64,000 bases of DNA, from sequence record MZ501109; one strand, written 5' to 3'. A program made the translations under genes and the position numbers. The notes beneath the pieces are model-generated. The model had not been told where the DNA came from. It worked only from the letters and a program-made list of their open reading frames with translations, and did no database searches. This document shows, one piece after another, positions 1 through 64,000 of the stretch. This DNA is from Escherichia phage TrudiRoth. Every line of letters starts with the position of its first letter. Within the stretch, counting starts at the first letter, position 1.

Positions 1-84
1 ATAAGCATATCCAAACCAGCAATACAGGTAGCTACTCCAGCATTATACCCAGCATTCCACTGCTCCATGAGCATATTTTCTAAA

Positions 85-288
85 TTACTTTTTAGATTCT
101 GATTCAAGAAGTCCATAAAGTTTTTCCTCCAATTCCATAATACGATTTTCGTAAGAAGCACGCAGCTTCTCGATGGACAAAGCACGAACTGTAACTTCAT
201 CTGAATTGATCGCTAGCTGAGCTAGATCTTCTGTTTCCATACGTCCGTTGTAAATTAAGCGATATTTAAGATGTTTTACGTTTTTCAT
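85..288 (-). CDS. hypothetical protein
   Basis: 67-aa ORF downstream of nrdD on the same strand; no recognisable motif. Confidence 0.35.
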   Translation of the reverse strand: MKNVKHLKYRLIYNGRMETEDLAQLAINSDEVTVRALSIEKLRASYENRIMELEEKLYGLLESESKK

Positions 289-297
289 TCTTGTTCC

Positions 298-579
298 TTA
301 GTTCTGTACTGTAAATTCATTCTTATCACAGTGAGCATAATAATACCCATACATACGATAAATTTTCACAGCCTTAGTAGACCCCTTCGATTCTTCATAA
401 TCAATCCAGAGCCACTTGTCTTTACCTACATAATGTACCCGAAACTTCTTAACTTTCTTATCATTCCATGTTGCAACAACACGACGATAATCAAATCCGC
501 CCAACCAATCTAGAGCCTTACGTTCTTCACTAGGCTCTCCAAGATGGGAAACATCTACTTTTGGAAGCAATTCGCTCAT
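298..579 (-). CDS. hypothetical protein
   Basis: 93-aa ORF co-oriented with nrdD; no radical-SAM CxxxCxxC motif, so not an NrdG activase. Confidence 0.4.
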   Translation of the reverse strand: MSELLPKVDVSHLGEPSEERKALDWLGGFDYRRVVATWNDKKVKKFRVHYVGKDKWLWIDYEESKGSTKAVKIYRMYGYYYAHCDKNEFTVQN

Positions 580-677
580 AGCTTTCTCCTCTCAAATTTA
601 TAAATCAATTATACATAAGTTTTAGTTCGAAAGCAAATAAAATAAAAGCCAGGTCGACTAGCAACCTGGCTGATTCA

Positions 678-2552
678 TTATTTAGCGCGAATGTCTTGAT
701 GTTTCACTCGACCCATAACCTCATGTTGTTTACCTGGGTTAAACGGACGAGCACCTGGATTTCCAAGATATCCACAAACTCGACGAGTTACCTCAAGAGT
801 CTCAGGATCATGGTTGCCACAAATAGGGCATTTGAAACCATCCTCAGAAGCTATAGTTTCACCCAAGAACCCACATTCCCCACAAGAGTCTACTGGAGTA
901 TTAATACCGAAGTAATGAACTTTACTTGCAGCATAGTTAATAACCCATTCCAGTGCATCAGGGAATCGTTTCATATCCGGTAATTCCACATAGGAAATGC
1001 ACCCACCAGAAGCAATAGGAGTAAAGTTAGACTCATAATCAAACTTCACATTTGGAGCAACCTTACGTTCTACATCAAGGTGATGGGAATTAGTGTAATA
1101 TCCTTTAGCCAGAATATCTTCATGCTCTGGGAAATACTCACGGTCTAGGCGACAGAAGCGATCACATAGAGATTCAGATGGTGTAGCATACAGACTATAC
1201 CCTAATTGAGTCTCTTCCTTCTTCTGATCAGCACGATCACGCATGTATTGTAGCACACGTTGAACGAACTTGATACAAGACTCAGACATTGTATCTACAT
1301 CTTTACCAAACATGAGTTGCAACATTTCGTGGCAGCCAATATATCCTAGGGATACAGAAGCACGCTTGTAGAAATGATCAAACACATATTCATCTGGCCC
1401 CAGACGTAATCCAAAGGCTCCTGACGTATAGAGGATGGGCGCAGCTTTAGCTTGAATGTATTTTAAGCGATCAACCCTCCACTCCAATGCTTTTAACGCG
1501 GTATCCACACGCAGCTCAAGCAGATCGAAGAATAGATCAATATTTCCTTCCGCTTCGATAGCGATTCGAGGAAGGTTTACGGAAACAACGCCTAAGTTGT
1601 TACGACCAGAAGTTTCACCATCTTCCGCAGCAGCCAGGAATGAACGACAGCCCATAGAGACTTTGTAGTCCCCCGTAACTTCTACAACCTTATCATAACT
1701 GATGTAGTCAGGATACATACGTTCAGCAGTACATTTCATAGCTAACTTCTTGATATCATAGTTAACATCACCAGGTTTCATGTTTACGCCCTCACGCAAA
1801 ACAAATACCAGTTTAGGGAAGATAGCTGTACGTTTATTGATACCCAAACCATCCATACGTACTTCTAGTATTGCTTTCTGTACAAGACGTGCTTCCCAAG
1901 AAGTTCCTAGACCAAAACCAAAGGTAATAAACGGACTTTGACCATTAGAGTTGAACATCGTATTGATTTCATACTCCAGGCCCTGACAGGCATCGTAAAC
2001 TTCTTTCTCAGTCATTTCCGTAGCCATTACAGATGCTTTAGCTTCATCCTTAGTCCAACGCTTTGCAAACGCATGATTCTTATCATAAGACTTACGAACA
2101 TAAGGAGCCAATACTTCATCTAATCGGTCTACAGAAGTACCCCCATATTGATGTGAACTAACCTGAGTGATAATCTGAGCTGTGATAGCAGCCGCAGTAG
2201 TAATAGAGTTTGGTGTACTGATTTCAGCATTACCAACCTTCATACCATTCTTCAACATATCTTCCAAAGCAACCAGGCAACAGTTAGTCATACCTAACGC
2301 AGCGTAATCAGCATCATGGAAGTGAATATCACCAATCATGTGAGCATTTCGAATCTGGATTGGCATTTCTTCCAGAATCAGATATTTACTCAATTCCCCT
2401 GCAAGCATATCCCTTTGTGTAGGGAAACGTTCTGAGGGCTTATTGGCATTATTAAACAGCAGCTCTTCATCTGCTGAACCTTCGATAATTTCTTTGCAGT
2501 TTCGAATCAAGGACTGCATTCCTTTATACTTTAGTTCTTCATTGCGATTCAT
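678..2552 (-). CDS. nrdD: anaerobic ribonucleoside-triphosphate reductase (class III, glycyl-radical enzyme)
   Basis: 624 aa; C-terminal glycyl-radical motif RVCGYLG and Cys-rich zinc ribbon (CGECG...CPICG). Confidence 0.9.
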   Translation of the reverse strand: MNRNEELKYKGMQSLIRNCKEIIEGSADEELLFNNANKPSERFPTQRDMLAGELSKYLILEEMPIQIRNAHMIGDIHFHDADYAALGMTNCCLVALEDMLKNGMKVGNAEISTPNSITTAAAITAQIITQVSSHQYGGTSVDRLDEVLAPYVRKSYDKNHAFAKRWTKDEAKASVMATEMTEKEVYDACQGLEYEINTMFNSNGQSPFITFGFGLGTSWEARLVQKAILEVRMDGLGINKRTAIFPKLVFVLREGVNMKPGDVNYDIKKLAMKCTAERMYPDYISYDKVVEVTGDYKVSMGCRSFLAAAEDGETSGRNNLGVVSVNLPRIAIEAEGNIDLFFDLLELRVDTALKALEWRVDRLKYIQAKAAPILYTSGAFGLRLGPDEYVFDHFYKRASVSLGYIGCHEMLQLMFGKDVDTMSESCIKFVQRVLQYMRDRADQKKEETQLGYSLYATPSESLCDRFCRLDREYFPEHEDILAKGYYTNSHHLDVERKVAPNVKFDYESNFTPIASGGCISYVELPDMKRFPDALEWVINYAASKVHYFGINTPVDSCGECGFLGETIASEDGFKCPICGNHDPETLEVTRRVCGYLGNPGARPFNPGKQHEVMGRVKHQDIRAK

Positions 2553-2802
2553 TATACCCTCCTTCTCTAACTAAGACTACTATTATAACTCATTCGAAGG
2601 CGGATGTCAACAATATTTTACTATAAAGTTCTGTAACATGATCTGAGTCAAAAAATTTTATTTGCCAACCTCTACTAAAAATAGTATAATCACGCATCCG
2701 TGTACGCGATATAAAATGATTATCTAGTACCATACATCTCCCAATAAAAGCAAGCAAATTTTTTATTTAAATGCAATATCATAGGCTTATTTAAAATTGT
2801 AG

Positions 2803-2831
2803 TTGCTTTCTCCCGTATATATTGGTATAAT
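2803..2831 (+). promoter_or_regulatory. sigma70-type early promoter
   Basis: -35 TTGCTT, 17-bp spacer, -10 TATAAT upstream of phoH. Confidence 0.6.
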
Positions 2832-2904
2832 ATATTTGTAAGTTGATAAACAAGATCTTTTTGTTGATCCTCTGTTAGCGAAGTACACTATAGGAGTGTT
2901 ATTT

Positions 2905-3657
2905 ATGGGAAAAGCACGTCAAAAAAGAGAGAACCGCAATGGTTCAAGAAAGCGTGGCAACAAGTATGAGAGTAACGTAATTCAAGCAGATTTCTCTGGT
3001 GATTACGCCAATCCAGTTGCTAAATCCCTAGTTGGTAAAAACCGTGAGCAAAAATCATATATCAATATGATCAAGAACAACACAGTGACTGTGGGTATTG
3101 GTGAACCAGGTACTGGTAAAACCTTTATTCCGTCCGTTCTTGCAGCTCAGGAACTCGTAGACATTCACTCAGATATTGAGCAAGTGATCCTCGTGCGTCC
3201 GAACGAACCTCTAGGTAAATCTCTTGGTATGCTCCCAGGTGATCTGGCAGAAAAGCTAGAGCCTTGGTTGGAACCAATAACCGATGGTATGAAATGGGCA
3301 ATCGGTGATCACGCCTACAAAGGATATGTCGAACGTCAGAAAATTAAATTCCTGGCTATCGAACATGCCCGTGGCCGAACTTTCAACAACTCCTATGTAA
3401 TTGTCGATGAAGCTCAGAATATCTCCGTTGAAGCAATGATCTGTCTCCTGACTCGTGTAGGACAAGATTGTCGTTTAATTATCTGTGGGGATATAGCTCA
3501 GAAAGACATCAAGGGTGATTCAGGTCTAGCACTTCTTATGGAAGTCTATGAGAAGTACGAAAACTCTCCTTTCTCTATGATCGAACTGATCGACAACGTT
3601 CGCTCACCAGAGTCTAAAGCATTCTACGATATCTTTAAGGATATGGGGAAGGTGTAA
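2905..3657 (+). CDS. phoH: PhoH-like ATPase
   Basis: Walker A GEPGTGKTF and Walker B VIVDEAQN; ORF opens at GTG 2896, ATG 2905 follows RBS TAGGAG. Confidence 0.85.
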   Translation: MGKARQKRENRNGSRKRGNKYESNVIQADFSGDYANPVAKSLVGKNREQKSYINMIKNNTVTVGIGEPGTGKTFIPSVLAAQELVDIHSDIEQVILVRPNEPLGKSLGMLPGDLAEKLEPWLEPITDGMKWAIGDHAYKGYVERQKIKFLAIEHARGRTFNNSYVIVDEAQNISVEAMICLLTRVGQDCRLIICGDIAQKDIKGDSGLALLMEVYEKYENSPFSMIELIDNVRSPESKAFYDIFKDMGKV

Positions 3658-3658
3658 T

Positions 3659-3901
3659 ATGGGAAACGTCGTACATCTGCACCGCAAAACTAAGATCCAC
3701 CGTACTTCACTGAGCGCTGCTAATATGATTACACGTAAGGAAGGGGAAGAAAGTCCTAAGACTACCCTAGCGTGGAAAATTGTAGCCTCTAATCCAAATC
3801 GGCCTTTCAACTATAATGAACTGAGTACTTCTATAGACATTCTTATGGCTAAGGAAATACAACAGAAACTAACTGATATGACCGATAAACTTAAATGGTA
3901 A
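3659..3901 (+). CDS. hypothetical protein
   Basis: 80-aa ORF start-coupled to phoH stop, followed by terminator hairpin. Confidence 0.4.
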   Translation: MGNVVHLHRKTKIHRTSLSAANMITRKEGEESPKTTLAWKIVASNPNRPFNYNELSTSIDILMAKEIQQKLTDMTDKLKW

Positions 3902-3908
3902 GACAGAC

Positions 3909-3941
3909 GAGCCTGGGTATGAAAATATCCGGGCTCTTTTT
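3909..3941 (+). terminator. rho-independent terminator
   Basis: Stem GAGCCUGG/CCGGGCUC followed by UUUUU. Confidence 0.65.
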
Positions 3942-4024
3942 ATCTGTAAAATTGTACTTGCAAAATGACCCAAAACAAAGTAGAATATTTCCTAAATCCT
4001 GATAACTACAAAAAGGAAAGCCAA

Positions 4025-6358
4025 ATGAGCCATCGTATCGAAAAAGTAATTAAACGTGACGGTACTGTTCAGGACTTTGCTCCTGAAAAACTCAATGATT
4101 GGGCTGCATGGGCATGTAAAGATACTGACGTAAGTTGGTCTGCCGTAGTTATGGCTGCCCTGAAAAATCTACCCAAAGGTGTTGTAGACTCCGATACACT
4201 CCAAGATGTGTTAATTAAAGCCGCTGAAGGTCTTATCAAAGACAACCCAGCATATGATACTGTAGCAAAGGAATTACGTCTTGCGCAGATGCGTAAACGC
4301 CTATATGATTCTTTTGAACCTCCTTCTCTGCGTTTCTTCCACGATCATATGGTTCGTGTCGGCGCTTGGGAAGACATGAGTGCATGGATTAGCGATGATC
4401 AGTTTGAAGCTCTGAACCAAGTTATTGATCATGATCGTGATCGTTTATTCACCAGTGGTGGACTGAAACAGTTCTTCGACAAGTATTCCCGTCGTAATAT
4501 TGCAACTGGTGAAATTTATGAAACCCCGCAGTTTGCCTACATGGGTATGGCAATGGCGATGTTATCTCAACCTAACTGGACAATTCTCGATGCAATCGAC
4601 CTCTACAACGCAATGTCACTCCATAAAATCAACGTGCCGACTCCACCTCTCGTGGGTCTTAGGAGCAGCGACCGCGGTTTTGCTTCTTGTTGTCTTGTTG
4701 ATAGTACTGATACCCTCGATTCAATCGACACAGCCGAGCACATCGTCTTCAAAATGGTCGCAGCCAGAGCGGGAATCGGGTATCATCTTGAAAGCCGATC
4801 AATTGCTGATCCGGTGCGAAATGGGGCATTCCCGCATTCCGGAAAACTGCCATATTATCGACACATTGACCGATCAGTAAAAGCTAACACTCAGCAAACC
4901 CGTGGTGGTTCTGCTACTGTGTCTTACCCATACTTCGATCCTGAAATCATTCAGTTGATGCAGGTTAAGCAGCAACGTGCTACAGACGAGAATAAAATCG
5001 ATAAGATGGATTACTCTCTGAGCTTTAACAACCTTCTGTTAAAACGTTACCTGAAAAATGAAGATATTACGCTAATGTCCTACTTCTACGCACCAGAAGT
5101 TCATGAAGCGTTTTATGGCGAAGATGAGGCTAAGTTTGAAGAAATCTACGTGGCAGCGGAGAAACGTGTGGCATCTCTTACAAAGATCGACCACGAAGGA
5201 AAAACAATTCCAGCAGCTCCTAGAATCTCTGCAAAAGAAATCCTAGATACTTGGTTACGTATCCGTATGGAAACAGGGCGTATGTATGCTCATCACATTG
5301 GTGAATCTAACCGTCATGGTAACTTCCTTGACCCGATTCGTATGACCAACCTTTGTGTTGAAATTACTCAGCCAACCCGTCCATTCCATCACATTACGGA
5401 GCTGTATAAGACCCAAGATCAGTTAGACGATATGCGTCCAGAGGACATTGGTGAAGTATCTCTGTGTAACTTAGGTGGTGTTGTACTAGGTCGCATGGAA
5501 TCTCTGGCTGAATGGGAGAAAACTTGCTACATCCTTCTGAAATTCGTTGATACAATCATCGAGATTCAGGATTATCCATTCCCAACCATGGAATACACGG
5601 CTAAGAAACGTCGTAACGTTGGTATTGGTCTGATGAACGCAGCAGGTGCAATGGCAGCAGAAGGTTTGGCTTACGAAGGTGTTGAAGCACGTAACTGGAT
5701 TCACCGTGAAGCTGAAAAGCTGTCCTACTTCCTGCACAAAGCCTCTGTACGTCTGGCCAAAGAACAGGGTGCATGTGACTGGTTTAATCGTACTAAGCCT
5801 TCACAAGGAACTCTGGTAATCGACACGTATAAGAAAACTGTTGATGAACTGGTAACTGTAGGTCTAGAAATGGATTGGGAATCTCTACGTGCAGATATCC
5901 TGAAATATGGTATGCGTAACTCCGTTCTGACTGCTCAGATGCCGGGTGAAAGTTCCTCTGTACTGCTAGGTGTTACTAACTCTATTGAACCGCCTCGTAA
6001 GATTGTATCTATCAAGGGTAGTGCAGTGAATAAAGTAATTGCAATTGCTCCAGGTGCAACTGATTGGGATACATTAATGAGCTATAAACTGGCTTATGAT
6101 GTAGATCGTATCGAGTGGATCAAATGGGTAGCAACCATGCAGAAATTCTTCAGTCAGTCTATAAGTACGAATATGTACTATGACTACACCAAGTTTGAGA
6201 ATGAAATTATTCCTGGCCCAGTAGTAGTTCGTGACTTCATGACTGCTGTTAAGTACGGTTGGAAAACTTTCTACTATGCAAACTTTAACACCGAGAATGG
6301 TGGTGGTGCAGGGGAAGAAACTGCTGCTGGATGCGCATCAGGTGGTTGTAACCTGTAA
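4025..6358 (+). CDS. nrdA: ribonucleotide reductase class Ia large subunit
   Basis: ATP-cone-like N-terminus (KRDGTVQDF), NLCVEI active-site loop, C-terminal Cys pair; ORF opens at 3965 but ATG 4025 has RBS AAGGAAA and matches the NrdA N-terminus. Confidence 0.9.
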   Translation: MSHRIEKVIKRDGTVQDFAPEKLNDWAAWACKDTDVSWSAVVMAALKNLPKGVVDSDTLQDVLIKAAEGLIKDNPAYDTVAKELRLAQMRKRLYDSFEPPSLRFFHDHMVRVGAWEDMSAWISDDQFEALNQVIDHDRDRLFTSGGLKQFFDKYSRRNIATGEIYETPQFAYMGMAMAMLSQPNWTILDAIDLYNAMSLHKINVPTPPLVGLRSSDRGFASCCLVDSTDTLDSIDTAEHIVFKMVAARAGIGYHLESRSIADPVRNGAFPHSGKLPYYRHIDRSVKANTQQTRGGSATVSYPYFDPEIIQLMQVKQQRATDENKIDKMDYSLSFNNLLLKRYLKNEDITLMSYFYAPEVHEAFYGEDEAKFEEIYVAAEKRVASLTKIDHEGKTIPAAPRISAKEILDTWLRIRMETGRMYAHHIGESNRHGNFLDPIRMTNLCVEITQPTRPFHHITELYKTQDQLDDMRPEDIGEVSLCNLGGVVLGRMESLAEWEKTCYILLKFVDTIIEIQDYPFPTMEYTAKKRRNVGIGLMNAAGAMAAEGLAYEGVEARNWIHREAEKLSYFLHKASVRLAKEQGACDWFNRTKPSQGTLVIDTYKKTVDELVTVGLEMDWESLRADILKYGMRNSVLTAQMPGESSSVLLGVTNSIEPPRKIVSIKGSAVNKVIAIAPGATDWDTLMSYKLAYDVDRIEWIKWVATMQKFFSQSISTNMYYDYTKFENEIIPGPVVVRDFMTAVKYGWKTFYYANFNTENGGGAGEETAAGCASGGCNL

Positions 6359-6366
6359 TAAAAACA

Positions 6367-6392
6367 AGGAGATCTTCGGGTCTCCTTTTTCT
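6367..6392 (+). terminator. rho-independent terminator after nrdA
   Basis: Stem AGGAGAUC/GGUCUCCU, loop UUCG, U-run. Confidence 0.7.
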
Positions 6393-6404
6393 TTGAAATT
6401 TTAC

Positions 6405-6433
6405 TTGCTAATCGCTACCAGATTTGCTATAAT
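6405..6433 (+). promoter_or_regulatory. sigma70-type early promoter
   Basis: -35 TTGCTA, 17 bp, -10 TATAAT upstream of the HNH gene at 6460. Confidence 0.55.
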
Positions 6434-6459
6434 ATCTCCATTAGTTAAGGAGATTAGTT

Positions 6460-6975
6460 TTGATAACACAAGATGAATTAAAAAGGATTCTGGAGTATAA
6501 TCCAGATGAAGGAACATTTACTTGGTTAAATAACCAAGAAGTACACAATAAAGTAAGAGGACTACCTGCTGGTTGTTTAAAACCCCACTCAGTAGATCCT
6601 AACCGAAAAGACTTAGTAATACAAATCAATGGTAAGAAATATCCTGCACAAAATATTGCTTTCCTGTACATGACAGGAAACTTACCTAAAGTTATGGTTG
6701 ATCATATAGATGGAGATTCACTAAACTATAAGTGGACTAATCTAAGAGAAGCAGACTGGCAGTTAAATAGTCAAAATAGAAAAACCAGTAAAAACAATAT
6801 ATTGGGTACTAAGAATATTCGGAAGAAAGGGTCTGGATTTCAAGTTAGAAAATCCATTAACGGAAAAGAATACGTGAAAACTCTTCCAACTCTCGAAGAG
6901 GCGATAGAGTATCGAGATTCTTTAATCCTCTCTATAACCAAAGACCCAACACTACTTAGAAACACAGATAAATAG
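6460..6975 (+). CDS. HNH homing endonuclease with AP2-like DNA-binding domain
   Basis: TTG start after AAGGAG; motifs AFLYMTG, DHIDGD, NLREA and GSGFQVRKSINGKEY; free-standing between nrdA and nrdB; paralog of 28736, 39902 and 42058. Confidence 0.7.
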   Translation: MITQDELKRILEYNPDEGTFTWLNNQEVHNKVRGLPAGCLKPHSVDPNRKDLVIQINGKKYPAQNIAFLYMTGNLPKVMVDHIDGDSLNYKWTNLREADWQLNSQNRKTSKNNILGTKNIRKKGSGFQVRKSINGKEYVKTLPTLEEAIEYRDSLILSITKDPTLLRNTDK

Positions 6976-6983
6976 GAGAACTA

Positions 6984-8129
6984 ATGACAACTTTACTTAA
7001 CTTAAACTGGGATCATACCAATAAAGATCTATTTCTCGGTGATTCTCTTGGTATTGCAGATTATGTACGAGTAGCTCATCCAGAGCTAGAAAGGCTGGCG
7101 TTATTAGCTCGCTCTCAATTCTGGACTGAAACTGAAATCAGTCTGGAAGCTGATAAGAAACAATGGCCAAACCTTCCGCGTGATATTCAGGAAATTACTC
7201 TCCTGAACTTAGCATGGCAGACCCAAACAGATTCTTTCATTAGCCGTGCTCCTGAAGCAGCTATTATGCCGCTTGTAAGCCGTCCTGAATTGGAGGGTAT
7301 GCTCAAGCAGTGGAGCTACTTCGAAGATCTGCATAGCCGTGCATATAGTAACATTATTCGTAACGTTCTGACTGATCCAGCAGAATTTATTGATTCTGTA
7401 ACTAAAAACCAAGAAGCATTTGCACGTATCGCAGATTCTGTTGAACTGTTTGATGAATTGTATCTGTTAGGTCAGTATTTCCTTGCAGTACGTGATCATC
7501 GTGGTGATAATACTTATCCAGAAACTGAGTTCCCTGAAGTTAAACGTGAAACTCAGGCTAAGCTGTTAGATGCTTACTTTGCAATCTACGGTCTGGAAGC
7601 AATGCAGTTCTACGCATCCTTTGCATGTACCTTTGCTCTAGCAGAGAACGATATTCTGCAAGGTATTGCCAAGAACCTGCAACTAATCGCTAAAGATGAA
7701 GCTCTACATACTCAAATGTCTAAAGCTATCATCCAGATTATGTTCCAGCAGTTTGATAAAGATCTGGTAGACGAAGCATTAGCTAAAGCACCAGCACAAC
7801 TCCTAAAAACTCTGAAAACTGAGATTGAATGGGGCCACTTTATCTTTAAAGGCCGCAGTCTGATTGGTTTGAACGCAGAATTGCTTGAAGAATACCTTTA
7901 CTTTGTAGGACGTAACGCATTTATGCACATTGGTGTAGAATGGCCAAGCCACTTACCTGTAATTACTAAGAACCCTATTCCGTGGATTATGAACTGGCTG
8001 GATACTACTTCCTTACAGCCTGCCCCACAAGAAATCCAGATTGGTGCAGCATATCGTGTGGGTCAGGTAACTGAAACTTCTGCTGATACCCTGAAAGATC
8101 TGGGTAACGAATTTGAGGGCATGTTCTAA
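6984..8129 (+). CDS. nrdB: ribonucleotide reductase class Ia small subunit
   Basis: 381 aa, helical di-iron fold signature, adjacent to nrdA, RBS AGGAGA. Confidence 0.85.
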   Translation: MTTLLNLNWDHTNKDLFLGDSLGIADYVRVAHPELERLALLARSQFWTETEISLEADKKQWPNLPRDIQEITLLNLAWQTQTDSFISRAPEAAIMPLVSRPELEGMLKQWSYFEDLHSRAYSNIIRNVLTDPAEFIDSVTKNQEAFARIADSVELFDELYLLGQYFLAVRDHRGDNTYPETEFPEVKRETQAKLLDAYFAIYGLEAMQFYASFACTFALAENDILQGIAKNLQLIAKDEALHTQMSKAIIQIMFQQFDKDLVDEALAKAPAQLLKTLKTEIEWGHFIFKGRSLIGLNAELLEEYLYFVGRNAFMHIGVEWPSHLPVITKNPIPWIMNWLDTTSLQPAPQEIQIGAAYRVGQVTETSADTLKDLGNEFEGMF

Positions 8130-8659
8130 TGATAGCAGCAATCTATGCAACTGGGCCGAATGGGGAGTTCGGCCTCAATGGTAAGCTCCCCTGGGGTTCT
8201 TTCAAAGAAGAACTAGATATCTTCTATACTACTTTGGATTCTCTAGCACCTGATAATATTATTGTAGGTGCAGGAACTTGGTTAGCCTTCCCTGAGACTC
8301 TGCAAAAAAGAATACTAGGAGATTCTGACCTATTTATTTATGCAAATAGATCACTACCTAACTCTGTAGGATCAGCTACACGCATAAGCAACATTGGATA
8401 CCGTCTGCCTGATTTTCTCAAGGAAGAGGTAACTGTAGTATTAGGGGGAGCAACTCTGCTTCTTGAAATGTATGTCAAAAATCATCTAGATATGGCGTAT
8501 ATCTCTACTATTACTTCAGCCACACCATTATCTGCTGATGTACATCTGCATCATCATATTACTTTAACTAATTCAATGGCAACTAGAATGGACTATGTGG
8601 CAGGACAGAATGCAGATAAAACGCTTTCATTCTTACAAGAATTGGTGATATTTAAATGA
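8129..8659 (+). CDS. frd: dihydrofolate reductase
   Basis: N-terminal [22 protein letters not shown] motif; start-coupled to nrdB and thyA. Confidence 0.8.
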
Positions 8660-9510
8660 AGCAATATATTGAAACTGGAAAACGTATTCTTGAAGAGGGT
8701 GTATGGGTAACGAATCCTAGAACAGGGGTTCGTTGCCTAACCATTATTGATGCAGACTTTACCTTTAACGTAGGAGCAGGAGAACTGCCGCTAGTAACTA
8801 CTCGTAAAGCATTTGCTAAACAAGCAATAATGGAAATGATCGGATATCTCCGTGGGTACGACTCAGCAGCACAATTCCGCGCTATTGGTGTTAATACATG
8901 GAATGCTAATGCAAATGAAAATATTGCCTGGCTAGGTAATCCATTCCGTAAAGGCGAGGATGATATGGGACGAGTCTATGGTGTTCAAGGACGTCATTGG
9001 ACTAATTCTGATGGTATGGTATTTGATCAGTTAGCCAAAGTCTATCATAATTTGAAAAGAGGGATTGACGATCGTGGAGAAATTTTAACTTTTTGGAACC
9101 CTGGGGAATTTCGTAAAGGATGCCTACGTCCGTGTATGCATACCCATCAATTCTCTATTTTAGGTGATACACTATACCTAAACTCTTTCCAGAGGTCTAA
9201 TGATTTCTTGCTGGGCCAAGTATTTAATATGGTGCAATGCTATGCACTTCTAGCTATTATGGCACAGATTACAGGTCTTAAGCCAGGTATTGCTCGTCAA
9301 AAGATTATTAATCTTCATATCTATGAAGATCAGTATAATGTTCTGATGGAGCACAAGCAATTCGATCGTGAACCTTTTGCACCTCCTACTTTAGAAATCA
9401 ATCCAAATATTAGAACTTTGGATGATGTATTAACGTGGGTAAGTAAGGATGATTTTACTGTTCGTGGCTATGAACACCATCCTGCTATTGCATATCCATT
9501 TACGGTGTAA
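8656..9510 (+). CDS. thyA: thymidylate synthase
   Basis: 284 aa, catalytic [10 protein letters not shown] (PCH) motif, no intron interruption visible. Confidence 0.85.
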
Positions 9511-9558
9511 CATATATTAATTATACTATTATTTGTCATATTCTTTCTAAAACATTTT

Positions 9559-9867
9559 ATGGCCGATTATCCACTCCAAACACCATATATGCTAAAAAAG
9601 ACGCATAAAATAGGGTGGAAACTTCCATTATTAACCCATTCGCTAGTACATGCTGGATTAACATTTGCAATTCTAATCCTATTCACATCACCAGGAATGT
9701 CTATAGCTTTAGCTATTATGGAATTAATTCTACACTTTATTATAGATTATTGGAAAGCACAACGCTGTAAATACGCTATAAGCGATGCTAAGTTTTGGAT
9801 AGCTTTAGGATTTGATCAGTTACTGCATTATCTGACATACGCCCTAATAATCTTGATTATAATCTAA
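9559..9867 (+). CDS. small membrane protein
   Basis: 102 aa with three hydrophobic segments; terminator follows. Confidence 0.5.
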   Translation: MADYPLQTPYMLKKTHKIGWKLPLLTHSLVHAGLTFAILILFTSPGMSIALAIMELILHFIIDYWKAQRCKYAISDAKFWIALGFDQLLHYLTYALIILIII

Positions 9868-9872
9868 TTCAA

Positions 9873-9895
9873 ATAGCCCTTCGGGGCTATTATAT
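9873..9895 (+). terminator. terminator-like hairpin
   Basis: AUAGCCC-UUCG-GGGCUAU followed by AU-rich tract. Confidence 0.5.
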
Positions 9896-9965
9896 TTAAA
9901 TTTCATTTGCTTACTGAGTGAAATTCAAATATAATATACTTCTAATTTGACAGAAGGATTTAATA

Positions 9966-10544
9966 ATGACAGCCATAGTAGCATTTAAATATAAAGATAA
10001 AGTATACTTAGCCGGTGATCGTATGGGTTCTAATGGCTATACGAAACTGCTGGTTAAAAATCCGAAAGTATTCAAAATCTCTGATGATTTGTGCTTCGGA
10101 TACACTAGTTCCTTCTACATGGGACAATTACTAGAGCATAGCTTTACTGTACCACCACGTTTAGCAGATATTTCTGATGATAAATATTTATATACGGAAA
10201 TAGTACCTAAATTACGTGATATGTTTAACCAGAAAGATTTTGGCGAAAAGAAAAATGAAAAATATGCTGAACCTAATCTGGGACAATTTATTATGCTCTA
10301 CAAAGGAAGAATCTTTATTTTCCAATCTAATGCTTCTATTCTAGAAGTTGAATATGCCGGTGTAGGCTGTGGAGGAGAAGATGTACTTTCCAGTATTCGT
10401 ACAGGTTTAGCTATTGCGGATTGTCGAGCCACAGATTTAGATGTAGATGATATATTTGAAATCATTGATCTGGCTTTTACGCATTGTGCAGATTATATGT
10501 GTGGTGTATCTTCTCAACATGATATTTTAGTAATTGGAGAATAA
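9966..10544 (+). CDS. HslV/proteasome-like Ntn-hydrolase family protein (putative)
   Basis: N-terminus MTAIVAFKYKDKVYLAGDRMGSNG resembles HslV TTIV..AGD; AGVGCGG resembles the GSGG loop; RBS present. Confidence 0.5.
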   Translation: MTAIVAFKYKDKVYLAGDRMGSNGYTKLLVKNPKVFKISDDLCFGYTSSFYMGQLLEHSFTVPPRLADISDDKYLYTEIVPKLRDMFNQKDFGEKKNEKYAEPNLGQFIMLYKGRIFIFQSNASILEVEYAGVGCGGEDVLSSIRTGLAIADCRATDLDVDDIFEIIDLAFTHCADYMCGVSSQHDILVIGE

Positions 10545-10546
10545 AT

Positions 10547-10816
10547 ATGTCTATTCTTTTATCTGCTTTAGAAGCAAAACAAAATACTATTGCTAGCATT
10601 AAAAAGGAAGTAATTGACCTAGAATCACTTATTGCCGTAGAGATTGACAAAGCTATTAAAGATAAAGAATTTAATTGTCACATCCAGGGATTAACTGAAT
10701 ACTCAGAAAACGCTAGAAATAGCGTCATGCAAAAACTTAGCAAACTAGGTTATGTTGTAGAAGCTAAGTATGAACAGCGTGAAGGTTTTTGGCTTGAAAT
10801 TGATTGGAGCAAATAA
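10547..10816 (+). CDS. hypothetical protein
   Basis: 89-aa ORF start-coupled between neighbours. Confidence 0.45.
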   Translation: MSILLSALEAKQNTIASIKKEVIDLESLIAVEIDKAIKDKEFNCHIQGLTEYSENARNSVMQKLSKLGYVVEAKYEQREGFWLEIDWSK

Positions 10817-11292
10817 TGTCGGTTTTCCACATATATACAGATGGTGCATGTAAAGGCAATCCTGGTTTAGGTGCGTGGGGATTCGTTGTCTATAATGATA
10901 ATGATGATCGTATTGGCTCTAAATCTGGCTTCAGCCCTAAAACTACTAATAACGAAATGGAACTTACTGCAATTGTAGAAGTTCTTCGTTGGTCTACTAA
11001 GAAAGATAATCGTCCAGTAATTATCTACACTGATTCTGCTTACTGCAAAAATGGTATGGAAAGCTGGATGTGGTCTTGGCAGAAGAAAGGCTGGAAGAAG
11101 GGAGATGGTGAAACCCCTCTTAATCTAGAACTCTGGCAAGAAGCATTTAAACTAACCCAACAGTACATTAACTTCCATGATACCAATCCAACCTTTGTTA
11201 AGGTTAAAGGTCACTCAGGTATTCGTGGTAATGAAGAAGTTGATGCTCTATGCAATACTGTAATTACTGAGCAAGAACTTGCTGAGATGTAA
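10816..11292 (+). CDS. rnhA: ribonuclease H
   Basis: RNase HI motifs HIYTDGACKGNPG, ELTAIVE, IYTDSAY, HSGIRGNEEVDAL; ORF opens at TTG 10804, ATG 10816 follows GGAG. Confidence 0.85.
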   Translation: MSVFHIYTDGACKGNPGLGAWGFVVYNDNDDRIGSKSGFSPKTTNNEMELTAIVEVLRWSTKKDNRPVIIYTDSAYCKNGMESWMWSWQKKGWKKGDGETPLNLELWQEAFKLTQQYINFHDTNPTFVKVKGHSGIRGNEEVDALCNTVITEQELAEM

Positions 11293-11312
11293 TAAATAAA
11301 TTAAAAATTCAC

Positions 11313-11341
11313 TTGCTTAAAGCCCTCGAATTTAGTATAAT
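11313..11341 (+). promoter_or_regulatory. sigma70-type early promoter
   Basis: -35 TTGCTT, 17 bp, -10 TATAAT inside the conserved AAAAATTCA-TTGCT cassette. Confidence 0.65.
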
Positions 11342-11368
11342 ATTCGTATTGAAAGTGAGGAGGGCTTT

Positions 11369-11647
11369 ATGCGAATTTACAACTCAAATTCATTAGGATT
11401 TAAACCTTTGAGAAAACGCGCACAATCTCCGCGTCAGATCAGAAAGGCAAATATTGGTGAGCCAGAAACTAGGCTTCCACCACCTCCGGAGCAACGTCTA
11501 GTTTACCTAGATGAAGAGTTAGCCGAAAGGGAACGCAAAGCTCAAGAAGAAATTGAGCGTAAGAAACTGTGTACTGCTCCTGCGTATAACAAGGGTGGTT
11601 ATCAATACGTTTCCAGTGAGGAACAAGCTAAGATGATCGGCAGATAA
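11369..11647 (+). CDS. hypothetical protein
   Basis: 92-aa ORF behind promoter 11313-11341 and RBS GAGGAGGG. Confidence 0.45.
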   Translation: MRIYNSNSLGFKPLRKRAQSPRQIRKANIGEPETRLPPPPEQRLVYLDEELAERERKAQEEIERKKLCTAPAYNKGGYQYVSSEEQAKMIGR

Positions 11648-11663
11648 TTTTTAAAAAATTCAT

Positions 11664-11692
11664 TTGCTAAACGCTTCAAAATTTAGTATAAT
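11664..11692 (+). promoter_or_regulatory. sigma70-type early promoter
   Basis: -35 TTGCTA, 17 bp, -10 TATAAT. Confidence 0.65.
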
Positions 11693-11730
11693 ATATCTCA
11701 TAAATTGATCAACAAAAAGGAAAACAAATA

Positions 11731-12246
11731 ATGGCTAAGCAGAAAAACGCAAAAACTCAGGCAGCTCCGGCAGTTAAAACTTTCGCTCAGACCGAAGCCA
11801 ATCGTAAGGCTCGTCTGGAACGTCATCTGCGTAAGCATCCTAGCGATGCTCAGGCTCAGACTGCTCTGAAGTCTCCGGTTCCGATTCGTCAGAAGCCGAA
11901 GGCTAAGAACTCCACTCGCGCAACTGCTAAGCAGGTTGTGTTCATCAAGGGTGAAGGTCATAAGTCTGTACCGGTAACTCTGAGCTTTAACGGAGGTGCT
12001 GAGATGTTCGCCCGCAACGGTATGGCTCTGAAAGATTACGAAAAAGCAGTCAATCAGAAGCGTAAGCCAATGGCTGACGTAATGCGTGAATCCCGTGGAC
12101 AGTTTGGCTCCGTTAAACCGAATATCTTCGGGGTAGAGTATAGCCGTGACAACGTTCGCGCTCTGTGCTATGGTATCGGTATTAAGTTTACTGGTGCTTC
12201 TGATCGTAAATCCACTAAACCTGCTCGTAAGCGTAAAGCGAAGTAA
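11731..12246 (+). CDS. hypothetical basic protein
   Basis: 171 aa, Lys/Arg-rich, own promoter and RBS, terminator follows; the overlapping - strand ORF is treated as a shadow. Confidence 0.5.
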   Translation: MAKQKNAKTQAAPAVKTFAQTEANRKARLERHLRKHPSDAQAQTALKSPVPIRQKPKAKNSTRATAKQVVFIKGEGHKSVPVTLSFNGGAEMFARNGMALKDYEKAVNQKRKPMADVMRESRGQFGSVKPNIFGVEYSRDNVRALCYGIGIKFTGASDRKSTKPARKRKAK

Positions 12247-12252
12247 TGATTG

Positions 12253-12270
12253 ATGGGGCGAAAGCCCCAT
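12253..12270 (+). terminator. GAAA-tetraloop hairpin (weak terminator or RNA-end element)
   Basis: AUGGGGC-GAAA-GCCCCAU with no clear U-tract. Confidence 0.4.
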
Positions 12271-12307
12271 ATACTAACTCTTTCTCTGACTAATTAAGGA
12301 TATTTTT

Positions 12308-12523
12308 ATGTTCTCTAAGAAACCACGTTCCGTTACTGAAATCGTTGCTTCCTTTACCACTATTACTGATGAACTTCAAGCTCGTATTGAAGCTGACCAG
12401 AAAACTGCTGCTGATATTCAGAAACAGCAGGAAGAACTCGCTCTGAAACTGGCTGAAACCAATAAGAGTGAAAAATCTGCTCAAACTATTAAGGAAAATA
12501 TCCTTAAACTGCTGGGCAAGTAA
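12308..12523 (+). CDS. hypothetical protein
   Basis: 71 aa, coiled-coil-like, flanked by two GGGGCGAAAGCCCC hairpins. Confidence 0.45.
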   Translation: MFSKKPRSVTEIVASFTTITDELQARIEADQKTAADIQKQQEELALKLAETNKSEKSAQTIKENILKLLGK

Positions 12524-12532
12524 TTTAAATCA

Positions 12533-12556
12533 GGGGGCGAAAGCCCCTCTTATTTG
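12533..12556 (+). terminator. rho-independent terminator
   Basis: GGGGGC-GAAA-GCCCCU followed by CUUAUUU. Confidence 0.55.
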
Positions 12557-12564
12557 GAGAAACT

Positions 12565-12777
12565 ATGCGTAACTTCGTTGCAAAGAATGATTTTAACCGT
12601 GCTAGCACTCACAAGTCTGCTAGAGACTACACTCGTCTTTCTAAACATGAGCTTCTAGAAGAAATCATGGAAGAAAACTGGGATGTTAGTGAAAATGGAA
12701 CAGACCTGTTTGAAGAAGGGGAACTTCCTCTGAAAGACCCCAAACAGTGGGAGTCTATTAAAGAGACAGCTCTTTAA
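12565..12777 (+). CDS. hypothetical acidic protein
   Basis: 70-aa ORF. Confidence 0.45.
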   Translation: MRNFVAKNDFNRASTHKSARDYTRLSKHELLEEIMEENWDVSENGTDLFEEGELPLKDPKQWESIKETAL

Positions 12778-12807
12778 TAGTTTTCTACAACAATAAAGGA
12801 CATAATT

Positions 12808-13509
12808 ATGAAATTCAAGCCCTTTGGTATGCTGGACATTGAATCTCTAGGTACTCCAGGAAATTGCGGTACTACTCATATTGCAATGCCTTCTTTCGCT
12901 TTTGTAGCGATGCACGGAATTGATAAAGATCCTGATCTGGTATTCGTTACTCTAGACGTTCAAGATCAGCTTAATGCGGGTGCTAAGGTAACTGCCTCTA
13001 CTATTGCATTCTGGATGGATCAAGCTAAAAACAGTCCATCTGCGCTCCATATTATGGAGGCTCTAAATGGTCGTAATCCTAAACTGATTGCCTTCCGTGA
13101 TGGTAAGCATCACTGCACTAATGACGTAGGCTCTAATTATGCTGCCTTCTCTATGGCTCAGAACATTATGGAATTGTCTCTAGGAGATAATGCTCTGTAT
13201 TACGGCAATGGCCCAGAGTTTGATATGACTATCTACTCTGCAAATACGTTCCATGCCGGAACCCATGAAGAAGTAGTTCCGTGGAAATTCTGGAACTTAG
13301 GTAATGTTCGATCTTTCCGTAATCAATGGATGCAAGCTGGTTATAGTTATAAAGATCTAGAAGCCGAAGGTGCTAGCTGGGCAAAAGCTAAAATGGAAAA
13401 GATGGATACCATTCGTTATGGAATCTATCCAGTTAAACATGATCCAGCATTCGATGCTTTAGTTGAAAGTTATTGTGTAGCCATCATGATCGAAAAAATC
13501 AAAATTTGA
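12808..13509 (+). CDS. DEDDh-type 3'-5' exonuclease-like protein (putative)
   Basis: Exo I-like LDIESLG, Exo II-like GNGPEFD, Exo III-like KHDPAFDAL. Confidence 0.5.
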   Translation: MKFKPFGMLDIESLGTPGNCGTTHIAMPSFAFVAMHGIDKDPDLVFVTLDVQDQLNAGAKVTASTIAFWMDQAKNSPSALHIMEALNGRNPKLIAFRDGKHHCTNDVGSNYAAFSMAQNIMELSLGDNALYYGNGPEFDMTIYSANTFHAGTHEEVVPWKFWNLGNVRSFRNQWMQAGYSYKDLEAEGASWAKAKMEKMDTIRYGIYPVKHDPAFDALVESYCVAIMIEKIKI

Positions 13510-13510
13510 T

Positions 13511-13539
13511 TTGCTTTCAGCTCCAAAATTCTGTATAAT
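13511..13539 (+). promoter_or_regulatory. sigma70-type early promoter
   Basis: -35 TTGCTT, 17 bp, -10 TATAAT. Confidence 0.65.
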
Positions 13540-13579
13540 ATATTCATAAATTTGAGAGAACAACAAAAGGAAAATAATT

Positions 13580-13762
13580 ATGCCAGTATCTAAAAACGTC
13601 CGTAAAAATGGTAAAGTAGCAAAACGTAACCTGGGTCTGCGTCGTATGGCTGAGCGTCAGTCCGGCATCCAGAAAATCTTTAATGTACTGAATCGCACCA
13701 ACCCGAATATTGATAACAGTTCTGATACTGTTCTGCGCACTCTGCTCGCAATCGGTCTGTAA
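13580..13762 (+). CDS. hypothetical protein
   Basis: 60-aa basic ORF behind promoter 13511-13539. Confidence 0.4.
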   Translation: MPVSKNVRKNGKVAKRNLGLRRMAERQSGIQKIFNVLNRTNPNIDNSSDTVLRTLLAIGL

Positions 13763-13816
13763 TAGACCGTTTTTAAAACAAGTTCAAATCTCAAACTTCA
13801 TATAAGGAAGCAAATA

Positions 13817-14455
13817 ATGACTACTCGTATCTCTAAAACTCGTGCTCTGGCAACTATCAAGTCTCTGGAAGCTAAAATCCGTAAAGCTACTGAACAACAG
13901 CTTTTGATTGCTGTTGGTGAAGGTAAAGACAAGAATCAAGTTGTCGTTGGTGCTGCAATCGAAGTAGATGCTCTGTCTACTCGTATTAAAACTGATTTCC
14001 AGTCTCTGCTGGATATGATGACCCAGCGTGATCATCTGAAAGCAGCGCTGATCAAGAGCAATGCTGAAACTGTTGTAGAGATCGGTTCCCGCTCTATGAC
14101 TGTTGCGGAAGCAATCGAAGCTAAGCGTTCTATGGAACTCAAAGCTCAGTTGCTGGCTAACATGCGTAAGCAGTTCCATGCTGCTACTGTTAAGTTTAAC
14201 ACTCAAAAGGCTCAGTTTGATGCCAAGTATGAGCGTTTGCAGGATACCATGGCTACCCGTGACAAGAAGACTTCCGAGGATGAAGTTAAGATGCAGCTTA
14301 ACCTGCTGGAACTCAAGAACACTCCGTTCCTGATCGATCCGCTGGAGCTGGAAAAGCTGATCAAGCAACACGACGAAGAGTACCAGGACTTTGCAACCAA
14401 CGTTGACTTTGTTCTGTCTGAGTCCAACGCCTCTACTTTTATCGAAGTAGAGTAA
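13817..14455 (+). CDS. hypothetical coiled-coil protein
   Basis: 212 aa with RBS; the overlapping - strand ORF is treated as a shadow. Confidence 0.5.
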   Translation: MTTRISKTRALATIKSLEAKIRKATEQQLLIAVGEGKDKNQVVVGAAIEVDALSTRIKTDFQSLLDMMTQRDHLKAALIKSNAETVVEIGSRSMTVAEAIEAKRSMELKAQLLANMRKQFHAATVKFNTQKAQFDAKYERLQDTMATRDKKTSEDEVKMQLNLLELKNTPFLIDPLELEKLIKQHDEEYQDFATNVDFVLSESNASTFIEVE

Positions 14456-14838
14456 TAATTTAAAAGACTAGTAAATCGGTAGACGAAAGCCCAAGCATCT
14501 TACCTCGCAGCAGCGGTTGAAATACGAGGTTAAATAAGACCGCTGACCATACTATAAAGTATAATCTATTGGAGATTATGTTTATTACATCAGACATTTA
14601 ATCTGACACGTAAAAACAAAAGGTCGTTGGTAGTACCAACACAACTTCAAAGATCAACGCTCAAGTATGAAAGCTGAAAAGTTAAAAGCACTCAAACTTC
14701 TAACCTTCTAAAGCTAAAAGATGCAAAGTATTCGTTGATGATTCAAACCCTAGATCAAAGGTACATGGCTCATAAGATATGGCCTGTGGCGCCTCTAGGC
14801 TGTTTATCGGTTTACTAGTCTCTCAATTTAAAAATGTA

Positions 14839-14867
14839 TTTGCTAATTAGTTTAGTTTTCTATATAA
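14839..14867 (+). promoter_or_regulatory. sigma70-type early promoter
   Basis: -35 TTGCTA, 17 bp, -10 TATAAT. Confidence 0.6.
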
Positions 14868-14898
14868 TATATTTTTAAATTGATGAGACGAGGCTATT

Positions 14899-15216
14899 AT
14901 GATTTTTCATATTCTGATTGATGATGTGCGTAACCTTCATGGAATGGACATTATCATTCGAACCCCCGAAGCCGCTGTTGAGTTTCTGAATAAAACCGAT
15001 ACCACAGGTCATTTCGTTTATATGGATAACGATCTGGCTGTAGATGGTATGGAAGGTTATCAAATTCTTCGTTTACTCCTAGAATTTGGTCAGAGACCCA
15101 AGAAAGTGGTACTAGTAACCTCGAACCCAGTAGCTAAAGAGACCATGCGTAATGATCTCTTAGACGAAGGGTATCAAGAAAGCCCTAATCGTATTGAGTA
15201 CGATTGGCCGGAGTAA
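14899..15216 (+). CDS. hypothetical protein
   Basis: 105-aa ORF behind promoter 14839-14867. Confidence 0.45.
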   Translation: MIFHILIDDVRNLHGMDIIIRTPEAAVEFLNKTDTTGHFVYMDNDLAVDGMEGYQILRLLLEFGQRPKKVVLVTSNPVAKETMRNDLLDEGYQESPNRIEYDWPE

Positions 15217-15221
15217 ATAAA

Positions 15222-15671
15222 ATGAAGGCAGCTTTGCTTTTAATAGCTGCCCTAACCTATAGCTTCAATAGTCATGCGACCTACGACTCAAAGCAGATTG
15301 ATTGCATTGCAAAAAATATCTACTTCGAAGCACGAGGTGAGGGCACTAAAGGAATGATCGCAGTTGCACAGGTTACTAAAAACCGTGTTAACTCTGGTAC
15401 TTTTCCTAATTCTTACTGTAAAGTAGTATATCAGTCTAACCAGTTCTCTTGGGTGGCCAAGAGACCAAAAGTTGATAAAACCGATGAGGCTTGGCAAGTT
15501 GCTAAGAATTTAGCTAGAGTGATATACTACGTTGATTTACCACAAGATCCAACACATGGAGCGTTATACTTCCATAGTGGTAAAGATAAACCGTACTGGA
15601 CAAAGAAGTTTAAGAAAACAACGAAGATTCAAGGCCATACGTTCTACAAGCCTGTGGTTAAGAAAACTTAA
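15222..15671 (+). CDS. SleB-like cell wall hydrolase with signal peptide
   Basis: Signal peptide MKAALLLIAALTYSFNSHA and hydrolase motif NIYFEARGEG...VAQVTKNRV; ATG 15222 preferred over TTG 15204. Confidence 0.65.
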   Translation: MKAALLLIAALTYSFNSHATYDSKQIDCIAKNIYFEARGEGTKGMIAVAQVTKNRVNSGTFPNSYCKVVYQSNQFSWVAKRPKVDKTDEAWQVAKNLARVIYYVDLPQDPTHGALYFHSGKDKPYWTKKFKKTTKIQGHTFYKPVVKKT

Positions 15672-15680
15672 AAATTCGAT

Positions 15681-15709
15681 TGCTTAAAGCCTTAAATTTC
15701 TGTATAATA
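15681..15709 (+). promoter_or_regulatory. sigma70-type early promoter
   Basis: -35 TTGCTT, 17 bp, -10 TATAAT. Confidence 0.65.
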
Positions 15710-15739
15710 CTTTCATAAATTAATGAGAGGAAGCGAAAT

Positions 15740-15910
15740 ATGAAATCAGTTGTAATTATTGGTGTTAATACTCGTGGTATCCGTACTACGAAAACAGTTA
15801 AAACTACTAACGTTGCTGAAATTACTACAAACCCTAAGAAGTTTGATTTCGCTAAAGTCTCGGCAGTTATGACAGAACAATCTTTTAACCAAGCACTGGG
15901 AATTAAATAA
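15740..15910 (+). CDS. small hypothetical protein
   Basis: 56-aa ORF (below the track cutoff) behind promoter 15681-15709. Confidence 0.3.
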   Translation: MKSVVIIGVNTRGIRTTKTVKTTNVAEITTNPKKFDFAKVSAVMTEQSFNQALGIK

Positions 15911-16353
15911 TGGAAGAGAATATTCTAGATGTTTTGCGTAGGGCTTTGCAGGAATCTAAGGTTGATGGTTCTGATAAAGAAGTAGCTAAAAGCTACCAGA
16001 CCATAATCGGAGATCTTCAGCGTGTTGATAAAGACTTCATTACTTCTGAACAGTTTGTATCTTATATAAAAGCTCAACTGAAAAGCATTAATCAGACGAA
16101 AGCTAAACTTCACGGTCAAGACCTTGATAATTATAGCTTGCAGTCTGCTCAGTATGAGTATATACTGAACAAATGGCTACAACAGTATCTGCCGCCTCAG
16201 TTATCTGATTCTGAGATTCGCAAATACTTTGCAGAATTAGTTAAGTTGAACCCTGGGATTACAAAAGGTATGCTGATGAAAGCGATTAAGGAAGAGTTTC
16301 CTGGTCGTTACGACGGTGGCATTGCTGCTCAGGTTGCTGGCGAATTTAATTAA
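15910..16353 (+). CDS. GatB/YqeY-domain-like protein (putative)
   Basis: C-terminal SDSEIRKYFAELVKLNPGITKGMLMKAIKEEFPGRYDG resembles the YqeY domain. Confidence 0.45.
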   Translation: MEENILDVLRRALQESKVDGSDKEVAKSYQTIIGDLQRVDKDFITSEQFVSYIKAQLKSINQTKAKLHGQDLDNYSLQSAQYEYILNKWLQQYLPPQLSDSEIRKYFAELVKLNPGITKGMLMKAIKEEFPGRYDGGIAAQVAGEFN

Positions 16354-16361
16354 AAATTGAT

Positions 16362-16390
16362 TTGCTAAACGCCTCAAAATTCTGTATAAT
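16362..16390 (+). promoter_or_regulatory. sigma70-type early promoter driving an ORF-free region
   Basis: -35 TTGCTA, 17 bp, -10 TATAAT; no ORF of 60 aa or more for about 880 nt downstream. Confidence 0.65.
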
Positions 16391-17276
16391 AGATTCATAA
16401 ATTAGAGAACAGCGAGCCGATTACGCTGAGTGAGTTTAGTGATTCCTACTAGGATAGCTATTCCACTGAATAGAGTCGGTGAGTTTAGAATGATCACCTG
16501 TTAGAGTTCCGAGTCCAGTCCGGTATATCCGGCCAAGTGACTAGAGTAACGAATATAGGTTCGAGACTTCTTGTAAAACTCGGGAGCTGTCCCGAAATCT
16601 CGTAAACTCTTCTCTAGTTTATGTTAGTGGGGTGTCGAACTGACTTATGTGATAACACTGCCGTCCTAGTATAAACGGTAATATCAAACCGTAACTGGTG
16701 GAAGATGCAGGTTCGAATCCTGCGGTCGGAAAGAATCAGATAACTCGGGCTTATACCGGATAAGCATTCGCTGCTGGAGTACATACTATGACGGTTCAGG
16801 AGGTACGCCACCTGATCAGTATTAGGTTAGAATCGAAACAGCTAAACCACGAGGAAACCTGACGGCCTCAACCAAACTCGGAACTCGGGATCACTGCCTA
16901 GTGTGTGCCCCGTTTAACCTGAGACTAGGCATCCAGCTTCGCATCGAAAATCGGAGGTGCGATTCTAACAGACCGCGTGAATATGAGAGTGGGAAACGCT
17001 GACATGAGAGATGTCACTAATGGTGCCCAATAGTACAGGTAATTCGCGATAATTCCTGTTGAGCGGCAGCAGTAGGCTGGGAGTCATGACCTAAGCCTAA
17101 CCGAGTTCTTCACATACGGAGAACATAACCACAAAGTCACCCTGACTTAAACTGGAAGATATTGTCTGACGGAAGGGCTGCAGAGCTTAATCTGAGGGGG
17201 CTGACCCTACCTACCATCGGGTATCTTTAAGAGCTTTTTCGAGAGTTCTTAAAAATACCTAACAAAAGGAATCAAT

Positions 17277-17786
17277 ATGAATCTAGGAACAACTTGTATC
17301 TTTGATCATCAAGAAATGTGTTGCCCTCGTATTCTGCATATAGCACATTTCTCTGAACGATTGACACTTGATCAAGCTCGCGAGAAAATGAGTGAGATTA
17401 CAGGATATAATTTTCGAGAAGGTGAATACTTTAGCGTAGCTTTGGATTACATCGACAATACTCGTCTTTATCACCTAGTTCAGCTTGGTGAAGAAACTGA
17501 TGAAGTAAAAATGGCGAAAGATACATTACGTCGTTATCGCCCGCAGATTCTAGAGAGTACACTTCGCGGAGAGCCTAGTGATTACTTCTATATGCGCTGT
17601 TATGACGCAGATGCACAAGAATACATGGCACATCAACGTTTCTACCACGATATTAAAGAGTTCGTTAATATCAAGTATGACAAGCTATTGATTGACTCTA
17701 AAGCACAACGTGCAGCTAAAAATGCTGAGAAATCTGCTAAAGAAGCTGTTGAAAGTCAAACTAAATTGAATAAAGTCATTAAATGA
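17277..17786 (+). CDS. hypothetical protein
   Basis: 169-aa ORF with RBS AAGGAA after the ORF-free region. Confidence 0.5.
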   Translation: MNLGTTCIFDHQEMCCPRILHIAHFSERLTLDQAREKMSEITGYNFREGEYFSVALDYIDNTRLYHLVQLGEETDEVKMAKDTLRRYRPQILESTLRGEPSDYFYMRCYDADAQEYMAHQRFYHDIKEFVNIKYDKLLIDSKAQRAAKNAEKSAKEAVESQTKLNKVIK

Positions 17787-17794
17787 TTAACTTT

Positions 17795-17869
17795 CGGGGT
17801 GTAGTCTAAGGGATAGGCAGGAGTCTTCTAAATTCCTTTATGCAGGTTCGAATCCTGTCACCTCGGCCA
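17795..17869 (+). tRNA. tRNA-Arg (anticodon UCU)
   Basis: Hand-folded: acceptor CGGGGUG/CACCUCG, anticodon loop CUUCUAA, T-arm GCAGG-UUCGAAU-CCUGU, encoded CCA. Confidence 0.7.
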
Positions 17870-17895
17870 ATTTTATTAACTGCTAGGAAAATAAA

Positions 17896-18096
17896 GTGAA
17901 AACACGATATATAGTAAAAGTAGTAGGTGAACATTCACAAGTAAATACCACCGATGTTACAGCGCTAGCATTTGAAGTAGTCTCCGGTATAGTCATATTT
18001 CATAACGGAGATATCAAAGCTCCTGAATTTGCTGTGGATGCTAGCCTGTTTATTTCTGCAACTAAAGTAACTGTAGTAGCTAACTCTTCTAAATAA
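17896..18096 (+). CDS. hypothetical protein
   Basis: 66-aa ORF with GTG start after tRNA-Arg. Confidence 0.3.
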   Translation: MKTRYIVKVVGEHSQVNTTDVTALAFEVVSGIVIFHNGDIKAPEFAVDASLFISATKVTVVANSSK

Positions 18097-18107
18097 TAAG
18101 GAAATAT

Positions 18108-19052
18108 ATGTTTACTAAAAACACTAAAGAACTGACTTCCGATCAAAAAGTAATTCGTACTATTAAACGTTGGGGCGTTGGTGCTGTAGTTGGTCTTGGC
18201 GCTCTTATTCTGGCTCTCAATTCCTATACAGTTGTTCAGGACGGTACGGTTAAAACTCAGACTTTCCTGGGTAAAGTTAGTCCTAATCCTGTATTGCCGG
18301 GGTTCCATATTGTCAACCCATTCGCCTCTTTTGATACTTTTAGTACGAAAGATATTTCTATGAAACTGGATAAACTTCAGGTTCCTAGCCAGGATAAGTT
18401 TAAGTCCACTGTTGACATTACCGTTATGTTGCAGTTTGATGGTGCTAAAGCTCCTATGAACCGTGTTAACGCAGGTACTCAGGATCAAGCTCTGAACAAG
18501 TACGTTGAAGAGAAGATGCTATCTACGATTCGTGAGTTTGGTAAGTCTGTACCAAAAGCACAAGATCTGTTCGACGCTAAGATTCAGGCTCAACTGCAAA
18601 CTGCTATTCAGCAAGAAGTAGAAGAGTACGCGCGTCCTTATGGTTACACGGTTAAGCAAGTATTCCTTCAGGATATTACTCTGCCACCTGTAATCATGGA
18701 ACAGGTACAAAACACAAAAGTTCGTGAAGAACAAGTTAACGCCGCTAAAGCTGAATTGGCTCGTGTTGAACAAGAAGCACAGCAGAAAGTTAAGCAAGCT
18801 GAAGCTGATCGTTCTGCTCGTGAAAACATGGCAGTAGCTAACGAACGTGACGCAGATGCTAAACTGTACGCAGCTAAGAAAGAAGCTGAAGCTAACGCCG
18901 CGCTGCAACGTACCATTACTCCTGAAATGATTCGTTGGAAGCAGCTGGAAGTTGAAATGCTTCGTGCTGAAAAATACCAAGGTGGTGTACCGCAGACTGT
19001 TGTTGGTACTGGCTACGATGGTCAAATGATCATGGATATGCGTAACAAGTAA
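18108..19052 (+). CDS. SPFH/band-7 (prohibitin/HflK-like) membrane protein
   Basis: N-terminal TM segment, SPFH core and long Ala/Glu/Gln-rich coiled coil; strong terminator follows. Confidence 0.75.
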   Translation: MFTKNTKELTSDQKVIRTIKRWGVGAVVGLGALILALNSYTVVQDGTVKTQTFLGKVSPNPVLPGFHIVNPFASFDTFSTKDISMKLDKLQVPSQDKFKSTVDITVMLQFDGAKAPMNRVNAGTQDQALNKYVEEKMLSTIREFGKSVPKAQDLFDAKIQAQLQTAIQQEVEEYARPYGYTVKQVFLQDITLPPVIMEQVQNTKVREEQVNAAKAELARVEQEAQQKVKQAEADRSARENMAVANERDADAKLYAAKKEAEANAALQRTITPEMIRWKQLEVEMLRAEKYQGGVPQTVVGTGYDGQMIMDMRNK

Positions 19053-19075
19053 TAGTTACACGTAATCTTCGAACC

Positions 19076-19110
19076 AAGCCCGCGTTTCCTCTGAGAGCGC
19101 GGGCTTTTCT
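19076..19110 (+). terminator. rho-independent terminator after the SPFH gene
   Basis: 9-bp stem AAGCCCGCG/CGCGGGCUU then UUUU. Confidence 0.75.
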
Positions 19111-19255
19111 GTATTTAAGGCAAAAGAAAAGCCCATAAGTTATTCAACTAAGGTCTTTAGTATTTAATTCTTTAGAATCATATACTATTATTTCAGCAAC
19201 AACGTGCTGCCCTTAAGTGCCCTGCGATTTTCCTCTAAAAAGTTAAAAAATTCGA

Positions 19256-19284
19256 TTGCTTGAATGCTAAATTCTCTGTATAAT
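19256..19284 (+). promoter_or_regulatory. sigma70-type early promoter
   Basis: -35 TTGCTT, 17 bp, -10 TATAAT upstream of nadR. Confidence 0.65.
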
Positions 19285-19314
19285 ATATTTATAAATTTGA
19301 GAGAGGAATCAAAT

Positions 19315-20370
19315 ATGATTAAGACTGGTCTAGTAATTGGTAAGTTCGCACCATTAACACGTGGTCATATTAACCTAATAAACACAGCAGCAACTATGTG
19401 TGAACGAGTTATAGTTGTAGTTAGTCATGATAATCGCTGGCTGGATAAACAAAACACACGTGATCAGGAAGTCTTACAGTTAAAGAACCGACTTCGTTGG
19501 TTAGAACAAACTTACGCGGATATTGAGCACATTTCGGTAGAGTACATTATTGAAGATGATATTCCTGAATATCCGAATGGTTGGCCGGAATATGCTAGAA
19601 TACTTAATGAAAATTATGGACATTTGCCTGAGATCACCATTTTCTCTAGCGAACTAGACTATGATGCAGAATATAAGAAATATCTGCCGAAGTTTGGTCA
19701 TTATATTGTAGATTCTGATCGGACTCGTGTTCCAATCTCAGCTACAATGATTCGTAATGATCTTATGAAGTATTGGGAGTTTCTTCCTAGCGTAGTTCGT
19801 AAAGATTACGTGCGTAAGGTTGTAATCATTGGGACTGAAAGCTCGGGAAAGACTACTTTAACAAAATACCTTGCGAAGCTATACAACACTTCGTGGGTAG
19901 AAGAATATGGTCGAACGTATTGTGAAGTTGATCTAGTTGGTAACGAAAATCTGCTTACCAGCGAAGATTATAGTAAAATTGCGTTCAGACACAAAGAGCT
20001 AGAGTTTGAAGCAGAACGTACTGCAAATAAGATCATGTTTGTGGATACAAATGCTTTTATTACTGAGTTCTACCACAGACTTTATGAACATAGTAAGAAT
20101 CCTGTGGTTACAGCAATTGCAAAAGAAGAACATTATGATTTAGTAATTGTTCTAGCGCCTACTGTCAAGTGGGTAGATGATGGTTTACGTATTAACTCCG
20201 ATCGTTCAATTACTTCTGAACTGTTCGAGCAGATGAAGAAAGAATTTCCAAATCAGTTCCCTGAAGGGCGTACTGTTTACATCGACTCTCCGGACTACAA
20301 AGTTCGTATGGACGAAGCAGTAAACGCAGTAGACTGGCTGATTCATCACTTTAACGTTGGAGAGTTTTAA
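19315..20370 (+). CDS. nadR: NadR-like bifunctional NMN adenylyltransferase / ribosylnicotinamide kinase
   Basis: Nucleotidyltransferase motif GKFAPLTRGHINLI and P-loop kinase domain GTESSGKTTL; ATG 19315 after promoter 19256-19284. Confidence 0.75.
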   Translation: MIKTGLVIGKFAPLTRGHINLINTAATMCERVIVVVSHDNRWLDKQNTRDQEVLQLKNRLRWLEQTYADIEHISVEYIIEDDIPEYPNGWPEYARILNENYGHLPEITIFSSELDYDAEYKKYLPKFGHYIVDSDRTRVPISATMIRNDLMKYWEFLPSVVRKDYVRKVVIIGTESSGKTTLTKYLAKLYNTSWVEEYGRTYCEVDLVGNENLLTSEDYSKIAFRHKELEFEAERTANKIMFVDTNAFITEFYHRLYEHSKNPVVTAIAKEEHYDLVIVLAPTVKWVDDGLRINSDRSITSELFEQMKKEFPNQFPEGRTVYIDSPDYKVRMDEAVNAVDWLIHHFNVGEF

Positions 20371-20371
20371 T

Positions 20372-21049
20372 ATGACTAACTATCTCGTAAATGACTTTAA
20401 AAACTGGAAACCTCTGGAATATCTGTGGCTGTTCATAGCGGTTGTCTTCATTAGTTTAGCAAACTATAATGGTACAGCTCTAGATTGGGCTACTGCAATA
20501 ACCAATGTGGTTTGTGTTATTCTGGTTGCAAAAGGACGTGTTTCCAACTATATTTGGGGCTTAGTGGGTGTTCTTACATATGGTATTACAGCTTTAAACG
20601 CAGATCTTTATGGTAACGCTGCACTAAACCTGCTATACTACGTTCCTATGCAGTTTTATGGAATGTACTTATGGCATAAAAATAAGCCAAGTAATCTGCC
20701 GGATGTTCCAACTAAGGTTCTGACTAAAGCCCAAGCTCTGCTGACTCTAGGGATTCTAGCAGTAGCCACGTTAGGGTATGGTAGTTTCTTAGCTACTACG
20801 GCTGATCCATTTCCAATGTTGGATGCATTTACTGCGGTAGGTAGTGTGATCGCTATGTGGCTTATGGTTAAGCAGTATGCCGAGCAGTGGCTGATCTGGA
20901 TTGCTATTAACATTGGTACTGTGTACATTTGGCTTGTAACTGCTCAATCTACAGGTGCATCTTATGCAATCCTAGCAATGTGGCTAGTATTCTTAGGTAA
21001 CTCTATTATGGGAGCCTATAAAGGATACTTTGTACGCGTTAACAAATAA
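20372..21049 (+). CDS. pnuC: nicotinamide riboside transporter PnuC
   Basis: About 7 TM segments, PnuC-like WxxxY-rich profile; overlaps nadR stop; ORF opens at TTG 20357. Confidence 0.75.
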   Translation: MTNYLVNDFKNWKPLEYLWLFIAVVFISLANYNGTALDWATAITNVVCVILVAKGRVSNYIWGLVGVLTYGITALNADLYGNAALNLLYYVPMQFYGMYLWHKNKPSNLPDVPTKVLTKAQALLTLGILAVATLGYGSFLATTADPFPMLDAFTAVGSVIAMWLMVKQYAEQWLIWIAINIGTVYIWLVTAQSTGASYAILAMWLVFLGNSIMGAYKGYFVRVNK

Positions 21050-21058
21050 AGTAGTTAT

Positions 21059-21082
21059 AGCCCTCGCTTAGAGGGCTATTAT
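21059..21082 (+). terminator. terminator-like hairpin after pnuC
   Basis: AGCCCUC-GCUUA-GAGGGCU followed by AUUAUA. Confidence 0.5.
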
Positions 21083-21096
21083 ACAGAAATTTTCAC

Positions 21097-21125
21097 TTGC
21101 TTAATATAGAAAATTTCTGTATAAT
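21097..21125 (+). promoter_or_regulatory. sigma70-type early promoter
   Basis: -35 TTGCTT, 17 bp, -10 TATAAT. Confidence 0.65.
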
Positions 21126-21155
21126 ATATTTATAAATTTGAGAGAGGAATCAAAT

Positions 21156-21452
21156 ATGAAACGCATTGTACTTGCATTGACTCTAGTATCTACTTCTGTA
21201 TTTGCTGCTCCACAACAGGAACTTTGTCAAGTTCAAGTTTGTAATAAGCTAGAACGATTTACTCTAGACATTTGGTCACATATTAAAGATAATATGGGTG
21301 AACAGTGTTTTGATATTGTTCTGCCAAAAGAACAAGCTGTTCCTGGTGCTGTTCTCAGTTCAGAATCACGTTGGTGGCAGGGTTCTTCTATCAATCCAAC
21401 TAAGAAGTCAGTGACACGTATCAAACAAGTATATCAGTGCAATGTTCAGTAA
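21156..21452 (+). CDS. secreted small protein
   Basis: Signal peptide MKRIVLALTLVSTSVFAAP and six Cys. Confidence 0.5.
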   Translation: MKRIVLALTLVSTSVFAAPQQELCQVQVCNKLERFTLDIWSHIKDNMGEQCFDIVLPKEQAVPGAVLSSESRWWQGSSINPTKKSVTRIKQVYQCNVQ

Positions 21453-21460
21453 AATTTCAC

Positions 21461-21489
21461 TTGCTTAATGCCGAAATTTTCTGTATAAT
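21461..21489 (+). promoter_or_regulatory. sigma70-type early promoter (tRNA-Ser/tRNA-Met unit)
   Basis: -35 TTGCTT, 17 bp, -10 TATAAT directly upstream of the tRNA at 21504. Confidence 0.65.
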
Positions 21490-21503
21490 ATATTCATAAT
21501 TTC

Positions 21504-21597
21504 GGAAGATTAACCCTAAAGGTAAGGGAGCTGTTTGCTAAACAGCTAGTAGCTGTGGAAACACGGTGTGCCAGTTCGAGTCTGGCATCTTCCTCCA
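21504..21597 (+). tRNA. tRNA-Ser (anticodon GCU)
   Basis: Acceptor GGAAGAU/AUCUUCC, anticodon stem GCUGU/ACAGC with loop UUGCUAA, long variable arm, T-arm GCCAG-UUCGAGU-CUGGC, CCA. Confidence 0.75.
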
Positions 21598-21602
21598 AAT
21601 TT

Positions 21603-21680
21603 GGTTCTCAAGCTCATTTGGTATGAGCCGTCGCCTCATAAGCGAAAGGTAGGTAGGTTCGAATCCTCCGGGAGCCACCA
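21603..21680 (+). tRNA. tRNA-Met/Ile2 (anticodon CAU)
   Basis: D-stem GCUC/GAGC, anticodon loop CUCAUAA, T-loop UUCGAAU, CCA. Confidence 0.65.
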
Positions 21681-21697
21681 ATTAACTAGGAGACGAT

Positions 21698-21883
21698 ATG
21701 TCTAAGTTTCAGGAATTGAAGCAGGAACTAGAAGAGTGTGCCTGCCCAAAATGCTTCGGAGCAGGTGAATGGAACGATGCTGAACCTGGTGATACATGGT
21801 ATAATACATACGTTTGTACACATTGTAATGGTTCTGGTATTAATCCTGAATGCGGTATTTCTCTAGGTATTGAGCGAGGCTAA
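21698..21883 (+). CDS. zinc-ribbon protein
   Basis: 61 aa with CACPKC...CTHCNGSG. Confidence 0.45.
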   Translation: MSKFQELKQELEECACPKCFGAGEWNDAEPGDTWYNTYVCTHCNGSGINPECGISLGIERG

Positions 21884-22217
21884 GATGGATATTTACACTA
21901 CACCAGCAGTAAACCTGATTGGCTCTTGCCTTGTGCATTTCCGCTTCTTCCAAACGGATGATAGCAAAGAGGAGTATACCTATCCTCTGATGGATTTTCA
22001 GATTGAGGACTTCTTCCGTGAAGTGCGTAATATCTCTGAGAACTTCTATTATGGCATGGATAAGGAAGACTTTGACATTGAGTTCCCTATAATCTCTCGT
22101 TATTTCCTAGAGCAGTCCGACGCTCGGTTTGAGAAGATTGAACACATGGAAGTAGCCTGGGCTATCCAGTTCGAAATTACTGGCTTTGCTCGATACATTC
22201 AAGGTTACGAACTATGA
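21870..22217 (+). CDS. hypothetical protein
   Basis: 115-aa ORF overlapping the previous stop. Confidence 0.45.
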   Translation: MSEAKMDIYTTPAVNLIGSCLVHFRFFQTDDSKEEYTYPLMDFQIEDFFREVRNISENFYYGMDKEDFDIEFPIISRYFLEQSDARFEKIEHMEVAWAIQFEITGFARYIQGYEL

Positions 22218-22309
22218 AATTAAAAGATTATTATATTGGTTGGTTTGTAGGACTAATAGTAGGATTTTCACTGGGCTACAACTTGTATCAACTGATAAAC
22301 TGATTACAT

Positions 22310-22386
22310 GGGGGTGTAATCGAATTGGCATAGGTACTGGACTTAAAATTCAGGTTTTGTGGGTTCGAATCCCACCACCCCTACCA
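22310..22386 (+). tRNA. tRNA with anticodon UAA (Leu?), class I geometry
   Basis: Acceptor GGGGGUG/CACCCCU, anticodon stem CUGGA/UUCAG with loop CUUAAAA, T-arm GUGGG-UUCGAAU-CCCAC, A73, CCA; D-arm poorly paired. Confidence 0.45.
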
Positions 22387-22537
22387 AATTAAGGAAATAA
22401 AATGAAAGCTATTAAGAAAGCACTGCGTAAATTTATGTATTGTCGTTTTCATAGCATCAAGGCTTCAACTAATGGTACTACTTACGATCGCTATGATCCT
22501 AAGTTTGGCTTACATTCTAAATAACTGGAGAAAACAA

Positions 22538-22744
22538 ATGGCTAATCCTGAAATTACGGCACAACGCTTTATGCTGAAAGGAATTATTGCTGAAGCAGGC
22601 ATGACAGAAGAAGTTGCAGATTTTCAAAAGCAATTCCTCAATATTCTCACTCAAGCCAAAGAGCTAGGAGAGAAAGAACATGGCGCGGCTATTATGGCAA
22701 TCACATTGGTTGGGCTTGATCTGGCTGAAGAATCAGGAGTTTAA
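22538..22744 (+). CDS. hypothetical protein
   Basis: ORF opens at 22472; ATG 22538 has RBS GGAG. Confidence 0.4.
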   Translation: MANPEITAQRFMLKGIIAEAGMTEEVADFQKQFLNILTQAKELGEKEHGAAIMAITLVGLDLAEESGV

Positions 22745-22774
22745 CTCCTCCAAGCAGAAATTTTAAAAATGTAC

Positions 22775-22804
22775 TTGCTTTTTACTTAAGATTTCTGCTA
22801 TAAT
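22775..22804 (+). promoter_or_regulatory. sigma70-type early promoter
   Basis: -35 TTGCTT, 18 bp, -10 TATAAT. Confidence 0.6.
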
Positions 22805-22833
22805 AGTTATATAAGTTGATGAGAGGAATCAGA

Positions 22834-23100
22834 ATGTTAAAACGTTTTGCAGCAACTGGTATTGAAAGCTCAGTATGTAAATCCTGGGGTGGTTGGGAAG
22901 GTGAGATCGAGTGGCTTTATTTCTACAATGTAGAACTTCTTCCAGAGATCAAAGCTCAATGTATTGAGGCTGGTATGGCTCCTGATGCTACGGCTGATGT
23001 TGAAATCAGCATGAATAAGCTAGAGGGTCGAGTAGTCACTGTTACTGATGAAGGTGAAGAGGTATTCGAACTTCCATTCACTTTGAAAGTCACTCCTTAA
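22834..23100 (+). CDS. hypothetical protein
   Basis: 88 aa behind promoter 22775-22804 and the conserved leader GATGAGAGGAATCA. Confidence 0.5.
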   Translation: MLKRFAATGIESSVCKSWGGWEGEIEWLYFYNVELLPEIKAQCIEAGMAPDATADVEISMNKLEGRVVTVTDEGEEVFELPFTLKVTP

Positions 23101-23145
23101 TTTGATTAACTGATACAGCACTGAGCAAGTTCTTTAAAATTTGAC

Positions 23146-23174
23146 TTGCTCAGTCCTTCAAAACTTGATATAAT
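23146..23174 (+). promoter_or_regulatory. sigma70-type early promoter (tRNA cluster)
   Basis: -35 TTGCTC, 17 bp, -10 TATAAT; -35 lies inside a 10-bp inverted repeat. Confidence 0.55.
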
Positions 23175-23238
23175 AGTTATCTAATTTGGAAAACATATTT
23201 AAAAGTGTTTAAACTAGTATTTGAATATTTCTAAATAT

Positions 23239-23329
23239 GTTGGATTAGTATCGTAGAGGTAGCGAAGCAGACTGTAAATCTGCCGACTCGGAAGGGTCTC
23301 GGGTGGTTCGACTCCATCATCCAACACCA
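23239..23329 (+). tRNA. tRNA-Tyr (anticodon GUA)
   Basis: Acceptor GUUGGAU/AUCCAAC, anticodon stem GCAGA/UCUGC with loop CUGUAAA, long variable arm, CCA. Confidence 0.75.
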
Positions 23330-23336
23330 AATTTAA

Positions 23337-23413
23337 GTCCTGTTAGACAAACTGGTAAAGTCACTACCCTTTCAAGGTAGGATTTGCGGGTTCGATCCCC
23401 GCACAGGACGCCA
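23337..23413 (+). tRNA. tRNA-Glu (anticodon UUC)
   Basis: Acceptor GUCCUGU/ACAGGAC, anticodon stem CUACC/GGUAG with loop CUUUCAA, T-arm GCGGG-UUCGAUC-CCCGC, CCA. Confidence 0.75.
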
Positions 23414-23421
23414 ATTTCTGC

Positions 23422-23498
23422 ATTCCTAGAGTGTTACTGGACAGCATGTCGGTCTCCAAAACCGTACGGTCTAGGTTCGAGTCCTAGTAGGTTTGCCA
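23422..23498 (+). tRNA. tRNA-like, anticodon CCA (Trp?), poorly paired
   Basis: T-arm CUAGG-UUCGAGU-CCUAG and CCA end are good; anticodon loop CUCCAAA; acceptor and D stems have mismatches. Confidence 0.3.
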
Positions 23499-23504
23499 AT
23501 ATTT

Positions 23505-23579
23505 GCACCTTTAGCTGAGATGGATTAGCGCTTGCCTGAAGAGCTTGAGAGGTTCGTTCGATACGAACAGGGTGCACCA
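23505..23579 (+). tRNA. tRNA-like, anticodon GAA (Phe?)
   Basis: Acceptor GCACCUU/AGGGUGC, T-arm GUUCG-UUCGAUA-CGAAC, CCA; anticodon loop CUGAAGA with two U-U mismatches in the stem. Confidence 0.4.
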
Positions 23580-23596
23580 ATTTGAAGGAGATGCTG

Positions 23597-23869
23597 ATGC
23601 ATCCTGAAAACTTCTTTATTTACTGTGCGGATAAGTCACTGAAACGCAGAATTAACAAAGTCTATCATTATCGTGCTAGTCAACAGCCTTATGTTTATGC
23701 TTTTGATGGAGATTACATCCCACTAGAACAGTTGGCCTGTGATTACATGGTTTTGAAGAACTTTGACGAGACAAAGATCTCAAGCGTTCATAATCGACAG
23801 AACCCGTTAACGTGGAAATATAAGAAGAAAAAGAAAGGCATCAAATTCTTAAAAAATGTAGTTGCTTAA
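23597..23869 (+). CDS. hypothetical protein
   Basis: RBS GAAGGAG then ATG 23597; ORF opens at 23582. Confidence 0.45.
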   Translation: MHPENFFIYCADKSLKRRINKVYHYRASQQPYVYAFDGDYIPLEQLACDYMVLKNFDETKISSVHNRQNPLTWKYKKKKKGIKFLKNVVA

Positions 23870-23890
23870 CCGCTTAAAGTTCTGTATAAT
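23862..23890 (+). promoter_or_regulatory. sigma70-type early promoter
   Basis: -35 TTGCTT, 17 bp, -10 TATAAT. Confidence 0.65.
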
Positions 23891-23919
23891 TATTACATAA
23901 ATTGAACTGGAGAAGCAAC

Positions 23920-24144
23920 ATGACAGAACAAGAATTGAAAGAACGTAAGCTGGTAATGCTTCGCTTACTAAACATTTTCTCTGGTATGGATGGTGGTATT
24001 GACTTCATTCAACTACGCACTTTTGTAGAAGAAGCAGAAGGCGAGGCTATCACTAGGATTCTTAAACATATGGGTTTGTTACTAGATGCTGCTAATGTGG
24101 CTACTCAATATAAACTCGAAGATTTACCGGAGCGTGTTAAATGA
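23920..24144 (+). CDS. hypothetical protein
   Basis: ATG 23920 behind promoter 23862-23890. Confidence 0.45.
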   Translation: MTEQELKERKLVMLRLLNIFSGMDGGIDFIQLRTFVEEAEGEAITRILKHMGLLLDAANVATQYKLEDLPERVK

Positions 24145-24332
24145 AAATGTTAGTTAAATTTAAGTGTTGTGGTTCTGAACATATTTTCACTCGTTATAGA
24201 GAGTTTAAGATGTGTGAGTGCGGTAAATCAGGCTACGATGCTGGAGATGGCTATTATGCTAGATCTATAGGACATTCTAAAGATCTAGAGTTTACTAATC
24301 TCGAAAAGCAAGATAAATCGACCGTTGGCTGA
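24141..24332 (+). CDS. zinc-ribbon protein
   Basis: 63 aa with CCGSEH...CECG; its stop overlaps the 5' end of a tRNA. Confidence 0.4.
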   Translation: MKMLVKFKCCGSEHIFTRYREFKMCECGKSGYDAGDGYYARSIGHSKDLEFTNLEKQDKSTVG

Positions 24333-24394
24333 ATGGCTTAGGCGGAGGCCTGCAAAACCTCCTTATGTGAGTTCGAATCTCATGCGGTCGTCCA
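24319..24394 (+). tRNA. tRNA-Cys (anticodon GCA)
   Basis: Acceptor CGACCGU/GCGGUCG, anticodon loop CUGCAAA, T-arm GUGAG-UUCGAAU-CUCAU, CCA; 5' end overlaps the stop of ORF 24141..24332. Confidence 0.5.
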
Positions 24395-24401
24395 AATTTT
24401 A

Positions 24402-24484
24402 GGGTCGTTAGCCAAGCGGTTTGGCGGTGGACTGTTAATCCATGTCGAAAGACAACGTAGGTTCGAATCCTACACGGCCCGCCA
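24402..24484 (+). tRNA. tRNA-Asn (anticodon GUU) with 13-nt variable region
   Basis: Acceptor GGGUCGU/ACGGCCC, D-stem GCCA/UGGC, anticodon loop CUGUUAA, variable GUCGAAAGACAAC, T-arm GUAGG-UUCGAAU-CCUAC, CCA. Confidence 0.5.
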
Positions 24485-24587
24485 TATTCTGTGTAGAGTT
24501 AAGTAAACCGGTAGCCAACCAGCTATCATTGCTGATATCGAATTCAGTCACAGATACCATTTTTCATTAACAACTGAGGAAATAGAT

Positions 24588-24773
24588 ATGACAACTCGTG
24601 CAATTGCTCGACTAGAAGCTGATCGTGATAATCTGATTAATAATATTAAGGTTCGTGGTAATATTATTAAGGCTCTGAAAGCTGAACTTCTTGAAGAACT
24701 TCAAGGTCAAGTAGAGCGTCGTGAAGCTCTAAAAGAGGTTGAGGAAGCTATCGAAAAACTCAAAACTGAGTAA
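24588..24773 (+). CDS. hypothetical coiled-coil protein
   Basis: 61-aa ORF. Confidence 0.4.
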   Translation: MTTRAIARLEADRDNLINNIKVRGNIIKALKAELLEELQGQVERREALKEVEEAIEKLKTE

Positions 24774-24776
24774 ATT

Positions 24777-25358
24777 ATGCACGGAATATCCTTACCCATT
24801 CCAGGGTTTGAGGAGTACTTAGTAAGTTTGGATGGGTTAGTATTTAGTATCAAATCAAACAAAATACTAACCCAAATAACCAGTAATTACGGATACTTAT
24901 CTATACGTCTCCATAAAAATGGTCAACAGAGAAATACCGGTGTACATAGGATTTTAGCATGTGCATTTAAGAAATTACCAAGTCTAGACTCTGAACTAGA
25001 AGTTGACCATATTAACACAGACATTACTTATTGGGGTCTTAATAACTTACAAGTGCTCACAAAAGAGCAGCATCTAGAAAAGACTTTAAAAGATAAAGGA
25101 TTTAGTAAACTAAACCATGATAATTGTTGTAAGGATTGTGGTAAAGCTATTTCTTTAAAAGCTGAAAAATGTCAGGAGTGCTCTTCACATAAACCAAAAG
25201 ATATCTCTATAACTAAAGAAATAATCGAGGTTACAGTAAGAGAGCTAGGCTGGTCAGGTGCAGGGAGAAAGTTAAGTTATTCAGATAATGGGTTGCGTAA
25301 AAGATACACTTCTTTAGGAGGCAATCCTAAAGAACTTAAAAAGTTAAAGGTACTATAG
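24777..25358 (+). CDS. HNH homing endonuclease (second family)
   Basis: N-terminal GFEEYLVSLDGLVFS, HNH core HRILACAF...VDHINTD...NL and C-terminal Cys cluster; sits inside the tRNA array. Confidence 0.65.
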   Translation: MHGISLPIPGFEEYLVSLDGLVFSIKSNKILTQITSNYGYLSIRLHKNGQQRNTGVHRILACAFKKLPSLDSELEVDHINTDITYWGLNNLQVLTKEQHLEKTLKDKGFSKLNHDNCCKDCGKAISLKAEKCQECSSHKPKDISITKEIIEVTVRELGWSGAGRKLSYSDNGLRKRYTSLGGNPKELKKLKVL

Positions 25359-25423
25359 TCTAACGGTTAGGATACTCCCCTGTCACGGGAGAGGTAGGGT
25401 TTCGATTACCCTTAGTACCGCCA
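25349..25423 (+). tRNA. tRNA-Asp (anticodon GUC)
   Basis: Acceptor GGUACUA/UAGUACC, anticodon stem CUCCC/GGGAG with loop CUGUCAC, T-arm AGGGU-UUCGAUU-ACCCU, CCA; 5' end overlaps the HNH gene stop. Confidence 0.75.
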
Positions 25424-25429
25424 AATTAT

Positions 25430-25506
25430 ACATCCATAGCTCAATTGGTTAGAGCTACCGCCTCTTAAGCGGTAGGTTCTAGGTTCAAGTCCTAGTGGGT
25501 GTACCA
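25430..25506 (+). tRNA. tRNA-Lys (anticodon CUU)
   Basis: Acceptor ACAUCCA/UGGGUGU, D-stem GCUC/GAGC, anticodon stem ACCGC/GCGGU with loop CUCUUAA, T-arm CUAGG-UUCAAGU-CCUAG, CCA. Confidence 0.75.
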
Positions 25507-25719
25507 AACATCAGAGCAGCGTGATGTACTGCAAAGACCCAAAGTCCGGGGTGGACTTCTTGATTCAAAGGAGCAGGCACTAATTATCATTCTAGCGTGG
25601 TGGAGAGGGGACACCAGCTTGCCGAGGGTAGAAGCTCGTTCGATTCGAGTGAAAGAATGGTTCTCGTAAATCCGCACAAGTGATAGCAGGTTCAAGTCCT
25701 GCCTAGATTGACTTATTAT

Positions 25720-25793
25720 GCGTTCGTAGTTAAAAGGTATAATTTTTGGTTGCCAACCAGAAGTTGAGGGTTCGATTCCCTCCGACCGCACCA
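25720..25793 (+). tRNA. tRNA-Gly (anticodon GCC)
   Basis: Acceptor GCGUUCG/CGACCGC (one mismatch), D-stem GUUA/UAAU, anticodon loop UUGCCAA, T-arm GAGGG-UUCGAUU-CCCUC, CCA. Confidence 0.7.
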
Positions 25794-26102
25794 AATCTAT
25801 CAAACCAAGCCTGCGCATTCGTGTAACAACTTGTGCGTCTGTAAGGTGATAGTAAACAAGCCACGGAGTTCCGGCCGTTCAACGTGGTAAAATCTTCTGA
25901 ATAACAGGTCGTGGATACCTCTTTGGAGGCTCAACGGAAACGCAGGAGTGTAAGTAAACGAAAGTTTACTTATTATGTAGGTTCCGATAGATCGGCGGGT
26001 CTATTCTGGCATTTAAGAGAAGTCTCGCAAACTTCTTTGTCAGCCGTGGGGTTGGTAGCCTCCAGGTGGCCTACACAATAAGTAAATTTATTAAAAATTA
26101 AT

Positions 26103-26131
26103 TTGCTATTCTGCTTAATTATCTGTATAAT
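26103..26131 (+). promoter_or_regulatory. sigma70-type early promoter
   Basis: -35 TTGCTA, 17 bp, -10 TATAAT. Confidence 0.6.
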
Positions 26132-26165
26132 ATATTTTATAAAGTGAATAGAAGGAAGTTAACAA

Positions 26166-26405
26166 ATGAAAAAATATTCAGAAGAATTTCTAGAAGATAT
26201 GGATTTACATTACCTGTTAACTTTGGTTTTAGAAGAAAAAATCTATGACCAATTTGATCTAGAAGGTCTTACAAAAGTAGATTGTATTCGTGCCCTTCTC
26301 ACTGTTGAAACTCGCTATTTCGAATGTCAACAGTGTGGTGAAGTTAATGAGTGCTCTTGGGAATGTCCAGAGTGTGGATATGACGATCTGCTTGAAACAG
26401 AATAA
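26166..26405 (+). CDS. zinc-ribbon protein
   Basis: 79 aa with CQQCG...CPECG; flanked by two near-identical tRNA-Lys(CUU) cores. Confidence 0.5.
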   Translation: MKKYSEEFLEDMDLHYLLTLVLEEKIYDQFDLEGLTKVDCIRALLTVETRYFECQQCGEVNECSWECPECGYDDLLETE

Positions 26406-26408
26406 TAT

Positions 26409-26485
26409 CTCCGATTAGCTCAATTGGTTAGAGCTACCGCCTCTTAAGCGGTAGGTTCTAGGTTCAAGTCCTTCATTGGAGACCA
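26409..26485 (+). tRNA. tRNA-Lys (anticodon CUU)-like second copy with degenerate T-stem
   Basis: 58-nt core identical to the tRNA at 25430-25506, but T-stem 3' strand is CCUUC (3 bp only) and the acceptor differs; CCA present. Confidence 0.45.
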
Positions 26486-26491
26486 AACAAT

Positions 26492-26569
26492 TGCGGGTTA
26501 GATCTTTGGTAGAGATCGCTAGTCTCATAAGCTAGAAAGAGGTAGGTTCGATTCCTGCACCCGCTTCCA
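26492..26569 (+). tRNA. tRNA-Met/Ile2 (anticodon CAU), unpaired 1-72
   Basis: D-stem GAUC/GAUC, anticodon stem CUAGU/GCUAG with loop CUCAUAA, T-arm GUAGG-UUCGAUU-CCUGC, U1-U72 mismatch, CCA. Confidence 0.65.
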
Positions 26570-26590
26570 ATTTAATAGAAGGATTTCGAA

Positions 26591-26755
26591 ATGAAATTAT
26601 TTCGTTTAAAAGTAAGTGATTTACGTTCTAGCAAAGATCGTAAGAAGTATCCACTAGCCCATTACGGTAAAGATGAAAACGAAGTGATGGCGGAATTTGG
26701 TATTAATCACCCTTACTTAAAAGTTTATTCTATTAAGGAAGTCTATGCTAATTAA
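26591..26755 (+). CDS. small hypothetical protein
   Basis: 54-aa ORF (below the track cutoff) translated by hand; RBS AAGGA. Confidence 0.3.
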   Translation: MKLFRLKVSDLRSSKDRKKYPLAHYGKDENEVMAEFGINHPYLKVYSIKEVYAN

Positions 26756-27218
26756 TAAAGTTTTAGCTGCCTTAAACCTTCCTGATAACTTCATTATAGA
26801 TGATAAGCTCATAAGAGCTTATATGAGCAAATATAACGAAATTTCAGGTAAAGAAGGTAAGTTAAAAACTTCAGAGTTTAGATTCTGTTATCGAATGGCA
26901 GCCTTAAATCTCTTAAAATATAAAAGGGAGCATAAAATACCTATAACGGAAGGTTTTGTATATGTAATTGGTAATCCAGCATGGCCAGGCATGTATAAAA
27001 TAGGTATGACTATAGATGTGAATGAGAGGTTAACAAGTTATCAAACTTATTCACCTAATAGAGACTACAAGCTATACCATTTCAGATTTTCGTCGGATAA
27101 AAGACGTACAGAGAAAGAATTACATAATCTTCTTAAAGATTATAGAGTATCTGGAGAATGGTTTGAAGTACCTGTACTAGATGCTTTTAAATTATTAGTA
27201 GAAAAATTGGATTGCTAG
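26745..27218 (+). CDS. T5orf172-domain (GIY-YIG superfamily) protein
   Basis: GFVYVIGNPAWPGMYKIGMTIDVNERL matches the GIY..YIG..R pattern. Confidence 0.65.
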   Translation: MLINKVLAALNLPDNFIIDDKLIRAYMSKYNEISGKEGKLKTSEFRFCYRMAALNLLKYKREHKIPITEGFVYVIGNPAWPGMYKIGMTIDVNERLTSYQTYSPNRDYKLYHFRFSSDKRRTEKELHNLLKDYRVSGEWFEVPVLDAFKLLVEKLDC

Positions 27219-27286
27219 CTCAACTGGATAAGAGTAGCGGACCTTTAATCCGTCAGTTCTGGGTTCGAATCCCAGGCAATCCACCA
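27209..27286 (+). tRNA. tRNA-Lys (anticodon UUU) with C at position 33
   Basis: Acceptor GGAUUGC/GCAAUCC, anticodon stem GCGGA/UCCGU with loop CCUUUAA, T-arm CUGGG-UUCGAAU-CCCAG, CCA; 5' end overlaps the T5orf172 gene stop. Confidence 0.7.
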
Positions 27287-27290
27287 AATT

Positions 27291-27364
27291 GCTCGGTTAG
27301 TTTAATGGGAGAACCCCGTCTTTACACGGCGGTTGCGATAGTTCGATTCTATCACCGAGTACCA
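27291..27364 (+). tRNA. tRNA-Val (anticodon UAC)
   Basis: Acceptor GCUCGGU/ACCGAGU, D-stem GUUU/GAAC, anticodon stem CCGUC/GGCGG with loop UUUACAC, T-arm GAUAG-UUCGAUU-CUAUC, CCA. Confidence 0.75.
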
Positions 27365-27382
27365 CTCAACTAAAATAAGGAA

Positions 27383-27625
27383 TTGCAAATGCAATTATCA
27401 TCTAAAGTTCAAGGTTTCTTCGCACATGCAACAGCAGAATTTGCTATTAGCAAGGGTTGGGATTTTGAGCAAGAACTTTCTGAGTTCTATAAAGATATAG
27501 ATATGAATACGCCATACATGGGACTCTCCACTGGTCAAGAGATCACAGAAGGCGATGTGTTCAAGGCAAGTCAAGGTGAGGTAACACCTAGTTTTGCCGC
27601 TTTTTTGGAGTGGCTTCACAATTAA
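27383..27625 (+). CDS. hypothetical protein
   Basis: 80-aa ORF with RBS AAGGAA. Confidence 0.45.
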   Translation: MQMQLSSKVQGFFAHATAEFAISKGWDFEQELSEFYKDIDMNTPYMGLSTGQEITEGDVFKASQGEVTPSFAAFLEWLHN

Positions 27626-27734
27626 AGAAGAAGCTCCAGATGATGATGTATTTATGCAAAGCATGCACTCTGGGAGTTCTGATATGTTATTTGTTAAAGA
27701 TGTACGACATATCCAAGAAGTGGTAAAAACGCAG

Positions 27735-27763
27735 TTGCTTAATGCTTAATTTCTTGTTATAAT
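27735..27763 (+). promoter_or_regulatory. sigma70-type early promoter driving an ORF-free leader
   Basis: -35 TTGCTT, 17 bp, -10 TATAAT; about 320 nt without an ORF before the next tRNA. Confidence 0.6.
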
Positions 27764-28097
27764 ATTTATATAAATTGATGCGAAAATAGCTGCCTAGATA
27801 CCAGGTGTATGACGTCTACACTAGCAGAGCTACCGAAAAAGAGATCCTCAGGATAAACGTCGTAGCAAAATTAGTCTGGTATCCATTAATTTAGTTCACT
27901 AAGGTATTAGCTCGACCTAGGACTGGCTGCCAAAAAGCACGATCCCTACGATTTGGGAGAAGTTCTAGATTAGTCCACTAGATTCAGCGGCAACTGAATA
28001 GTGTATCGGGTTTGTGAAGAGCAGCTATTCTCTACTGGCTAATGTCTGAGGTTAGTACGCACACCGAGCTAATAGCCTTAGTAAACTTAAAGAATTT

Positions 28098-28173
28098 GGG
28101 CGAATAGTGTCAGCGGGAGCACACCAGACTTGCAAGTCTGGTAGGGAGGGTTCGAGTCTCTCTTTGTCCACCA
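28098..28173 (+). tRNA. tRNA, isotype unresolved (Ala-UGC or Cys-GCA)
   Basis: Acceptor GGGCGAA/UUUGUCC, D-stem GUGU/ACAC, T-arm GAGGG-UUCGAGU-CUCUC, CCA; perfect anticodon stem CAGAC/GUCUG encloses only 6 nt (UUGCAA). Confidence 0.45.
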
Positions 28174-28188
28174 AATTAAAAAGAATGC

Positions 28189-28265
28189 GCGCGATTGACG
28201 GAATAGGTATACGTGTCAGCCTTAGAAGTTGAATTTTGAGGGTTCGAATCCCTTGTCGCGCACCA
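28189..28265 (+). tRNA. tRNA with anticodon UAG (Leu?), class I geometry
   Basis: Acceptor GCGCGAU/GUCGCGC, anticodon stem UCAGC/GUUGA with loop CUUAGAA, 5-nt variable loop, T-arm GAGGG-UUCGAAU-CCCUU, A73, CCA. Confidence 0.5.
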
Positions 28266-28390
28266 AATTTGATGGTCAGAGTAAATTAAACCTACTATCT
28301 CGGTTGAGCTGTTTTAATGGATTCGAATCCCAGCGAGGCGTAACTGCCTGGCGTGATAGAGGCATCATTCCACTAACATTGGAAAAACTA

Positions 28391-28621
28391 ATGAAACGAA
28401 AATTAAAAAAGTCTTATATAATTAAGATAAATAAGCTACGAAGTAGGGCAAAAGGATGGCCACTTCGAATATTAATTGCGGATAACCATATTAGATACCA
28501 TGCGGAACAACATCATTACAAACAGTGGGAGTCATACTGTCGCTCAAAAGCAGGTCGTTTAGATGGATCTTATGAGCTTCTATTTGGTAAGAAGCCTACT
28601 AGATTAGCTTTAGGTAAGTAA
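28391..28621 (+). CDS. small basic protein
   Basis: First in-frame ATG of track ORF 28229..28621; the upstream part overlaps a tRNA. Confidence 0.35.
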   Translation: MKRKLKKSYIIKINKLRSRAKGWPLRILIADNHIRYHAEQHHYKQWESYCRSKAGRLDGSYELLFGKKPTRLALGK

Positions 28622-28626
28622 TACTT

Positions 28627-28720
28627 GGAAAAGCAAATAGACTGGCGACTAAACCCGATTGGAAATCGGTTGAGTAATAGCAATATTGCCTTATGGGTTC
28701 AACTCCCATCTTTTCCGCCA
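28627..28720 (+). tRNA. tRNA-Ser (anticodon GGA)
   Basis: Acceptor GGAAAAG/CUUUUCC, anticodon loop UUGGAAA, long variable arm with GCAAUAUUGC hairpin, T-arm AUGGG-UUCAACU-CCCAU, G73, CCA. Confidence 0.7.
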
Positions 28721-28735
28721 AATATTGGAGTATAG

Positions 28736-29251
28736 ATGCTAACACAACAAGAATTAAAATCCGTGTTGTTATATAAACCAGATACTGGAGAGTTTTTCTG
28801 GAAATATAGATCTGATTTAGATAGTCAATGGAATAGTAAATATGCTGGAACTAGGGCAGGATTTATTAATGAACTAGGCTATTGGAAGATAACTCTAGGA
28901 AATACTAGCTGGTTAGCACATCGTCTAGCATTCTTATACATGACTGGGGAAATACCAGATCTAATTGACCACAAGGATCAAGATAAGTCCAATACTAAAT
29001 GGGATAACTTACGAATAGCCACTGTATCACAGAATCAGGCTAATGCTAAATTAAGGGTAGATAATACCTCTGGGTACAAAAATGTAACTTGGCATAAGCA
29101 AAGAAATAAGTGGAAAGTAGAAGTACGTAAAGATGGCAAACTCCATTATGGTGGACTTTTTACAGAACTAGATAAAGCTGTAAATAAAGCTAATAATCTT
29201 AGACGTGAGTTATTCGGGGAATTTGCAGTATATGAAGAGTTTATGGGGTAG
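28736..29251 (+). CDS. HNH homing endonuclease with AP2-like domain
   Basis: Shares AHRLAFLYMTGE, DHKDQDK, NLR and GYKNV motifs with 6460, 39902 and 42058. Confidence 0.7.
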   Translation: MLTQQELKSVLLYKPDTGEFFWKYRSDLDSQWNSKYAGTRAGFINELGYWKITLGNTSWLAHRLAFLYMTGEIPDLIDHKDQDKSNTKWDNLRIATVSQNQANAKLRVDNTSGYKNVTWHKQRNKWKVEVRKDGKLHYGGLFTELDKAVNKANNLRRELFGEFAVYEEFMG

Positions 29252-29341
29252 GTCAATCCAACGGCTGGCGCTGGACTCCGACTTGAAATCGGTTGATCGT
29301 AGTGATACGGTGTAAGGGTTCGATCCCCTTACCTACCTCCA
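29247..29341 (+). tRNA. tRNA-Ser (anticodon UGA)
   Basis: Acceptor GGUAGGU/ACCUACC, anticodon loop CUUGAAA, long variable arm, T-arm AAGGG-UUCGAUC-CCCUU, CCA; 5' end overlaps the HNH gene stop. Confidence 0.7.
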
Positions 29342-29361
29342 ATTAACTATAAGGAATCCTT

Positions 29362-29535
29362 ATGAGCAAAACAGCTACTGTAACAATGAAGGATGGTACA
29401 AAATTTAAAGCATGTCTTCATGAAACAGATAATGGATGGAAGGCTTATTTGCCACACCTAGATTCCACTGGGTATGGAATGACCCAACGTGAAGCTATTG
29501 TTGATGCTTTAAATGAGGCTTCCGCTGGTTTATAA
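29362..29535 (+). CDS. small hypothetical protein
   Basis: 57-aa ORF translated by hand; RBS AAGGAA. Confidence 0.35.
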   Translation: MSKTATVTMKDGTKFKACLHETDNGWKAYLPHLDSTGYGMTQREAIVDALNEASAGL

Positions 29536-29794
29536 AAATTCTTGGAATATGCCGGAATTGGTAGACGGGACTGCCGAATAGGTTTACTAGGAACATCCAC
29601 TCCTAGAAATATACCTTAAAAGCGGTTGAGTTAAATGGTATAACTCATGAAGGTTCAAGTCCTTCTATTCCTTGATACATCAATGGCTCAAAGTGTAACG
29701 GTGCTATTTGATGCTCTTGGCAAGACTTCCCCGACATGCGTTCGGGAGTAAGCTGCTAAGACTAGAGTAGAAGAGTTTCAACAAGACAACGATA

Positions 29795-29869
29795 GCTCTT
29801 AAAGCATTGCTGGCGATGCAGTTGCCTTGTAAGCATCTGAACCGGGTTCGATTCCTAGTGGGAGCACCA
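29795..29869 (+). tRNA. tRNA-Thr (anticodon UGU)
   Basis: Acceptor GCUCUUA/UGGGAGC (two G-U pairs), D-stem GCAU/AUGC, anticodon loop CUUGUAA, T-loop UUCGAUU, CCA. Confidence 0.65.
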
Positions 29870-29885
29870 AAATTAAAAAATTCAT

Positions 29886-29914
29886 TTGCCTTCTCTCTTA
29901 TTTCTTGTTATTAT
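29886..29914 (+). promoter_or_regulatory. sigma70-type early promoter
   Basis: -35 TTGCCT, 17 bp, -10 TATTAT. Confidence 0.5.
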
Positions 29915-29944
29915 ATTTATATAAATTAATGAGAGGGAAACCAA

Positions 29945-30238
29945 ATGAAACGTTATCTTTCTGTTATGTTCCAAACTGGTGGTCAACGCTATACTTATGA
30001 ATTTCCATCTTCTTGGAAGATCAAAGAAGGTGATCAAGTAGTAGTGTTAACACCGCGTGATGGTTTCAAGGTAGTAACGGTTAAGCAAGTATTTCCAAAA
30101 GATCACGAACCATCTAAGGCTATTCAGTACAAGATGATTCATGGTCTGGTACGAAAAGTACCTAGAACAGAAGTCGAAGTAGATAAAACTGGGGAAGCTA
30201 AATACCAGTATACCTCTTACTTAGACGAGTTGTTATAA
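29945..30238 (+). CDS. hypothetical protein
   Basis: 97 aa behind promoter 29886-29914. Confidence 0.5.
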   Translation: MKRYLSVMFQTGGQRYTYEFPSSWKIKEGDQVVVLTPRDGFKVVTVKQVFPKDHEPSKAIQYKMIHGLVRKVPRTEVEVDKTGEAKYQYTSYLDELL

Positions 30239-30444
30239 TGGGAATTACTTTCACAGAAAAGATTATGGGCAATGGTGTTATGATCATTACCGCATGGGAT
30301 GGTAATCAGTGGTGTAGTGTTTCAGGTATTAAGCCTGAAGAACAAACACTAGAAAATATCTCAAAGATTAAGCGAAGAATGGCAGAACGTGCACGACTTC
30401 CAGGTGCGCCTAGAAATGGTAAACGTTCTGCAATTAAATGTTAA
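30238..30444 (+). CDS. hypothetical protein
   Basis: 68 aa, start-coupled. Confidence 0.45.
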   Translation: MGITFTEKIMGNGVMIITAWDGNQWCSVSGIKPEEQTLENISKIKRRMAERARLPGAPRNGKRSAIKC

Positions 30445-30445
30445 T

Positions 30446-30522
30446 GCTTCGGTAGCTTAGCGATCTAAAGCACTCGGCTGATAACCGAGAGATCGGGGGT
30501 TTAAATCCCTCCCGGAGTACCA
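30446..30522 (+). tRNA. tRNA-Ile (anticodon GAU) with UUUAAAU T-loop
   Basis: Acceptor GCUUCGG/CCGGAGU, D-stem GCUU/AAGC, anticodon stem CUCGG/CCGAG with loop CUGAUAA, T-arm GGGGG-UUUAAAU-CCCUC, CCA. Confidence 0.7.
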
Positions 30523-30558
30523 AATTTAGGAAGTAAGACTATGCGTCCAGGAAAGTTT

Positions 30559-30572
30559 AAAAAAAAAAAAAA
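30559..30572 (+). repeat. A14 homopolymer tract
   Basis: 14 consecutive A between tRNA-Ile and the third CAU tRNA, inside a 15-codon ORF (MRPGKFKKKKKLIGL). Confidence 0.9.
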
Positions 30573-30626
30573 GCTAATTGGTCTAAAGAGTATAAAGAAT
30601 ATTTACTTAGTCTAGTAAAACATAAT

Positions 30627-30702
30627 AGTTAGTTGGCAGAGTGGTTATGCACCTCCTTCATACGGAGCGACTACAGTGGTTCAAATCCACTACTAACTAC
30701 CA
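30627..30702 (+). tRNA. tRNA-Met/Ile2 (anticodon CAU)
   Basis: Acceptor AGUUAGU/ACUAACU, anticodon loop UUCAUAC, T-arm AGUGG-UUCAAAU-CCACU, CCA. Confidence 0.7.
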
Positions 30703-30740
30703 TAAAAAAGAGCTAGAGATAGCTAAATATAGGAGCAAGT

Positions 30741-30935
30741 GTGTTAACTGTTAAAATAATGTCTGCAAATGGTGGTGAAGAAATTCATGATGGTAATAGC
30801 GTAGGATTTAATCCTAAAAATAAGAGTATTCATGTCTCGGGATTAGATCAAGCCATATTCCTAAAAGAGGATGAAGTCGCCTACGTTATGAATCAGAACG
30901 GTAAAACAGTTTCTGTTTACTACGGTAAGCTGTAA
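30741..30935 (+). CDS. hypothetical protein
   Basis: 64 aa, GTG start after AGGAG. Confidence 0.4.
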   Translation: MLTVKIMSANGGEEIHDGNSVGFNPKNKSIHVSGLDQAIFLKEDEVAYVMNQNGKTVSVYYGKL

Positions 30936-31302
30936 AGAACAGAGGATCAGGTCATTGTACCAGATCCTGCTGAGAAGAGAGTCCACATTCTATAAATGGC
31001 CGGGCGTGACAGCAGGAAGTAGACTGCAACTCCATGCTATCCAGGAGTATAAATGTAGAAGCTAAGACTTTAGATAGCCATTGTCTTAGCGTGAGCAATC
31101 ACGTAGTTGCAACAGACCTGGAAGATCGCAACGTTAAAATCAAAGCTCCTGTGCTTATTAAACTGAATGGGACTATCAATCCACAAGCCGGACTACGAGC
31201 GATTATCGGGTATTCACTTAATAAGCAAGCCTGCCTTCCAGTTTTTATCTTGCTTCTGGGTTAACAAAAAGCTGAGCCAAATTCTAACATCAGGGAGATC
31301 TA

Positions 31303-31671
31303 ATGAAAGCATATCAAAGTCTTAAGTCTGGCGTAATTAACATTGTTCATAACAATCAGATCATTCAACTATATTCTAAAGATGGTGAACTTAAACAGAA
31401 AGTTCTAGTCGAAGATCTAGAAGGTATCACACCTCACTTTGACCCTGAGGCCTTTCGCATTGTAGATGTGGAAGTGGTTCCTCAAGTCGAGGGTGGTCAG
31501 CACCTAAATGTCAATGTGTTAAGCCGTGATCAGCTTTTGGATGCACAGAAACATCCTGAAAAATATCCTCAGTTGACCATCCGTGTCTCTGGCTATGCTG
31601 TTCGATTTAACGCATTGACGCGTGAACAACAGAACGACGTTATTAGTCGTACATTTACTCAGGCGATATAA
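31303..31671 (+). CDS. grcA: autonomous glycyl-radical cofactor GrcA/YfiD-like
   Basis: [12 protein letters not shown]...[37 protein letters not shown] closely matches the C-terminal glycyl-radical domain of GrcA/PFL; RVSGY radical site. Confidence 0.8.
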
Positions 31672-31752
31672 TGGGGTTTGGATACGATTTCTCCCAGCTA
31701 CGCAAGGTAGTCGAGCAAACTCCATTTATCTCCCAAGTTTTAGGAGAAATGT

Positions 31753-32052
31753 GTGGATCGAGCATTAAGACGCCATCACCGGCAACGTGTGAAAAACAAT
31801 CGCAAAAAGTATTGGACAGTCTTCCCACATGAAGAAAGTCCTAAGCGGTTAGGCATTATCACTACCACTCCTTGCATCTGTTCTTGTTGGATGTGTGGGA
31901 ATCCTCGCAAATACTATAAGAATAGTAAAGCAGGCATGAAAATCTCGGAGATTAAAAAGATGGATGCAATGATTATGGGCATCACCTTTACAGGTGGTAT
32001 CTCTGATGAATTCGACGGTTTTGTAACTCAGGATATTGTCGAAATTATCTAA
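31753..32052 (+). CDS. hypothetical protein
   Basis: 99 aa, GTG start; terminator follows. Confidence 0.35.
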   Translation: MDRALRRHHRQRVKNNRKKYWTVFPHEESPKRLGIITTTPCICSCWMCGNPRKYYKNSKAGMKISEIKKMDAMIMGITFTGGISDEFDGFVTQDIVEII

Positions 32053-32062
32053 TTAATAATAA

Positions 32063-32098
32063 ACCCCAGCTATTGAATAGGTAGTCTGGGGTTTTCTT
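32063..32098 (+). terminator. rho-independent terminator
   Basis: Stem ACCCCAG/CUGGGGU followed by UUUUCUU. Confidence 0.65.
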
Positions 32099-32116
32099 GT
32101 ATGTAGGATTTTCGAA

Positions 32117-32302
32117 ATGAAAATTTTTAAAGTGAACTATAGCGGCCTGTGGTTAGGTGGTACAGCTATTGTCGTTGCAGAAACTGCAGAAGAAGCAATC
32201 GAACTGACTAGAAACCATAGAAGTTCTATAGAATTCGAGGATGTGACAGTAGAAGAACTCCCGAGCAGTGGGGTAGTATACAACAACAACGGAGATTACT
32301 GA
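32117..32302 (+). CDS. hypothetical protein
   Basis: 61-aa ORF. Confidence 0.4.
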   Translation: MKIFKVNYSGLWLGGTAIVVAETAEEAIELTRNHRSSIEFEDVTVEELPSSGVVYNNNGDY

Positions 32303-32360
32303 TGTTATATTTTGAAGTTCGCCCACATTAAGTTAATTTAAAAGACTTAATGGAGGTAAT

Positions 32361-32756
32361 ATGAGCCGTACATATCGTAAACAATCTGGTGATCGTCACT
32401 GGCGTGATGCACATCGTTCTACTTATAATTTTCATAGCACTAATATCCGTATTCCGTATACCTACACGGATAGGGATGGTAAGCAGTGGAAGTATTATCA
32501 AGTTCGATCCAATGAAGCATGGGCTAAAACTTGGGATGAAATTGAGAAGGAGATTCAGGAAAATATCATCCGTAACGAGAAGAAAGATGGGCACTGGTGG
32601 GATTCTGTTAGTAGGAATGTTAAGTGGCATTCTAACAAAATGGTTCGTCAGGGAAACCGTCGCGAACTTCATCGTGTGATGAAAGATCCAGAAAATTACG
32701 ACTATAATCGCGATCATGATCTGCGTAAGCGTGGGTTATGGTGGTGCTACGACTAA
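32361..32756 (+). CDS. hypothetical protein
   Basis: 131 aa, Trp/His/Arg-rich, RBS GGAGG. Confidence 0.5.
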   Translation: MSRTYRKQSGDRHWRDAHRSTYNFHSTNIRIPYTYTDRDGKQWKYYQVRSNEAWAKTWDEIEKEIQENIIRNEKKDGHWWDSVSRNVKWHSNKMVRQGNRRELHRVMKDPENYDYNRDHDLRKRGLWWCYD

Positions 32757-32773
32757 TTTCGTAAATAATTCAT

Positions 32774-32802
32774 TTGCTAAAACCCTCTCCTTTTGATATA
32801 AT
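32774..32802 (+). promoter_or_regulatory. sigma70-type early promoter
   Basis: -35 TTGCTA, 17 bp, -10 TATAAT. Confidence 0.65.
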
Positions 32803-32832
32803 ATTTATATAAATTGATGAGAGGGCTTTGAA

Positions 32833-33105
32833 ATGAAAGAAGCAGAAATTAATGAAATGGCTAGAATATTCATCGTTTCCTATATGCAAGGCAGTTGCAA
32901 TAGTTTATTCGAGTCTGCTATAGTATTTCAGGAAATGTTAGCCGAGAAAGGCGTACATATGGAAGATACTGAAATTGAAGATCTTCTAATGGAAACTTGT
33001 AGTAGTGCTGAAGTCTTCCAGTGTGGTAACTGTAATTGGTGGTGTCCAGAGCATGATCGTTCTGAAGAAGGTTCCTACTGTTCCGATTGTGAAGGAGAAG
33101 AATAA
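32833..33105 (+). CDS. Cys-rich small protein
   Basis: 90 aa with CGNCNWWC...CSDC behind promoter 32774-32802. Confidence 0.5.
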   Translation: MKEAEINEMARIFIVSYMQGSCNSLFESAIVFQEMLAEKGVHMEDTEIEDLLMETCSSAEVFQCGNCNWWCPEHDRSEEGSYCSDCEGEE

Positions 33106-33404
33106 TGAATAAGTTTATTATTGCTCTAGTAATTTCAGCAGTTAGTTTCGGTTCTCTGGCATCTACCAAAGTTTCTATGAAAAATGGTAATGTTAAAGTT
33201 CAGCAGAATGGCATTACCACCGAATATGGTAAAGTACGTGATGTAAAAGAACGTAATGGCAAAGTAGAAATATATACTAATAAAAACTTCTCTACTCCGG
33301 CTGTTACTGTTAGTAAACGTGGTGAAATCACTACTCAACGTACTAATAGTTCTGATTCTTTTACTTGCCGTTATGACTGCGGCTTTGAAGGTGAAGATGA
33401 GTAA
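33105..33404 (+). CDS. secreted protein
   Basis: 99 aa with signal peptide MNKFIIALVISAVSFGSLAS. Confidence 0.5.
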   Translation: MNKFIIALVISAVSFGSLASTKVSMKNGNVKVQQNGITTEYGKVRDVKERNGKVEIYTNKNFSTPAVTVSKRGEITTQRTNSSDSFTCRYDCGFEGEDE

Positions 33405-33816
33405 TTTAGACCCTAGAATTAAACATGCAGTCGAAGAAATCCAAGATCAGATAGATGAGGACTTCACTGTTTGGTCAAGATTTGGCAATGGTGAAGGCTG
33501 TCAGCTTTATAGCATGAAAATGGGCATCTCGATTGAACTTAGTATCAATCCAGAGGGCAACGTAGAAGCCCAACCCATGTTCAGTGTTCCAGGCTTCTCT
33601 GGATTTGTTATGGGCATGAAACTATGTCTACCAAATAAACATCTTTACCGTGTTATCTGTCAGCTAGAAACAATTAAACATTTCTTGCCAGAAGATAACA
33701 TTAATGACTACTATCATGAAGTTGTAGCAGCTTACATGATGAAAGAACGCAAACGTCGGAGAGAAGAACGTGAAAGAGCTAAATCTCAACAGTCTAGTAC
33801 AGATTCCAGCAACTGA
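33397..33816 (+). CDS. hypothetical protein
   Basis: ATG 33397 overlaps the previous stop; track ORF opens at 33319. Confidence 0.45.
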   Translation: MSNLDPRIKHAVEEIQDQIDEDFTVWSRFGNGEGCQLYSMKMGISIELSINPEGNVEAQPMFSVPGFSGFVMGMKLCLPNKHLYRVICQLETIKHFLPEDNINDYYHEVVAAYMMKERKRRREERERAKSQQSSTDSSN

Positions 33817-34063
33817 TGCTGTACTAGAATATCTTAGAAAGGATCATGTTAAATTCTGGACTGATTATAGCTACGAGCATAACTCAGATTTAGCTACTGA
33901 TTTTGCAAATAAACGAATAGCTGAGTATACAGATCCTAGAGTTAAGAATGGTGTGATTACTTTACCACTTTGGGATGTGATGGAAAAGTTTGGTAAAGAT
34001 TTGTGCCCAGGTTGTGTACCATTGTTTGTTACTATTCTAATTGATGAAAAGGATCTTAAATGA
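33770..34063 (+). CDS. hypothetical protein
   Basis: 97 aa, GTG start overlapping the upstream ORF. Confidence 0.35.
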   Translation: MKELNLNSLVQIPATDAVLEYLRKDHVKFWTDYSYEHNSDLATDFANKRIAEYTDPRVKNGVITLPLWDVMEKFGKDLCPGCVPLFVTILIDEKDLK

Positions 34064-34344
34064 TTATCTCTCCATTTGCTTTGTGGTTTGTTATTGGTGC
34101 AGTTGTCGCGATTTACAGCCTGATTGATGATCTGTATATCTCTAAAAATAAAGATGTTATTCTTTATGTTATAAACAAATATCGTCCACCAGAATTAGCA
34201 GAATTTGACAATGAAAAGATGTTCAAATTCATTATGTCAGGTATGCTTATCATGGACACCTTGTTCGGGCCAGTAGCTACTTACTTCTTCTTCCGTAAAA
34301 CTCGTAAGATGAAAAAGTTTCGCGCTGAAATGCAGAGCAAGTAA
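34060..34344 (+). CDS. membrane protein
   Basis: 94 aa with two hydrophobic segments. Confidence 0.45.
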   Translation: MIISPFALWFVIGAVVAIYSLIDDLYISKNKDVILYVINKYRPPELAEFDNEKMFKFIMSGMLIMDTLFGPVATYFFFRKTRKMKKFRAEMQSK

Positions 34345-34461
34345 AGAACTCGCGTAGGACCGAGTTGCGTCACCTGCAACTGTTACGGATAAGGGAGTCG
34401 TGCCCCTTTAGTGCGGTAAGTGGTGAGTTGGTCGCTGACCTCAACTTTAACTGGAGATATC

Positions 34462-34809
34462 ATGAGCTTTATTTTATTCAGTGTAGCAGCATGGTTTATT
34501 ATTGGTTTAGGCTATGCTATTGCAGTTATTCGTCATCTGGATGAATATTCTGCTGAATGGTTTATTAAGTACCTACGTTTAGACGATCGAGAACACGAGT
34601 TCGACAGTGCTGAGGAAAGACAGGCTGTCCAGTCAATGACTCCCAAAGAATGCTTGCTTTACATGCGTGTAATTGGTTTCTTTGGACTGTTGGTAGTGGG
34701 GCCGCTAGGTCTTACTATTGCTCCCTACAAAGAAGTTGTTGACGACATTAAACTATGGAGAACCGCTGGATCGCTACGTCGTGCTAGAGAATTAAGTAAA
34801 CAAGAGTGA
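34462..34809 (+). CDS. membrane protein
   Basis: ATG 34462 after GGAGAT; track ORF opens at 34420. Confidence 0.45.
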   Translation: MSFILFSVAAWFIIGLGYAIAVIRHLDEYSAEWFIKYLRLDDREHEFDSAEERQAVQSMTPKECLLYMRVIGFFGLLVVGPLGLTIAPYKEVVDDIKLWRTAGSLRRARELSKQE

Positions 34810-34844
34810 TGATAATCACCTCCTAGCAAGAATAATAATGACAA

Positions 34845-34880
34845 AGCCCAGCCTGCAATTTTGCGACTGGGCTATTTTTG
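34845..34880 (+). terminator. rho-independent terminator
   Basis: Stem AGCCCAG/CUGGGCU followed by AUUUUUG. Confidence 0.6.
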
Positions 34881-34894
34881 TAATAAAATTTCAG

Positions 34895-34923
34895 TTGCTC
34901 AGATGCCACAAGTATTGTATAAT
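34895..34923 (+). promoter_or_regulatory. sigma70-type early promoter
   Basis: -35 TTGCTC, 17 bp, -10 TATAAT. Confidence 0.6.
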
Positions 34924-34954
34924 ATGTTTATAGATTGAGGCAAAAGGATAATTT

Positions 34955-35653
34955 ATGAGAATCATTTCAAAGTTCAATGATGTATACGATTTGCAGAATA
35001 GTTTATTTGATCCAGATCGTGTCTGGGAGCGTAAAACTGAAGAGCTGCGAGTAAAAGTAACTGACGATGTAGAAAAGAATATCGTTCATAATCGTCAGGT
35101 GTTTCGTGAGGGTTCCTTATCCTTCCGTGGTGACTTCGAATACTCAGTAAATCCACTGTTTATTGCAGGCGAAGTTTACTGGTTACATGAACTGTCCTGC
35201 TGGCATCCAGCATTCAGTTTCAAAACGTTCAACATCGATGCTGTGTTCGATAAAATGGAAGAAATGGGATTACATGCCCGTTCTTACTTACTAGATAAGA
35301 ATCGTGGTGATGTTCGTGAAACCATGCGAGATATGTTGGTTGAAGCAAAACCTAAAGCAGAACGTATCTTATCTGAACTGCGCGTACCAATTGCATATGT
35401 GAAAGGTATTAAGAAGAACGATAACGATGATGTTCGTAACTTCGTAATTCAGACAAACATTCGTTTCCATCAGTCAGGTATTCCGTGGCAGGAAATTGAA
35501 AGTAACTTATACCGTTTACACCAAGTTCTCGAACAGTATATCTTCGGTGTACTAGGAACTGGTGAGCCTGATATGATTACCGTATCAGATAAAGACAGGT
35601 TAGCAGCACATGGATTTGATACAAAAACTTCTTTCAGGAATATGGCAAGGTAA
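34955..35653 (+). CDS. hypothetical protein
   Basis: 232 aa behind promoter 34895-34923. Confidence 0.5.
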   Translation: MRIISKFNDVYDLQNSLFDPDRVWERKTEELRVKVTDDVEKNIVHNRQVFREGSLSFRGDFEYSVNPLFIAGEVYWLHELSCWHPAFSFKTFNIDAVFDKMEEMGLHARSYLLDKNRGDVRETMRDMLVEAKPKAERILSELRVPIAYVKGIKKNDNDDVRNFVIQTNIRFHQSGIPWQEIESNLYRLHQVLEQYIFGVLGTGEPDMITVSDKDRLAAHGFDTKTSFRNMAR

Positions 35654-36059
35654 GTGGTATATCCTGGGAGCTGGTCTTGCGATAGGTATCGGATTCGGTG
35701 CTTATCACTTAGTTAATAAGGTTGAGACTCTAGCAGGTGATCTTGCAGTTGCGACTAAAAAGATCTCCACTCTAGAGACTTCTCTTAATAAAGTGAAAAC
35801 TGAGAGTGAACTTCGTGAGACTCGAATGAACCAGTATTTCACAATGAATAATATTTCGCAAGCAGATCTAGACAAAAAGATTAAGCAGTTAGATAAAGCT
35901 CTTAGTCGTCAAGATGTTATCGCTGCAAAGCCTGGATTGGTAACATTAATTGCTAAAAAGCAGAATAAAGAGTTCGAGGAAAGATTAGCGTGTTTAACTG
36001 GAAACTTGGAGTACTGCTCGCAGCCGCAATCACAATCACAGGCTGTGCAGAAGAAATAA
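35610..36059 (+). CDS. i-spanin-like protein (putative)
   Basis: N-terminal TM segment (WYILGAGLAIGIGFGAY) followed by coiled coil. Confidence 0.45.
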   Translation: MDLIQKLLSGIWQGKWYILGAGLAIGIGFGAYHLVNKVETLAGDLAVATKKISTLETSLNKVKTESELRETRMNQYFTMNNISQADLDKKIKQLDKALSRQDVIAAKPGLVTLIAKKQNKEFEERLACLTGNLEYCSQPQSQSQAVQKK

Positions 36060-36343
36060 AACCGGAGCCATCCCATGAGTTAAAGCAAGCTCATATAGAT
36101 TGGCCTAAAGGACTTCAGCCGTGTAGCTTTGATTTCAAATTCGAAAAGAAATTAGCTACAAATGGTGAAGATGGCGTAGTAGTTGTTGTACCTTACAAAG
36201 ATTGGAATGCAAAAGCAAAATGCGAGGAAGCAGTTTACTCTTACATTTCACGACTGACCGGTATGGTTTGCTTCTATCGTCAAGATTTACAAGAAAAACG
36301 TTGCTTAGTTTATTATCCACCCATTACAAATAGGAAAGATTAA
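35990..36343 (+). CDS. o-spanin-like lipoprotein (putative)
   Basis: Signal peptide with lipobox ITGC; start lies in the +1 frame inside the end of the i-spanin-like ORF. Confidence 0.5.
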   Translation: MFNWKLGVLLAAAITITGCAEEIKPEPSHELKQAHIDWPKGLQPCSFDFKFEKKLATNGEDGVVVVVPYKDWNAKAKCEEAVYSYISRLTGMVCFYRQDLQEKRCLVYYPPITNRKD

Positions 36344-37095
36344 TGTCAGTATTAGTCGGTTTACACGGTGAGGCTGGTGCGGGAAAAGATACCGTTGCAG
36401 AATTAATGATTGACTGGTGTAATGACACGTTCCCAACGTGTTTATCCCGTCGTTACAGTTTTGCTAAACCCGTTTACGAACTTGCATCCGTAATCCTCGG
36501 GGTAACTCCAGAGTTTCTGGGAGAGCGCAGGGGGAAAGAGATTGACCAATGGTTTACAGTCACACAATCTCAATTGGAGCGAGCTAGAGACATATGGTTT
36601 AAGTATGGTATCGATAAGTTTGAGGACTTCTCGTACGTTTGGCCTATTTTTGAAGGAAAATACCTTGATCCTCAGCAGTTAATTGGGCAAGCTGATGATG
36701 CGCTGTATAGCGTGTTTATCTCCCCAAGAAAAATGCTACAGCTTGTAGGTACTGAGTTAGGAAGGCAGCTGGTGCATGAACGCATTTGGCTCATAATTCT
36801 GGAGCAATCCATCGATAAAGACGACCCAGACGTCGCAATCGTTACCGATGTGCGTTTTCCCAATGAGGGAGAGCTAATCATGGAAACCAATACTCTAGAT
36901 ATGGATTCCATACTTATTAAGGTTGAATCTGGTATTACTAATAAGTATCGCATCGAGACAGATCATCCGTCTGAAAGCGGTATTCCTGAAAAATACATTT
37001 CTCATAAATTTGAGAATACCTTCAACGGACTTGATGCACTTCGTACCGATGTGTACCACTTCTGTGACTTAGAGCTAGAACCACTAGTTGGATAA
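36343..37095 (+). CDS. dnk: deoxynucleoside monophosphate kinase
   Basis: P-loop GLHGEAGAGKDT; 250 aa as for T5 Dnk. Confidence 0.7.
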   Translation: MSVLVGLHGEAGAGKDTVAELMIDWCNDTFPTCLSRRYSFAKPVYELASVILGVTPEFLGERRGKEIDQWFTVTQSQLERARDIWFKYGIDKFEDFSYVWPIFEGKYLDPQQLIGQADDALYSVFISPRKMLQLVGTELGRQLVHERIWLIILEQSIDKDDPDVAIVTDVRFPNEGELIMETNTLDMDSILIKVESGITNKYRIETDHPSESGIPEKYISHKFENTFNGLDALRTDVYHFCDLELEPLVG

Positions 37096-37107
37096 TTAAG
37101 GATCACT

Positions 37108-37707
37108 ATGACTAACAAGAAAGAAGAAAAGACTAACCTGTTTCACACTGTTCGCCAATCTAATGAGTATACCTTTTTCTTTGACGAAGAGTTAGGCTCA
37201 CCGGATGAGTATCGTGATCTATCAATGATACTGATGCAGGCTGGTGAAGATGATGAAATTAATCTGATGATTAATGGGCCTGGTGGTTACGTTGATACTG
37301 CTGCACAGCTATCTAACCTAATAGCTAACTGTCGTGGAACGGTTATTGGGCACCTGCTCGGTCCTAGTGCTTCTGCTTACTGCACAATCTTCCTATCTTG
37401 CCACGGTTGGGTTGTACATCCACATGCTACGCTTATGGGACATACGTTCTCTGGCGGATTCTGCGAGAAAGGTCAAGAAATCAAGAAAGCCTATGAATCC
37501 TACAACCAGTTTGTAGAAGATATGATGCTAGATATTTACTTTCCGTTCTTCTCTGTCGACGAAATCGAGGACATGGTAAAAGAGAATAAGAATATCTATC
37601 TCAACAGCAAAGAAATCAATAAGCGTATTGAAATTTTGGCGAATTATCGTAAAGAGCAGTGTAGTAAAGCTCAAGCCCCACATCCAGAAGAACATGGAGA
37701 AGTGTAA
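37108..37707 (+). CDS. ClpP-family serine peptidase-like protein
   Basis: INLMINGPGGYVDTAAQL resembles ClpP IYLYINSPGG; candidate catalytic Ser in GPSASAY and His in HPHATLMGH. Confidence 0.6.
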   Translation: MTNKKEEKTNLFHTVRQSNEYTFFFDEELGSPDEYRDLSMILMQAGEDDEINLMINGPGGYVDTAAQLSNLIANCRGTVIGHLLGPSASAYCTIFLSCHGWVVHPHATLMGHTFSGGFCEKGQEIKKAYESYNQFVEDMMLDIYFPFFSVDEIEDMVKENKNIYLNSKEINKRIEILANYRKEQCSKAQAPHPEEHGEV

Positions 37708-37715
37708 GTAGTTTT

Positions 37716-37750
37716 AAGCCAGAGTTTAACGACTCTGGCTTTTCTTTTGC
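37716..37750 (+). terminator. rho-independent terminator after the ClpP-like gene
   Basis: 10-bp stem AAGCCAGAGU/ACUCUGGCUU followed by UUUCUUUUG. Confidence 0.75.
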
Positions 37751-37863
37751 CTAAAATTCTTCTTGACAACGACAAAAAATTGTGCTCCAGAAGTGATCTT
37801 AAAAAACACATTGTAATTTTACTCTAGAATTAGTATAATGGTAGTGGTTAGAGGAGGTTACAA

Positions 37864-38520
37864 GTGGAAAAGTTTATACAACTATTAACGATACTGCTAC
37901 AAGAAGCGAAAGATCCAGCTTCACTACTAAAACGTCTGCTAACTATCTTAGTTGCTGTCATTATTTTCTTGTTTGTAAGTAACACTAGCGAGGTGATGTC
38001 ATTTTTAAAGACTTTCTCCACGTCTTCGGTTTTACAGGATGTTCAAACCCAAAGGATAGATAACTTTCCTAATGTAGCACGAGAAAAGAGTATGGTTCTT
38101 TTCTCCCAGACTGGTGCGGATGCCGTTTTTGTAGTAAAGTATAAACCAGATGCTATAAATGATTATTCAAACATTATTGCATGGGAAAGCAATGCGCAAT
38201 TGGATAGGGCTGACTTGGCCGATAAAGCAGTAAATAAGACGTCTGAACTTTATAGACGTCACCTGGAAGGCTTTAACTACGCTGCGGATTTAAGTGTAAA
38301 AGTAAATAAATATACGGGGTCAAATATACCAGCGTTTAAGAACATTACTTTTAATTACGTCTACACTTGTCCATATTTCAACCTAAATAATATCTATGCT
38401 GGATACATAGGTATTGCATGGAAGGATAAACCCGTAGATACAGCTGATTCGGAACAATTTAATGAGTACTTAGCAAAGCTCTGTTCCCCACAACGGAGAT
38501 CATTAGGTAGATCTATATGA
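37864..38520 (+). CDS. holin-like membrane protein (putative)
   Basis: 218 aa with one strong TM segment, immediately upstream of and overlapping the endolysin gene; GTG start after GGAGG. Confidence 0.5.
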   Translation: MEKFIQLLTILLQEAKDPASLLKRLLTILVAVIIFLFVSNTSEVMSFLKTFSTSSVLQDVQTQRIDNFPNVAREKSMVLFSQTGADAVFVVKYKPDAINDYSNIIAWESNAQLDRADLADKAVNKTSELYRRHLEGFNYAADLSVKVNKYTGSNIPAFKNITFNYVYTCPYFNLNNIYAGYIGIAWKDKPVDTADSEQFNEYLAKLCSPQRRSLGRSI

Positions 38521-38930
38521 GTTTTAAATTTGGTAAAAATAGCGAAAAACAATTAGCAACTGTTAAGCCCGAGCTACAGAAGGTAGCTCGTAGGGCTTTA
38601 GAATTATCTCCATATGATTTCATAATCGTACAGGGTATTCGTACAGTAGCACAAAGTGCCCAAAACATTGCTAATGGTACTTCATTTTTGAAAGACCCTA
38701 GCAAGAGTAAGCATGTAACTGGAGACGCTATCGATTTTGCACCATATATTAATGGAAAGATTGATTGGAAAGATCTGGAAGCATTTTGGGCTGTTAAGAA
38801 GGCTTTTGAACAAGCCGGTAAGGAACTTGGTGTCAAACTTCGTTTTGGTGCCGACTGGAATAGTTCTGGTGATTATCATGATGAGATCGATCGTGGTACT
38901 TACGACGGTGGTCACGTAGAATTAGTCTGA
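38517..38930 (+). CDS. lys: endolysin, L-alanyl-D-glutamate peptidase (T5-type)
   Basis: 137 aa with zinc-site motifs HVTGDAIDF and DGGHVEL; matches the T5 endolysin as I recall it. Confidence 0.85.
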   Translation: MSFKFGKNSEKQLATVKPELQKVARRALELSPYDFIIVQGIRTVAQSAQNIANGTSFLKDPSKSKHVTGDAIDFAPYINGKIDWKDLEAFWAVKKAFEQAGKELGVKLRFGADWNSSGDYHDEIDRGTYDGGHVELV

Positions 38931-38940
38931 TAATAAATCA

Positions 38941-38964
38941 AGGCGGGGTAATTCCCGCCTTTTA
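38941..38964 (+). terminator. rho-independent terminator after the endolysin gene
   Basis: AGGCGGG-GUAAUU-CCCGCCU then UUU. Confidence 0.7.
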
Positions 38965-39005
38965 AAGCAAAGGGGGCTTTAAAAACTTAATGATAGGAGA
39001 AAGCC

Positions 39006-39422
39006 ATGTTTGCAGAACTATTCACCATGATATTACTAGGAATATGGAAAATAAGCCTAGTAATTTTCATCTTAATGATAATTCTCACTGTTGTCGCACT
39101 AGTTACCCAAAATGATACATTAAAGAAAGTCGTTCATGGGCTAGAGTATATAATTATGGGCACATTCGGCGTTTGCAAATGCAACTGTCAGAGGAATACG
39201 AAATATTGTTGGCTTTGGATGGAGTTAGAGAACTGCATCACAGTAGCCCTGGCTGTCTCATTCGGTATGATTCTTATGGCCCTAACTCTAGCATTGATAC
39301 CACTAATGTTAGCTGGGGGAGTCACGGCTTATTTCACCCTTTTCTCCCCTATACTTATGTATTCAATATATCCAATAACTATGTACTTAGTTAGGAAGAG
39401 ATTCCCACATCAAGCACACTAA
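39006..39422 (+). CDS. polytopic membrane protein
   Basis: 138 aa with about four hydrophobic segments. Confidence 0.5.
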   Translation: MFAELFTMILLGIWKISLVIFILMIILTVVALVTQNDTLKKVVHGLEYIIMGTFGVCKCNCQRNTKYCWLWMELENCITVALAVSFGMILMALTLALIPLMLAGGVTAYFTLFSPILMYSIYPITMYLVRKRFPHQAH

Positions 39423-39435
39423 TATAAAAAAGTAG

Positions 39436-39464
39436 TTGACTTTCCGCTGAAATTTTTATATAAT
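39436..39464 (+). promoter_or_regulatory. sigma70-type early promoter
   Basis: -35 TTGACT, 17 bp, -10 TATAAT. Confidence 0.65.
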
Positions 39465-39497
39465 ATTTGTATAAATTGAATCAGAGGAGTTTCACAA

Positions 39498-39905
39498 ATG
39501 TCAGATCGTTACTATACTCAGATGGCTAACCATTACAATATGGCTCCGTATGAATTGAACATCGCATTACGTGACCTCGATTCACCAGAGCGTGCAAAAC
39601 TTGAGAAAAAGGCGGGAATTCGTATGTCTAGCAAGGGCAAGAAACTTACTCGTATTGACTTAAATACCATGTTAATGGAAGAGCTTGGCGTGAATATTGA
39701 AGGTCAGAAGTTGCCTCTCAATGTTCTTGAAACGATGCTGGATAAAGTCAAAAAGAAAACCTATAAGAAAGTACAAGTACCGGAAGGCAGGCTAAAAGCC
39801 CCTTATCAGGCTGCTGTATCTGAGTGCTTAGGTGCTACCTTAGATCTTAGCACTGCAACTGTTAAAGTGATGCGTGCGTTTTTAGAGGCAGTTAATAAAT
39901 TGTGA
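39498..39905 (+). CDS. hypothetical protein
   Basis: 135 aa behind promoter 39436-39464. Confidence 0.5.
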   Translation: MSDRYYTQMANHYNMAPYELNIALRDLDSPERAKLEKKAGIRMSSKGKKLTRIDLNTMLMEELGVNIEGQKLPLNVLETMLDKVKKKTYKKVQVPEGRLKAPYQAAVSECLGATLDLSTATVKVMRAFLEAVNKL

Positions 39906-40429
39906 TTACCCAAGAAAGATTGAAGGAGCTTCTAGAGTACAATCCAGATACAGGGATATTTATATGGAAGAGCCGAAAGATAGATAGAAGTGGTTTTAAC
40001 AAGCAATTCGCAGGAAAAGTTGCTGGCAATCCTCAAAATAACGGTTATATCAATATTACTGTTGATTCCGAAGTTCATGGGGCACATAGATTAGCTTTTC
40101 TTTACATGGAAGGCTATATGCCTGCAAGGGTAGACCACGAAAACATGGTTAGGTCTGATAACAAATGGCTTAACCTACGAGAAGCTACAGTCTCTCAAAA
40201 TGGTGCTAATGCGTTAAAGTATTCTAACAATAGTTCTGGATATAAGAACGTATACTGGACAAAGAAAACGTGTAAATGGCAAGTACAGGTTATGAAAGAT
40301 GGTAAATCCTACTCGGGAGGATACTTCACAAACCTCAAAGATGCTGTAGAAACTGCCAATGAGTTAAGATTTGAATTATTTGGGGAATTTGCCCTATATG
40401 AACCATTTAAAGGAGATAAACATGAGTAA
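39902..40429 (+). CDS. HNH homing endonuclease with AP2-like domain
   Basis: AHRLAFLYMEGYMP, DHENMVRSDNKWLNLREAT and GYKNVYW; paralog of 6460, 28736 and 42058. Confidence 0.7.
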   Translation: MITQERLKELLEYNPDTGIFIWKSRKIDRSGFNKQFAGKVAGNPQNNGYINITVDSEVHGAHRLAFLYMEGYMPARVDHENMVRSDNKWLNLREATVSQNGANALKYSNNSSGYKNVYWTKKTCKWQVQVMKDGKSYSGGYFTNLKDAVETANELRFELFGEFALYEPFKGDKHE

Positions 40430-40712
40430 ATTAGTATATCTATTAAAGGGATCTACCTGCAATCCGTGCAAAATGTTCGAGCCTGTATTCGATAAAGTAG
40501 TACAGGACTACAGTCTAGAAGTTCATAAAGAGACTGATAACACAGAACTTATGCAGAAATTTGGCGTTCGTCAGGTTCCTGTAGTAGTTCTAGCAGATCG
40601 TCTCCCTAATGGTCGTGTGGAAGCCAACCACATTCTGATTGGTCGTCAGCTTCGTAAAGAAACTATGCACGATGCAATCAAAAACTTCCTGGAAGATAAT
40701 CCAGAAGATTAA
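40422..40712 (+). CDS. thioredoxin-like protein
   Basis: CNPCKMFEPV redox motif; ATG 40422 after AGGAG; track ORF opens at 40371. Confidence 0.6.
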   Translation: MSKLVYLLKGSTCNPCKMFEPVFDKVVQDYSLEVHKETDNTELMQKFGVRQVPVVVLADRLPNGRVEANHILIGRQLRKETMHDAIKNFLEDNPED

Positions 40713-40720
40713 TAAATCCA

Positions 40721-40750
40721 ACCCAGATCTTAGCTGATCTGGGTTTTTTA
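40721..40750 (+). terminator. rho-independent terminator
   Basis: 9-bp stem ACCCAGAUC/GAUCUGGGU then UUUUUUAUU. Confidence 0.75.
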
Positions 40751-40754
40751 TTAC

Positions 40755-40783
40755 TTGCTTTCTGCTAAAAATTTTGATATAAT
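40755..40783 (+). promoter_or_regulatory. sigma70-type early promoter
   Basis: -35 TTGCTT, 17 bp, -10 TATAAT. Confidence 0.65.
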
Positions 40784-40814
40784 ATATTTATAAATTGATG
40801 AGAGGAGTATCACA

Positions 40815-41195
40815 TTGAATTACGCATATCTTATAATACATAACAACGTGGTCTGTGGTACTCGTGCTGTAGAAATGGGAATCACAGAAGAAAAATATAA
40901 GTCACTACCTGAAAAAGAGCAAGAATATTACGTTGAGCAAGCTGCTTGGGAATATGCTGAAGTTTATCCCGAAGAACGTGAAGGTCGTGTTACTATTGTT
41001 GTTGCTCTGGGGCTGGTGGGCTGTGATACCGAAGTTGATACAGATCTAGAAACACTTGAAGAATGGGAAGAGCTGGATATTGCAGAGCAAAATGCTATTA
41101 TCCGTGAATCTTTCTGGGAAGCAGTAGACTGTCACGTTGTCTTTGAGCCAAACGATACAGAAGCTGAAAAACATACTAATTGGATGACTCGATAA
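40815..41195 (+). CDS. hypothetical acidic protein
   Basis: 126 aa, TTG start behind promoter 40755-40783. Confidence 0.4.
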   Translation: MNYAYLIIHNNVVCGTRAVEMGITEEKYKSLPEKEQEYYVEQAAWEYAEVYPEEREGRVTIVVALGLVGCDTEVDTDLETLEEWEELDIAEQNAIIRESFWEAVDCHVVFEPNDTEAEKHTNWMTR

Positions 41196-42058
41196 TGAAA
41201 AAAGAATTTAACCTGCATGAAATGTTAGTAGTACCAGACGATGTTAACCTGTTCTTCGTAGGAGATATTCACGGCTGTAATGATATGCTGGAAGATGCTC
41301 TTAAACTAGCAGGATATAAAGAAAAGCGTGACTATGTTGTCTGTGTTGGCGACTTAATTGACCGTGGCCCGCAGAACTTACAGGTTCTAGCCAAATTCTT
41401 ATATAACCCACGTTTCCGTAGCGTTCGTGGCAACCATGATCAGTTTATGATTGCCGGGGATTATGCCAACTGGATGTATAATGGTGGAATGTGGGCAATG
41501 AATGATCTGGATACCGATACAATTAAAGGTATCGCAGAAGATATGGCAGTTAAAATGCCAGTATTCATGACTGTACTCCATCGTGGCAAGAAATACGGTA
41601 TTGTTCATGGTGGAATACCATTCCAGTATAAAGATGCGGGATTCGATGTACATACACCTAATTGGGACGATATTATTGATCATATCGCTGCAAGTGAAAA
41701 TGATCCTAATGATCATCCTAGTTATTACATTGAGCCATATCTATGGGATCGTGATGTAATTCAGGAAATTGGGTTCATCCTAGCACGTGGAGGAGCTACT
41801 CATGAGTACTTCAATCGTTATGCTAGCTTTAAGAATCAGTTAGTAGTTGAAGTACCTCCAGTTAAAGGTGTGGACTATGTATTCCATGGGCACACAGGTG
41901 TACCATACCCAATCCTGTACCAGAACCGCGTATACCTAGATACTGGCGGTGTGTTCAACGGGAAGTTGACGGTTGCGCAAGTTAATGATGAAGCCGGTAA
42001 GATTATGACATTTACCACAGATAAAAATGATAGCTGTGGTGTACAGAGGATTCTGTAA
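41195..42058 (+). CDS. Ser/Thr protein phosphatase (PPP family)
   Basis: Motifs GDIHG, GDLIDRG and RGNHD; ATG 41195 overlaps the previous stop. Confidence 0.75.
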   Translation: MKKEFNLHEMLVVPDDVNLFFVGDIHGCNDMLEDALKLAGYKEKRDYVVCVGDLIDRGPQNLQVLAKFLYNPRFRSVRGNHDQFMIAGDYANWMYNGGMWAMNDLDTDTIKGIAEDMAVKMPVFMTVLHRGKKYGIVHGGIPFQYKDAGFDVHTPNWDDIIDHIAASENDPNDHPSYYIEPYLWDRDVIQEIGFILARGGATHEYFNRYASFKNQLVVEVPPVKGVDYVFHGHTGVPYPILYQNRVYLDTGGVFNGKLTVAQVNDEAGKIMTFTTDKNDSCGVQRIL

Positions 42059-42570
42059 TGGCCGGTATTTCTCAGGAATACCTGAAGAGTAGACTAACCT
42101 ATAATCCTGAAACATGGGAGTTTCGGTGGAAGCCTAACCCAAATGCTAGTAAAACATGGAATACTAGGTTTGCTGGTAAAGAAGCAGGTACTCTAAATAA
42201 AACTACCGGATATATCAATTTAACAATTGATGGGGTTAAGCATGGTGCACATAGAATGGCTTTCTTATACATGGAGGGCTATTTACCTACTAAAGTGGAT
42301 CACAAAGATACAATAAGAACAAATAATGCTTGGAGTAACCTTAGGGCTGCTGATAATGCTCAGAATACTTGGAATGCTGGTATGAAAAGCTCCAATACTT
42401 CAGGATTTAAAGGTGTTTACTTAGATAAGCGTATAAATAAATATGTAGGTAGAGTTCGCTTTAGAGACAAAAGGTTCTCTACTAAATATTATGAAAATGC
42501 TGAGGATGCAGCTAAAGAGTTGGAAATCCTTAGAGAACAGTTACATAAAGAATTTGCGAGGAATGAATAA
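42058..42570 (+). CDS. HNH homing endonuclease with AP2-like domain
   Basis: AHRMAFLYMEGYLP, DHKDTIRTNNAWSNLR and GFKGVY. Confidence 0.7.
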   Translation: MAGISQEYLKSRLTYNPETWEFRWKPNPNASKTWNTRFAGKEAGTLNKTTGYINLTIDGVKHGAHRMAFLYMEGYLPTKVDHKDTIRTNNAWSNLRAADNAQNTWNAGMKSSNTSGFKGVYLDKRINKYVGRVRFRDKRFSTKYYENAEDAAKELEILREQLHKEFARNE

Positions 42571-43168
42571 TGCGTGTTAAATTCTGGTCGGATTTGCACT
42601 TAGACCACCCTGGAACTCTTCGCTTCCGTCCGTGGTTTAAGAATATGAAAGAACATGATGAATATATCCTAGATACTTTGTCCAAGCACATTGGCAAGCG
42701 TACTAAGCTCGTCTTGCTAGGGGATATTGCCGTGGGGCGTGAAGGGTTGGCTAAATTAAAGTCGGTTATCCACAATGTGCCTAACCAGTTAATCATGGGC
42801 AACCACGATGCTGAACGTCAGGGTCTGCATATTAAAGATCTTGTAGACGTTTATGATGATATTCAGGCTCTAGGTAAGCAAACAGGTGGTGGCAAGAAGT
42901 TTTGGCTGTCACACTGTCACACTGTCCATTGCACGAAGCAGAACTTCGTGGTAAGCTAAACATTCACGGACATGTGCACACCAATTCTGTGCGCGACCCA
43001 CGTTATATCAACATCTCTTTTGAGATGAGTAAGACTCCTATTCCTCTAGAAGATATTGTATCTGGCAAGTTCACAAGCTATGATAGAGTAGTTAACTGCA
43101 CTACTGGTGAAGTACTCCAAATCGATGAAGATGTGGCAGCAGTATTGAGGGGAGATATCAATGTTTGA
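42570..43168 (+). pseudogene. calcineurin-like metallophosphoesterase interrupted by an 8-bp tandem duplication
   Basis: Frame 1 (42570..42959) carries DLHLD, GDIAVG and GNHD; frame 2 (42902..43168) carries HGHVH; removing one GTCACACT copy at 42908-42923 fuses them into ...FWLSHCPLHEAELRGKLNIHGHVHT... Confidence 0.6.
42908..42923 (+). repeat. 8-bp tandem duplication GTCACACT x2 inside the metallophosphoesterase reading frame
   Basis: GTCACACTGTCACACTGTCC read directly; accounts for the +2 frame change. Confidence 0.85.
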
Positions 43169-43270
43169 TTTTGATGGTATGGCTCGTGAGATATTTATAG
43201 CAATAGGGGTAGTAGTTCTTATCTCTTTCTTTACGGGCCTAGGCTTAGGCCTTTTATTTTAAAACTTCAT

Positions 43271-43299
43271 TTGCTAAAATGCTTAGTTTTCTGTATAAT
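43271..43299 (+). promoter_or_regulatory. sigma70-type early promoter
   Basis: -35 TTGCTA, 17 bp, -10 TATAAT. Confidence 0.65.
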
Positions 43300-43329
43300 T
43301 ACTTTATAAATTGATGAGAAGGAATCAAA

Positions 43330-43761
43330 ATGCAAAAGATTGATAAAGCACTTTTAATCGCAACAGCAGATAAGTTTGAGCAAGTTAAAGCTACTTTTAA
43401 GGCAGTCTTTCAGTCCTATGTTCAAGACAAATCGAACCCGATTTCTGAGCGTTTGATGATGTGGGAATGTTTTGCTTGCAATGCTCTGCTAATTTCCGAT
43501 TATAAGGGAGAAGTATCTGAGGAATTGCATGAGATCTTTATTAATGAGGATACTCCACGCTATCAGTTAGTGAACTTCCAAGATCTAGCTGAGCAAGTTA
43601 TTCCTGATGATCTTTGGGACAAGTATTACGGTGATCCTGAAGAAGATGGTATGGAACCTGAGAAGTGCATTGAACTGATCTGTAAAGATCATCCTGAAAT
43701 TGCTGAGAAATTTGAGTTGGTATTTGCTTCGGAGTTCTCAGGTTTCGTTAACGATTGGTAA
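43330..43761 (+). CDS. hypothetical acidic protein
   Basis: 143 aa behind promoter 43271-43299. Confidence 0.5.
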   Translation: MQKIDKALLIATADKFEQVKATFKAVFQSYVQDKSNPISERLMMWECFACNALLISDYKGEVSEELHEIFINEDTPRYQLVNFQDLAEQVIPDDLWDKYYGDPEEDGMEPEKCIELICKDHPEIAEKFELVFASEFSGFVNDW

Positions 43762-43774
43762 ATAAATAATTTAC

Positions 43775-43803
43775 TTGCTAAATGTCCAGAAATCTTATAT
43801 AAT
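43775..43803 (+). promoter_or_regulatory. sigma70-type early promoter
   Basis: -35 TTGCTA, 17 bp, -10 TATAAT. Confidence 0.65.
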
Positions 43804-43835
43804 ATATTTATAAATTAATGAGAGAGGAAGTTCAA

Positions 43836-44087
43836 ATGGAAAACATGACTAAAACTGAAATGGCAAACGTATTGGCTATCCTGCTGGACATGCAAGGGTT
43901 TGAAGGTCAGCTCATGAAGATGTCTATTCCGGCAATGAAAAAGATGTACGATTCTCTGAACAAGAATGCTATGGCATTCAACCTCGCAAAACAGGAAGCA
44001 CGTTTTGCGAAAGAGCATCAAGCAACTGCCGAACGTCGTGCAGCATCTTTTGAGCGTGAAGTTAAGCAACTAAAAGGTAAGAAATAA
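43836..44087 (+). CDS. hypothetical protein
   Basis: ATG 43836 behind promoter 43775-43803. Confidence 0.45.
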   Translation: MENMTKTEMANVLAILLDMQGFEGQLMKMSIPAMKKMYDSLNKNAMAFNLAKQEARFAKEHQATAERRAASFEREVKQLKGKK

Positions 44088-44461
44088 TGACTAACGGAAA
44101 ATTCTTACTTGTACTAGGGCTGAATGCCCTAGTTTCCCTGGCTATCACGCTTGGTGTTACCGATTTCACGCTCAACCAGCGTGAGAAGATGGAGGACTTA
44201 CCTTTATCCTTCTCAGCGGTTGAATATACTAACCAAGAAGCAGATGTTATACGTTACCAAGCTAACCTAGACGAGGGTCTTTCGAAGTATTCTGGTGTGG
44301 AAGTTTTTGATGCGTATAAACTGAATGATATCGCTGAAGCTAAGCTTCAGATTGAAGAAGGTAAACTCTTCTGTAAAGCAAGTAACTCATCCCTAGTAAA
44401 AATTAAGTTTTATGAAACTATAAGCCCCTACATTAAATGTAGTAATGGAGTAACGGATTAA
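44087..44461 (+). CDS. hypothetical protein with N-terminal TM segment
   Basis: 124-aa ORF. Confidence 0.45.
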   Translation: MTNGKFLLVLGLNALVSLAITLGVTDFTLNQREKMEDLPLSFSAVEYTNQEADVIRYQANLDEGLSKYSGVEVFDAYKLNDIAEAKLQIEEGKLFCKASNSSLVKIKFYETISPYIKCSNGVTD

Positions 44462-44742
44462 TGATTACAGAAATTTTAATTGGATTGCTGGTTCTCACGA
44501 CTTTAGCAGCAATTGGCGGAATCATTGGCATTATTAATGCTAATAAAAATATGGATAGGATGCGCCTCACTAATGATGGGCTAGTTAAACGTCTCGTTGA
44601 ACAGGAAGAAGATATCGAATTAGCACAAAGACGCTCAGATCTTCTTAAAGAAAAGCTAACGAATATTGAAACTCTTGTTGGTAACACTAAACTTCCTATT
44701 AAAGTCCTGCGCGCTCAGGTAATCACGGAGATTAAGAAATGA
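44461..44742 (+). CDS. membrane-anchored coiled-coil protein
   Basis: 93-aa ORF. Confidence 0.45.
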   Translation: MITEILIGLLVLTTLAAIGGIIGIINANKNMDRMRLTNDGLVKRLVEQEEDIELAQRRSDLLKEKLTNIETLVGNTKLPIKVLRAQVITEIKK

Positions 44743-44984
44743 TGTTAATTATCTTAGCTTTTTATCTGGTTATTGTTGGTGTTCTGGTTACTAAGTATCA
44801 TACCTGGATCCCGAAGAACGTTGCTAAAGTAGCACTGTTTGTTCTGCCAGTTCCTATCATCATCGTTGCAATGCTGTTCACGATGTTGGCTGGTAAAGTG
44901 ACAAAAACCGACGTTAAACGCATTGTAGATGAACTACAGCAATCTTCTGACCTGATCGAGGATATTCTGAAAGATGAAGCTTAA
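44739..44984 (+). CDS. membrane protein
   Basis: 81 aa with two TM segments. Confidence 0.45.
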   Translation: MMLIILAFYLVIVGVLVTKYHTWIPKNVAKVALFVLPVPIIIVAMLFTMLAGKVTKTDVKRIVDELQQSSDLIEDILKDEA

Positions 44985-45306
44985 TTTTAGTGAATTAACC
45001 CTGCTGGACGAGTTTCTAGGTTTTGTTACTGAACGTGGGTTTATTAATGTAGATCCTCAGACACTAGAAGTTCTGCAATCTATCCAGAATAAAACTAGAA
45101 CAGATCTAGAAGACTTATGGCGACCGCTTTCTGAGCTAACTCCTCTTAACATGAAAGTGATTGTTAAAAATATTGAAACTGGTGAAGAACGCGAAATGGT
45201 TCGTAAAGAACTGGCTAATAGTTATTCTCCAGAGTCCTTAGTAATGCATCATGACGATGAACCAGAAACACTTTGGACAGCCCATTACGTTTGGCGTCTG
45301 CCTTGA
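44974..45306 (+). CDS. hypothetical protein
   Basis: 110-aa ORF. Confidence 0.45.
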   Translation: MKLNFSELTLLDEFLGFVTERGFINVDPQTLEVLQSIQNKTRTDLEDLWRPLSELTPLNMKVIVKNIETGEEREMVRKELANSYSPESLVMHHDDEPETLWTAHYVWRLP

Positions 45307-45406
45307 TTGATTTAACAACTGTTACGGCAATCCTAGTCTTCGGTTTAGTGGTTGCCGTTTTCATAATAGTTGAGCAGGCCAAAGTAATACGGAGACTTAA
45401 AAATAG

Positions 45407-45607
45407 ATGATTAATTTTTATAACCCTAAATTGCAGAAAGCAACGTGGGATTACTTTATAATTCTACCAGCTTTTATGTTAAGTTGTGCAATCATTAACA
45501 TTATGTATCAAGAAGCTGGTTGGACAGTCCAAGATTTCCACATTTCACAAGTTCTTCCTTTCATGTATGAAGGCGTTATCGCAGCAATAAATGGAGTTTG
45601 TAAATGA
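45407..45607 (+). CDS. small membrane protein
   Basis: 66-aa ORF. Confidence 0.35.
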   Translation: MINFYNPKLQKATWDYFIILPAFMLSCAIINIMYQEAGWTVQDFHISQVLPFMYEGVIAAINGVCK

Positions 45608-46071
45608 CAGCACTGCAAAGATTACAGAATTACTGGTTTGATGGCCAATTTAATGATTTATTCATCCAGTTGTTTGTCGAAACGAACGGACGTTTTAATT
45701 ACCGCTTCTTTAATACTTTCCATGAAACGAAGTTCTCGCATACAGAGATTAACGCAGCGATTCAAGATCTCACTGGTTCTAAGGTAATTCCTTATCGTGA
45801 TGTAGATTTTGCACCTGACTGTTTTGGTTTTGAACTGTTTAAGAAAGCATATAAGTTCGGTAAGTTCGAAGATGCACGACATTGGGTTCATGACTTCTGG
45901 TATAATACCGATATCGTCCCTAGCCGTGTACTGATCCTCAACTGGATTGCTAAACAACATCCGCCGAAGGCACAATCGGCATTCCTTCCAACTGATACAG
46001 GAAATCTTTACCATGACACAAAAGAAAAATCCAGTGCTAGAGCAGATGAAGCAGTTGGAGAAGCAGATTGA
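45604..46071 (+). CDS. hypothetical protein
   Basis: 155-aa ORF. Confidence 0.45.
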   Translation: MTALQRLQNYWFDGQFNDLFIQLFVETNGRFNYRFFNTFHETKFSHTEINAAIQDLTGSKVIPYRDVDFAPDCFGFELFKKAYKFGKFEDARHWVHDFWYNTDIVPSRVLILNWIAKQHPPKAQSAFLPTDTGNLYHDTKEKSSARADEAVGEAD

Positions 46072-46396
46072 GGAAGGAAGCGTTGATGGACAGTCAATTG
46101 TCAATCATGCTTTTGATCTTACAGTAGGATGTGCTAATCCGCTGGTGGCAGGTGAAACAGCAGATATTCTTGGGCTTTTAATGGCAGTTGGCCAGTTAAT
46201 CGAGATTACCCAAGAAGAGCTAGACAATGATGAAGAAGTAATTGTTCATGATGTTCTTGGTGCTCTAGATCTGATTGTTAATGCTTATGCCTATAAACGC
46301 CGCCACTCAATTGATGAATATCGAGTTTCTCGTGAGATTACCGAATCTATTCTGGAAACTGCTGATATGGCCTTAAACGGCAAGCAACTTCACTAA
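46013..46396 (+). CDS. hypothetical protein
   Basis: First ATG of track ORF 45947..46396; terminator follows. Confidence 0.4.
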   Translation: MTQKKNPVLEQMKQLEKQIEEGSVDGQSIVNHAFDLTVGCANPLVAGETADILGLLMAVGQLIEITQEELDNDEEVIVHDVLGALDLIVNAYAYKRRHSIDEYRVSREITESILETADMALNGKQLH

Positions 46397-46402
46397 TCCT
46401 AG

Positions 46403-46431
46403 AGGCCAGGACTTAATTGTTCTGGCCTTTC
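46403..46431 (+). terminator. terminator-like hairpin
   Basis: AGGCCAG/CUGGCCU stem followed by UUUCG. Confidence 0.55.
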
Positions 46432-46450
46432 GTGTATCAAGGAATATAAT

Positions 46451-46648
46451 ATGAAATCACTAGATAATTACTTAAAAGCTAAATACAGTCCTATAGAAGA
46501 TCAATCCGCTGTAACTTGTGAAATAAGTCAAAATAATACATTACGATTAGCTCAAAAAGGTGGAGGAGCATCCGCCAGCATTATTTGGCTATCCGAAGAA
46601 CAAGCAAAAGACTTGTACCATAAGCTAGACAAGTTATTTAATAAGTAA
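46451..46648 (+). CDS. hypothetical protein
   Basis: 65-aa ORF. Confidence 0.4.
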   Translation: MKSLDNYLKAKYSPIEDQSAVTCEISQNNTLRLAQKGGGASASIIWLSEEQAKDLYHKLDKLFNK

Positions 46649-46649
46649 T

Positions 46650-47168
46650 ATGAGAGATAAAATAAACGAATTACTTTATGAGGAAGCATTACAATTCCCC
46701 ATAAATAGATTCACTAAATCAGATGGATCTATTAATAGAACTAAGCTCAAACAACTTCATCCAGATTTCCAGCAAGATGCACTTAATCTAATCTTTATTA
46801 GAAGAGCTGTAGAAGCACATGGTAAGTTCTTTGGGTATGAAAGAGTTAAGTATAGAACTATGCAACAGCAAGTTGAGATCTATTGTCCAGATCATGATGG
46901 TTACTTCTTGCAAACTGCACGGTCTCACTTAGAAGGACATGGTTGCCGATTATGTGCACATAAAGTTGTGACACGCTTAACAGAATATGGAGTGTACACC
47001 GTACCAGCACCTTTCCACAAATTTATAGTTGACGGTGAGCACATAATTTGGTATAATAAAGATCAAAAGTTAAAACAGGAGTTAAAGAAAGATGGAGTAC
47101 GTAGTCTGGTCAAACCCCTTAGCTCTACTCTCCCACAAACTGTTCAAGACGACGTGGGGAAAGAATGA
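46650..47168 (+). CDS. zinc-finger protein, paralog of 49190 (possibly truncated)
   Basis: Shares LHPDFQQ.ALNLIFI, YGYERV and ARSHLEGHGC..CA with ORF 49190. Confidence 0.45.
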   Translation: MRDKINELLYEEALQFPINRFTKSDGSINRTKLKQLHPDFQQDALNLIFIRRAVEAHGKFFGYERVKYRTMQQQVEIYCPDHDGYFLQTARSHLEGHGCRLCAHKVVTRLTEYGVYTVPAPFHKFIVDGEHIIWYNKDQKLKQELKKDGVRSLVKPLSSTLPQTVQDDVGKE

Positions 47169-47376
47169 GATAATTGTTAACGAGAGTCCTCTTAATCATC
47201 AACATCCTTTAGTCCCAGCTCTCTACAAGATTATTATAAATGGTACAGAATACCTAGTAGATGATTTCGGTAAAGAGTTTGTACAAGAAGCCATAGACAA
47301 CAATAACATTTCTATGGGCGAATTAATTAATAGAGCATCTAATTTTGATAAGAGTTGGATGCTAATCTGGGGTTGA
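47092..47376 (+). CDS. hypothetical protein
   Basis: Overlaps the 3' end of 46650 in another frame; may be the frameshifted remainder of a 49190-like gene. Confidence 0.3.
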   Translation: MEYVVWSNPLALLSHKLFKTTWGKNEIIVNESPLNHQHPLVPALYKIIINGTEYLVDDFGKEFVQEAIDNNNISMGELINRASNFDKSWMLIWG

Positions 47377-47561
47377 TATGGAAACATTACTTCTTGTACT
47401 ACTAGGCGGTTCACTCTTAACCATTCTAGGCTTGATAATTATATGTAGTCGCCTCAATGTTAAGAATCTAGAATTAGATAGTGAGAATCAGATTCTTAAC
47501 CGAGAAATTAAACAACATAATACACAGCTCGTAAGCTGTTAGATAAACTGGAGAATAGATA

Positions 47562-48167
47562 ATGTTTACACAACAAACCATTAAAGTAGTTGCAGATCAT
47601 GAACTCGACACATGGGATTACAGCTTTAAAGATCTGACTGCTACAGTACAGTTTAAATCTATGCAACTGTCGTTTTTGCACATTGATCTTCAGGCTTGCA
47701 AAGAGTTTCAGGCTAAGCTCATGAATGCTCGTAAGATCTTTGGCACAGCTCGCATCCCGGCTGATAATCTGATTAATGCACTGATCGATGCAGGATACAA
47801 ACTCGTGAAGACTGAAGTGAACCGCCCGAGTACTACAACTATTCCTCGTAATGACCCTTGGCATATTACTGCACTAACTAATTCTGATAAAAGATTAATG
47901 TCGGATATGCACAATGTTCCGTGTGGTGGCGTGGTAAGCAATACGCAATCATATAAATTTGGGGAAACATCTAGCGTAGACGAGTGGAATAAAGCTGGCG
48001 TTGCAATGATGGGCTTTGCAAAAGATCGCGGAGCACAAGAAGACTCCGGAGTTTCTAGGAACTCATATACTATCCGTTTGAGCAATCCTAGAAAAGAGGG
48101 AGAGCTTGAAGAAATGTTAACGAAAGTATTCGAAGCTATTGATGCAGATAAAGCTAGAGGTCGTTAA
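47562..48167 (+). CDS. hypothetical protein
   Basis: 201 aa with RBS. Confidence 0.5.
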   Translation: MFTQQTIKVVADHELDTWDYSFKDLTATVQFKSMQLSFLHIDLQACKEFQAKLMNARKIFGTARIPADNLINALIDAGYKLVKTEVNRPSTTTIPRNDPWHITALTNSDKRLMSDMHNVPCGGVVSNTQSYKFGETSSVDEWNKAGVAMMGFAKDRGAQEDSGVSRNSYTIRLSNPRKEGELEEMLTKVFEAIDADKARGR

Positions 48168-48475
48168 TGGATATAATTACTCAGTTTACTGTAGGCCGCT
48201 GTAAGGTGGCCACACTCAATAAACATACAGTCGGAGTTAGTACATTATCTGAAAACGAATATGAACAAAAAGAAGATATGCAGTATATTCTCTTCATTGG
48301 TTCAGATGATATGAAGTTACTTAAAGACCTAGTATTTAAGTTACCTCCAAATATAAAAATAACACCTAGAAATATATCTCACTTATCTAAGCAGCTAGGG
48401 TTTACGTGGATTAAGTTAGATCCTTCAGTGAAATCAGTAACAAAAACTAAACCAAAACCGGATGATTATATATGA
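48167..48475 (+). CDS. hypothetical protein
   Basis: 102-aa ORF. Confidence 0.45.
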   Translation: MDIITQFTVGRCKVATLNKHTVGVSTLSENEYEQKEDMQYILFIGSDDMKLLKDLVFKLPPNIKITPRNISHLSKQLGFTWIKLDPSVKSVTKTKPKPDDYI

Positions 48476-49197
48476 GTATAAAAAAGAATTTAGCAGAGAT
48501 TATTAAGTTAGCTAGAGCTTGTAATGGAAAGAATGTTTCCGAACTTAATGAGTTAGAAGCTCATGCAGTAGCATTTTGTGCAGAGTTTTATCCAGCATAT
48601 ATTAATGCTAGTGGGCAACCTAAATATAATAAAGATGCAGAAGAAGTCACATTAGCCCCTTCATACATTAGCTTACGTCGTCTAATTCAAACTATTGATC
48701 CGACTATTAAAGGATTCTCAGCGGATTCATTCCATGTGTTTGCAGATGTAGAACTTCCACATTTTAAGGAAGCAAATGCAAAGTCAGCATTAGAATGTTA
48801 TCCAAATATTTTAATGGTTCCACAAAAGCAATGTAAATACGATCATCTTCCTAGACTTATTAAAAAGGTAGAACCTCCTTATTCTTCCTTATCTGAATTA
48901 AAGCTAGGGATTGTATCTACTCTTACGCAAGTTCATCTAAGTTTAGTTGATGACAATGTTACTTCTAATCCTATTCTAGATGCCGCACATTATGAAATTC
49001 TACGTGACCCTGAGCAAGCTAGAAAAGTTGCAAAGTCAGTTAAGTTTGATATCTCAACAATTCTTGACATTGAACAAGAAACGAGACCTAGAGGAAGTGT
49101 GGATTATTCTGCGCTTAATTCTGAAGCATCTTATTTAGCGACATTCCTTTTTATGGCATCGAAAGGAGTTATTCTAAAGGTTAACAAAGATGGATGA
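48472..49197 (+). CDS. hypothetical protein
   Basis: 241-aa ORF. Confidence 0.5.
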   Translation: MSIKKNLAEIIKLARACNGKNVSELNELEAHAVAFCAEFYPAYINASGQPKYNKDAEEVTLAPSYISLRRLIQTIDPTIKGFSADSFHVFADVELPHFKEANAKSALECYPNILMVPQKQCKYDHLPRLIKKVEPPYSSLSELKLGIVSTLTQVHLSLVDDNVTSNPILDAAHYEILRDPEQARKVAKSVKFDISTILDIEQETRPRGSVDYSALNSEASYLATFLFMASKGVILKVNKDG

Positions 49198-49918
49198 TTT
49201 ACGTAGTGAAATTAATAAAAACCTAAGAGAGGAAGCCAGGAGGTTTCCTCTCAAAAACTTTTTAAAGTCAAACGGTTCTACTAATATTACAAAGATTAGG
49301 CAGCTTCATCCAGACTTCCAACAAGAGGCATTAAATCTTATCTTTATTAAGAAAGCATTGAAAGTCCAAAAGGAAGAGTATGGGTATGAAAGAGTTAACT
49401 ATAAAACAGCTACTCAATTAGTAGAGATTTGGTGTTACAAACATCAAGGCTATTTTATGCAAACAGCTAGATCCCATCTAGAAGGGCACGGTTGTTTACA
49501 ATGTGCTAGAGAAAGCAATCTCAATACACCTATCGAGAAACCGGAAATAGATGAGGATGTTCAGTTTCCCACCTATCTCTATATCTTCTCTAATAAGGAT
49601 CAGTCTAGGAAGAAATTAAAGACGAAGATTGGAGTTTCTAGAGAGCCACATCAAAGGTTTAAGAATCTAGAATATGATAAACTGCGTGTGCCGGGTTTCG
49701 AAGATATGGAAGTATTTGGTATATATCAGTATAAGAAAGGATCTAAAGAACTTGCTTATAAAATGGAACATCAAGCACATAAATTTTTCGAGAGCAGATT
49801 TGCTAATCATTATAAATTCGATGGAGCAAAAGAGATATTCAACGTTAAGGCTGTGGAGGCAGAAGAATATTTATTAAGTCAAGGATGCATAAAAATTTAC
49901 CCAACTCCAAACTCATGA
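49190..49918 (+). CDS. zinc-finger plus GIY-YIG/T5orf172-like protein
   Basis: N-terminal Cys/His cluster (HQGYF...HLEGHGCLQCA) and C-terminal TYLYIFSN...KIGVSREPHQR. Confidence 0.5.
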   Translation: MDDLRSEINKNLREEARRFPLKNFLKSNGSTNITKIRQLHPDFQQEALNLIFIKKALKVQKEEYGYERVNYKTATQLVEIWCYKHQGYFMQTARSHLEGHGCLQCARESNLNTPIEKPEIDEDVQFPTYLYIFSNKDQSRKKLKTKIGVSREPHQRFKNLEYDKLRVPGFEDMEVFGIYQYKKGSKELAYKMEHQAHKFFESRFANHYKFDGAKEIFNVKAVEAEEYLLSQGCIKIYPTPNS

Positions 49919-49945
49919 TAAAAATTTAAAAGTAACGAAATCTGC

Positions 49946-49975
49946 TTGACATTCGTGAGAATAATGTGTTATAAT
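49946..49975 (+). promoter_or_regulatory. near-consensus sigma70 promoter with no downstream ORF
   Basis: -35 TTGACA, 18-bp spacer, -10 TATAAT; opens into the repeat region. Confidence 0.55.
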
Positions 49976-50378
49976 AATCTCATAGATTAAAAACATCAAC
50001 TTGTTTTTACCTCTAGGCCGTAGATTTACATCATTCCTCGTAGGAAAACACTTGATGACGGTTCTGCTTGCAGGTTCTCGTCAATTGTTCTTCCTCCCCG
50101 AGACTCAGGAGGATGTATCAAATCGCGCGCGCCTAGAGGGGCTAACTCTCATGAAATGGGGGTATATTAACTTTTAAATAACTAAAAATATTTAAAGGCA
50201 ATATTTATGTTCAAGATGATACACCTGTTGCCGCTCATCTGCTAGGATGGCACAACACTTTCTTCTAGGCTCCTAAGTTTCTAGGAATAGTTAAGCACTA
50301 ACTCTAGAGTTTACACTAAACTTTAAATCTGTTTCTCACACATTCTAGGGCAGTTTCTCTCCAACGTTACATATCCTA

Positions 50379-50418
50379 GGGCGGTTTCCTATACAGGGCG
50401 GTTATAGGGAGGGCGGTT
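50379..50418. repeat. three close copies of GGGCGGTT
   Basis: Copies at 50379, 50396 and 50411, each preceded by TAGG/CAGG. Confidence 0.7.
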
Positions 50419-50462
50419 ATTTCTAGGAGACATTTTTTGAAAACACATTTCTGGAAATTACT

Positions 50463-51062
50463 GTCGGATTTGCACATTACATTTCTAGAAATTTATGGTC
50501 GGATTTGCACATTGATAGGAGTCTCCAAAGTTTTTAGGAACACTGAAAATAGCAGCATTATTTCGGGCCGAAGGCCCATATTTGCCTGAGTTTTTAGAGC
50601 CACAGGAATTTTCACTTGTCAAGCGATTTTGCCCCATTTTGCTAATAAAATTTCGCTTTATCTCCCCTAATCTCAATTCTAGCCAAAACATCCCGCATTA
50701 TCCTCAAAAATGCAGCAAACCGGTGCTAAAGCACCATCACCGCTGCTCCTTCCGTAGTTCCTCCCAAAATCTCATCGGATTCGCACTTCTCCCCAAACTC
50801 ACACAATCACACACCCTCTCATCGAAGTCACAAAAATCTTGTCGGATTTGCACACCTTAACACTTGTCGGATTTGCACATACTCTAGTAAACCCAGCTGG
50901 ATTGCATCGCAGTTGCGGATTGCTGGAGTTTTTAGGAAAATTCATTGTCGGATTTGCACACTATAAAAATTTTTCGGGTAGGATTTGCACATTACCAAAA
51001 ATTGTCGGATTCGCACATACACGCCAGCACGTAACCCATGGAGCAAATGTCGGATTTGCACA
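50463..51062. repeat. about nine dispersed direct copies of a GTCGGATTTGCACA-like 14-mer
   Basis: Exact copies at 50463, 50498, 50841, 50866, 50947 and 51049; variants at 50774 (ATCGGATTCGCAC), 50978 (GTAGGATTTGCACA) and 51004 (GTCGGATTCGCACA). Confidence 0.85.
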
Positions 51063-51090
51063 AAAGCGCAGGGCAATTTGCCCTGCCTGC

Positions 51091-51250
51091 CGAAATGCGA
51101 ATGATAATGAGAATGATTCGCATTTGAGAAGTTGAATGCGAATGAGAACAGTTATCATTTGACTACCGGAATACGAATGAGAATGATTTGCATTTAGGAA
51201 GGGAAACGCTAATAATAATGAGAATGACTCGCATTTACAAAGCGAAGTGA
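51091..51250. repeat. four degenerate tandem units of about 36-42 bp
   Basis: AATGAGAATGA cores at 51106, about 51141 (variant), 51175 and 51217, each followed by (T)CGCATTT. Confidence 0.75.
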
Positions 51251-51268
51251 GAAACACTGTTATTTAAG

Positions 51269-51351
51269 TTATCCACAGGTTTATTAACAGCACGATCTGA
51301 CTTGACAAAATCCTAGTGATTTTGAGGCGTTATCCACAGACTTATCAACAG
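51269..51351 (+). promoter_or_regulatory. two iteron-like 22-bp repeats each containing a consensus DnaA box
   Basis: TTATCCACAGGTTTATTAACAG at 51269 and TTATCCACAGACTTATCAACAG at 51330. Confidence 0.6.
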
Positions 51352-51360
51352 GTTATTCTA

Positions 51361-51378
51361 CTGTATATTTATACAGTA
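51361..51378. repeat. 18-bp near-palindrome CTGTATATTTATACAGTA, copy 1
   Basis: Identical 18-mer recurs at 55075-55092 on the other side of the - strand block. Confidence 0.8.
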
Positions 51379-51494
51379 TTCCTGCGTAGTGAATAACTCT
51401 AATATAGCTCTAAAACGCTCTCAAACGCGTTCTAACGCGTTTATTTTTGGGGGAGGTATTTTAATAAGGGGAAATTTGAGGAAGGCCAGAAAAG

Positions 51495-51518
51495 ACGGGG
51501 CCGATAGTTGCGCCCCGT
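51495..51518 (-). terminator. terminator closing the - strand block
   Basis: Stem ACGGGGC/GCCCCGU; on the - strand it is followed by CUUUUCU, directly downstream of ORF 51524..51718. Confidence 0.6.
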
Positions 51519-51523
51519 TATTA

Positions 51524-51718
51524 TTAGTCTGGTAGTCGATGTGTGATCTTTTCGCTTTCGCCGTAGGAGTCTACCAAATGTTGATAGTAACCATCGTTAT
51601 CATAAATCACTTTATCATAATCGCCACGCTCCACCGCTTGCCGATTTTCCAGCGTATCAGGCACAAAGAAAGTATCAACGGTAACAGTAGTTTTAGTTAC
51701 AACAATTTTATCACTCAT
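51524..51718 (-). CDS. hypothetical protein
   Basis: 64-aa ORF, last gene of the - strand block; terminator hairpin 51495-51518 follows. Confidence 0.4.
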   Translation of the reverse strand: MSDKIVVTKTTVTVDTFFVPDTLENRQAVERGDYDKVIYDNDGYYQHLVDSYGESEKITHRLPD

Positions 51719-51848
51719 AACGCCATTGCTCCTAGAATGAGAATGATTATCAATATCATTGTGAAGCCATTACCAAATCGTAAACGCTGGGAATGTTTCC
51801 CAGCGGTATTATTAGATTTATGGCTTTGTGTTTTTCGCCACCAGCTAT

Positions 51849-52061
51849 TCACGGTTTTAAATTCTCTATAGTTAATTTTGCGCGAATAGTGATTCCATAT
51901 AATTCGCCTCCCTTGTTTCTTACATCAGGTAGCCAGTCCCACAATTCATGGTATCCGCTTAAAATTCCTAGCGATGCAAGATTAGCAATAAAACCGGCTA
52001 TAGTAACCGCTTCCAGTGAAATAGTTACACGATTATTAATAACTAAAGTAAACTTTTTCAT
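51849..52061 (-). CDS. hypothetical protein
   Basis: 70-aa ORF. Confidence 0.4.
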   Translation of the reverse strand: MKKFTLVINNRVTISLEAVTIAGFIANLASLGILSGYHELWDWLPDVRNKGGELYGITIRAKLTIENLKP

Positions 52062-52402
52062 TGCGCCACCTTTCGAAACGCTGTTTCGATACTTTCAGCG
52101 GTTGATTGAATATACGCGCCTTTCATAATTAGACGCTCCGTACATACTTTGCGGAAAATGAAAATGAATTCATTTTCATTTTCCGCTATTAACGCTTCCC
52201 CCATAACCTGAACGTCACAAGACCCAAAAGTTAAAAATTGAAACGCTAGTTCACGGGCGACAACGGCAGAAATTTTATAATGTGCTTTGCCCTCATAGAT
52301 ATTAACCACGCCTTTATAAACAGGGGAAAGCTGATTTAAATAGTTTGCTAATAATGCCGGACGGCAATTAGTTACAAAGCGATTGCCCTCATAAATAACC
52401 AT
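52058..52402 (-). CDS. hypothetical protein
   Basis: 114-aa ORF. Confidence 0.45.
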   Translation of the reverse strand: MVIYEGNRFVTNCRPALLANYLNQLSPVYKGVVNIYEGKAHYKISAVVARELAFQFLTFGSCDVQVMGEALIAENENEFIFIFRKVCTERLIMKGAYIQSTAESIETAFRKVAQ

Positions 52403-52508
52403 TAAATGATCCTCGCATCACGGATAACCATAATCACTAGCGTGATCAACATTGCAGCACTAGACACGCCACAAACAAAAGTTAGCATTTTAACAATTGC
52501 CCCTTCCA

Positions 52509-52721
52509 TTATAACACCCCACGAAAAGCAGCGTAAAAAGTAGCAAAGTGTTTAACCGTTTCGGCTATCAAATTGCCGCGCTTGTCAAATTTCTTTTCTG
52601 TAACACGGAAAGCGTTTTTGTTGCGTGCTACATATTCTATTTTACAATCTGGACGCTCGAAGGTGTTAACATCCACCAGCTTAAAACCTTTAGAACGGGC
52701 AAGGGAAACATTTTTTAACAT
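52509..52721 (-). CDS. hypothetical protein
   Basis: 70-aa ORF. Confidence 0.4.
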   Translation of the reverse strand: MLKNVSLARSKGFKLVDVNTFERPDCKIEYVARNKNAFRVTEKKFDKRGNLIAETVKHFATFYAAFRGVL

Positions 52722-52919
52722 TTTTATTCCCCTTTACCAGTCATACAGCCCAACAAGTAAGAAAACCCCGCGATACCTGCTCCAATAATAACCACGTGAA
52801 CGCCGAAAGCTATTACAAACAGCGATAAAATAGCGCCCAAGATACTAGCCAGAATAGATCGAAAAATAACCATTTTATTAGCTCCTAGAAATTAGGGGAT
52901 AATATATCCCCTTTAATAA

Positions 52920-53147
52920 TTACATTAAAACAATTTTTACCGCTTGCTTTTTGGTGCAGTGGTTAGTTTTCAATTCATCCAACAAAAAGCCCGCCGTTTG
53001 CTGGTCAATCTTGTCATTGTCATAAAGTTCCTGAATGGTAACATAAGTTTTACCTATGCCGAACTCAGAAACCATAACGCTGACAATAGCGGGAACGGAT
53101 ACCCATTCCATACCGTTAAAAATTGCAGAAGATGATGAATGTACCAT
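52920..53147 (-). CDS. hypothetical protein
   Basis: 75-aa ORF. Confidence 0.4.
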   Translation of the reverse strand: MVHSSSSAIFNGMEWVSVPAIVSVMVSEFGIGKTYVTIQELYDNDKIDQQTAGFLLDELKTNHCTKKQAVKIVLM

Positions 53148-53254
53148 TTTAACGCCTCCTAGAAATCAGGGAAAATTTTCAATCCACCGTTTCGGTGTAA
53201 AGGCATTATAACAAAAAAGGCCACCATAATAGGCGACCTTTACAAAACTTTACA

Positions 53255-53776
53255 TTAGACTATTTCTAATGCTTCCACACCGAAACAGCGTTTTAGTTCT
53301 TTCTGTAAAACTGCATATTCATCCCAACGGGAATTATCAGGAATATAAACAAGCTGTTTTAATCGATTTGCATATAATAACGCCTTGTTACCAATTATTT
53401 CCGCGCCACCGTGTTTAATAATTAGTTTCATAACGGTATTAATAGGATCGCCGCCATTTACATAAGTACCGGACTTACTCAATTGATAATGATAAATACT
53501 CGCATATACATTATCATTTTCAATCCATTCCCCTGTTTCTTCATCTTCTTCCCCATCGCTACCGAAACGAGAAGCATTATCATATGCGTGTTCGTTTGCG
53601 AAAGCGTCCAGATCACAGCCAGCGGGAACAAAATGTTCCTCCGTCCAGCCCTCCCCGCAATAGCCAGTATGACAATCAACTAAAACGATCATATCGTGCT
53701 TAGCTTCATTCACACTTTCTAGTGAAAATCCATACTTGCAAACACTATCACGCTCAATAATTAATTTACTAAACAT
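53255..53776 (-). CDS. hypothetical protein
   Basis: 173 aa with central acidic stretch GSDGEEDEETGEW. Confidence 0.5.
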   Translation of the reverse strand: MFSKLIIERDSVCKYGFSLESVNEAKHDMIVLVDCHTGYCGEGWTEEHFVPAGCDLDAFANEHAYDNASRFGSDGEEDEETGEWIENDNVYASIYHYQLSKSGTYVNGGDPINTVMKLIIKHGGAEIIGNKALLYANRLKQLVYIPDNSRWDEYAVLQKELKRCFGVEALEIV

Positions 53777-53804
53777 AATTAGTCTCCTAACTAAAAGGGA
53801 AAGC

Positions 53805-53818
53805 GGGGATTATTCCCC
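53805..53818 (-). terminator. GGGGA-UUAU-UCCCC hairpin, member of a recurring motif
   Basis: Same motif as 57277-57294, in the sense orientation of the local genes, between - strand ORFs. Confidence 0.4.
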
Positions 53819-53829
53819 ACTAGTAATTA

Positions 53830-54825
53830 TTATTCACTTTCGGTGTTAGTGGTAAAGGTAGAAATGTCAATACCTTTTACCATTTCGTCGATCATTTCAG
53901 CAATATTGAAACTCTGTACCATTTCCAACATTGCCGCTTCCATTGCCGCGCCTGCTACCGCTTTCGCTTTCTGATTAGTCGGGGCGTACTGGTCAACTGC
54001 TACGCTTAACAGGTTAGCGATCACTATACGACCAATCGGCGTATCGATATAACCTTTAATCATAAACGGCGCTTTTTTCGCCGCTACTTTCGTGATTTGA
54101 GTTAATGCAATTTTACCCGCTTCCAGTTTTGCAGCATTTACAACAGCGGATTTATTAGCAGCAACGATAGAAGATACTTTAGTCATGATATTTCCTTTAT
54201 TTTCAGTAGTTTGCGCATTTGCGCTTGAAGTTTGAGAGTTTACAGCCTGTTTTGCTACGTTGTCAACTGGTTTTAGTGTAAATCCAGCGTTTGCAACGTT
54301 TGATTCATTCCCATACTCTAAATAATCGTTAGGGATCAACATGTTACCGCTAGCGCGTTCAAAACACAATACGCCAGTTGTTTCGATTGCGTCACTATCC
54401 GCACGTTTAATGGCGCTTGTCAATTCGCCCCAAATGCTAGACAGTAAATCTTCTACATCTCTGGAATTAATACCATTTACGCGAGTAGCGAAAACCATTT
54501 CTTTTTCTTGTACATTGTAACCACGGGCAATATAGCTTTTTTCGTCGTGACCTACAATGATAAAATCAATATCGCTTCCCCGCTGATTTCGTATGATGTG
54601 ATAGTCACGGTTGTAAAGCACTAGAACGCGGCTAGGGTCTAGTAATAGCGTGAAATCATCGACTGAATAATGAGTATCATTATTATCTAAAATATCATCG
54701 TGAATCTTTTCAACCATTGCCACCGTATGTTGTAGGCTTGCTGGACTTGATCCGTCTAGCAGGTTGCGCAAAATACCCTTAATAATAGTGGCGTTTGCTG
54801 GTACTGCAATTCTTACAGTAGACAT
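53830..54825 (-). CDS. hypothetical protein
   Basis: 331 aa, first and largest gene of the - strand block; Ala/Val/Asn-rich central region. Confidence 0.55.
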   Translation of the reverse strand: MSTVRIAVPANATIIKGILRNLLDGSSPASLQHTVAMVEKIHDDILDNNDTHYSVDDFTLLLDPSRVLVLYNRDYHIIRNQRGSDIDFIIVGHDEKSYIARGYNVQEKEMVFATRVNGINSRDVEDLLSSIWGELTSAIKRADSDAIETTGVLCFERASGNMLIPNDYLEYGNESNVANAGFTLKPVDNVAKQAVNSQTSSANAQTTENKGNIMTKVSSIVAANKSAVVNAAKLEAGKIALTQITKVAAKKAPFMIKGYIDTPIGRIVIANLLSVAVDQYAPTNQKAKAVAGAAMEAAMLEMVQSFNIAEMIDEMVKGIDISTFTTNTESE

Positions 54826-55074
54826 TTCTTTGTCTCCCTCGTTAATCGGTGAGTGAATGATATAGATAATTGTTCGCTATGGGCAAGAAAAAAGAAAAGG
54901 TTTTTTATTCCTTGCCTAACGCTTGTTTTTATGATACCCGCGTGTTTTCTATTTCTAGCTCTCTGTAAGCGTACACAAGGCTTTATTATAATAAGGGTAG
55001 CAGTGAGAAAACGCCGTGTAGCGTGTTCTAGACCTCTTAAATTTGATTGCGGTTGTTACTGCTACCATTCTACC

Positions 55075-55092
55075 CTGTATATTTATACAGTA
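55075..55092. repeat. 18-bp near-palindrome CTGTATATTTATACAGTA, copy 2
   Basis: Identical to 51361-51378. Confidence 0.8.
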
Positions 55093-55112
55093 GGATAACC
55101 TGTATATAAGTC

Positions 55113-55170
55113 TGTGGATAAGTCGCCAAATCGTCGCCTATTACGTCAAGTTATTTTGTGCTGTGGATAA
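55113..55170 (-). promoter_or_regulatory. two consensus DnaA boxes in inverted orientation
   Basis: TGTGGATAA at 55113-55121 and 55162-55170; an 8/9 box AGTGGATAA at 55447-55455. Confidence 0.6.
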
Positions 55171-55831
55171 CTTTGGGGATAAGTTAAATGATAGTGGTTC
55201 TCACTTAGCCCGATAGTTTCTCATAGTTATTATTTCTCTTTAATTTATAAGTATATTATATAATATGAAATAGTTAGTTGGCTAATAGGTTTTTAGAGTA
55301 TTAATAGTCTGCTAATAATAACGCATGTTACAATCCACCAGCGTGATTATCATCCTAGCGACTATTAGCGTGCTAATGACCTGATACACGTCCAGACTTA
55401 TTTGTCAATGAAAAATAATAGCAGAAAATACTTTTTTGAAAAATCAAGTGGATAACTCATTAAATTTCATTTTTGCTTTTTGTATAAGTTATTAACAGGG
55501 TCTAAAACGCTCTGTAACGCATTCTAAGCGCCTCAAAGGAAAAGATAGGCAATCATAAGGAGTACACCGAGAAAACCTCACCACTAGCGAAATAAGTTTT
55601 GTCAAGTACCCCAAAGCAGATATAAATGAAAAAATTACTTGCTAAAATGGTTGTTTTGATGTTATTCGCGCGCCCGTTTCATTTAATTTTAGGCAGTCGC
55701 TGGACGTGGTGCGGTGGCGTTTGTCCTTACGTTTCTTTACAAAAATAAGGTTGCGCCCTTCTCGGTATTCTCCTATTATTTATCACGTAGGGCGGCAATG
55801 ACGAACTACACGGCGGAGAAGTTTACCACCG

Positions 55832-55870
55832 CGCTCTTTAAAAACTAGGGAACATCTTAAAGCCTATCGG
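55832..55870. repeat. left arm of a ~40-bp inverted repeat
   Basis: CGCTCTTTAAAAACTAGGGAACATCTTAAAGCCTATCGG; its reverse complement occurs at 56277-56315 with one mismatch. Confidence 0.85.
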
Positions 55871-55903
55871 CGGTAAACTTATATAATATAAGGAATCGAC
55901 GAT

Positions 55904-56062
55904 ATGACAACAATATTTAACGATCATCCAGCTACCCACGACACGATCGAAAAAATCGAACAATGGGTAAAGACTGCAAATGAATACTATGCTAATCATT
56001 CGGAAGCGGTAATAATCTGCAATGATGGGAATGGTTTATATGCTTTGGAGGATCTCAAATGA
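55904..56062 (+). CDS. small hypothetical protein
   Basis: 52-aa ORF translated by hand; RBS AAGGAA; stop overlaps the next start (ATGA). Confidence 0.35.
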   Translation: MTTIFNDHPATHDTIEKIEQWVKTANEYYANHSEAVIICNDGNGLYALEDLK

Positions 56063-56268
56063 AACAAACGCTTTTGATCACTGGCAAGCCTATCAAGTCA
56101 CTTGATAGCAGAACAAAAAATTTGTTGATAGTAGCGCAAAAATCGGTAAAATACCGATTCAAGCAGTACAAGAAAGGAAGGCAGCAAGGTCTGGAAATGG
56201 TGTGGCGTAATATAATGATTGATTTATATAACTCCCATCAAATCGAAAAAAGTTTAAAAAACGCTTGA
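56059..56268 (+). CDS. small basic protein
   Basis: 69-aa ORF coupled to the previous one; the pair is flanked by a ~40-bp inverted repeat. Confidence 0.4.
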   Translation: MKQTLLITGKPIKSLDSRTKNLLIVAQKSVKYRFKQYKKGRQQGLEMVWRNIMIDLYNSHQIEKSLKNA

Positions 56269-56276
56269 TACGCTAG

Positions 56277-56315
56277 CCGATAGGTTTTAAGATGTTCCCT
56301 AGTTTTTAAAGAGCG
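56277..56315. repeat. right arm of a ~40-bp inverted repeat
   Basis: CCGATAGGTTTTAAGATGTTCCCTAGTTTTTAAAGAGCG. Confidence 0.85.
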
Positions 56316-56499
56316 ATAACTTGATAAAATTTGACGGTCGGCACTTACCATAATGTGCCCCGCCCCCTAACTGGGATATAGCGGCCCGCGTGGAGTTCTT
56401 TAAATTTATTATACTGGCGAGCGGATTATAATCTAATAGCGTTTCAACGTATCGAGGCGCTATTGTGGAATAATCCCCCAATAAACCGGAGTATTAAAA

Positions 56500-56751
56500 A
56501 TGCAAAACGTTATTACCGCGCCGAAAGTAGGTCAATCTGTTTTCATTCCTTTTGTAACTAAAACGGATGAATTAACCGGAAAAGCCGAACGTATTAAAGG
56601 TGTGGCGCTTGATCCTTTCGATAAAATCGAAGCGGTATACGCGGAAACGGAACGGAGTAACAACGGCAAGCCAATTTATAACGTTCGCGTTAAATCCGGC
56701 GACGTTGTAAAGATCATTCAGAAAGATGATAAATGGCAAGCTATTAGCTAA
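56500..56751 (+). CDS. hypothetical protein
   Basis: 83-aa ORF with RBS; hairpin follows. Confidence 0.45.
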   Translation: MQNVITAPKVGQSVFIPFVTKTDELTGKAERIKGVALDPFDKIEAVYAETERSNNGKPIYNVRVKSGDVVKIIQKDDKWQAIS

Positions 56752-56850
56752 TTAGTGCTAACTTTATATTCCCCTGAAATATGGGGAATATATGGATTAA
56801 CATTAGTTAATCATAATCCCTTAATTAATAATTGAATGGAGTATTAAATT

Positions 56851-57267
56851 ATGTCTAACGTTAAAACCGAAAAAGCCGCAAAATTCGCATGGAATGAAGA
56901 AAACACTGAAAAAGCCGTTTCTATGTATTCTGAAATGGTCGCTAAAAGCGGAATTGAATTTGCTAACACTGACGGCTTAAAAGAAATCGCCGCCGCCGTT
57001 GGCGCGGCTTCTCCCGTGTCTGTTCGCTCAAAATTGACCAGCGCAAAAGCCTACCAGAAAAGCGATAAACCTCGCAAAGTTGGCGGTGGTAGCTCAATCC
57101 GTAAAGCTCACTATGTGCGCGTCATTGCTAAACATGCCATTGATAGCGGCATTGTAAAAGACGCCGACGATCTGGCAAGTCTGGAAAGCGCAAAATTGGA
57201 AACGCTGGACGCCGTAGCGCAATTGTTAGGCGTAGCGGAGGAAGTAAAACAGGCCGCAGGCGAATAA
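56851..57267 (+). CDS. pre-early protein, possible A2-like
   Basis: 138 aa immediately upstream of the A1-like gene; assignment is positional only. Confidence 0.4.
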   Translation: MSNVKTEKAAKFAWNEENTEKAVSMYSEMVAKSGIEFANTDGLKEIAAAVGAASPVSVRSKLTSAKAYQKSDKPRKVGGGSSIRKAHYVRVIAKHAIDSGIVKDADDLASLESAKLETLDAVAQLLGVAEEVKQAAGE

Positions 57268-57276
57268 ATTTAATCA

Positions 57277-57294
57277 GTGGGGAATAATCCCCAC
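57277..57294 (+). terminator. GUGGGGA-AUAA-UCCCCAC hairpin, member of a recurring motif
   Basis: 7-bp perfect stem 10 nt after the stop of ORF 56851..57267; related hairpin at 56768-56786. Confidence 0.45.
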
Positions 57295-57316
57295 TATCCC
57301 TTAAAGGAGAATAATT

Positions 57317-57541
57317 TTGATCTTTTATCCTAGCGAAGCGTTTATTTTGGGCTTATTTATAGTTGCCGCCGCTTTTATTCTGAATTATACGCGGTCAATT
57401 CTGGCAATAATCGGAATTAATAACGTTTACGCCGCAAATAATTTCCGCAAAAACGCGAATATTCAAAAATATATGTCAATCATCTTTCTTACAATTGGCA
57501 TTGTATTTGGCTTTTGTTCTAGTTTAACGCCGATTAATTAA
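57317..57541 (+). CDS. small membrane protein
   Basis: 74 aa with two hydrophobic segments. Confidence 0.35.
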   Translation: MIFYPSEAFILGLFIVAAAFILNYTRSILAIIGINNVYAANNFRKNANIQKYMSIIFLTIGIVFGFCSSLTPIN

Positions 57542-57653
57542 ATGTTGCAAATTATAACGCCTTTAAAAGTCCTCACTTCAGGCAAGGCGTTATATTTGGC
57601 AATATTGCCAGCTTTAAAATGTTTTAAATCCCTTTAATGGAGTTACTTAACTT

Positions 57654-59318
57654 ATGAATATTTCCGCAGAAAAACAGTCTCAGATCAATAAACTTGCCGC
57701 CGACTTTAATTTCTACGGTAAGCGTTTACGCGCTACCAAACTTGAAGTTTGCGACGATATTTCAAAAGCTGTATATGATACGCCGAAACATTCAACGGCA
57801 ATTTGTGACTGGTTGGAAGCAAATAAGCCAGCGAAACCGAAGGCAGCGAAAGCTGTAAAAGCCATTAAAAACGATGATCGCCCCGAAGCGGCGGGGATCG
57901 TTTCTAGCACGGTTGAGCAATGGGAAGTTAAATCCGGTCGCCGTTTTATTCTAACGTCGATTCAAAATAATACTTTCCCGCACAAAAACTTTTTGAAAGC
58001 GCTTGAGCAATACGCTAGTTATTATGGCGCTGAATTGCTTGTTAGCAAATTCATTTACAACAAAAACGGATTTCAGAATGGGGAAGGCGGCGAAAAAATC
58101 AAATATGATCCCGCATTTGATAAATATATTTGTGAGAAAAACGTATTTTTAAATAATCGCCGCTTTGCTTTCATGGCTGAAATTAACGTATTACCAACGG
58201 CAGATTATCCGCTTTCAGGATTCGCAGAAACTGCCACCGCTTTAAATATTGAAGGTCTGGCAATTGGTCACGCAAAAATTACCGCTGAAAGTGTGCCAGC
58301 GTTAAAAGGTGAAGTAGTGCGCCGTATGTACTCCACCGGAACGGCTACGCTTAAAAACTACATTCAGCAGAAAGCAGGTCAAAAAGCTGAGGCGCTGCAT
58401 AATTACGGCGCTTTGCTGGTAGAATTTGACGACGACGGCGAATTTTTTGTTCGCCAGCTTGAGACAATGGATGAAAGCGGGATGTTTTATGATTTGAATA
58501 TTTGCGCTATACCAACCGGATGTTTCAAAACATCTGATCATGTTTTAGGTTTGCAATATGGCGATATTCACGCCGAAAAATTAGATGATGATTGCGCTGT
58601 TGCATCATGGGTGGGCGAAAATAGCTTGCTTGATATTCTTAAACCAAAATATCAGTTTATCCATGATGTGCATGATTTTACATCGCGTAACCATCATAAT
58701 CGCGCCTCTGGTGTATTCCTAGCTAAACAGTACGCCGCCGGACGTGATAAAGTTATTGATGATCTTATCGATACTGGACGTGTATTAGAATCAATGGAGC
58801 GCGATTTTTCTCAAACAATCATCGTGGAATCCAATCATGATTTGGCGTTATCCCGTTGGCTTGACGATCGCAACGCTAATATTAAAGACGATCCCGCAAA
58901 CGCCGAACTGTATCACAGCCTAAACGCCGCTATTTATGCAGCTATTGCAAAACAAGATGATACCTTTAACGTATTGGATTACGCGCTTAGAAACGTTGCA
59001 GGTTGCGAATTTAACGCTATTTTTCTGACTACTGACCAATCTTTCAAGATTGCAGGAATTGAATGCGGCGTACACGGTCACAATGGCATTAACGGCAGTC
59101 GGGGCAATCCTAAGCAGTTTAAGAAACTTGGACGCCTCAACACTGGCCATACTCACACGGCGAGCATTTACGGTGGCGTGTATACCGCTGGCGTTGCTGG
59201 TAGTCTCGATATGGGTTACAACGTGGGCGCGTCAAGCTGGACGCAAACGCATTTAATTACCTATGCAAACGGGCAACGTACTTTGATTGATTTCAAAAAC
59301 GGTAAATTCTTTGCATAG
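57654..59318 (+). CDS. A1: A1-like pre-early protein (metallophosphoesterase fold)
   Basis: 554 aa with GDIH, SNHD and GHTH phosphoesterase motifs; size and position next to dmp match T5 A1 as I recall it. Confidence 0.7.
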   Translation: MNISAEKQSQINKLAADFNFYGKRLRATKLEVCDDISKAVYDTPKHSTAICDWLEANKPAKPKAAKAVKAIKNDDRPEAAGIVSSTVEQWEVKSGRRFILTSIQNNTFPHKNFLKALEQYASYYGAELLVSKFIYNKNGFQNGEGGEKIKYDPAFDKYICEKNVFLNNRRFAFMAEINVLPTADYPLSGFAETATALNIEGLAIGHAKITAESVPALKGEVVRRMYSTGTATLKNYIQQKAGQKAEALHNYGALLVEFDDDGEFFVRQLETMDESGMFYDLNICAIPTGCFKTSDHVLGLQYGDIHAEKLDDDCAVASWVGENSLLDILKPKYQFIHDVHDFTSRNHHNRASGVFLAKQYAAGRDKVIDDLIDTGRVLESMERDFSQTIIVESNHDLALSRWLDDRNANIKDDPANAELYHSLNAAIYAAIAKQDDTFNVLDYALRNVAGCEFNAIFLTTDQSFKIAGIECGVHGHNGINGSRGNPKQFKKLGRLNTGHTHTASIYGGVYTAGVAGSLDMGYNVGASSWTQTHLITYANGQRTLIDFKNGKFFA

Positions 59319-59370
59319 TTAAATTTAATCGGCGGTTGAAATATACCGCCATTAATAAAAGGTTTATTAA

Positions 59371-59628
59371 ATGAATATTGTATTACCTAAAACGCTGGAT
59401 AAAAAGCAGTATATAACGCCGGATGATATGGAGTGCGGCAAGGTATACCAATTCGATTATATGTTGGCTAGTCCGACAAATACAGGTTGTATTATTGCAG
59501 TTGATACCCGCGATAATGACGTATTAACGTTTAATGATTATTCTGACTTTATGGAATGGTTAGATGATCAAAGTATCACTAATAATGGCGAATTAACGCC
59601 CTATCAATTAACGCTCACAATTAAATAG
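59371..59628 (+). CDS. hypothetical protein
   Basis: 85-aa ORF. Confidence 0.4.
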   Translation: MNIVLPKTLDKKQYITPDDMECGKVYQFDYMLASPTNTGCIIAVDTRDNDVLTFNDYSDFMEWLDDQSITNNGELTPYQLTLTIK

Positions 59629-59666
59629 TTTAATCCCGTAAATATAAATAATCAGGAGTTATAAAC

Positions 59667-60059
59667 ATGAAACAACAAAATATTCCTTTTGACGCTGCAA
59701 AATCTTCCATCGTTCTAGTTTATTCTAATGGTGAACGTTATCACGTCGAGGCGGGGCAAGTTAATTTTGATTTGCTGAATTATAACGACGCTTTGCAGGT
59801 TACTACCTTTGCTTATGATACCGGCAAAGTGGCAAGCCATACGAAAGCAAAAGGCGTTTACGCTGATACTTTGACAGTGCAAACAATTATTATTGATGCG
59901 CTTAAATCCGGTCTAGCGTTTGCAGTTGTTAAGCCGTGTCCGGTCTGCAATCCAGAAGCTAGCGCGATGGTTTACATTTGCGCGGGAATCCGTTCTAGTG
60001 TATCCGGTGAAGATCTTAGCTTTATTGGTGACGCGCTAGCGTACGGCCTCACTAATTAA
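59667..60059 (+). CDS. hypothetical protein
   Basis: 130-aa ORF. Confidence 0.45.
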   Translation: MKQQNIPFDAAKSSIVLVYSNGERYHVEAGQVNFDLLNYNDALQVTTFAYDTGKVASHTKAKGVYADTLTVQTIIIDALKSGLAFAVVKPCPVCNPEASAMVYICAGIRSSVSGEDLSFIGDALAYGLTN

Positions 60060-60147
60060 TAGTTAATTGAACATTGCCAGCTAATCTAATATAATTAGCT
60101 GGCAAGATTGAATTAACCCTAAACCCCTTAAATGGAGAATGTAGCAA

Positions 60148-60882
60148 ATGAATCAAGTTAATATGAATATTACCCGCGCTTTCCCGCATATTTCCCGCGT
60201 TATGATTTGGGATTTAGACGGGACAATCATTAATTCAATGCACCGTGTAGCGCCTTGTTTTGATGATAACGGAAATTTAAATTTAAATAAGTATTCCCGC
60301 GAAGCCTGCAAACATGATTTAATTATGCAGGATTCTTTATTGCCGTTGGTTGAATATATGCGCCAATGTATGAATGATGCAAATACTTTAAATATTATTT
60401 GTACCGCGCGCCTTATGTCTAAAAGCGATTACTTTTATTTGCGTAAACAAGGCTTGCGAGGGCGCGGAAATAGCAATATCCGCGTATTCTCCCGCGATAC
60501 ATTACACAAATACTTTGAAGCGGATAAGGTTAGCGAAATATACCACAGCAAAGACGCTGTATACAAAAGCTATTACTTTGAACTATTTAAACAGCTATAT
60601 CCGAACGCTGATTTTACGATGATTGATGATCATAAAGGCGTATTATCGGCGGCGGCAAGTGCTGGATTTAAAACGTTGGATGCTCAAGCCGTTAACGATA
60701 TCCTATCAATCGGCGTAACATTGATCGGTGAAACCTTTATTGATGAATCGCTTGATGATGATAACGATTATCAATTCCTAGCCGAACGTTTAAAAATGTG
60801 TTGGGAAGGTATGACCGAGGAAGAACGCGCGGAATATAGTACCACTCCGCAACAATTCATTGATAAATTAAAAGTTGCCTAA
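60148..60882 (+). CDS. dmp: 5'-deoxynucleotidase (HAD family)
   Basis: HAD motif I WDLDGTI; 244 aa; terminator follows. Confidence 0.7.
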   Translation: MNQVNMNITRAFPHISRVMIWDLDGTIINSMHRVAPCFDDNGNLNLNKYSREACKHDLIMQDSLLPLVEYMRQCMNDANTLNIICTARLMSKSDYFYLRKQGLRGRGNSNIRVFSRDTLHKYFEADKVSEIYHSKDAVYKSYYFELFKQLYPNADFTMIDDHKGVLSAAASAGFKTLDAQAVNDILSIGVTLIGETFIDESLDDDNDYQFLAERLKMCWEGMTEEERAEYSTTPQQFIDKLKVA

Positions 60883-60897
60883 CAATTAAAAATAAAA

Positions 60898-60935
60898 TAG
60901 TCACACTGTGTAATGATAACATGGTGTGACTATTA
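60898..60935 (+). terminator. terminator-like hairpin after dmp
   Basis: 9-bp stem UAGUCACAC/GUGUGACUA followed by UUAGCUU. Confidence 0.55.
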
Positions 60936-61045
60936 GCTTGCTAAGTACCGGGGCGGTAATGAGACTCATTCTCATCTAGGGAACCTCTGGGCACACCTTC
61001 ATGTGTAATCTTATGAGATTTCGAGAATTGGTAATTAGCGCTAAC

Positions 61046-61291
61046 TTAGGAGGAACACCGGTCTACCGGCTTGTATCCTGATTCTGACATACGAAATCTC
61101 CTCCGCGATGCCCGAGATCCATCCGACCACTCTCGCTCAAACTCCTCCCGTTTCTCCGCAAACTTCCGCTCCCTTTCCGAAAGCTCCCGCGATACTCCCG
61201 CAATATATTCACGATGCTTATTAATCGCCCCGAGTGTTCCGAAGATTCCCGCAAGCACCCCGATAATGAAGATAGCCACAAAACTAAACAT
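61046..61291 (-). CDS. small membrane protein
   Basis: 81 aa with N-terminal TM segment then Arg/Glu-rich tail. Confidence 0.3.
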   Translation of the reverse strand: MFSFVAIFIIGVLAGIFGTLGAINKHREYIAGVSRELSERERKFAEKREEFEREWSDGSRASRRRFRMSESGYKPVDRCSS

Positions 61292-61394
61292 TACTTGTCT
61301 CCCCGCAGCTTACGTTCGATACGAGCTAAGTGGTTATCTAAGATGCACTGTCCGATAATTACCACAACTAGTAAAGCAATAATTACTACTTCCA

Positions 61395-61580
61395 TTATAA
61401 CCACCCCGCCATAGCTGCTAACCAAAAGAGTACAAAGATAAAGAATAACACAGTCCCGAATCCGAAACTATTTATCCAACTTTCGTACACTTCCCCGCGT
61501 CTGTTCTTTCTTCTGTTGTCGTCTGACATCTCTTTGCTTCTCCTGTAGTCTTGGTATTTGGAATACCCTAGCAATTGCAC
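61395..61580 (-). CDS. small membrane protein
   Basis: 61 aa with C-terminal TM segment. Confidence 0.3.
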   Translation of the reverse strand: MQLLGYSKYQDYRRSKEMSDDNRRKNRRGEVYESWINSFGFGTVLFFIFVLFWLAAMAGWL

Positions 61581-61858
61581 GAACCATTATGACTGTCCCG
61601 ATAAGATCCATTACTTCATCAAAGCCGGATTCTTCTAGTAAGAAGGATGTTCCCATCACGTCTTCTATTGTATCTTCTATGACGTCTTGAATGATTTCAT
61701 CAATTGCATCATGTATTGCTTTTTATTCCTGGGATTTATTTCAAAGTTAACAGGTTCCTGAAAGGACTTTTCTTCATCTTGCATTGTGTTTGCTACCTGT
61801 ACCTCATCCCAGAAATAAAAATTTTTGTTTACTTCGAGATCTTTTTACTTTATACTAA

Positions 61859-62125
61859 TTACAAGTGACCAGATTGTTCTAGTTTAAATTTGCAATCACC
61901 ATATTTGAGATCAAACTGTGACAAATCCCACCACCCAAACTTAGTGCGTAACTGAGTTTTAGGGAATCGGTAGCCCACAGTACGTGCTTCTCGAATATCT
62001 AAAGCGTAGTGTTCTTCACCAACATGACCATAAGACTTCACATATGCCTTACAAAATGGCTCGGGAGCTGGCACACAACCCGTCAACACTACTGCTGCAA
62101 CTACGATGGCTAGTAACTTTTTCAT
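61859..62125 (-). CDS. llp: Llp-like lipoprotein (receptor-blocking, superinfection exclusion)
   Basis: Signal peptide with lipobox LTGC; divergent from and adjacent to the receptor-binding-protein gene. Confidence 0.6.
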   Translation of the reverse strand: MKKLLAIVVAAVVLTGCVPAPEPFCKAYVKSYGHVGEEHYALDIREARTVGYRFPKTQLRTKFGWWDLSQFDLKYGDCKFKLEQSGHL

Positions 62126-62208
62126 AATCGTTCCTCTGTTTAATTTATAAATATATTATAGCAAAATAGAGGGATCTAAGCAAATACATTTTTAAAGAAG
62201 GAGATTGT

Positions 62209-63990
62209 ATGAGTTTTTTCGCAGGAAAATTTAGTGATGGTAAAACTGTATTATCTCTAAACGCTGCTAATGGTGGTGATATAAATCAGCACTACTCTCC
62301 AAATACTAATAGTATCTTCCACTCAGATATGCCATTTGTCCTAGTTGATGGGACTTATGAAGCAGCCCTAGGTAACGCAGGTAATGGATACTTTGTTACT
62401 CAGATGCCTTGGGATATTATAAATATTAAATCCAATGATCCGGGTAGAGTTATATTAACTGCTATTGAGATAAACGGTACTCATCGTGGATTTCTGAATG
62501 GTACTCAATCTCAGGTTGGCCAGTTCTTATCATTCTTTGAAGACCCACCACGTGCTGGTGCTGAATTATCTGTAACATCTGCTTTTGCGATCGGTGATAG
62601 TTTAGCTCATGGTACTTATATCTATAATGGTGGTCTTGGTCATGAGGAATCTATTGCTAGGCAAGGTTCTGGAGGCAGTTTACTACAGTCCTCTGGTTTC
62701 CAGATCTTTAGACCTGGTGGTGTTTCTGCTGGTGAAGCCATTGCCAGAGCCTGGAGTCTTATGGGTTTTCCAACTGGTGTCTCTACTGTTCCTTTAGATG
62801 GTGGTAACGCAGATTATTGGGAACCTAACTGGCAGGCGCCTATTGGTTCTGCTGGTAGAGGCCATGATTGGTTTTATGTTTGTAGTTCTAATATTCGTGG
62901 CTTCGCAGGTAAAAAAGGCGTACTACCAGATAACGTAAACGTTCTTTACCAATCTCCTGCATACCCAGAAAAAATATATGTTTGTAGAGGTTCTACTTCT
63001 AATATGGCTGCTCAGTCTGCTAGAAAGGTATATGTACAGGACTGGTATAACGTTACGCCAACTAAGGTTATTTGGTATGTGCTAAATCTGCGCTATTCTA
63101 ATGGTAGTATGGGAGTTTCTGGTAATCCATTTACCGGTTCAGATATCCTAATATCTCCGTCTAATTTTACTATTAAAGGTGTTAGCCTACCAAATACAGG
63201 CTATAAATTTATTAACCAGAATGCTTTCGGAAACTTAGGCTATCGCCCTGATATGGAGTATGTTGGTAATAACGCTGCGTATACCGGAGTTTTTGGTGAT
63301 AATACTGCACGATGTGAATTTATCGGCTCTAGTAATGGCGGGTTGTGGTCTCCTGTTAACTATGGGGGTGCAGCTTCTCAAATTAGCTTATATAAATTTG
63401 GTATAGGTAAACAATGGTATGTAGATACTAATACCAACTCCATTGGTAATGAACATGGACCTGTGTGGAGTCCTAGTACTGTACCCCTCAGGTTATTCCC
63501 AGGCAACGTTGCAAGTACTTATGTAGGGGACGATATAACTCCATCCTACCCTGGTGCTGGTGACTTCTACACACCTTTGGCCACAGTTTGGTTGGGATTA
63601 CCAAATGCTCACTCTACTGTTATATTAACTACTGAAGTTATTATGGGTAATCTTAATACTGCTGGAATGCCTGTGCGTACTTACGGCGGTAGCGCTTGGC
63701 AGGTACAAGGTAGACGTCAACAAAGTTATACAGCTGGTGATGGTGTATTCCACCAGATTCTTACTCTGCCACCTGGATATCTAGTACCTTATCACAGTAC
63801 AACTTCCTATAGTTATATACAGACTTGGGCTAGTAGGCCTGATGAGTTTGCTTTCCGTAGGAACGGATATATTTATACTATTAAAAACCTTGGTAATGGC
63901 AACGTTGAGTTGGGTGTTATCATTCACGCTGCAGAAGCGGCAGCTGTTTTCTTGCCAAGACTACGTGTAACAGTTCAACGCCTAACCTAA
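62209..63990 (+). CDS. oad: receptor-binding tail protein (pb5-like)
   Basis: 593 aa, Gly/Asn/Ser/Thr-rich, paired with the llp-like lipoprotein as in T5 oad-llp. Confidence 0.6.
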   Translation: MSFFAGKFSDGKTVLSLNAANGGDINQHYSPNTNSIFHSDMPFVLVDGTYEAALGNAGNGYFVTQMPWDIINIKSNDPGRVILTAIEINGTHRGFLNGTQSQVGQFLSFFEDPPRAGAELSVTSAFAIGDSLAHGTYIYNGGLGHEESIARQGSGGSLLQSSGFQIFRPGGVSAGEAIARAWSLMGFPTGVSTVPLDGGNADYWEPNWQAPIGSAGRGHDWFYVCSSNIRGFAGKKGVLPDNVNVLYQSPAYPEKIYVCRGSTSNMAAQSARKVYVQDWYNVTPTKVIWYVLNLRYSNGSMGVSGNPFTGSDILISPSNFTIKGVSLPNTGYKFINQNAFGNLGYRPDMEYVGNNAAYTGVFGDNTARCEFIGSSNGGLWSPVNYGGAASQISLYKFGIGKQWYVDTNTNSIGNEHGPVWSPSTVPLRLFPGNVASTYVGDDITPSYPGAGDFYTPLATVWLGLPNAHSTVILTTEVIMGNLNTAGMPVRTYGGSAWQVQGRRQQSYTAGDGVFHQILTLPPGYLVPYHSTTSYSYIQTWASRPDEFAFRRNGYIYTIKNLGNGNVELGVIIHAAEAAAVFLPRLRVTVQRLT

Positions 63991-64000
63991 AGGAGGATAT

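Follow-up and report, generated by a model that had tools for sequence, protein, structure and literature searches.

Bacterial leucine tRNAs normally carry a long extra arm. A tRNA gene that has a leucine anticodon and no such arm raises the question of whether it makes a real tRNA, which amino acid that tRNA would receive and what it would do for its carrier. One such gene lies in the 64,000 nt of Escherichia phage TrudiRoth (sequence record MZ501109) that were analyzed here as a whole and are called the window below. The window contains the tRNA gene region of a T5-like phage (Demerecviridae). Its positions 20000-32000 match E. coli phage Shin27 with 97% identity over 78% of the query, and further matches are the Salmonella phages SP_Thor and bux and hundreds of related records. 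ARAGORN called 23 tRNA genes on the + strand between 17.8 and 30.7 kb, 22 of which were confirmed by Rfam at the gathering threshold. One of the calls is a 77 nt tRNA-Leu(tag) at exactly 28189-28265 on the + strand. The Rfam tRNA family RF00005 spans 28189-28262 end to end (model positions 1-71 of 71) with 55.6 bits, above the gathering score of 29 and in the upper half among the tRNA scores of this window; the E-value was 6.9e-10 in a search of 15 kb and 5.9e-11 in a second run.

Read directly from the sequence, the acceptor stem pairs 28189-28195 with 28255-28261 in seven pairs, the last of which is U:G. The D arm consists of U8 G9, a 3 bp stem, a G13.A22 mismatch and the loop AAUAGGUAU; the anticodon stem pairs 28216-28220 with 28228-28232 in 5 bp, and the T arm at 28238-28254 has a 5 bp stem and the loop UUCGAAU. 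A73 at 28262 is followed by an encoded CCA at 28263-28265. Neither U8, A14, G18, G19 and U33 nor the T loop and CCA are missing, and the last base of the variable loop, U48, is able to form a Levitt pair with A15. Position 37 is A, whereas the host CUN-reading tRNALeu has G (m1G37). [quoted passage not shown] The sequence-only reading had described the gene as a 77 nt tRNA with the loop CUUAGAA, a 5 nt variable loop and A73, and every item proved correct by ARAGORN, Rfam and direct reading (Table 1). It had also placed a class I tRNA with a leucine anticodon at 22310, which we recovered with UAA as its anticodon. That there are two such genes thus stands, but the view of them as independent of each other does not, since they share the architecture of the D arm and the variable loop and are probably paralogues. 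The UAA tRNA is 100% identical in 290 phage records.

Table 1. Features in and around the class I tRNA-Leu(UAG) gene of the window
Feature	Coordinates	Strand	Basis or remark
Class I tRNA, Leu anticodon UAA, variable loop GUUUU, A73	22310..22386	+	ARAGORN, Rfam
Promoter P13b homologue: TTGCTT, 17 nt, TATAAT	27715..27780	+	annotated in BF23/T5 records; alignment
tRNA-Ala(UGC)-like gene	28098..28173	+	15 nt before the Leu tRNA; same Ala-then-Leu order in T5 and BF23
Class I tRNA, anticodon UAG, A73, encoded CCA	28189..28265	+	ARAGORN, Rfam, cloverleaf covariation, BF23 tRNAL1 orthologue
Leu-type D arm including G26 at its 3' end	28196..28215	+	ARAGORN parses of ~90 tRNAs
Anticodon TAG (UAG) in loop CUUAGAA	28223..28225	+	sequence; ARAGORN anticodon position 35
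Variable loop AUUUU, 5 nt	28233..28237	+	sequence; tRNA parses

The single-sequence minimum free energy (MFE) structure of the UAG tRNA is not the cloverleaf; the MFE fold has -21.6 kcal/mol versus -21.4 kcal/mol for the cloverleaf. Non-cloverleaf MFE structures are common for unmodified tRNA sequences. We scanned the viral contigs of IMG/VR with the pattern CTTAGAA-N12-GGGTTCGAATCCC and obtained at least 120 loci. Among the matches listed, 95 of the 98 distinct sequences were class I cloverleaves of 72-77 nt, and the other three were chance non-tRNA matches. When the 95 distinct class I UAG tRNAs among these matches were aligned with MAFFT, the cloverleaf was paired in 97.7% of the cells, and double (compensatory) changes were found at 18 of its 21 pairs. 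The remaining three are T-stem pairs, which lack double changes because the search pattern, which fixes the anticodon loop and the T loop, also fixed them and made them uninformative. In shuffled alignments of the same 95 sequences the observed value was reached in 0 of 500 cases on four of five measures and in 2 of 500 on the fifth, and in controls with slid partners 38-46% were paired.

The MFE alternative fared differently on this alignment of the 95 listed sequences: only its acceptor stem was kept, and its other long helices were 55-63% paired with zero double changes. A helix of two pairs was 96% paired, but only owing to the conservation of G18G19, which it connects with the T loop. A fold with another anticodon was therefore rejected, as the margin of the MFE fold is just 0.2 kcal/mol and its helices are unsupported by covariation; no clearly more stable alternative was found. 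UAG thus lies in the anticodon position of a four-stem cloverleaf that is kept by compensatory substitutions, as the sequence-only reading had proposed when it argued against a mis-fold. The UAG gene is a real tRNA gene and, judged from its sequence and that of its homologues, almost certainly functional.

To which amino acid the tRNA belongs was addressed with ~90 tRNAs parsed by ARAGORN from the window, T5, BF23, Shin27 and E. coli K-12, the last represented by three loci and not by its full set. The combination of U8 G9, a 3 bp D stem and an 11 nt ARAGORN D loop, GAAUnGGnAnA, occurred among these ~90 in leucine tRNAs only: E. coli leuQPV, leuZ and leuW, the class II Leu tRNA of T5, the Leu tRNA of Shin27, the class I Leu tRNA of BF23 and both class I genes of the window. 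The D arms read UGACG+GAAUAGGUAUA in the UAG gene and UAAUC+GAAUUGGCAUA in the UAA gene of the window, and UGGCG+GAAUUGGUAGA in E. coli leuQPV, and G18G19 has the same position in the D loop of the UAG tRNA as in E. coli tRNALeu. The UAG tRNA accordingly has the whole Leu-type D arm and tertiary core, i.e., the 3 bp D stem, the placement of G18G19, A14, A15:U48 and A20a, and the discriminator A73. In the viral class I UAG family (95 sequences among the matches listed), A73 is present in all 95, and the 15:48 pair is A:U in 94 and G:C in one. A15:U48 was nevertheless rejected as a Leu-specific mark, as several other tRNAs of the same phage carry A15 and U48; A15:U48 together with A73 is also found in other tRNAs of this AT-rich phage, e.g., those for Lys, Gly and Asp. 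The D-arm layout is the sole Leu-specific feature within the parsed sample. In a comparison that masked the anticodon loop and left out the variable region, the body of the UAG tRNA is 80.6% identical to its BF23 orthologue, and the best non-orthologous matches are E. coli tRNALeu(CAG) with 68.3% and tRNALeu(UAG) with 64.5%.

Like the window gene, the E. coli tRNAsLeu (leuW with UAG, leuZ with UAA and leuQPV with CAG) have G1-C72, C2-G71, G3-C70, A73, U8 G9, a 3 bp D stem with G13.A22 and the same D-loop spacing around G18G19, and their bodies match that of the window tRNA by 64-68%. They differ in their length of 85-87 nt, in their variable arms of 13-15 nt and, in leuW, in the loop UUUAGGU with G37. 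In its D-arm layout and identity elements, the sequence of the UAG tRNA hence resembles that of E. coli tRNALeu. Leucine identity in E. coli depends critically on A73 but requires neither the anticodon nor the long variable arm, and variants without both stay active (PMC9976931). Engineered E. coli tRNALeu devoid of the variable and anticodon arms is charged and edited by LeuRS if A73 and the tertiary contacts of the D and T loops are kept (PMC9976931); these laboratory constructs are a mechanistic precedent, whereas the window gene is natural. A natural class I case is animal mitochondrial tRNALeu, such as human mt-tRNALeu(UUR), whose identity depends on A73 and A14 without a long arm (PMC9976931), but it is served by a different synthetase, the mitochondrial LeuRS, and the resemblance does not imply homology to the window gene. 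By the identity rules set up on E. coli tRNALeu, we infer that the UAG tRNA would be charged with leucine by the host LeuRS. It is devoid of the determinants on which the other A73 systems depend.

An orthologue is named tRNAL1 (tRNA-Leu, UAG) in the tRNA-region record of phage BF23 (NC_042564). It shares with the window copy the length of 77 nt, the class I shape, the loop CUUAGAA, a 5 nt variable loop ending in U, A73 and the encoded CCA, and it also lies directly after tRNA-Ala, downstream of the promoter P13b and upstream of a common flank. Over its full length of 77 nt, the window UAG tRNA is 83.1% identical to the copies of BF23 and of numerous other T5-like phages, and the syntenic order of P13b, stable RNA, tRNA-Ala, tRNA-Leu and 3' flank is retained. 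Between the window and BF23, the stems differ at the pairs 4:69 of the acceptor (C-G versus U-A), 11:24 of the D stem (C-G versus U-A) and 27:43 (U-A versus C-G), 29:41 (A-U versus G-C) and 30:40 (G:U versus a U.U mismatch) of the anticodon stem. Such compensatory differences are the pattern that would be expected of a functional, diverging tRNA.

According to a note in the same BF23 record (NC_042564), tRNAL1 becomes an effective amber suppressor when its anticodon is swapped for CUA. Amber suppression means that the BF23 molecule is processed, charged and used by the ribosome, with charging independent of the anticodon. The note names no inserted amino acid and applies to the BF23 copy only. 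As tRNAs with a CUA anticodon can be mischarged, e.g., by GlnRS or LysRS, we regard the suppressor result as compatible with anticodon-independent charging.

When the 77 nt gene was used as a query, 352 phage records were retrieved, among others of T5-like phages (~83% identity), Felixounavirus and GAP31/4MG-like phages. The annotation under the match was inspected in 60 records spread over this set: it was tRNA-Leu in 37, tRNA-OTHER in 3, tRNA-Pseudo-TAG in 2 and a protein-coding gene in 2; 11 had no feature at the position, and 5 were wholly unannotated. The UAG gene is thus a known type of phage tRNA with an uncommon shape and not a new kind of gene, as class I relatives are annotated as tRNA-Leu in T5-like phages, Felixounavirus and other phages. 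No full-length copy with more than 87% identity was present in the phage collection. The nearest copy, that of SelmaRatti, is 98.4% identical over 64 nt and truncated: a deletion between two GGTTCGAATCC repeats, reaching from the T loop of the tRNA to the downstream GGATTCGAATCC repeat, has taken away the 3' end of the Leu tRNA, and the gene is therefore dispensable in at least one relative. Blastn of the UAG tRNA against 5,426 E. coli genomes gave zero matches even at E = 10, indicating that it is not a recent copy of a tRNA of the E. coli host or of a prophage.

The slot next to tRNA-Ala is occupied by tRNA-Leu(UAG) genes of different lengths. The 77 nt class I gene is found there in BF23, SelmaRatti (as the truncated copy) and the window. 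T5 tRNAL1 (UAG; AY543070, AY692264) has the anticodon, the slot after tRNA-Ala, A73, A37 and the Leu-type D arm (UG, 3 bp and GAACUGGUAGA) in common with the window gene, but it is a class II tRNA of 85 nt with the 12 nt variable arm GCUUAAAUGCGU, and its masked body is 58.5% identical to that of the window copy. This T5-type class II allele is present in ~55 records at 90% identity or more. Shin27, the closest relative overall, carries in the corresponding part of its tRNA region an 81 nt tRNA-Leu(UAG) with an intermediate arm, i.e., a variable region of 8 nt, and the host-like loop UUUAGGU (positions 8634-8714 of locus L123). T5-like phages consequently carry at least three length classes of tRNA-Leu(UAG). 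Since genes of either class, with one and the same anticodon, can take each other's place in this slot, we consider a common function well supported. In T5, the corresponding region has annotated homing endonuclease genes, and an exchange of whole gene cassettes in the Leu-tRNA slot fits their presence.

Upstream of the two tRNA genes, the P13b block is invariant in a four-phage alignment of the window, BF23, T5 and SelmaRatti, and the P13b homologue is likely to serve as the promoter of the unit of stable RNA, tRNA-Ala and tRNA-Leu. A simple scan for consensus promoters and terminators did not flag it because its -35 hexamer fits the consensus at only three of six positions. Just downstream of P13b, at ~27781-27890 (+), two insertions lengthen the window and SelmaRatti by ~90 bases relative to T5 and BF23; they lie where the homology to the annotated stable 'RNA 2H' begins. 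The anticodon loop of the tRNA-Ala (CUUGCAAG, 8 nt) is longer by one G in its 3' part than the CUUGCAA loop of T5, and ARAGORN reported this tRNA as 'tRNA-?(Ala|Cys)(tgca)'. No phage record was 99% or more identical to this tRNA-Ala, the best reaching 97.4%; the 8 nt loop could be a private mutation, a sequencing error or the mark of a frameshift-prone or inactive tRNA. On the other side of the Leu tRNA, the flank at 28266-28345 (+), which is common to BF23, contains the T-arm-like repeat GGATTCGAATCC flanked by CTCG...CGAG. Neither ARAGORN nor Rfam called a tRNA for this repeat, which is possibly a relic of another tRNA. Further downstream, between the Leu and Ser tRNAs, an ORF of 76 aa at 28391-28621 (+) matches PHROG 7065 (function unknown) with an E-value of 3.4e-35; at its position T5 has the HNH homing endonuclease gene hegC (TflI), and BF23 has nothing.

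Other tRNA genes of the window also vary among these phages. The tRNA-Asn(GUU) at 24402-24484 (+) is 83 nt long with a 12 nt variable region, UCGAAAGACAAC, an extended region in what is normally a class I isotype; it is identical in Shin27, and BF23 and T5 have a 78 nt Asn tRNA. A tRNA-Lys(CUU) occurs twice, at 25430-25506 and 26409-26485 (+), and the two copies agree in their D, anticodon and variable loops. The second precedes the Met tRNA (an initiator in T5 and BF23), a place where Shin27, T5 and BF23 have tRNA-Pro. The His-Arg-Gln-Gln-Gly block that lies between tRNA-Ser and tRNA-Thr in Shin27 is absent from the window, and no Pro, His or Gln tRNA was found in the window.

These observations are best explained if the UAG gene encodes a functional class I phage tRNA-Leu that is charged by the host LeuRS and represents a divergent allele (~83% identity) of BF23-type tRNAL1, a reading that we hold with high confidence on the basis of the sequence comparisons. 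The tRNA would be transcribed together with the neighboring tRNA-Ala from the conserved early promoter P13b and presumably processed to the 77 nt form, with CCA already encoded. It would then be aminoacylated with leucine by the host LeuRS through A73, the D arm and the tertiary core (A14, A15:U48, the placement of G18G19 and A20a), a recognition that should need neither the anticodon nor a long arm. The charged tRNA is predicted to decode CUA, and probably CUG via U34 wobble, and may add decoding capacity for CUA during infection.

We compared codon usage in 49 long non-overlapping ORFs of the window (GC 39%) with that in 46 ORFs of a single 49 kb E. coli K-12 region rich in ribosomal protein genes. 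CUA accounts for 18.6% of the Leu codons in the window (16.0 per 1000 codons) versus 2.5% in the K-12 region (2.7 per 1000), and UUA for 25.1% versus 11.1%, so that CUA is ~6-7 times commoner in the phage genes than in the sampled E. coli genes. E. coli K-12 reads CUA with a single-copy tRNA, leuW. Given the excess of CUA in the phage and this single copy, the phage tRNA should raise the decoding capacity, and the class I tRNAs with UAG and UAA cover exactly the two Leu codons with the greatest enrichment in the phage over the host. A benefit in codon supply, a classical role, is what we infer from these numbers.

The mosaic nature of the region might instead suggest that the gene is a tRNA pseudogene in decay, or its cloverleaf fortuitous, in a segment driven by homing endonucleases: the slot differs between T5, BF23, Shin27 and the window, the SelmaRatti copy is truncated, and the neighboring tRNA-Ala has an aberrant 8 nt anticodon loop. 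However, all four stems of the UAG tRNA are intact, its sole mismatch, G13.A22, also occurs in E. coli tRNALeu, its differences from BF23 are compensatory, its Rfam score of 55.6 bits lies in the upper half of the window tRNAs, and U8, A14, G18, G19, U33, the T loop and CCA are all retained. Decay or chance is thus very improbable. We likewise give hardly any credence to charging with an amino acid other than leucine owing to the absent class II arm, by which CUA would be mistranslated or recoded in the phage. The labels tRNA-OTHER (3) and tRNA-Pseudo-TAG (2) in the 60-record sample, where some pipelines give no isotype, would agree with it, but the tRNA has no G3:U70 as required for Ala and no long arm or G73 as for Ser, and its anticodon is unfit for Ile, Val, Met, Lys, Phe, Arg, Thr and Pro, so that the obvious alternatives are excluded by the E. 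coli identity rules (reviewed in part in PMC9976931). Moreover, the D arm is of the Leu type, the syntenic gene of T5 is a canonical tRNALeu, and CUA is used 16 times per 1000 codons in ordinary phage genes that are common to phages with the class II allele.

A further proposal concerns the benefit of the tRNA and overlaps the host-charged tRNA-Leu reading because the molecule would still be a leucine tRNA. Its main role might be counter-defense, in which a divergent replacement of the host tRNALeu(UAG) survives tRNA-targeting nucleases of the host or of competitors, the loop CUUAGAA in place of the host UUUAGGU and the absent long arm providing the escape. There is documented precedent in T5, whose own tRNAs let infection escape defenses that cleave tRNAs: tRNA-Lys counters PARIS, and tRNA-Tyr counters the retron Eco7. 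The anticodon loop is unlike that of the host leuW at positions 32, 37 and 38, and class I UAG tRNAs among the matches listed are concentrated in tRNA arrays of phages or of a mobile-element type in many phyla. Against this, the literature consulted described no bacterial tRNA nuclease specific for Leu or class II tRNAs, and in T5 the slot is held by a class II Leu(UAG). Schlafens were considered because the human proteins cleave type II tRNAs and a bacterial member is triggered by T5-like phages. The reported targets of this bacterial Schlafen (RorSlfn5) are the Lys, Ala, Met, Val, Phe and Ile tRNAs and not those for Leu or Ser, and a link to Schlafens was retained only as a low-probability speculation. 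Taken as the main benefit, counter-defense appears rather unlikely to us.

The same pattern scan, applied to one genome per bacterial or archaeal species, also gave at least 120 loci. Among the matches listed on genome contigs, ~108 of 110 distinct sequences were class I cloverleaves, ~107 of these 108 with A73. A cluster of at least six tRNA genes spanning no more than 8 kb was present at 76 of 120 genome loci versus 105 of 120 viral loci among the matches listed. From these counts in both scans, short-arm UAG tRNAs recur in phage-type or array-type clusters across many phyla. Among the matches listed, class I UAG tRNAs with A73 were common in dense tRNA arrays (loci L125-L244 on genome contigs and L002-L121 on viral contigs) of many bacterial lineages, e.g., Pseudonocardia, Pyrinomonadaceae, Planctomycetota, Sorangium and Erysipelotrichaceae. 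A Leu(UAA) gene often adjoins the class I UAG tRNA in arrays among the matches listed, and one array (L202) consists of eight tRNAs, all with Leu anticodons. Class I Leu tRNAs might on this view be a widespread architecture peculiar to phages and mobile tRNA arrays rather than a curiosity of the T5 group, the arm having possibly been lost under selection and not by neutral deletion. In favor of this reading, A73 and A15:U48 occur in nearly all of the matches listed, most of which belong to dense tRNA arrays, but we offer it as a tentative and rather doubtful one. If arm loss was selected, the reason may have been escape from nucleases, or from modification enzymes, for which the class II shape or the anticodon loop of the host serves as the recognition feature; other reasons might be the end of cross-recognition by SerRS or TyrRS or of the dependence on m1G37. 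A full-text search of a limited literature library returned no paper describing a short-arm phage tRNALeu, which is no proof of novelty. The wider class I UAG pattern may deserve a proper census.

Returning to the host-charged tRNA-Leu of the window, the short-arm shape is unusual for a leucine tRNA of a bacterial system, yet it is expected mechanistically from what is known of E. coli LeuRS, and relatives are annotated in hundreds of genomes. The gene should be annotated as tRNA-Leu(UAG), not as 'tRNA-OTHER', 'pseudo' or a hypothetical protein as in some records of its relatives. Compact tRNAs with anticodon-independent charging are potential parts for the engineering of suppressor and orthogonal tRNAs. 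The gene would also show, in a natural setting, that LeuRS identity in enterobacteria is independent of the long variable arm, and the class I, 81 nt and class II Leu(UAG) alleles, interchangeable in one T5-like slot, amount to a natural allele-swap experiment.

What the first reader, a model, noticed from the sequence alone, without database searches (positions are those of the whole stretch)
29540..29672. Interrupted or over-long tRNA-Leu-like element lacking encoded CCA
A leucine-type D-arm (CCG-GAAUUGGUAGA-CGG, 29552-29568) and a perfect T-arm (GAAGG-UUCAAGU-CCUUC, 29649-29665) are separated by about 80 nt that includes a 7-bp hairpin (UGAGUUA/UAACUCA). The putative acceptor strands GGAAUA/UAUUCC pair, but no CCA follows. 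Too short for a group I intron, so more likely a degenerate tRNA or a tRNA-derived structured RNA.
Basis: seen in the sequence. Interest (0 to 1): 0.45.

Follow-up and report, generated by a model that had tools for sequence, protein, structure and literature searches.

The report
Phage T5 "RNA1": conserved non-decoding tRNA mimic
This is the counterpart of phage T5's already-annotated "RNA1", a tRNA-shaped RNA derived from a leucine tRNA whose anticodon loop has been replaced by a conserved 40-nt helical extension. It cannot read codons, and its function has been unknown for decades.

Summary
The window is a T5-like phage. The element (core 29543-29673, + strand) is the ortholog of the GenBank feature "rna1 / RNA1, tRNA-like stable RNA with unknown functions" of phages T5, BF23 and Salmonella phage 5.

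It is neither a decaying tRNA nor an intron-containing tRNA. It occurs in about 490 T5-like phage genomes at 71-99% identity. Across 33 distinct sequences, 95% of proposed pairs are kept, against 38-51% in slid controls. Thirteen pairs show compensatory double changes, spread over the acceptor stem, anticodon stem, class II variable arm and both helices of the insert.

The insert replaces the anticodon loop and ends in an invariant 8-nt loop, ACAUCCAC. No anticodon is conserved: ARAGORN intron mode calls Leu, Phe or Met depending on the phage. No CCA is encoded, whereas all 24 genuine tRNAs of the array encode one.

The elbow-forming D and T loops are invariant. The covariance model's best non-self hits are tRNA-Leu genes.

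Best reading: a non-decoding, tRNA-Leu-derived mimic that is co-transcribed with the tRNAs. It probably acts in trans on a tRNA-recognising factor; that function is inferred, not shown. Already known as a feature; function still open.

The parts
29541..29684 (+). Span equivalent to the GenBank misc_RNA 'rna1 / RNA1, tRNA-like stable RNA with unknown functions' of phage T5 (144 nt)
   Evidence: T5 NC_005859 rna1 is L001:1643-1786, and BF23 carries the same feature. Alignment A1 and the sequence read-out map it to window 29541-29684. The window region is about 93% identical to T5 over 380 nt.
29543..29673 (+). tRNA-like core: position 1 to the 'discriminator' position 73
   Evidence: The covariance model R1 hit spans 29543-29677 at 155.8 bits. 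ARAGORN in intron mode calls 29543-29673. RNAfold gives a cloverleaf.
29543..29549 (+). Acceptor 5' strand (U1 + GGAAUA). It pairs with 29666-29672. Pair 1:72 is a U.U mismatch.
   Evidence: Four of 7 pairs show double compensatory changes: GGAAUA/UAUUCC, GAAGUA/UGCUUC, GGAGUA/UACUCC, AUGCCG/CGGGGU. Pair 1:72 is U.U in 29 of 33 sequences and G.U in the Klebsiella phages.
29552..29568 (+). D arm: 3-bp stem CCG/CGG and an 11-nt loop GAAUUGGUAGA carrying A14, A15, G18, G19 and A21
   Evidence: The arm is nearly invariant in all homologs. The 3-bp stem and large loop are typical of class II tRNA-Leu (established knowledge).
29570..29574 (+). Anticodon-stem 5' strand ACUGC. It pairs with GCGGU at 29622-29626.
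   Evidence: Three of 5 pairs show double compensatory changes (A-U/G-C, G-C/U-A, C-G/G-C) and 98.8% of cells are paired.
29575..29621 (+). 47 nt between the two strands of the anticodon stem, taking the place of the 7-nt anticodon loop. The parts are A-rich junctions, an outer 4-bp stem (29580-29583 with 29613-29616), an internal loop, and an inner 6-bp stem (29587-29592 with 29601-29606).
   Evidence: The outer stem has 2 pairs with double changes (AGGU/ACCU, GGG/CCC, CGAG/CUCG). The inner stem has 3 (CUAGGA/UCCUAG, UAGAGA/UCUCUA, GGGGA/UCCUC, GCAGA/UCUGC). The 3' junction reads CUUAAAA only in the T5 subgroup and CUCAUAAA, CCGAAAAC or GACGG elsewhere.
29593..29600 (+). Apical loop ACAUCCAC of the extension
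   Evidence: The motif GAACAUCC(A)CUC, which is this loop plus its two closing base pairs, is the same in all sequences apart from one A-to-G change in one T5 record. It is kept even in the Pectobacterium phage homolog.
29627..29647 (+). Long (class II) variable arm: 7-bp stem UGAGUUA/UAACUCA with the loop AAUGGUA
   Evidence: 99.6% of cells are paired and one pair shows double changes (A-U/U-A/C-G). The loop AAUGGU(C/A) is almost invariant.
29649..29665 (+). T arm GAAGG-UUCAAGU-CCUUC, carrying G53, U54, U55, C56, A58 and C61
   Evidence: 100% of cells are paired, and the residues that form the tRNA elbow are invariant.
29666..29684 (+). Acceptor 3' strand UAUUCCU (29666-29672), U73, and the trailer GAUACAUCAAU. 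No CCA is present.
   Evidence: All 24 genuine tRNAs in the array end in an encoded CCA and this element does not. The trailer UUGAUA is conserved. The flanks can extend the terminal helix by 2-3 bp in the T5 group and to about 13-15 bp in Klebsiella phages.
29685..29794 (+). Context: homolog of T5 stable RNA 'RNAI', which starts directly after RNA1. It is 3'-truncated in this window.
   Evidence: T5 RNAI is L001:1787-1893 and reads GGCUC...GAGCC-G-CCA. The window loses the last ~25 nt, and tRNA-Thr starts at 29795.
29247..29341 (+). Context: upstream tRNA-Ser(UGA), the T5 tRNAS1 homolog. In some relatives its CCA end lies only 5 nt before RNA1.
   Evidence: Rfam tRNA-Sec model, 38.3 bits; T5 annotation; upstream flank ...CCTCCA-AATCT-T in L035, L024, L010 and L063.

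Best explanation
SHOWN. The element is the ortholog of phage T5 'RNA1'.
- It is a conserved, structured RNA on the + strand, shaped like a class II (leucine-type) tRNA.
- It has an acceptor helix, a D arm, a T arm and a long variable arm, with every nucleotide needed for the tRNA elbow.
- The 7-nt anticodon loop is replaced by a two-helix extension of about 40 nt, capped by an invariant 8-nt loop, ACAUCCAC.
- No anticodon is conserved, no CCA is encoded, and the discriminator is U rather than the A73 that LeuRS needs.
- It therefore cannot decode and is very unlikely to be charged.

INFERRED.
- It arose by duplication of a tRNA-Leu gene.
- It is transcribed within the tRNA operon.
- It is cut out by the tRNA-processing machinery: RNase P at or near U1, and RNase P at the 5' end of the adjacent RNAI defining its 3' precursor end.
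- It folds into an L shape with a greatly lengthened 'anticodon' arm.
- It works in trans as a tRNA mimic. It binds a protein or complex that recognises the tRNA elbow and variable arm, while the invariant apical and variable-arm loops supply specific contacts.
- The likeliest biological role is modulation or titration of a host tRNA-binding factor, possibly a tRNA-targeting defence effector. The partner is unknown.
For: Identity:
- The window is a T5-like phage.
- The homologous stretch is annotated rna1/RNA1 in T5, BF23 and phage 5.

Selection and structure:
- The element is found in 490-491 phage records, against 546 that hold the core gene nrdA. That is about 95% of Salmonella and E. coli T5-like phages.
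- 95.2% of cells are paired, against 38-51% in slid controls. Thirteen pairs show double changes, and the covariation score is 0.299 against 0.132 in shuffles (0 of 500 reach it).
- G.U pairs kept in all sequences (U30.G83) fix the strand as +.

Not decoding:
- ARAGORN in intron mode gives UAA, AAA or CAU, with intron positions 33-37, among homologs.
- All 24 sibling tRNAs encode CCA and this element does not.
- The Rfam tRNA model scores below its cutoff.

Leucine ancestry:
- R1's best non-self hits are tRNA-Leu: 37.2 bits in the window against 18.8 or less for other tRNAs, 38.2 bits in T4, and 40.3 and 32.2 bits in Proteus phage 1.
- A15 and U48 are invariant. A15-U48 is the Levitt pair of E. 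coli tRNA-Leu (my own knowledge).

Acceptor end not used as in a tRNA:
- The flanks extend the terminal helix, strongly so in Klebsiella phages.

Phage-specific:
- There is no copy in 5,426 E. coli genomes or in the sampled bacterial genomes.
Against: - No experiment in the literature I could reach shows the mature ends, the abundance or any phenotype of RNA1. 'Stable RNA' rests only on the GenBank note.
- The trans-acting mimic role is an inference from conservation.
- The host CCA-adding enzyme could in principle add CCA after trimming, as it does for some T4 tRNAs (my own knowledge). Charging is therefore not formally excluded, especially in the Klebsiella clade, where position 73 is A.
- T5n (AY692264) keeps rna1 but is still restricted about 10^4-fold by retron-Eco7 and retron-Eco2. 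Any decoy role is therefore not directed at those two systems, or is not sufficient against them.
- The element is absent from Novosibvirus and from about 5-15% of close relatives, so it is not essential.
Confidence: 0.7

Rival explanations
1. It is an intron-containing tRNA-Leu(UAA). The 40-nt insert is spliced out to give a functional 91-nt class II tRNA-Leu.
For: - ARAGORN in intron mode calls tRNA-Leu(taa) with a 40-nt intron at position 33 in the window, T5 and BF23.
- The 3' junction reads CUUAAAA, a perfect Leu(UAA) loop, in that subgroup.
- One GenBank record annotates a homolog as tRNA-Phe (H137).
Against: - The would-be anticodon loop is not conserved: AAA, CAU or none in other clades, with shifting intron positions.
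- No CCA is encoded, unlike in all 24 sibling tRNAs.
- Pair 1:72 is U.U and position 73 is U, not A73.
- The insert is too short for a group I intron, and Rfam finds no intron or ribozyme family.
- Bacteria have no tRNA splicing endonuclease (established knowledge).
- The phage already has tRNA-Leu(UAA) and tRNA-Leu(UAG).
- The insert has an invariant loop and covarying helices, which points to a function of its own.
Confidence: 0.03
2. It is a decaying tRNA pseudogene with no function, carried along in the tRNA array.
For: It lacks CCA, has a U.U pair at 1:72, and is missed by tRNA finders.
Against: - It is kept in about 490 genomes spanning three or more genera.
- Helices are maintained by 13 compensatory pairs and loops are invariant.
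- Window and Klebsiella-phage copies are about 73% identical, at least as conserved as the core enzyme gene nrdA at about 70%.
Confidence: 0.02
3. It acts only in cis, as a processing signal ('punctuation'). Its tRNA-like top half recruits RNase P and other tRNA-processing enzymes to separate the upstream mRNA or tRNA-Ser from the downstream stable RNAs. The RNA itself has no trans function.
For: - It sits between tRNA-Ser(UGA), with or without a small ORF, and RNAI, whose 5' end abuts the RNA1 trailer.
- The acceptor, T and D arms are the best-conserved tRNA-like parts.
- tRNA-like punctuation is known in mitochondria and in some bacterial operons (established knowledge).
Against: - A processing signal does not need a 40-nt extension with an invariant apical loop, or a long variable arm with an invariant loop.
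- RNA1 is retained where the downstream RNAI is replaced (bux, mar003J3, Klebsiella phages) and where the upstream ORF is absent.
- RNAI has its own acceptor-like end for RNase P.
Confidence: 0.1
4. It is an antisense riboregulator built on a tRNA scaffold. The invariant apical loop ACAUCCAC, presented like an oversized anticodon, base-pairs with a phage or host RNA.
For: - The loop is invariant while its stem covaries.
- Presenting a loop on a rigid arm is how anticodons and many kissing-loop antisense RNAs work (established knowledge).
Against: - The complement GAGTGGATGTTC with up to 2 mismatches occurs 6 times in the window against 3.8 expected. The only exact match is the element itself.
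- Only 64 kb of the phage was searched, and no host RNA, so this is a weak negative.
- Eight nucleotides is short for specific targeting.
Confidence: 0.1
5. It is a dedicated decoy for the defence nucleases that cleave the variable arm of class II tRNA-Tyr and that restrict T5-like phages (retron-Eco7 PtuAB, Septu).
For: - These systems target Demerecviridae and cleave the variable arm of a class II tRNA.
- RNA1 is a class II mimic with a conserved long variable arm.
- The T5 tRNA region is an anti-defence island.
Against: - T5n (AY692264) still carries rna1 (H27) but is restricted about 10^4-fold by retron-Eco7 and retron-Eco2. Only tRNA-Tyr or ORF75 rescued it.
- Model R1 does not pick up the phage tRNA-Tyr as similar.
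Confidence: 0.05

Closest known systems
Phage T5 / BF23 / Salmonella phage 5 'RNA1' (GenBank misc_RNA rna1, locus T5s03: 'tRNA-like stable RNA with unknown functions')
   Same: It is the same gene. It shows about 93% identity to T5 over the surrounding 380 nt and 95% to BF23 over the 151-nt element. It has the same position after tRNA-Ser(UGA) and the small ORF T5.063 and before RNAI, and the same fold.
   Different: Only point differences. For example, the variable-arm stem is GAGUU/AACUC here and GAGAU/AUCUC in T5, a compensatory change. In this window the downstream RNAI is 3'-truncated, and RNAIII and tRNA-His are missing.
Bacterial class II tRNA-Leu
   Same: - A 3-bp D stem with the loop GGAAUYGGUAGAC.
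- A15/U48, G18G19, the T loop UUCRAGU, and a long variable arm.
- tRNA-Leu genes are the best non-self hits of model R1.
   Different: - No 7-nt anticodon loop and no conserved anticodon.
- No encoded CCA; U73 instead of A73; U1.U72.
- A variable arm of 7 bp with a 7-nt loop, which is longer than usual.
- Fails ARAGORN in normal mode and the Rfam cutoff.
Phage T4 stable RNAs C and D (species 1 and 2 RNAs)
   Same: - Small stable RNAs encoded at the end of a phage tRNA cluster.
- rnaC folds with an acceptor-like stem, a genuine T arm, a long variable-like hairpin and one long arm, and has no CCA.
- Function was still unknown in 2022.
   Different: - No detectable homology: R1 scores rnaC at 14.7 bits, like any ordinary tRNA.
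- rnaC lacks the canonical D arm that RNA1 keeps.
- rnaD shows no tRNA-like fold.
Bacterial Y RNA-like YrlA and the tRNA-like domain of tmRNA (tRNA mimics that do not decode)
   Same: They use a tRNA elbow (D/T-loop interaction) as a protein-recognition module, with the anticodon arm replaced by another helix. In the Klebsiella-phage versions the 5' and 3' flanks close the acceptor end into a long helix, as in Y RNAs.
   Different: - No Rfam hit to YrlA, Y RNA or tmRNA even at E <= 10.
- ARAGORN's tmRNA mode finds nothing.
- No tag reading frame.
- I did not see an rsr gene near the element, and I did not screen the window for one.

Membership tests
T5-family RNA1 (GenBank rna1) | Sequence homology to the annotated T5/BF23 rna1 | tested here: met
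   About 93% identity to T5 over the 380-nt region and 95.4% to BF23 over the 151-nt element, with rna1 annotated under the match. R1 scores the window copy at 155.8 bits and T5 at 154.8.
T5-family RNA1 (GenBank rna1) | Synteny: downstream of tRNA-Ser(UGA) and the small ORF, directly upstream of RNAI | tested here: met
   tRNA-Ser(UGA) lies at 29247-29341, the ORF at 29362-29535, the element at 29543-29673, and the RNAI homolog starts at 29685.
T5-family RNA1 (GenBank rna1) | Accumulates as a stable RNA in infected cells | not testable with these tools
   This rests only on the GenBank note. I could not retrieve any primary paper or RNA-seq data.
Canonical tRNA (Rfam RF00005) / tRNA-Leu | Reaches the Rfam tRNA gathering score and is detected by a standard tRNA finder | tested here: not met
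   No hit at gathering threshold. A partial hit of 23.9 bits falls below the cutoff of 29. ARAGORN in normal mode finds nothing.
Canonical tRNA (Rfam RF00005) / tRNA-Leu | A 7-nt anticodon loop with a conserved anticodon | tested here: not met
   47 nt lie between the anticodon-stem strands. Forced 'spliced' anticodons differ among homologs (UAA, AAA, CAU).
Canonical tRNA (Rfam RF00005) / tRNA-Leu | A 3' CCA end, encoded in every tRNA gene of this phage | tested here: not met
   24 of 24 sibling tRNAs encode CCA. The element continues UUGAUAC. Post-transcriptional CCA addition cannot be tested here.
Canonical tRNA (Rfam RF00005) / tRNA-Leu | A73 discriminator and a regular 1:72 pair (A73 is the main E. 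coli LeuRS identity element; established knowledge) | tested here: not met
   U73 and U1.U72 in 29 of 33 sequences. The Klebsiella-phage versions have G1.U72 and A73.
Canonical tRNA (Rfam RF00005) / tRNA-Leu | Elbow-forming tertiary nucleotides (U8, A14, G18, G19, A21, G53, U54, U55, C56, A58, C61) and a class II variable arm | tested here: met
   All are invariant, or nearly so, in alignment A2. The variable arm is 99.6% paired.
Intron-containing tRNA (group I intron in the anticodon loop, as in cyanobacterial tRNA-Leu(UAA)) | A group I catalytic core (about 200 nt or more, P3-P9) and a conserved exon junction | tested here: not met
   The insert is 40 nt. No Rfam intron or ribozyme family hits it. 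The junction is not conserved.
tmRNA | A tRNA-Ala-like domain with a tag reading frame and pseudoknots | tested here: not met
   ARAGORN finds no tmRNA, either in the whole window or in tmRNA-only mode on the element. Rfam has no tmRNA hit.
Bacterial Y RNA / YrlA | Match to the Rfam Y RNA or YrlA models, and linkage to an rsr (Ro60) gene | tested here: not met
   No hit at E <= 10 in 28700-29800. I did not systematically screen the rest of the window for rsr.
T4 rnaC / rnaD | Sequence or structure homology to T4 species 1 or 2 RNA | tested here: not met
   R1 scores rnaC at 14.7 bits, within the range of unrelated tRNAs, and gives no hit on rnaD beyond a 23-nt match at 0.3 bits on the opposite strand. 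The resemblance is architectural only.

The most novel reading that the evidence does not exclude
RNA1 is a dedicated trans-acting tRNA mimic of T5-like phages. It would inhibit or titrate a still unidentified host factor that recognises class II tRNAs. Candidates are a tRNA-targeting immune effector other than retron-Eco7/Eco2, or a tRNA-processing or tRNA-charging enzyme. The invariant apical loop ACAUCCAC and the invariant variable-arm loop would act as specificity determinants. If so, it would be the first phage-encoded non-decoding 'anti-tRNase' RNA, and it would suggest a function for the long-mysterious stable RNAs of phage tRNA clusters (T4 RNAC/RNAD; T5 RNAI, RNAIII and RNA2H).
Probability: 0.2. 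Interest if true: 0.75.

Novelty: already known. Interest (0 to 1): 0.35.

Why it matters
Phage tRNA arrays are now recognised as anti-defence islands: T5 tRNA-Tyr counters retron-Eco7 and T5 tRNA-Lys counters PARIS.

RNA1 sits in that island and is present in about 90% of the T5-like genomes sampled. It is kept by strong structural selection, yet it cannot decode.

Almost no genome annotates it. Nearly all sampled records show no feature or only 'hypothetical protein' under the match, and one calls it tRNA-Phe. No Rfam family matches it.

The covariation-backed model produced here defines exactly which loops to mutate. It could also seed an RNA family for annotation.

If the RNA proves to be a tRNA decoy or regulator, that would explain a class of phage 'stable RNAs' that has lacked a function since the 1970s-80s.

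Tried and rejected
- IMG/VR scan with a gapped D-arm/apical-loop pattern returned nothing. A plain D-arm pattern then worked and gave 24 loci, mostly isolate genomes.
- A loose pattern of apical loop plus T loop gave 94 viral and at least 120 bacterial hits. Filtering with model R1 showed that nearly all were chance. Only four more T5-like loci were real. The bacterial loci held only ordinary tRNAs at 22-46 bits.
- BLAST of the element against 5,426 E. coli genomes found no match. There is therefore no host or prophage copy, but direct comparison with host tRNA-Leu genes was not possible this way.
- Homology to T4 rnaC/rnaD was rejected.
- An antisense target for the apical loop was sought in the window and none was found above chance.
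- Coding potential: only short, unconserved ORFs overlap the element. The 'terminator-like' hit at 29649-29665 is simply the T arm.
- Literature: three full-text searches for T5 stable or tRNA-like RNAs and for a T5 transcriptome found no paper that treats RNA1. Glukhov et al. 2018, on T5 tRNA-region deletion mutants, is not held in the library.
- I considered a kissing interaction between the variable-arm loop (UGG) and the apical loop (CCA). I rejected it because it gives only 3 bp and one natural variant (EK80, CGG) breaks it.
- I considered RNase III excision of the insert. I rejected it because the helices are only 4 and 6 bp.
Full report
**1. What is there**

The window is a T5-like phage (family Demerecviridae). 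A 20-kb stretch around the finding matches phages Shin27, bux and rokbiter at 96-98%. The 400 bases around the finding match T5, BF23 and hundreds of relatives.

The finding lies inside a dense + strand tRNA array running from about 16.6 to 30.7 kb. ARAGORN tRNAs there and Rfam.

- D arm at 29552-29568.
- T arm at 29649-29665.
- A 7-bp hairpin, 29627-29633 pairing with 29641-29647.
- GGAATA at 29544-29549 pairing with TATTCC at 29666-29671.
- No CCA afterwards.

Standard detectors miss the element. ARAGORN in normal mode finds nothing. Rfam finds nothing at gathering threshold. A permissive Rfam scan gives only a partial tRNA match of 23.9 bits against a cutoff of 29.

**2. Anatomy**

RNAfold gives a cloverleaf (z = -2.9). 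Its parts are:
- An acceptor helix of 6 bp plus a U1.U72 mismatch.
- A 3-bp D stem with a large Leu-type loop.
- G26.
- A 5-bp anticodon stem, ACUGC/GCGGU (29570-29574 with 29622-29626).
- A long class II variable arm of 7 bp (29627-29647).
- A canonical T arm.

Where the 7-nt anticodon loop should be, there are 47 nt (29575-29621). They comprise:
- A-rich junctions.
- A 4-bp helix, AGGU/ACCU.
- An internal loop.
- A 6-bp helix, CUAGGA/UCCUAG.
- An 8-nt apical loop, ACAUCCAC (29593-29600).

**3. It is an already-annotated gene**

In T5 (NC_005859, AY543070, AY692264), BF23 (AJ604530) and Salmonella phage 5 (AJ604531), the homologous stretch is annotated as misc_RNA rna1.

Mapped onto the window, this is 29541-29684. 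In T5 it is followed directly by:
- RNAI (107 nt).
- RNAIII (106 nt).
- tRNA-His.

T5 RNAI begins with G right after the RNA1 trailer. It closes as GGCUC...GAGCC-G-CCA, an acceptor-like end. The annotated 3' boundary of RNA1 is therefore simply the 5' processing site of RNAI.

**4. Comparative test**

Occurrence:
- BLAST finds the element in 490-491 phage records at 71% to over 99% identity. They belong to Tequintavirus, Epseptimavirus, Sugarlandvirus and a Pectobacterium phage.
- The core gene nrdA is found in 546 records.
- By first word of the organism name, the RNA1 and nrdA counts are 263 and 272 for Salmonella, 120 and 128 for Escherichia, and about 70 and 83 for Klebsiella.
- Nearly all sampled records leave the element unannotated or lay a 'hypothetical protein' over it. 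One calls it tRNA-Phe.

Covariation:
- I collected 29 and then 33 distinct sequences and counted pairs for the proposed structure.
- On the 33-sequence alignment, 95.2% of cells pair, against 38-51% when the 3' partners are slid.
- Thirteen of 37 pairs have compensatory double changes: 4 in the acceptor helix, 3 in the anticodon stem, 2 in the outer insert helix, 3 in the inner insert helix and 1 in the variable arm.
- The covariation score is 0.299 against 0.132 in shuffles, and 0 of 500 shuffles reach it (for the MAFFT alignment).
- RNAalifold predicts the same helices independently, except that it pairs the D region differently.
- This alignment was fitted to the model, but the MAFFT alignment (A2) gives the same picture.

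Most divergent member:
- Pectobacterium phage DU_PP_V keeps every helix with new base pairs: acceptor GGAGUA/UACUCC, outer insert helix CGAG/CUCG, variable arm GAGCUA/UAGCUC.
- It also keeps the apical loop unchanged.

Invariant positions:
- U8, A14, A15, G18, G19 and A21.
- The T loop: G53, U54, U55, C56, A58 and C61.
- U48.
- The variable-arm loop AAUGGU.
- GAACAUCC-CUC at the apex.

G.U pairs conserved in all sequences place the structure on the + strand. The reverse strand folds less well.

**5. Not a decoding tRNA, not an intron, not a pseudogene**

Forcing ARAGORN to allow an intron gives tRNA-Leu(UAA) with a 40-nt intron for the window, T5 and BF23. The same procedure gives Phe(AAA) or Met(CAU), with the 'intron' at positions 33-37, for the other clades. 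The Pectobacterium version has no anticodon-like junction at all. So the CUUAAAA of the T5 subgroup is a by-product of the A-rich junction.

Further points against a decoding tRNA:
- All 24 genuine tRNAs of the array encode CCA and this element does not.
- Position 73 is U and pair 1:72 is U.U. E. coli LeuRS requires A73 (established knowledge).
- No intron or ribozyme family matches.

The pseudogene reading is excluded by the covariation.

**6. Ancestry**

A covariance model built from the family (R1) finds tRNA-Leu genes as its best non-self hits:
- The phage's own tRNA-Leu(UAG): 37.2 bits, against 18.8 or less for all other tRNAs in the window.
- T4 tRNA-Leu: 38.2 bits, with tRNA-Ser at 33.6.
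- The two tRNA-Leu genes of Proteus phage 1: 40.3 and 32.2 bits.

The element is therefore most simply a diverged duplicate of a tRNA-Leu gene. It is confined to one branch of Demerecviridae:
- Proteus phage 1 (Novosibvirus) has no copy, even with filters off.
- E. coli genomes have none.
- The sampled bacterial contigs have none.

**7. The ends**

The flanks are conserved: UCUU before and UUGAUA after. They can extend the terminal helix. In the T5 group the extension is U.U, U.U, C-G, U-A. In Klebsiella phages the flanks give a 13-15-bp helix that dominates the predicted fold.

Together with the missing CCA, this indicates that the acceptor end is not used as in a tRNA.

The following steps are inferred, not shown:
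- RNase P cleavage at or near U1.
- RNase P cleavage at G29685, the RNAI 5' end.
- Exonucleolytic trimming of the trailer.

**8. Function**

No accessible paper addresses RNA1.

Context from the literature:
- The T5 tRNA-rich region is dispensable in the laboratory and carries anti-defence genes.
- Retron-Eco7 and Septu restrict Demerecviridae by cutting the variable arm of class II tRNA-Tyr.

However, T5n (AY692264) has the 8-kb deletion, still carries rna1, and is still restricted about 10^4-fold by Eco7 and Eco2. RNA1 is therefore not a sufficient counter to those two systems.

Two other ideas were tested:
- An antisense target for the apical loop is not found in the window above chance.
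- A pure processing-signal role does not explain the invariant loops, or the retention of RNA1 where its neighbours differ.

My best-supported mechanism is a non-decoding tRNA mimic. It would be made by the tRNA maturation pathway and would present an intact tRNA elbow, a long variable arm and a lengthened 'anticodon' arm to a tRNA-recognising partner. The partner is unknown.

I give about 0.7 to the overall reading (conserved, non-decoding, trans-acting mimic). I give about 0.2 to the specific idea that the partner is a host defence or tRNA-metabolism factor.

**9. Comparison with known systems**

- The element is a member of the T5 RNA1 family (homology and synteny tests met).
- It works like a tRNA in its top half, but it fails the defining tests for a tRNA: loop, anticodon, CCA, discriminator and model score.
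- It resembles T4 rnaC in design: acceptor-like stem, true T arm, long extra arms, no CCA, and a function still unknown in 2022. Homology to rnaC is not detectable.
- It resembles YrlA and the tRNA-like domain of tmRNA in principle, but it matches neither model.

**10. Verdict**

The feature is already known as T5 RNA1, so novelty is low.

The open function, the near-universal conservation and the location in an anti-defence island give it moderate residual interest.

Noticed in passing
window 29685-29794: The homolog of T5 stable RNA 'RNAI' is 3'-truncated here. T5 RNAI ends ...UUUCUGAGAGCC-G-CCA, an acceptor-like 5-bp terminal stem plus GCCA. In the window the last ~25 nt are replaced by AACAAGACAACGATA, and tRNA-Thr starts at 29795. 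RNAIII, tRNA-His and the following T5 genes are absent.
   Followed up: partly
window 22310-22386 and 28189-28265; also L231:11795-11953: The phage's genuine tRNA-Leu(UAA) and tRNA-Leu(UAG) are only 77 nt including CCA and have a 5-nt variable region. They are class I-like and lack the long variable arm that bacterial tRNA-Leu normally has. The same holds for the two tRNA-Leu genes of Proteus phage 1. This might relate to evasion of nucleases that target the variable arm.
   Followed up: no
window 29247-29341: ARAGORN does not call a tRNA-Ser(UGA) here, the T5 tRNAS1 homolog with an encoded CCA. Rfam sees it only as a sub-threshold tRNA-Sec match (38.3 bits against a cutoff of 47).
   Followed up: partly
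window 28098-28173: ARAGORN reports 'tRNA-??? anticodon (tgca)'. By position this is the homolog of T5 tRNA-Ala(UGC), with an oddly called anticodon loop.
   Followed up: no
window 16660-16731: Rfam calls a borderline tRNA here (29.3 bits against a cutoff of 29) that ARAGORN does not call. It lacks an encoded CCA (the end reads ...GGAAAGAA). It may be another tRNA-like relic or mimic.
   Followed up: no
window 28736-29251: An HNH homing-endonuclease-like ORF (171 aa, motif ...DHKDQDKSNTKWDNLR...) sits between tRNA-Ser(GGA) and tRNA-Ser(UGA), and its 3' end overlaps the start of the latter. T5 has the HNH endonuclease hegC a little further upstream, between tRNA-Leu(UAG) and tRNA-Ser(GGA).
   Followed up: no
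L001:308-479 and L001:1898-2003 (phage T5): T5 annotates two further 'stable RNAs with unknown functions' in the same operon. RNA2H (172 nt) lies behind promoter P13b. RNAIII (106 nt) abuts tRNA-His and folds into a long terminal helix with z = -2.85.
   Followed up: partly
L040:4909-5047, minus strand (phage T4 rnaC): T4 species 1 RNA folds very stably (z = -4.6). It forms an acceptor-like stem, one long arm, a 10-bp variable-like hairpin and a canonical T arm (CCGGG-UUCGAAU-CCCGG), without CCA. This is a design parallel to T5 RNA1.
   Followed up: partly
NC_105512.1, Escherichia phage JLBYU43 (hit H137): This GenBank record annotates the RNA1 homolog as tRNA-Phe. That is probably an artefact of tRNA finders that allow introns.
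   Followed up: partly
window 3965-6358: The nrdA gene is 100% identical to Salmonella phage MET_P1_137_112, but that phage carries the other (Epseptimavirus-type) RNA1 variant. This indicates mosaicism between the replication and tRNA regions.
   Followed up: no

Follow-up and report, generated by a model that had tools for sequence, protein, structure and literature searches.

The DNA analysed here, a stretch of 64,000 nt that is referred to as the window throughout, carries a small grcA-like gene at the end of its tRNA-gene region. A second glycyl-radical protein is encoded 29 kb away on the opposite strand, by nrdD. The features on which the analysis draws are the following:

31303..31671, plus strand: grcA-like gene (T4 vs.6/Y06I family), 122 aa plus stop codon, ATG start, from the ORF listing
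31292..31297, plus strand: Shine-Dalgarno-like AGGGAG, 5 nt 5' of the ATG, read from the sequence
31303..31467, plus strand: N-terminal region, residues 1-55, specific to the phage T5/T4 type (AF2, hhalign, dN/dS 0.11)
31486..31668, plus strand: glycyl-radical domain of PFL type, residues 62-122 (identity to GrcA/PflB/TdcE, Foldseek, dN/dS 0.018)
31582..31596, plus strand: codons of R94-V95-S96-G97-Y98, with the radical glycine G97 encoded by GGC at 31591-31593 (alignments)
678..2552, minus strand: nrdD, class III anaerobic ribonucleotide reductase (Pfam NRDD, E 1e-172)

The interval 31303..31671 on the plus strand is a genuine gene with a good ribosome-binding site, and a ribosome-binding site is annotated at the equivalent place in phage Seafire. 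The reading frame is stop-bounded and encodes a small stand-alone protein of 14 kDa, in which Gly_radical is the sole Pfam domain. The gene is oriented like the tRNAs and like a run of small function-unknown ORFs; the ORFs that neighbour it match function-unknown families only, and phage early-type genes (dNMP kinase, Clp protease) are found downstream. An Rfam scan of 30400-32400 returned two tRNAs only, and neither a riboswitch nor a leader was detected in the 367-nt gap 5' of the gene; in a promoter/terminator scan, the number of sites did not exceed that in shuffled sequence. Transcription from the lone promoter-like site close upstream (31261-31290) would start within the ribosome-binding site of the grcA-like gene. 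The gene probably shares a transcript with those around it.

The spacer between tRNA-Met and the grcA-like gene (30703-31302) measures ~600 nt as opposed to 183 nt in Seafire (28955-29139 of locus L008), which indicates an indel hotspot adjoining the gene. This spacer contains a 64-aa ORF (30741-30935; phrog_3909) as well as the 367-nt stretch, for which no convincing ORF, Rfam match or promoter was obtained. Directly 3' of the gene, the ORF 31753..32052 (plus strand) encodes a basic, Cys-rich protein of 99 aa with the Cys cluster TPCICSCWMCGNPRKYY, formally CX3CX2C; it matches phrog_4499 (function unknown) only and belongs to no Pfam family.

A first-pass annotation, made from the sequence alone, had described the 122-aa product as a GrcA/YfiD-like autonomous glycyl-radical protein and had named an HMM search as a check. 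The identification is borne out by Pfam, NCBIfam and PDB sequence matches, and the GrcA-type motif quoted at the time is indeed found in the protein. The Pfam family Gly_radical (PF01228) matches residues 62-103 with 66.3 bits (E 4e-18), well over the gathering cut-off of 22.2. The best NCBIfam families are GrcA (TIGR04365), GrcA3, GrcA2 and PFL. The equivalog cut-off of TIGR04365 (170 bits) is not reached, owing to the lack of a match in the N-terminal half (118.3 bits, residues 54-121 only); the GrcA3 model matches residues 63-122 with 116 bits, under its cut-off of 158 bits. In a phmmer search, the best PDB sequence matches were E. coli YfiD/GrcA (6owr, E 2e-29) and PFL residues 698-758 (E 1.6e-26), the latter in register with phage residues 61-121; 6owr is an NMR structure.

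End-to-end matches come from phage families: residues 1-122 align with profile positions 1-121 of 121 of phrog_1209 (E 7e-47), and BLASTP against T2 vs.6 yields 52% identity over the full length (E 5e-39), the MKAYQ start included. The T4 RefSeq record annotates vs.6 as 'autonomous glycyl radical cofactor GrcA'. T4 vs.6 is presumably Y06I; we equate the two since vs.6 is the one gene between regB and denV on the T4 map that bears the GrcA annotation, and in view of the UniProt naming. Judged from these matches, the grcA-like gene is the T5-lineage member of the characterised T4 vs.6/Y06I spare-part family.

This family is widespread. At the DNA level, many T5-like Epseptimavirus genomes (Demerecviridae, Markadamsvirinae) share 97-99% identity with the region. 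The 64,000-nt stretch, itself from a T5-like Epseptimavirus, is about 99-100% identical to phages beppo, Stitch and Seafire, and the protein is 100% identical in Salmonella phages beppo, Stitch and Sw2 and in E. coli phage Ace. It is annotated as 'glycyl radical cofactor' in beppo and as 'putative autonomous glycyl radical cofactor GrcA' in T5_ev219; other records mislabel it as 'pyruvate formate-lyase', 'ribonucleotide reductase subunit' or 'acetyltransferase-related'. By tblastn, grcA-like homologues were detected in 1582 of 50,697 phage records. About 440 of these are T5-like records, at a protein identity of at least 80%; the remaining homologues belong mostly to T4-like phages, in which vs.6 is the corresponding gene, and also to jumbo phages and to Aeromonas and Vibrio phages. 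The grcA-like gene is already known: it is ordinary in enterobacterial phages and annotated in several public records. Its novelty was overrated in the first-pass annotation, given the breadth of the T4 vs.6/Y06I family and the labels that T5-like genomes already bear; the finding as such matters little, since the T4 representative of the family was characterised in 2001.

The radical domain is the best conserved part of the protein. Among the E. coli proteins, TdcE shares 85% of the C-terminal 60 aa, and GrcA and PflB share 80% each. The motif RVSGY is identical to that around G734 of PFL and G102 of GrcA, and its columns, with the radical glycine G97, are invariant in alignments of 5 and of 34 sequences. 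The strand that comes before the cleavage site of PFL is duplicated in the phage domain as well. At the DNA level, the same segment shows 71-74% identity to E. coli grcA, pflB and tdcE, with third codon positions at 47-52%. This distance from every E. coli copy implies that the T5-lineage gene is old; its protein sequence has meanwhile stayed nearly fixed. Among 28 distinct T5-lineage alleles, dN/dS is 0.07 overall; the C-terminal half has a value of 0.018 and the N-terminal half one of 0.11. The T5-lineage gene is under strong purifying selection, and the low values in both halves indicate that both are functional.

The N-terminal half sets the phage protein apart. In hhalign comparisons with bacterial GrcAs, residues 49-122 align only, and the N-terminal ~48 residues have no detectable similarity; the N-terminal half can be aligned with that of T2 vs.6. 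The AF2 model of the 122-aa protein (mean pLDDT 75) comprises N-terminal strands at residues 2-6, 12-16, 19-26, 29-36 and 51-55, which form a predicted small beta-meander (residues 1-55, pLDDT ~80), followed by a low-confidence linker (residues 60-71) and a radical domain with G97 predicted at the tip of a hairpin. Searched against the PDB with Foldseek, the model finds 6owr (YfiD) and 2pfl (PFL) as best matches, via its C-terminal 60 residues only, and the predicted beta-meander finds no structural relative there. The N-terminus of YfiD is disordered, yet required for activation and complex formation (PMC8683613); the part on which activation depends is residues 1-60. By analogy, the phage N-terminal region may play the role of the YfiD N-terminus; as the latter is disordered and the phage region is modelled by AF2 as a folded beta-meander, the two roles may also differ. 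With its distinct N-terminal half, the T5-lineage protein represents an ancient branch that evolves independently, and it may serve as a natural variant for dissecting the N-terminus of spare parts.

Four kinds of known proteins provide points of comparison: (i) T4 Y06I (vs.6) resembles the T5-lineage protein in size (122 aa here, 120 aa in T2), in its membership of phrog_1209, in the RVSGY loop and in the PFL-like tail, whereas the N-terminal 55 residues have strongly diverged; (ii) E. coli GrcA/YfiD (6owr) shares the fold of the glycyl-radical domain and the context of the radical glycine, with 74% identity over residues 51-122, but differs in the N-terminal ~48 residues, and the phage protein is phage-encoded and stays under the TIGR04365 cut-off; (iii) the C-terminal domains of PflB and TdcE (1h16, 2pfl) agree with the phage protein over the final 60 aa, the phage tail being almost exactly that of TdcE, which is slightly nearer than GrcA or PflB, whereas the phage protein stands alone, with neither the ten-stranded barrel nor the catalytic Cys418/Cys419; (iv) the short forms GrcA2 and GrcA3 (NF008341, NF038360; about 78-80 aa) have the radical domain in common with the phage protein but not its extra N-terminal region of ~60 residues.

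The T-even and T5 lineages also differ in their relation to the host gene. The final 180 nt of T2 vs.6 (positions 4181-4360 of locus L003) are 97.2% identical in DNA and 100% identical in protein to E. coli K-12 grcA (locus L004), and the 5' half of T2 vs.6 is phage-specific; the high DNA identity looks like the result of a recent exchange between T-even phages and host, by recombination or gene conversion. While the 3' half of T-even vs.6 is thus 97% identical to host grcA, the T5-lineage gene is equally far from grcA, pflB and tdcE and bears no trace of such an exchange.

It is likely that the protein is an autonomous glycyl-radical spare part for host PflB, and probably for TdcE too, as the T5-lineage member of the vs.6/Y06I family. 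Repair of host PFL was one of two roles that had been suggested from the sequence, and it is the one supported here, by the 80-85% identity of the C-terminal 60 aa to PflB/TdcE and by the precedent of the homologous T4 Y06I. According to the account of Wagner et al. 2001 given in PMC8683613, YfiD and T4 Y06I are the sole biochemically validated spare parts for PFL, and they restore O2-cleaved PFL once PFL-AE has installed the radical. Transferred from E. coli YfiD and T4 Y06I, the mechanism in the T5 lineage could be as follows: In the RVSGY loop, which by its sequence reads as a PflA substrate motif, G97 would lose a hydrogen atom to the radical-SAM activase PflA of the host. The C-terminal domain (~residues 62-122), presumably a mimic of PFL residues 698-759, would then dock into PFL that has been stripped of its own radical domain by O2-dependent cleavage at G734, and the conversion of pyruvate and CoA to acetyl-CoA and formate would be regained. 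The divergent N-terminal 55 residues probably aid activation and complex formation, in the manner of the YfiD N-terminus. The phage may benefit in that fermentative energy metabolism and formate output of the host persist in microaerobic settings, such as the gut.

Putative targets are present throughout the host species: all 5426 of 5426 complete E. coli genomes were matched, at a median of three places per genome. Of these places, pflB and tdcE are listed, and the third is presumably grcA. In the host, pflA adjoins pflB.

Instead of repairing PFL, the protein might act as a decoy or modulator that soaks up PflA or occupies PFL, redirecting pyruvate flux or damping host fermentation. Bacterial GrcA also engages full-length inactive PFL in vivo, as PMC12338860 relates of Kammel and Sawers 2022, and the N-terminal half of the phage protein is unlike that of bacterial GrcA and predicted to be folded. 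We nevertheless regard a decoy as improbable: the radical glycine and all flanking residues for catalysis-competent docking are invariant, the extreme purifying selection on the C-terminal half is what would be expected of a working cofactor, and in the description of T4 Y06I in PMC8683613, PFL activity is restored, not inhibited. Still less probable is a recently captured host fragment, or 'moron', that has no role in phage fitness. The near-identity of the T2 vs.6 3' end to grcA demonstrates that exchange between host and phage occurs, and the syntenic 49 kb of a related Sugarlandvirus lack grcA. The T5-lineage gene, however, is too distant from any E. coli copy to be recent, it is carried at high protein identity by ~440 T5-like records, and it combines a dN/dS of 0.07 with a ribosome-binding site of its own.

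The other role suggested from the sequence was repair of the class III ribonucleotide reductase of the phage itself, which brings in the second glycyl-radical protein of the window. The co-occurrence noted at the time is real: the reading frame at 678..2552 is a genuine nrdD. Its minus-strand orientation and its distance of 29 kb went unmentioned in the first-pass annotation. Formate is the reductant of E. coli-type NrdD. The phage NrdD is 53% identical to that of E. coli, and its residues C91, M300, C302 and G594 are the counterparts of C175, M382, C384 and G681. The Cys175/Met382 pair is reportedly assigned, in work by Wei and co-workers from 2014, to the formate-dependent NrdD subtype, and by these residues the phage NrdD is predicted to be of the formate-using E. 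coli type.

The statement that no nrdG activase is present in the window holds as well; tblastn with E. coli NrdG gave noise only. A search of the rest of the genome had been proposed and was carried out on Salmonella phage Seafire, which as a near-identical complete genome (99.9% identity over the nrdD region, positions 1-2600 of the window) can stand for it: nothing is annotated as nrdG, and the best tblastn match of E. coli NrdG in the whole genome has E 0.54 over 22 aa. T4, in contrast to the T5-like phage, has an nrdG of its own. A scan for the CX3CX2C motif as a mark of nrdG found three open frames only, among them the 99-aa ORF 31753..32052; as an nrdG-like activase this phrog_4499 member was rejected, since it falls far short of a radical-SAM activase in size, resembles one too little and has no Pfam match. 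The radical loops of the phage proteins match those of the host, with VTRRVCGYLG in the phage NrdD and a spare-part loop as in PflB and GrcA. Given these loops and the absence of a phage nrdG, the GrcA-like protein and NrdD presumably depend on host PflA and NrdG.

In several phages other than the T5-like ones, grcA-like genes lie close to nrdD. Yersinia jumbo phage fHe-Yen9-04 (LT960551, 70588-74852) has, on one strand, nrdD, one ORF, the grcA-like gene, two ORFs and nrdG; Klebsiella jumbo phage RaK2 (JQ513383, 319528-322571) has nrdD, a vs.6-like gene, an nrdA.1-like gene and nrdG; and in Aeromonas phage BUCT695 (NC_070977, 34470-36947; Grimontviridae, 86 kb) grcA directly follows nrdD. Among 80 loci from IMG/VR, nrdD and nrdG both lie within 1.2 kb of the grcA-like gene in four, which belong to three jumbo phages and one 235-kb contig. 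In fHe-Yen9-04, RaK2 and BUCT695 and in a 357-kb and a 235-kb IMG/VR contig, the grcA-like gene shares its strand with nrdD and adjoins it or stands between nrdD and nrdG; T5-like and typical T4-like genomes do not have this arrangement. The T5-like and typical T4-like loci among the 80 have no nrdD plus nrdG within this distance. Across phage records, NrdD is the more frequent of the two (2907 vs 1582 for grcA): all grcA-carrying lineages examined also have nrdD, but the converse fails. Klebsiella phage DevonBitter, a T5-like Sugarlandvirus of the same family, has nrdD and no grcA in the syntenic 49 kb, so that the grcA-like gene is dispensable for NrdD function. A published discussion of a phage GrcA-NrdD link or of this clustering was not found in the literature searched.

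That the protein replaces the oxygen-cleaved glycyl-radical domain of the phage's own NrdD is hardly credible, even though the two genes share one genome, the grcA-like gene adjoins nrdD or stands between nrdD and nrdG in RaK2, fHe-Yen9-04, the 235-kb contig and BUCT695, and spare parts for other glycyl-radical enzymes have been speculated upon (PMC8683613): a BLASTP comparison with the phage NrdD yields E = 17 and puts the radical glycine out of register; the NrdD loop is preceded by a four-Cys cluster (CGECGF...CPICG), and the spare part has neither; all phage homologues in the 34-sequence alignment, the nrdD-adjacent ones included, keep the PFL-type sequence, here at 80-85% identity to PflB/TdcE despite saturated silent sites; and the motif fits a substrate of PflA, not of NrdG, the nrdG gene being absent from the T5-like phages.

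With host PFL as the preferred target, a connection to NrdD could still exist by way of formate. Formate is a product of PFL and the reductant that E. coli-type NrdD uses up, which makes an indirect coupling the most economical reading of the association between the two genes. It is possible, although on balance we lean against it, that phage GrcA is an indirect partner of NrdD in that it keeps PFL/TdcE alive under oxygen and thereby secures formate. If so, grcA, nrdD and, where present, nrdG would make up an 'anaerobic dNTP-supply module'. The recurrence of nrdD, grcA and nrdG together suggests that, during infection in low-oxygen habitats, e.g. the gut, PFL-derived formate may feed anaerobic dNTP synthesis.

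Apart from the grcA-like gene and nrdD, a few further features of the window deserve mention. The tRNA at 28098-28173 (plus strand) scores 40 bits against the Rfam tRNA model; G3:U70 gives it alanine identity, and its anticodon is TGC. Its anticodon arm is the perfect palindrome CCAGACTTGCAAGTCTGG, which can be drawn with an 8-nt loop or with a 6-bp stem and a 6-nt loop; ARAGORN calls it tRNA-??? and assigns it the four-base anticodon tgca. The tRNA-Ala of beppo and Seafire has a normal 7-nt loop (CTTGCAC). The tRNA of the window could be degenerate or quadruplet-reading.

Between the genes of the aerobic ribonucleotide reductase, nrdA (3965-6358) and nrdB (6984-8129), an HNH homing-endonuclease ORF is inserted (6460-6975, plus strand; Pfam HNH_3). 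The same insertion is found in Seafire; in DevonBitter, nrdA adjoins nrdB, and the annotation places no gene in between. The nucleotide-metabolism block further comprises an HslV/proteasome-like peptidase (9966-10544, plus strand; Pfam Proteasome, E 2e-9) and a PhoH-like ATPase (2896-3657, plus strand), both of which are typical of T5-like phages.
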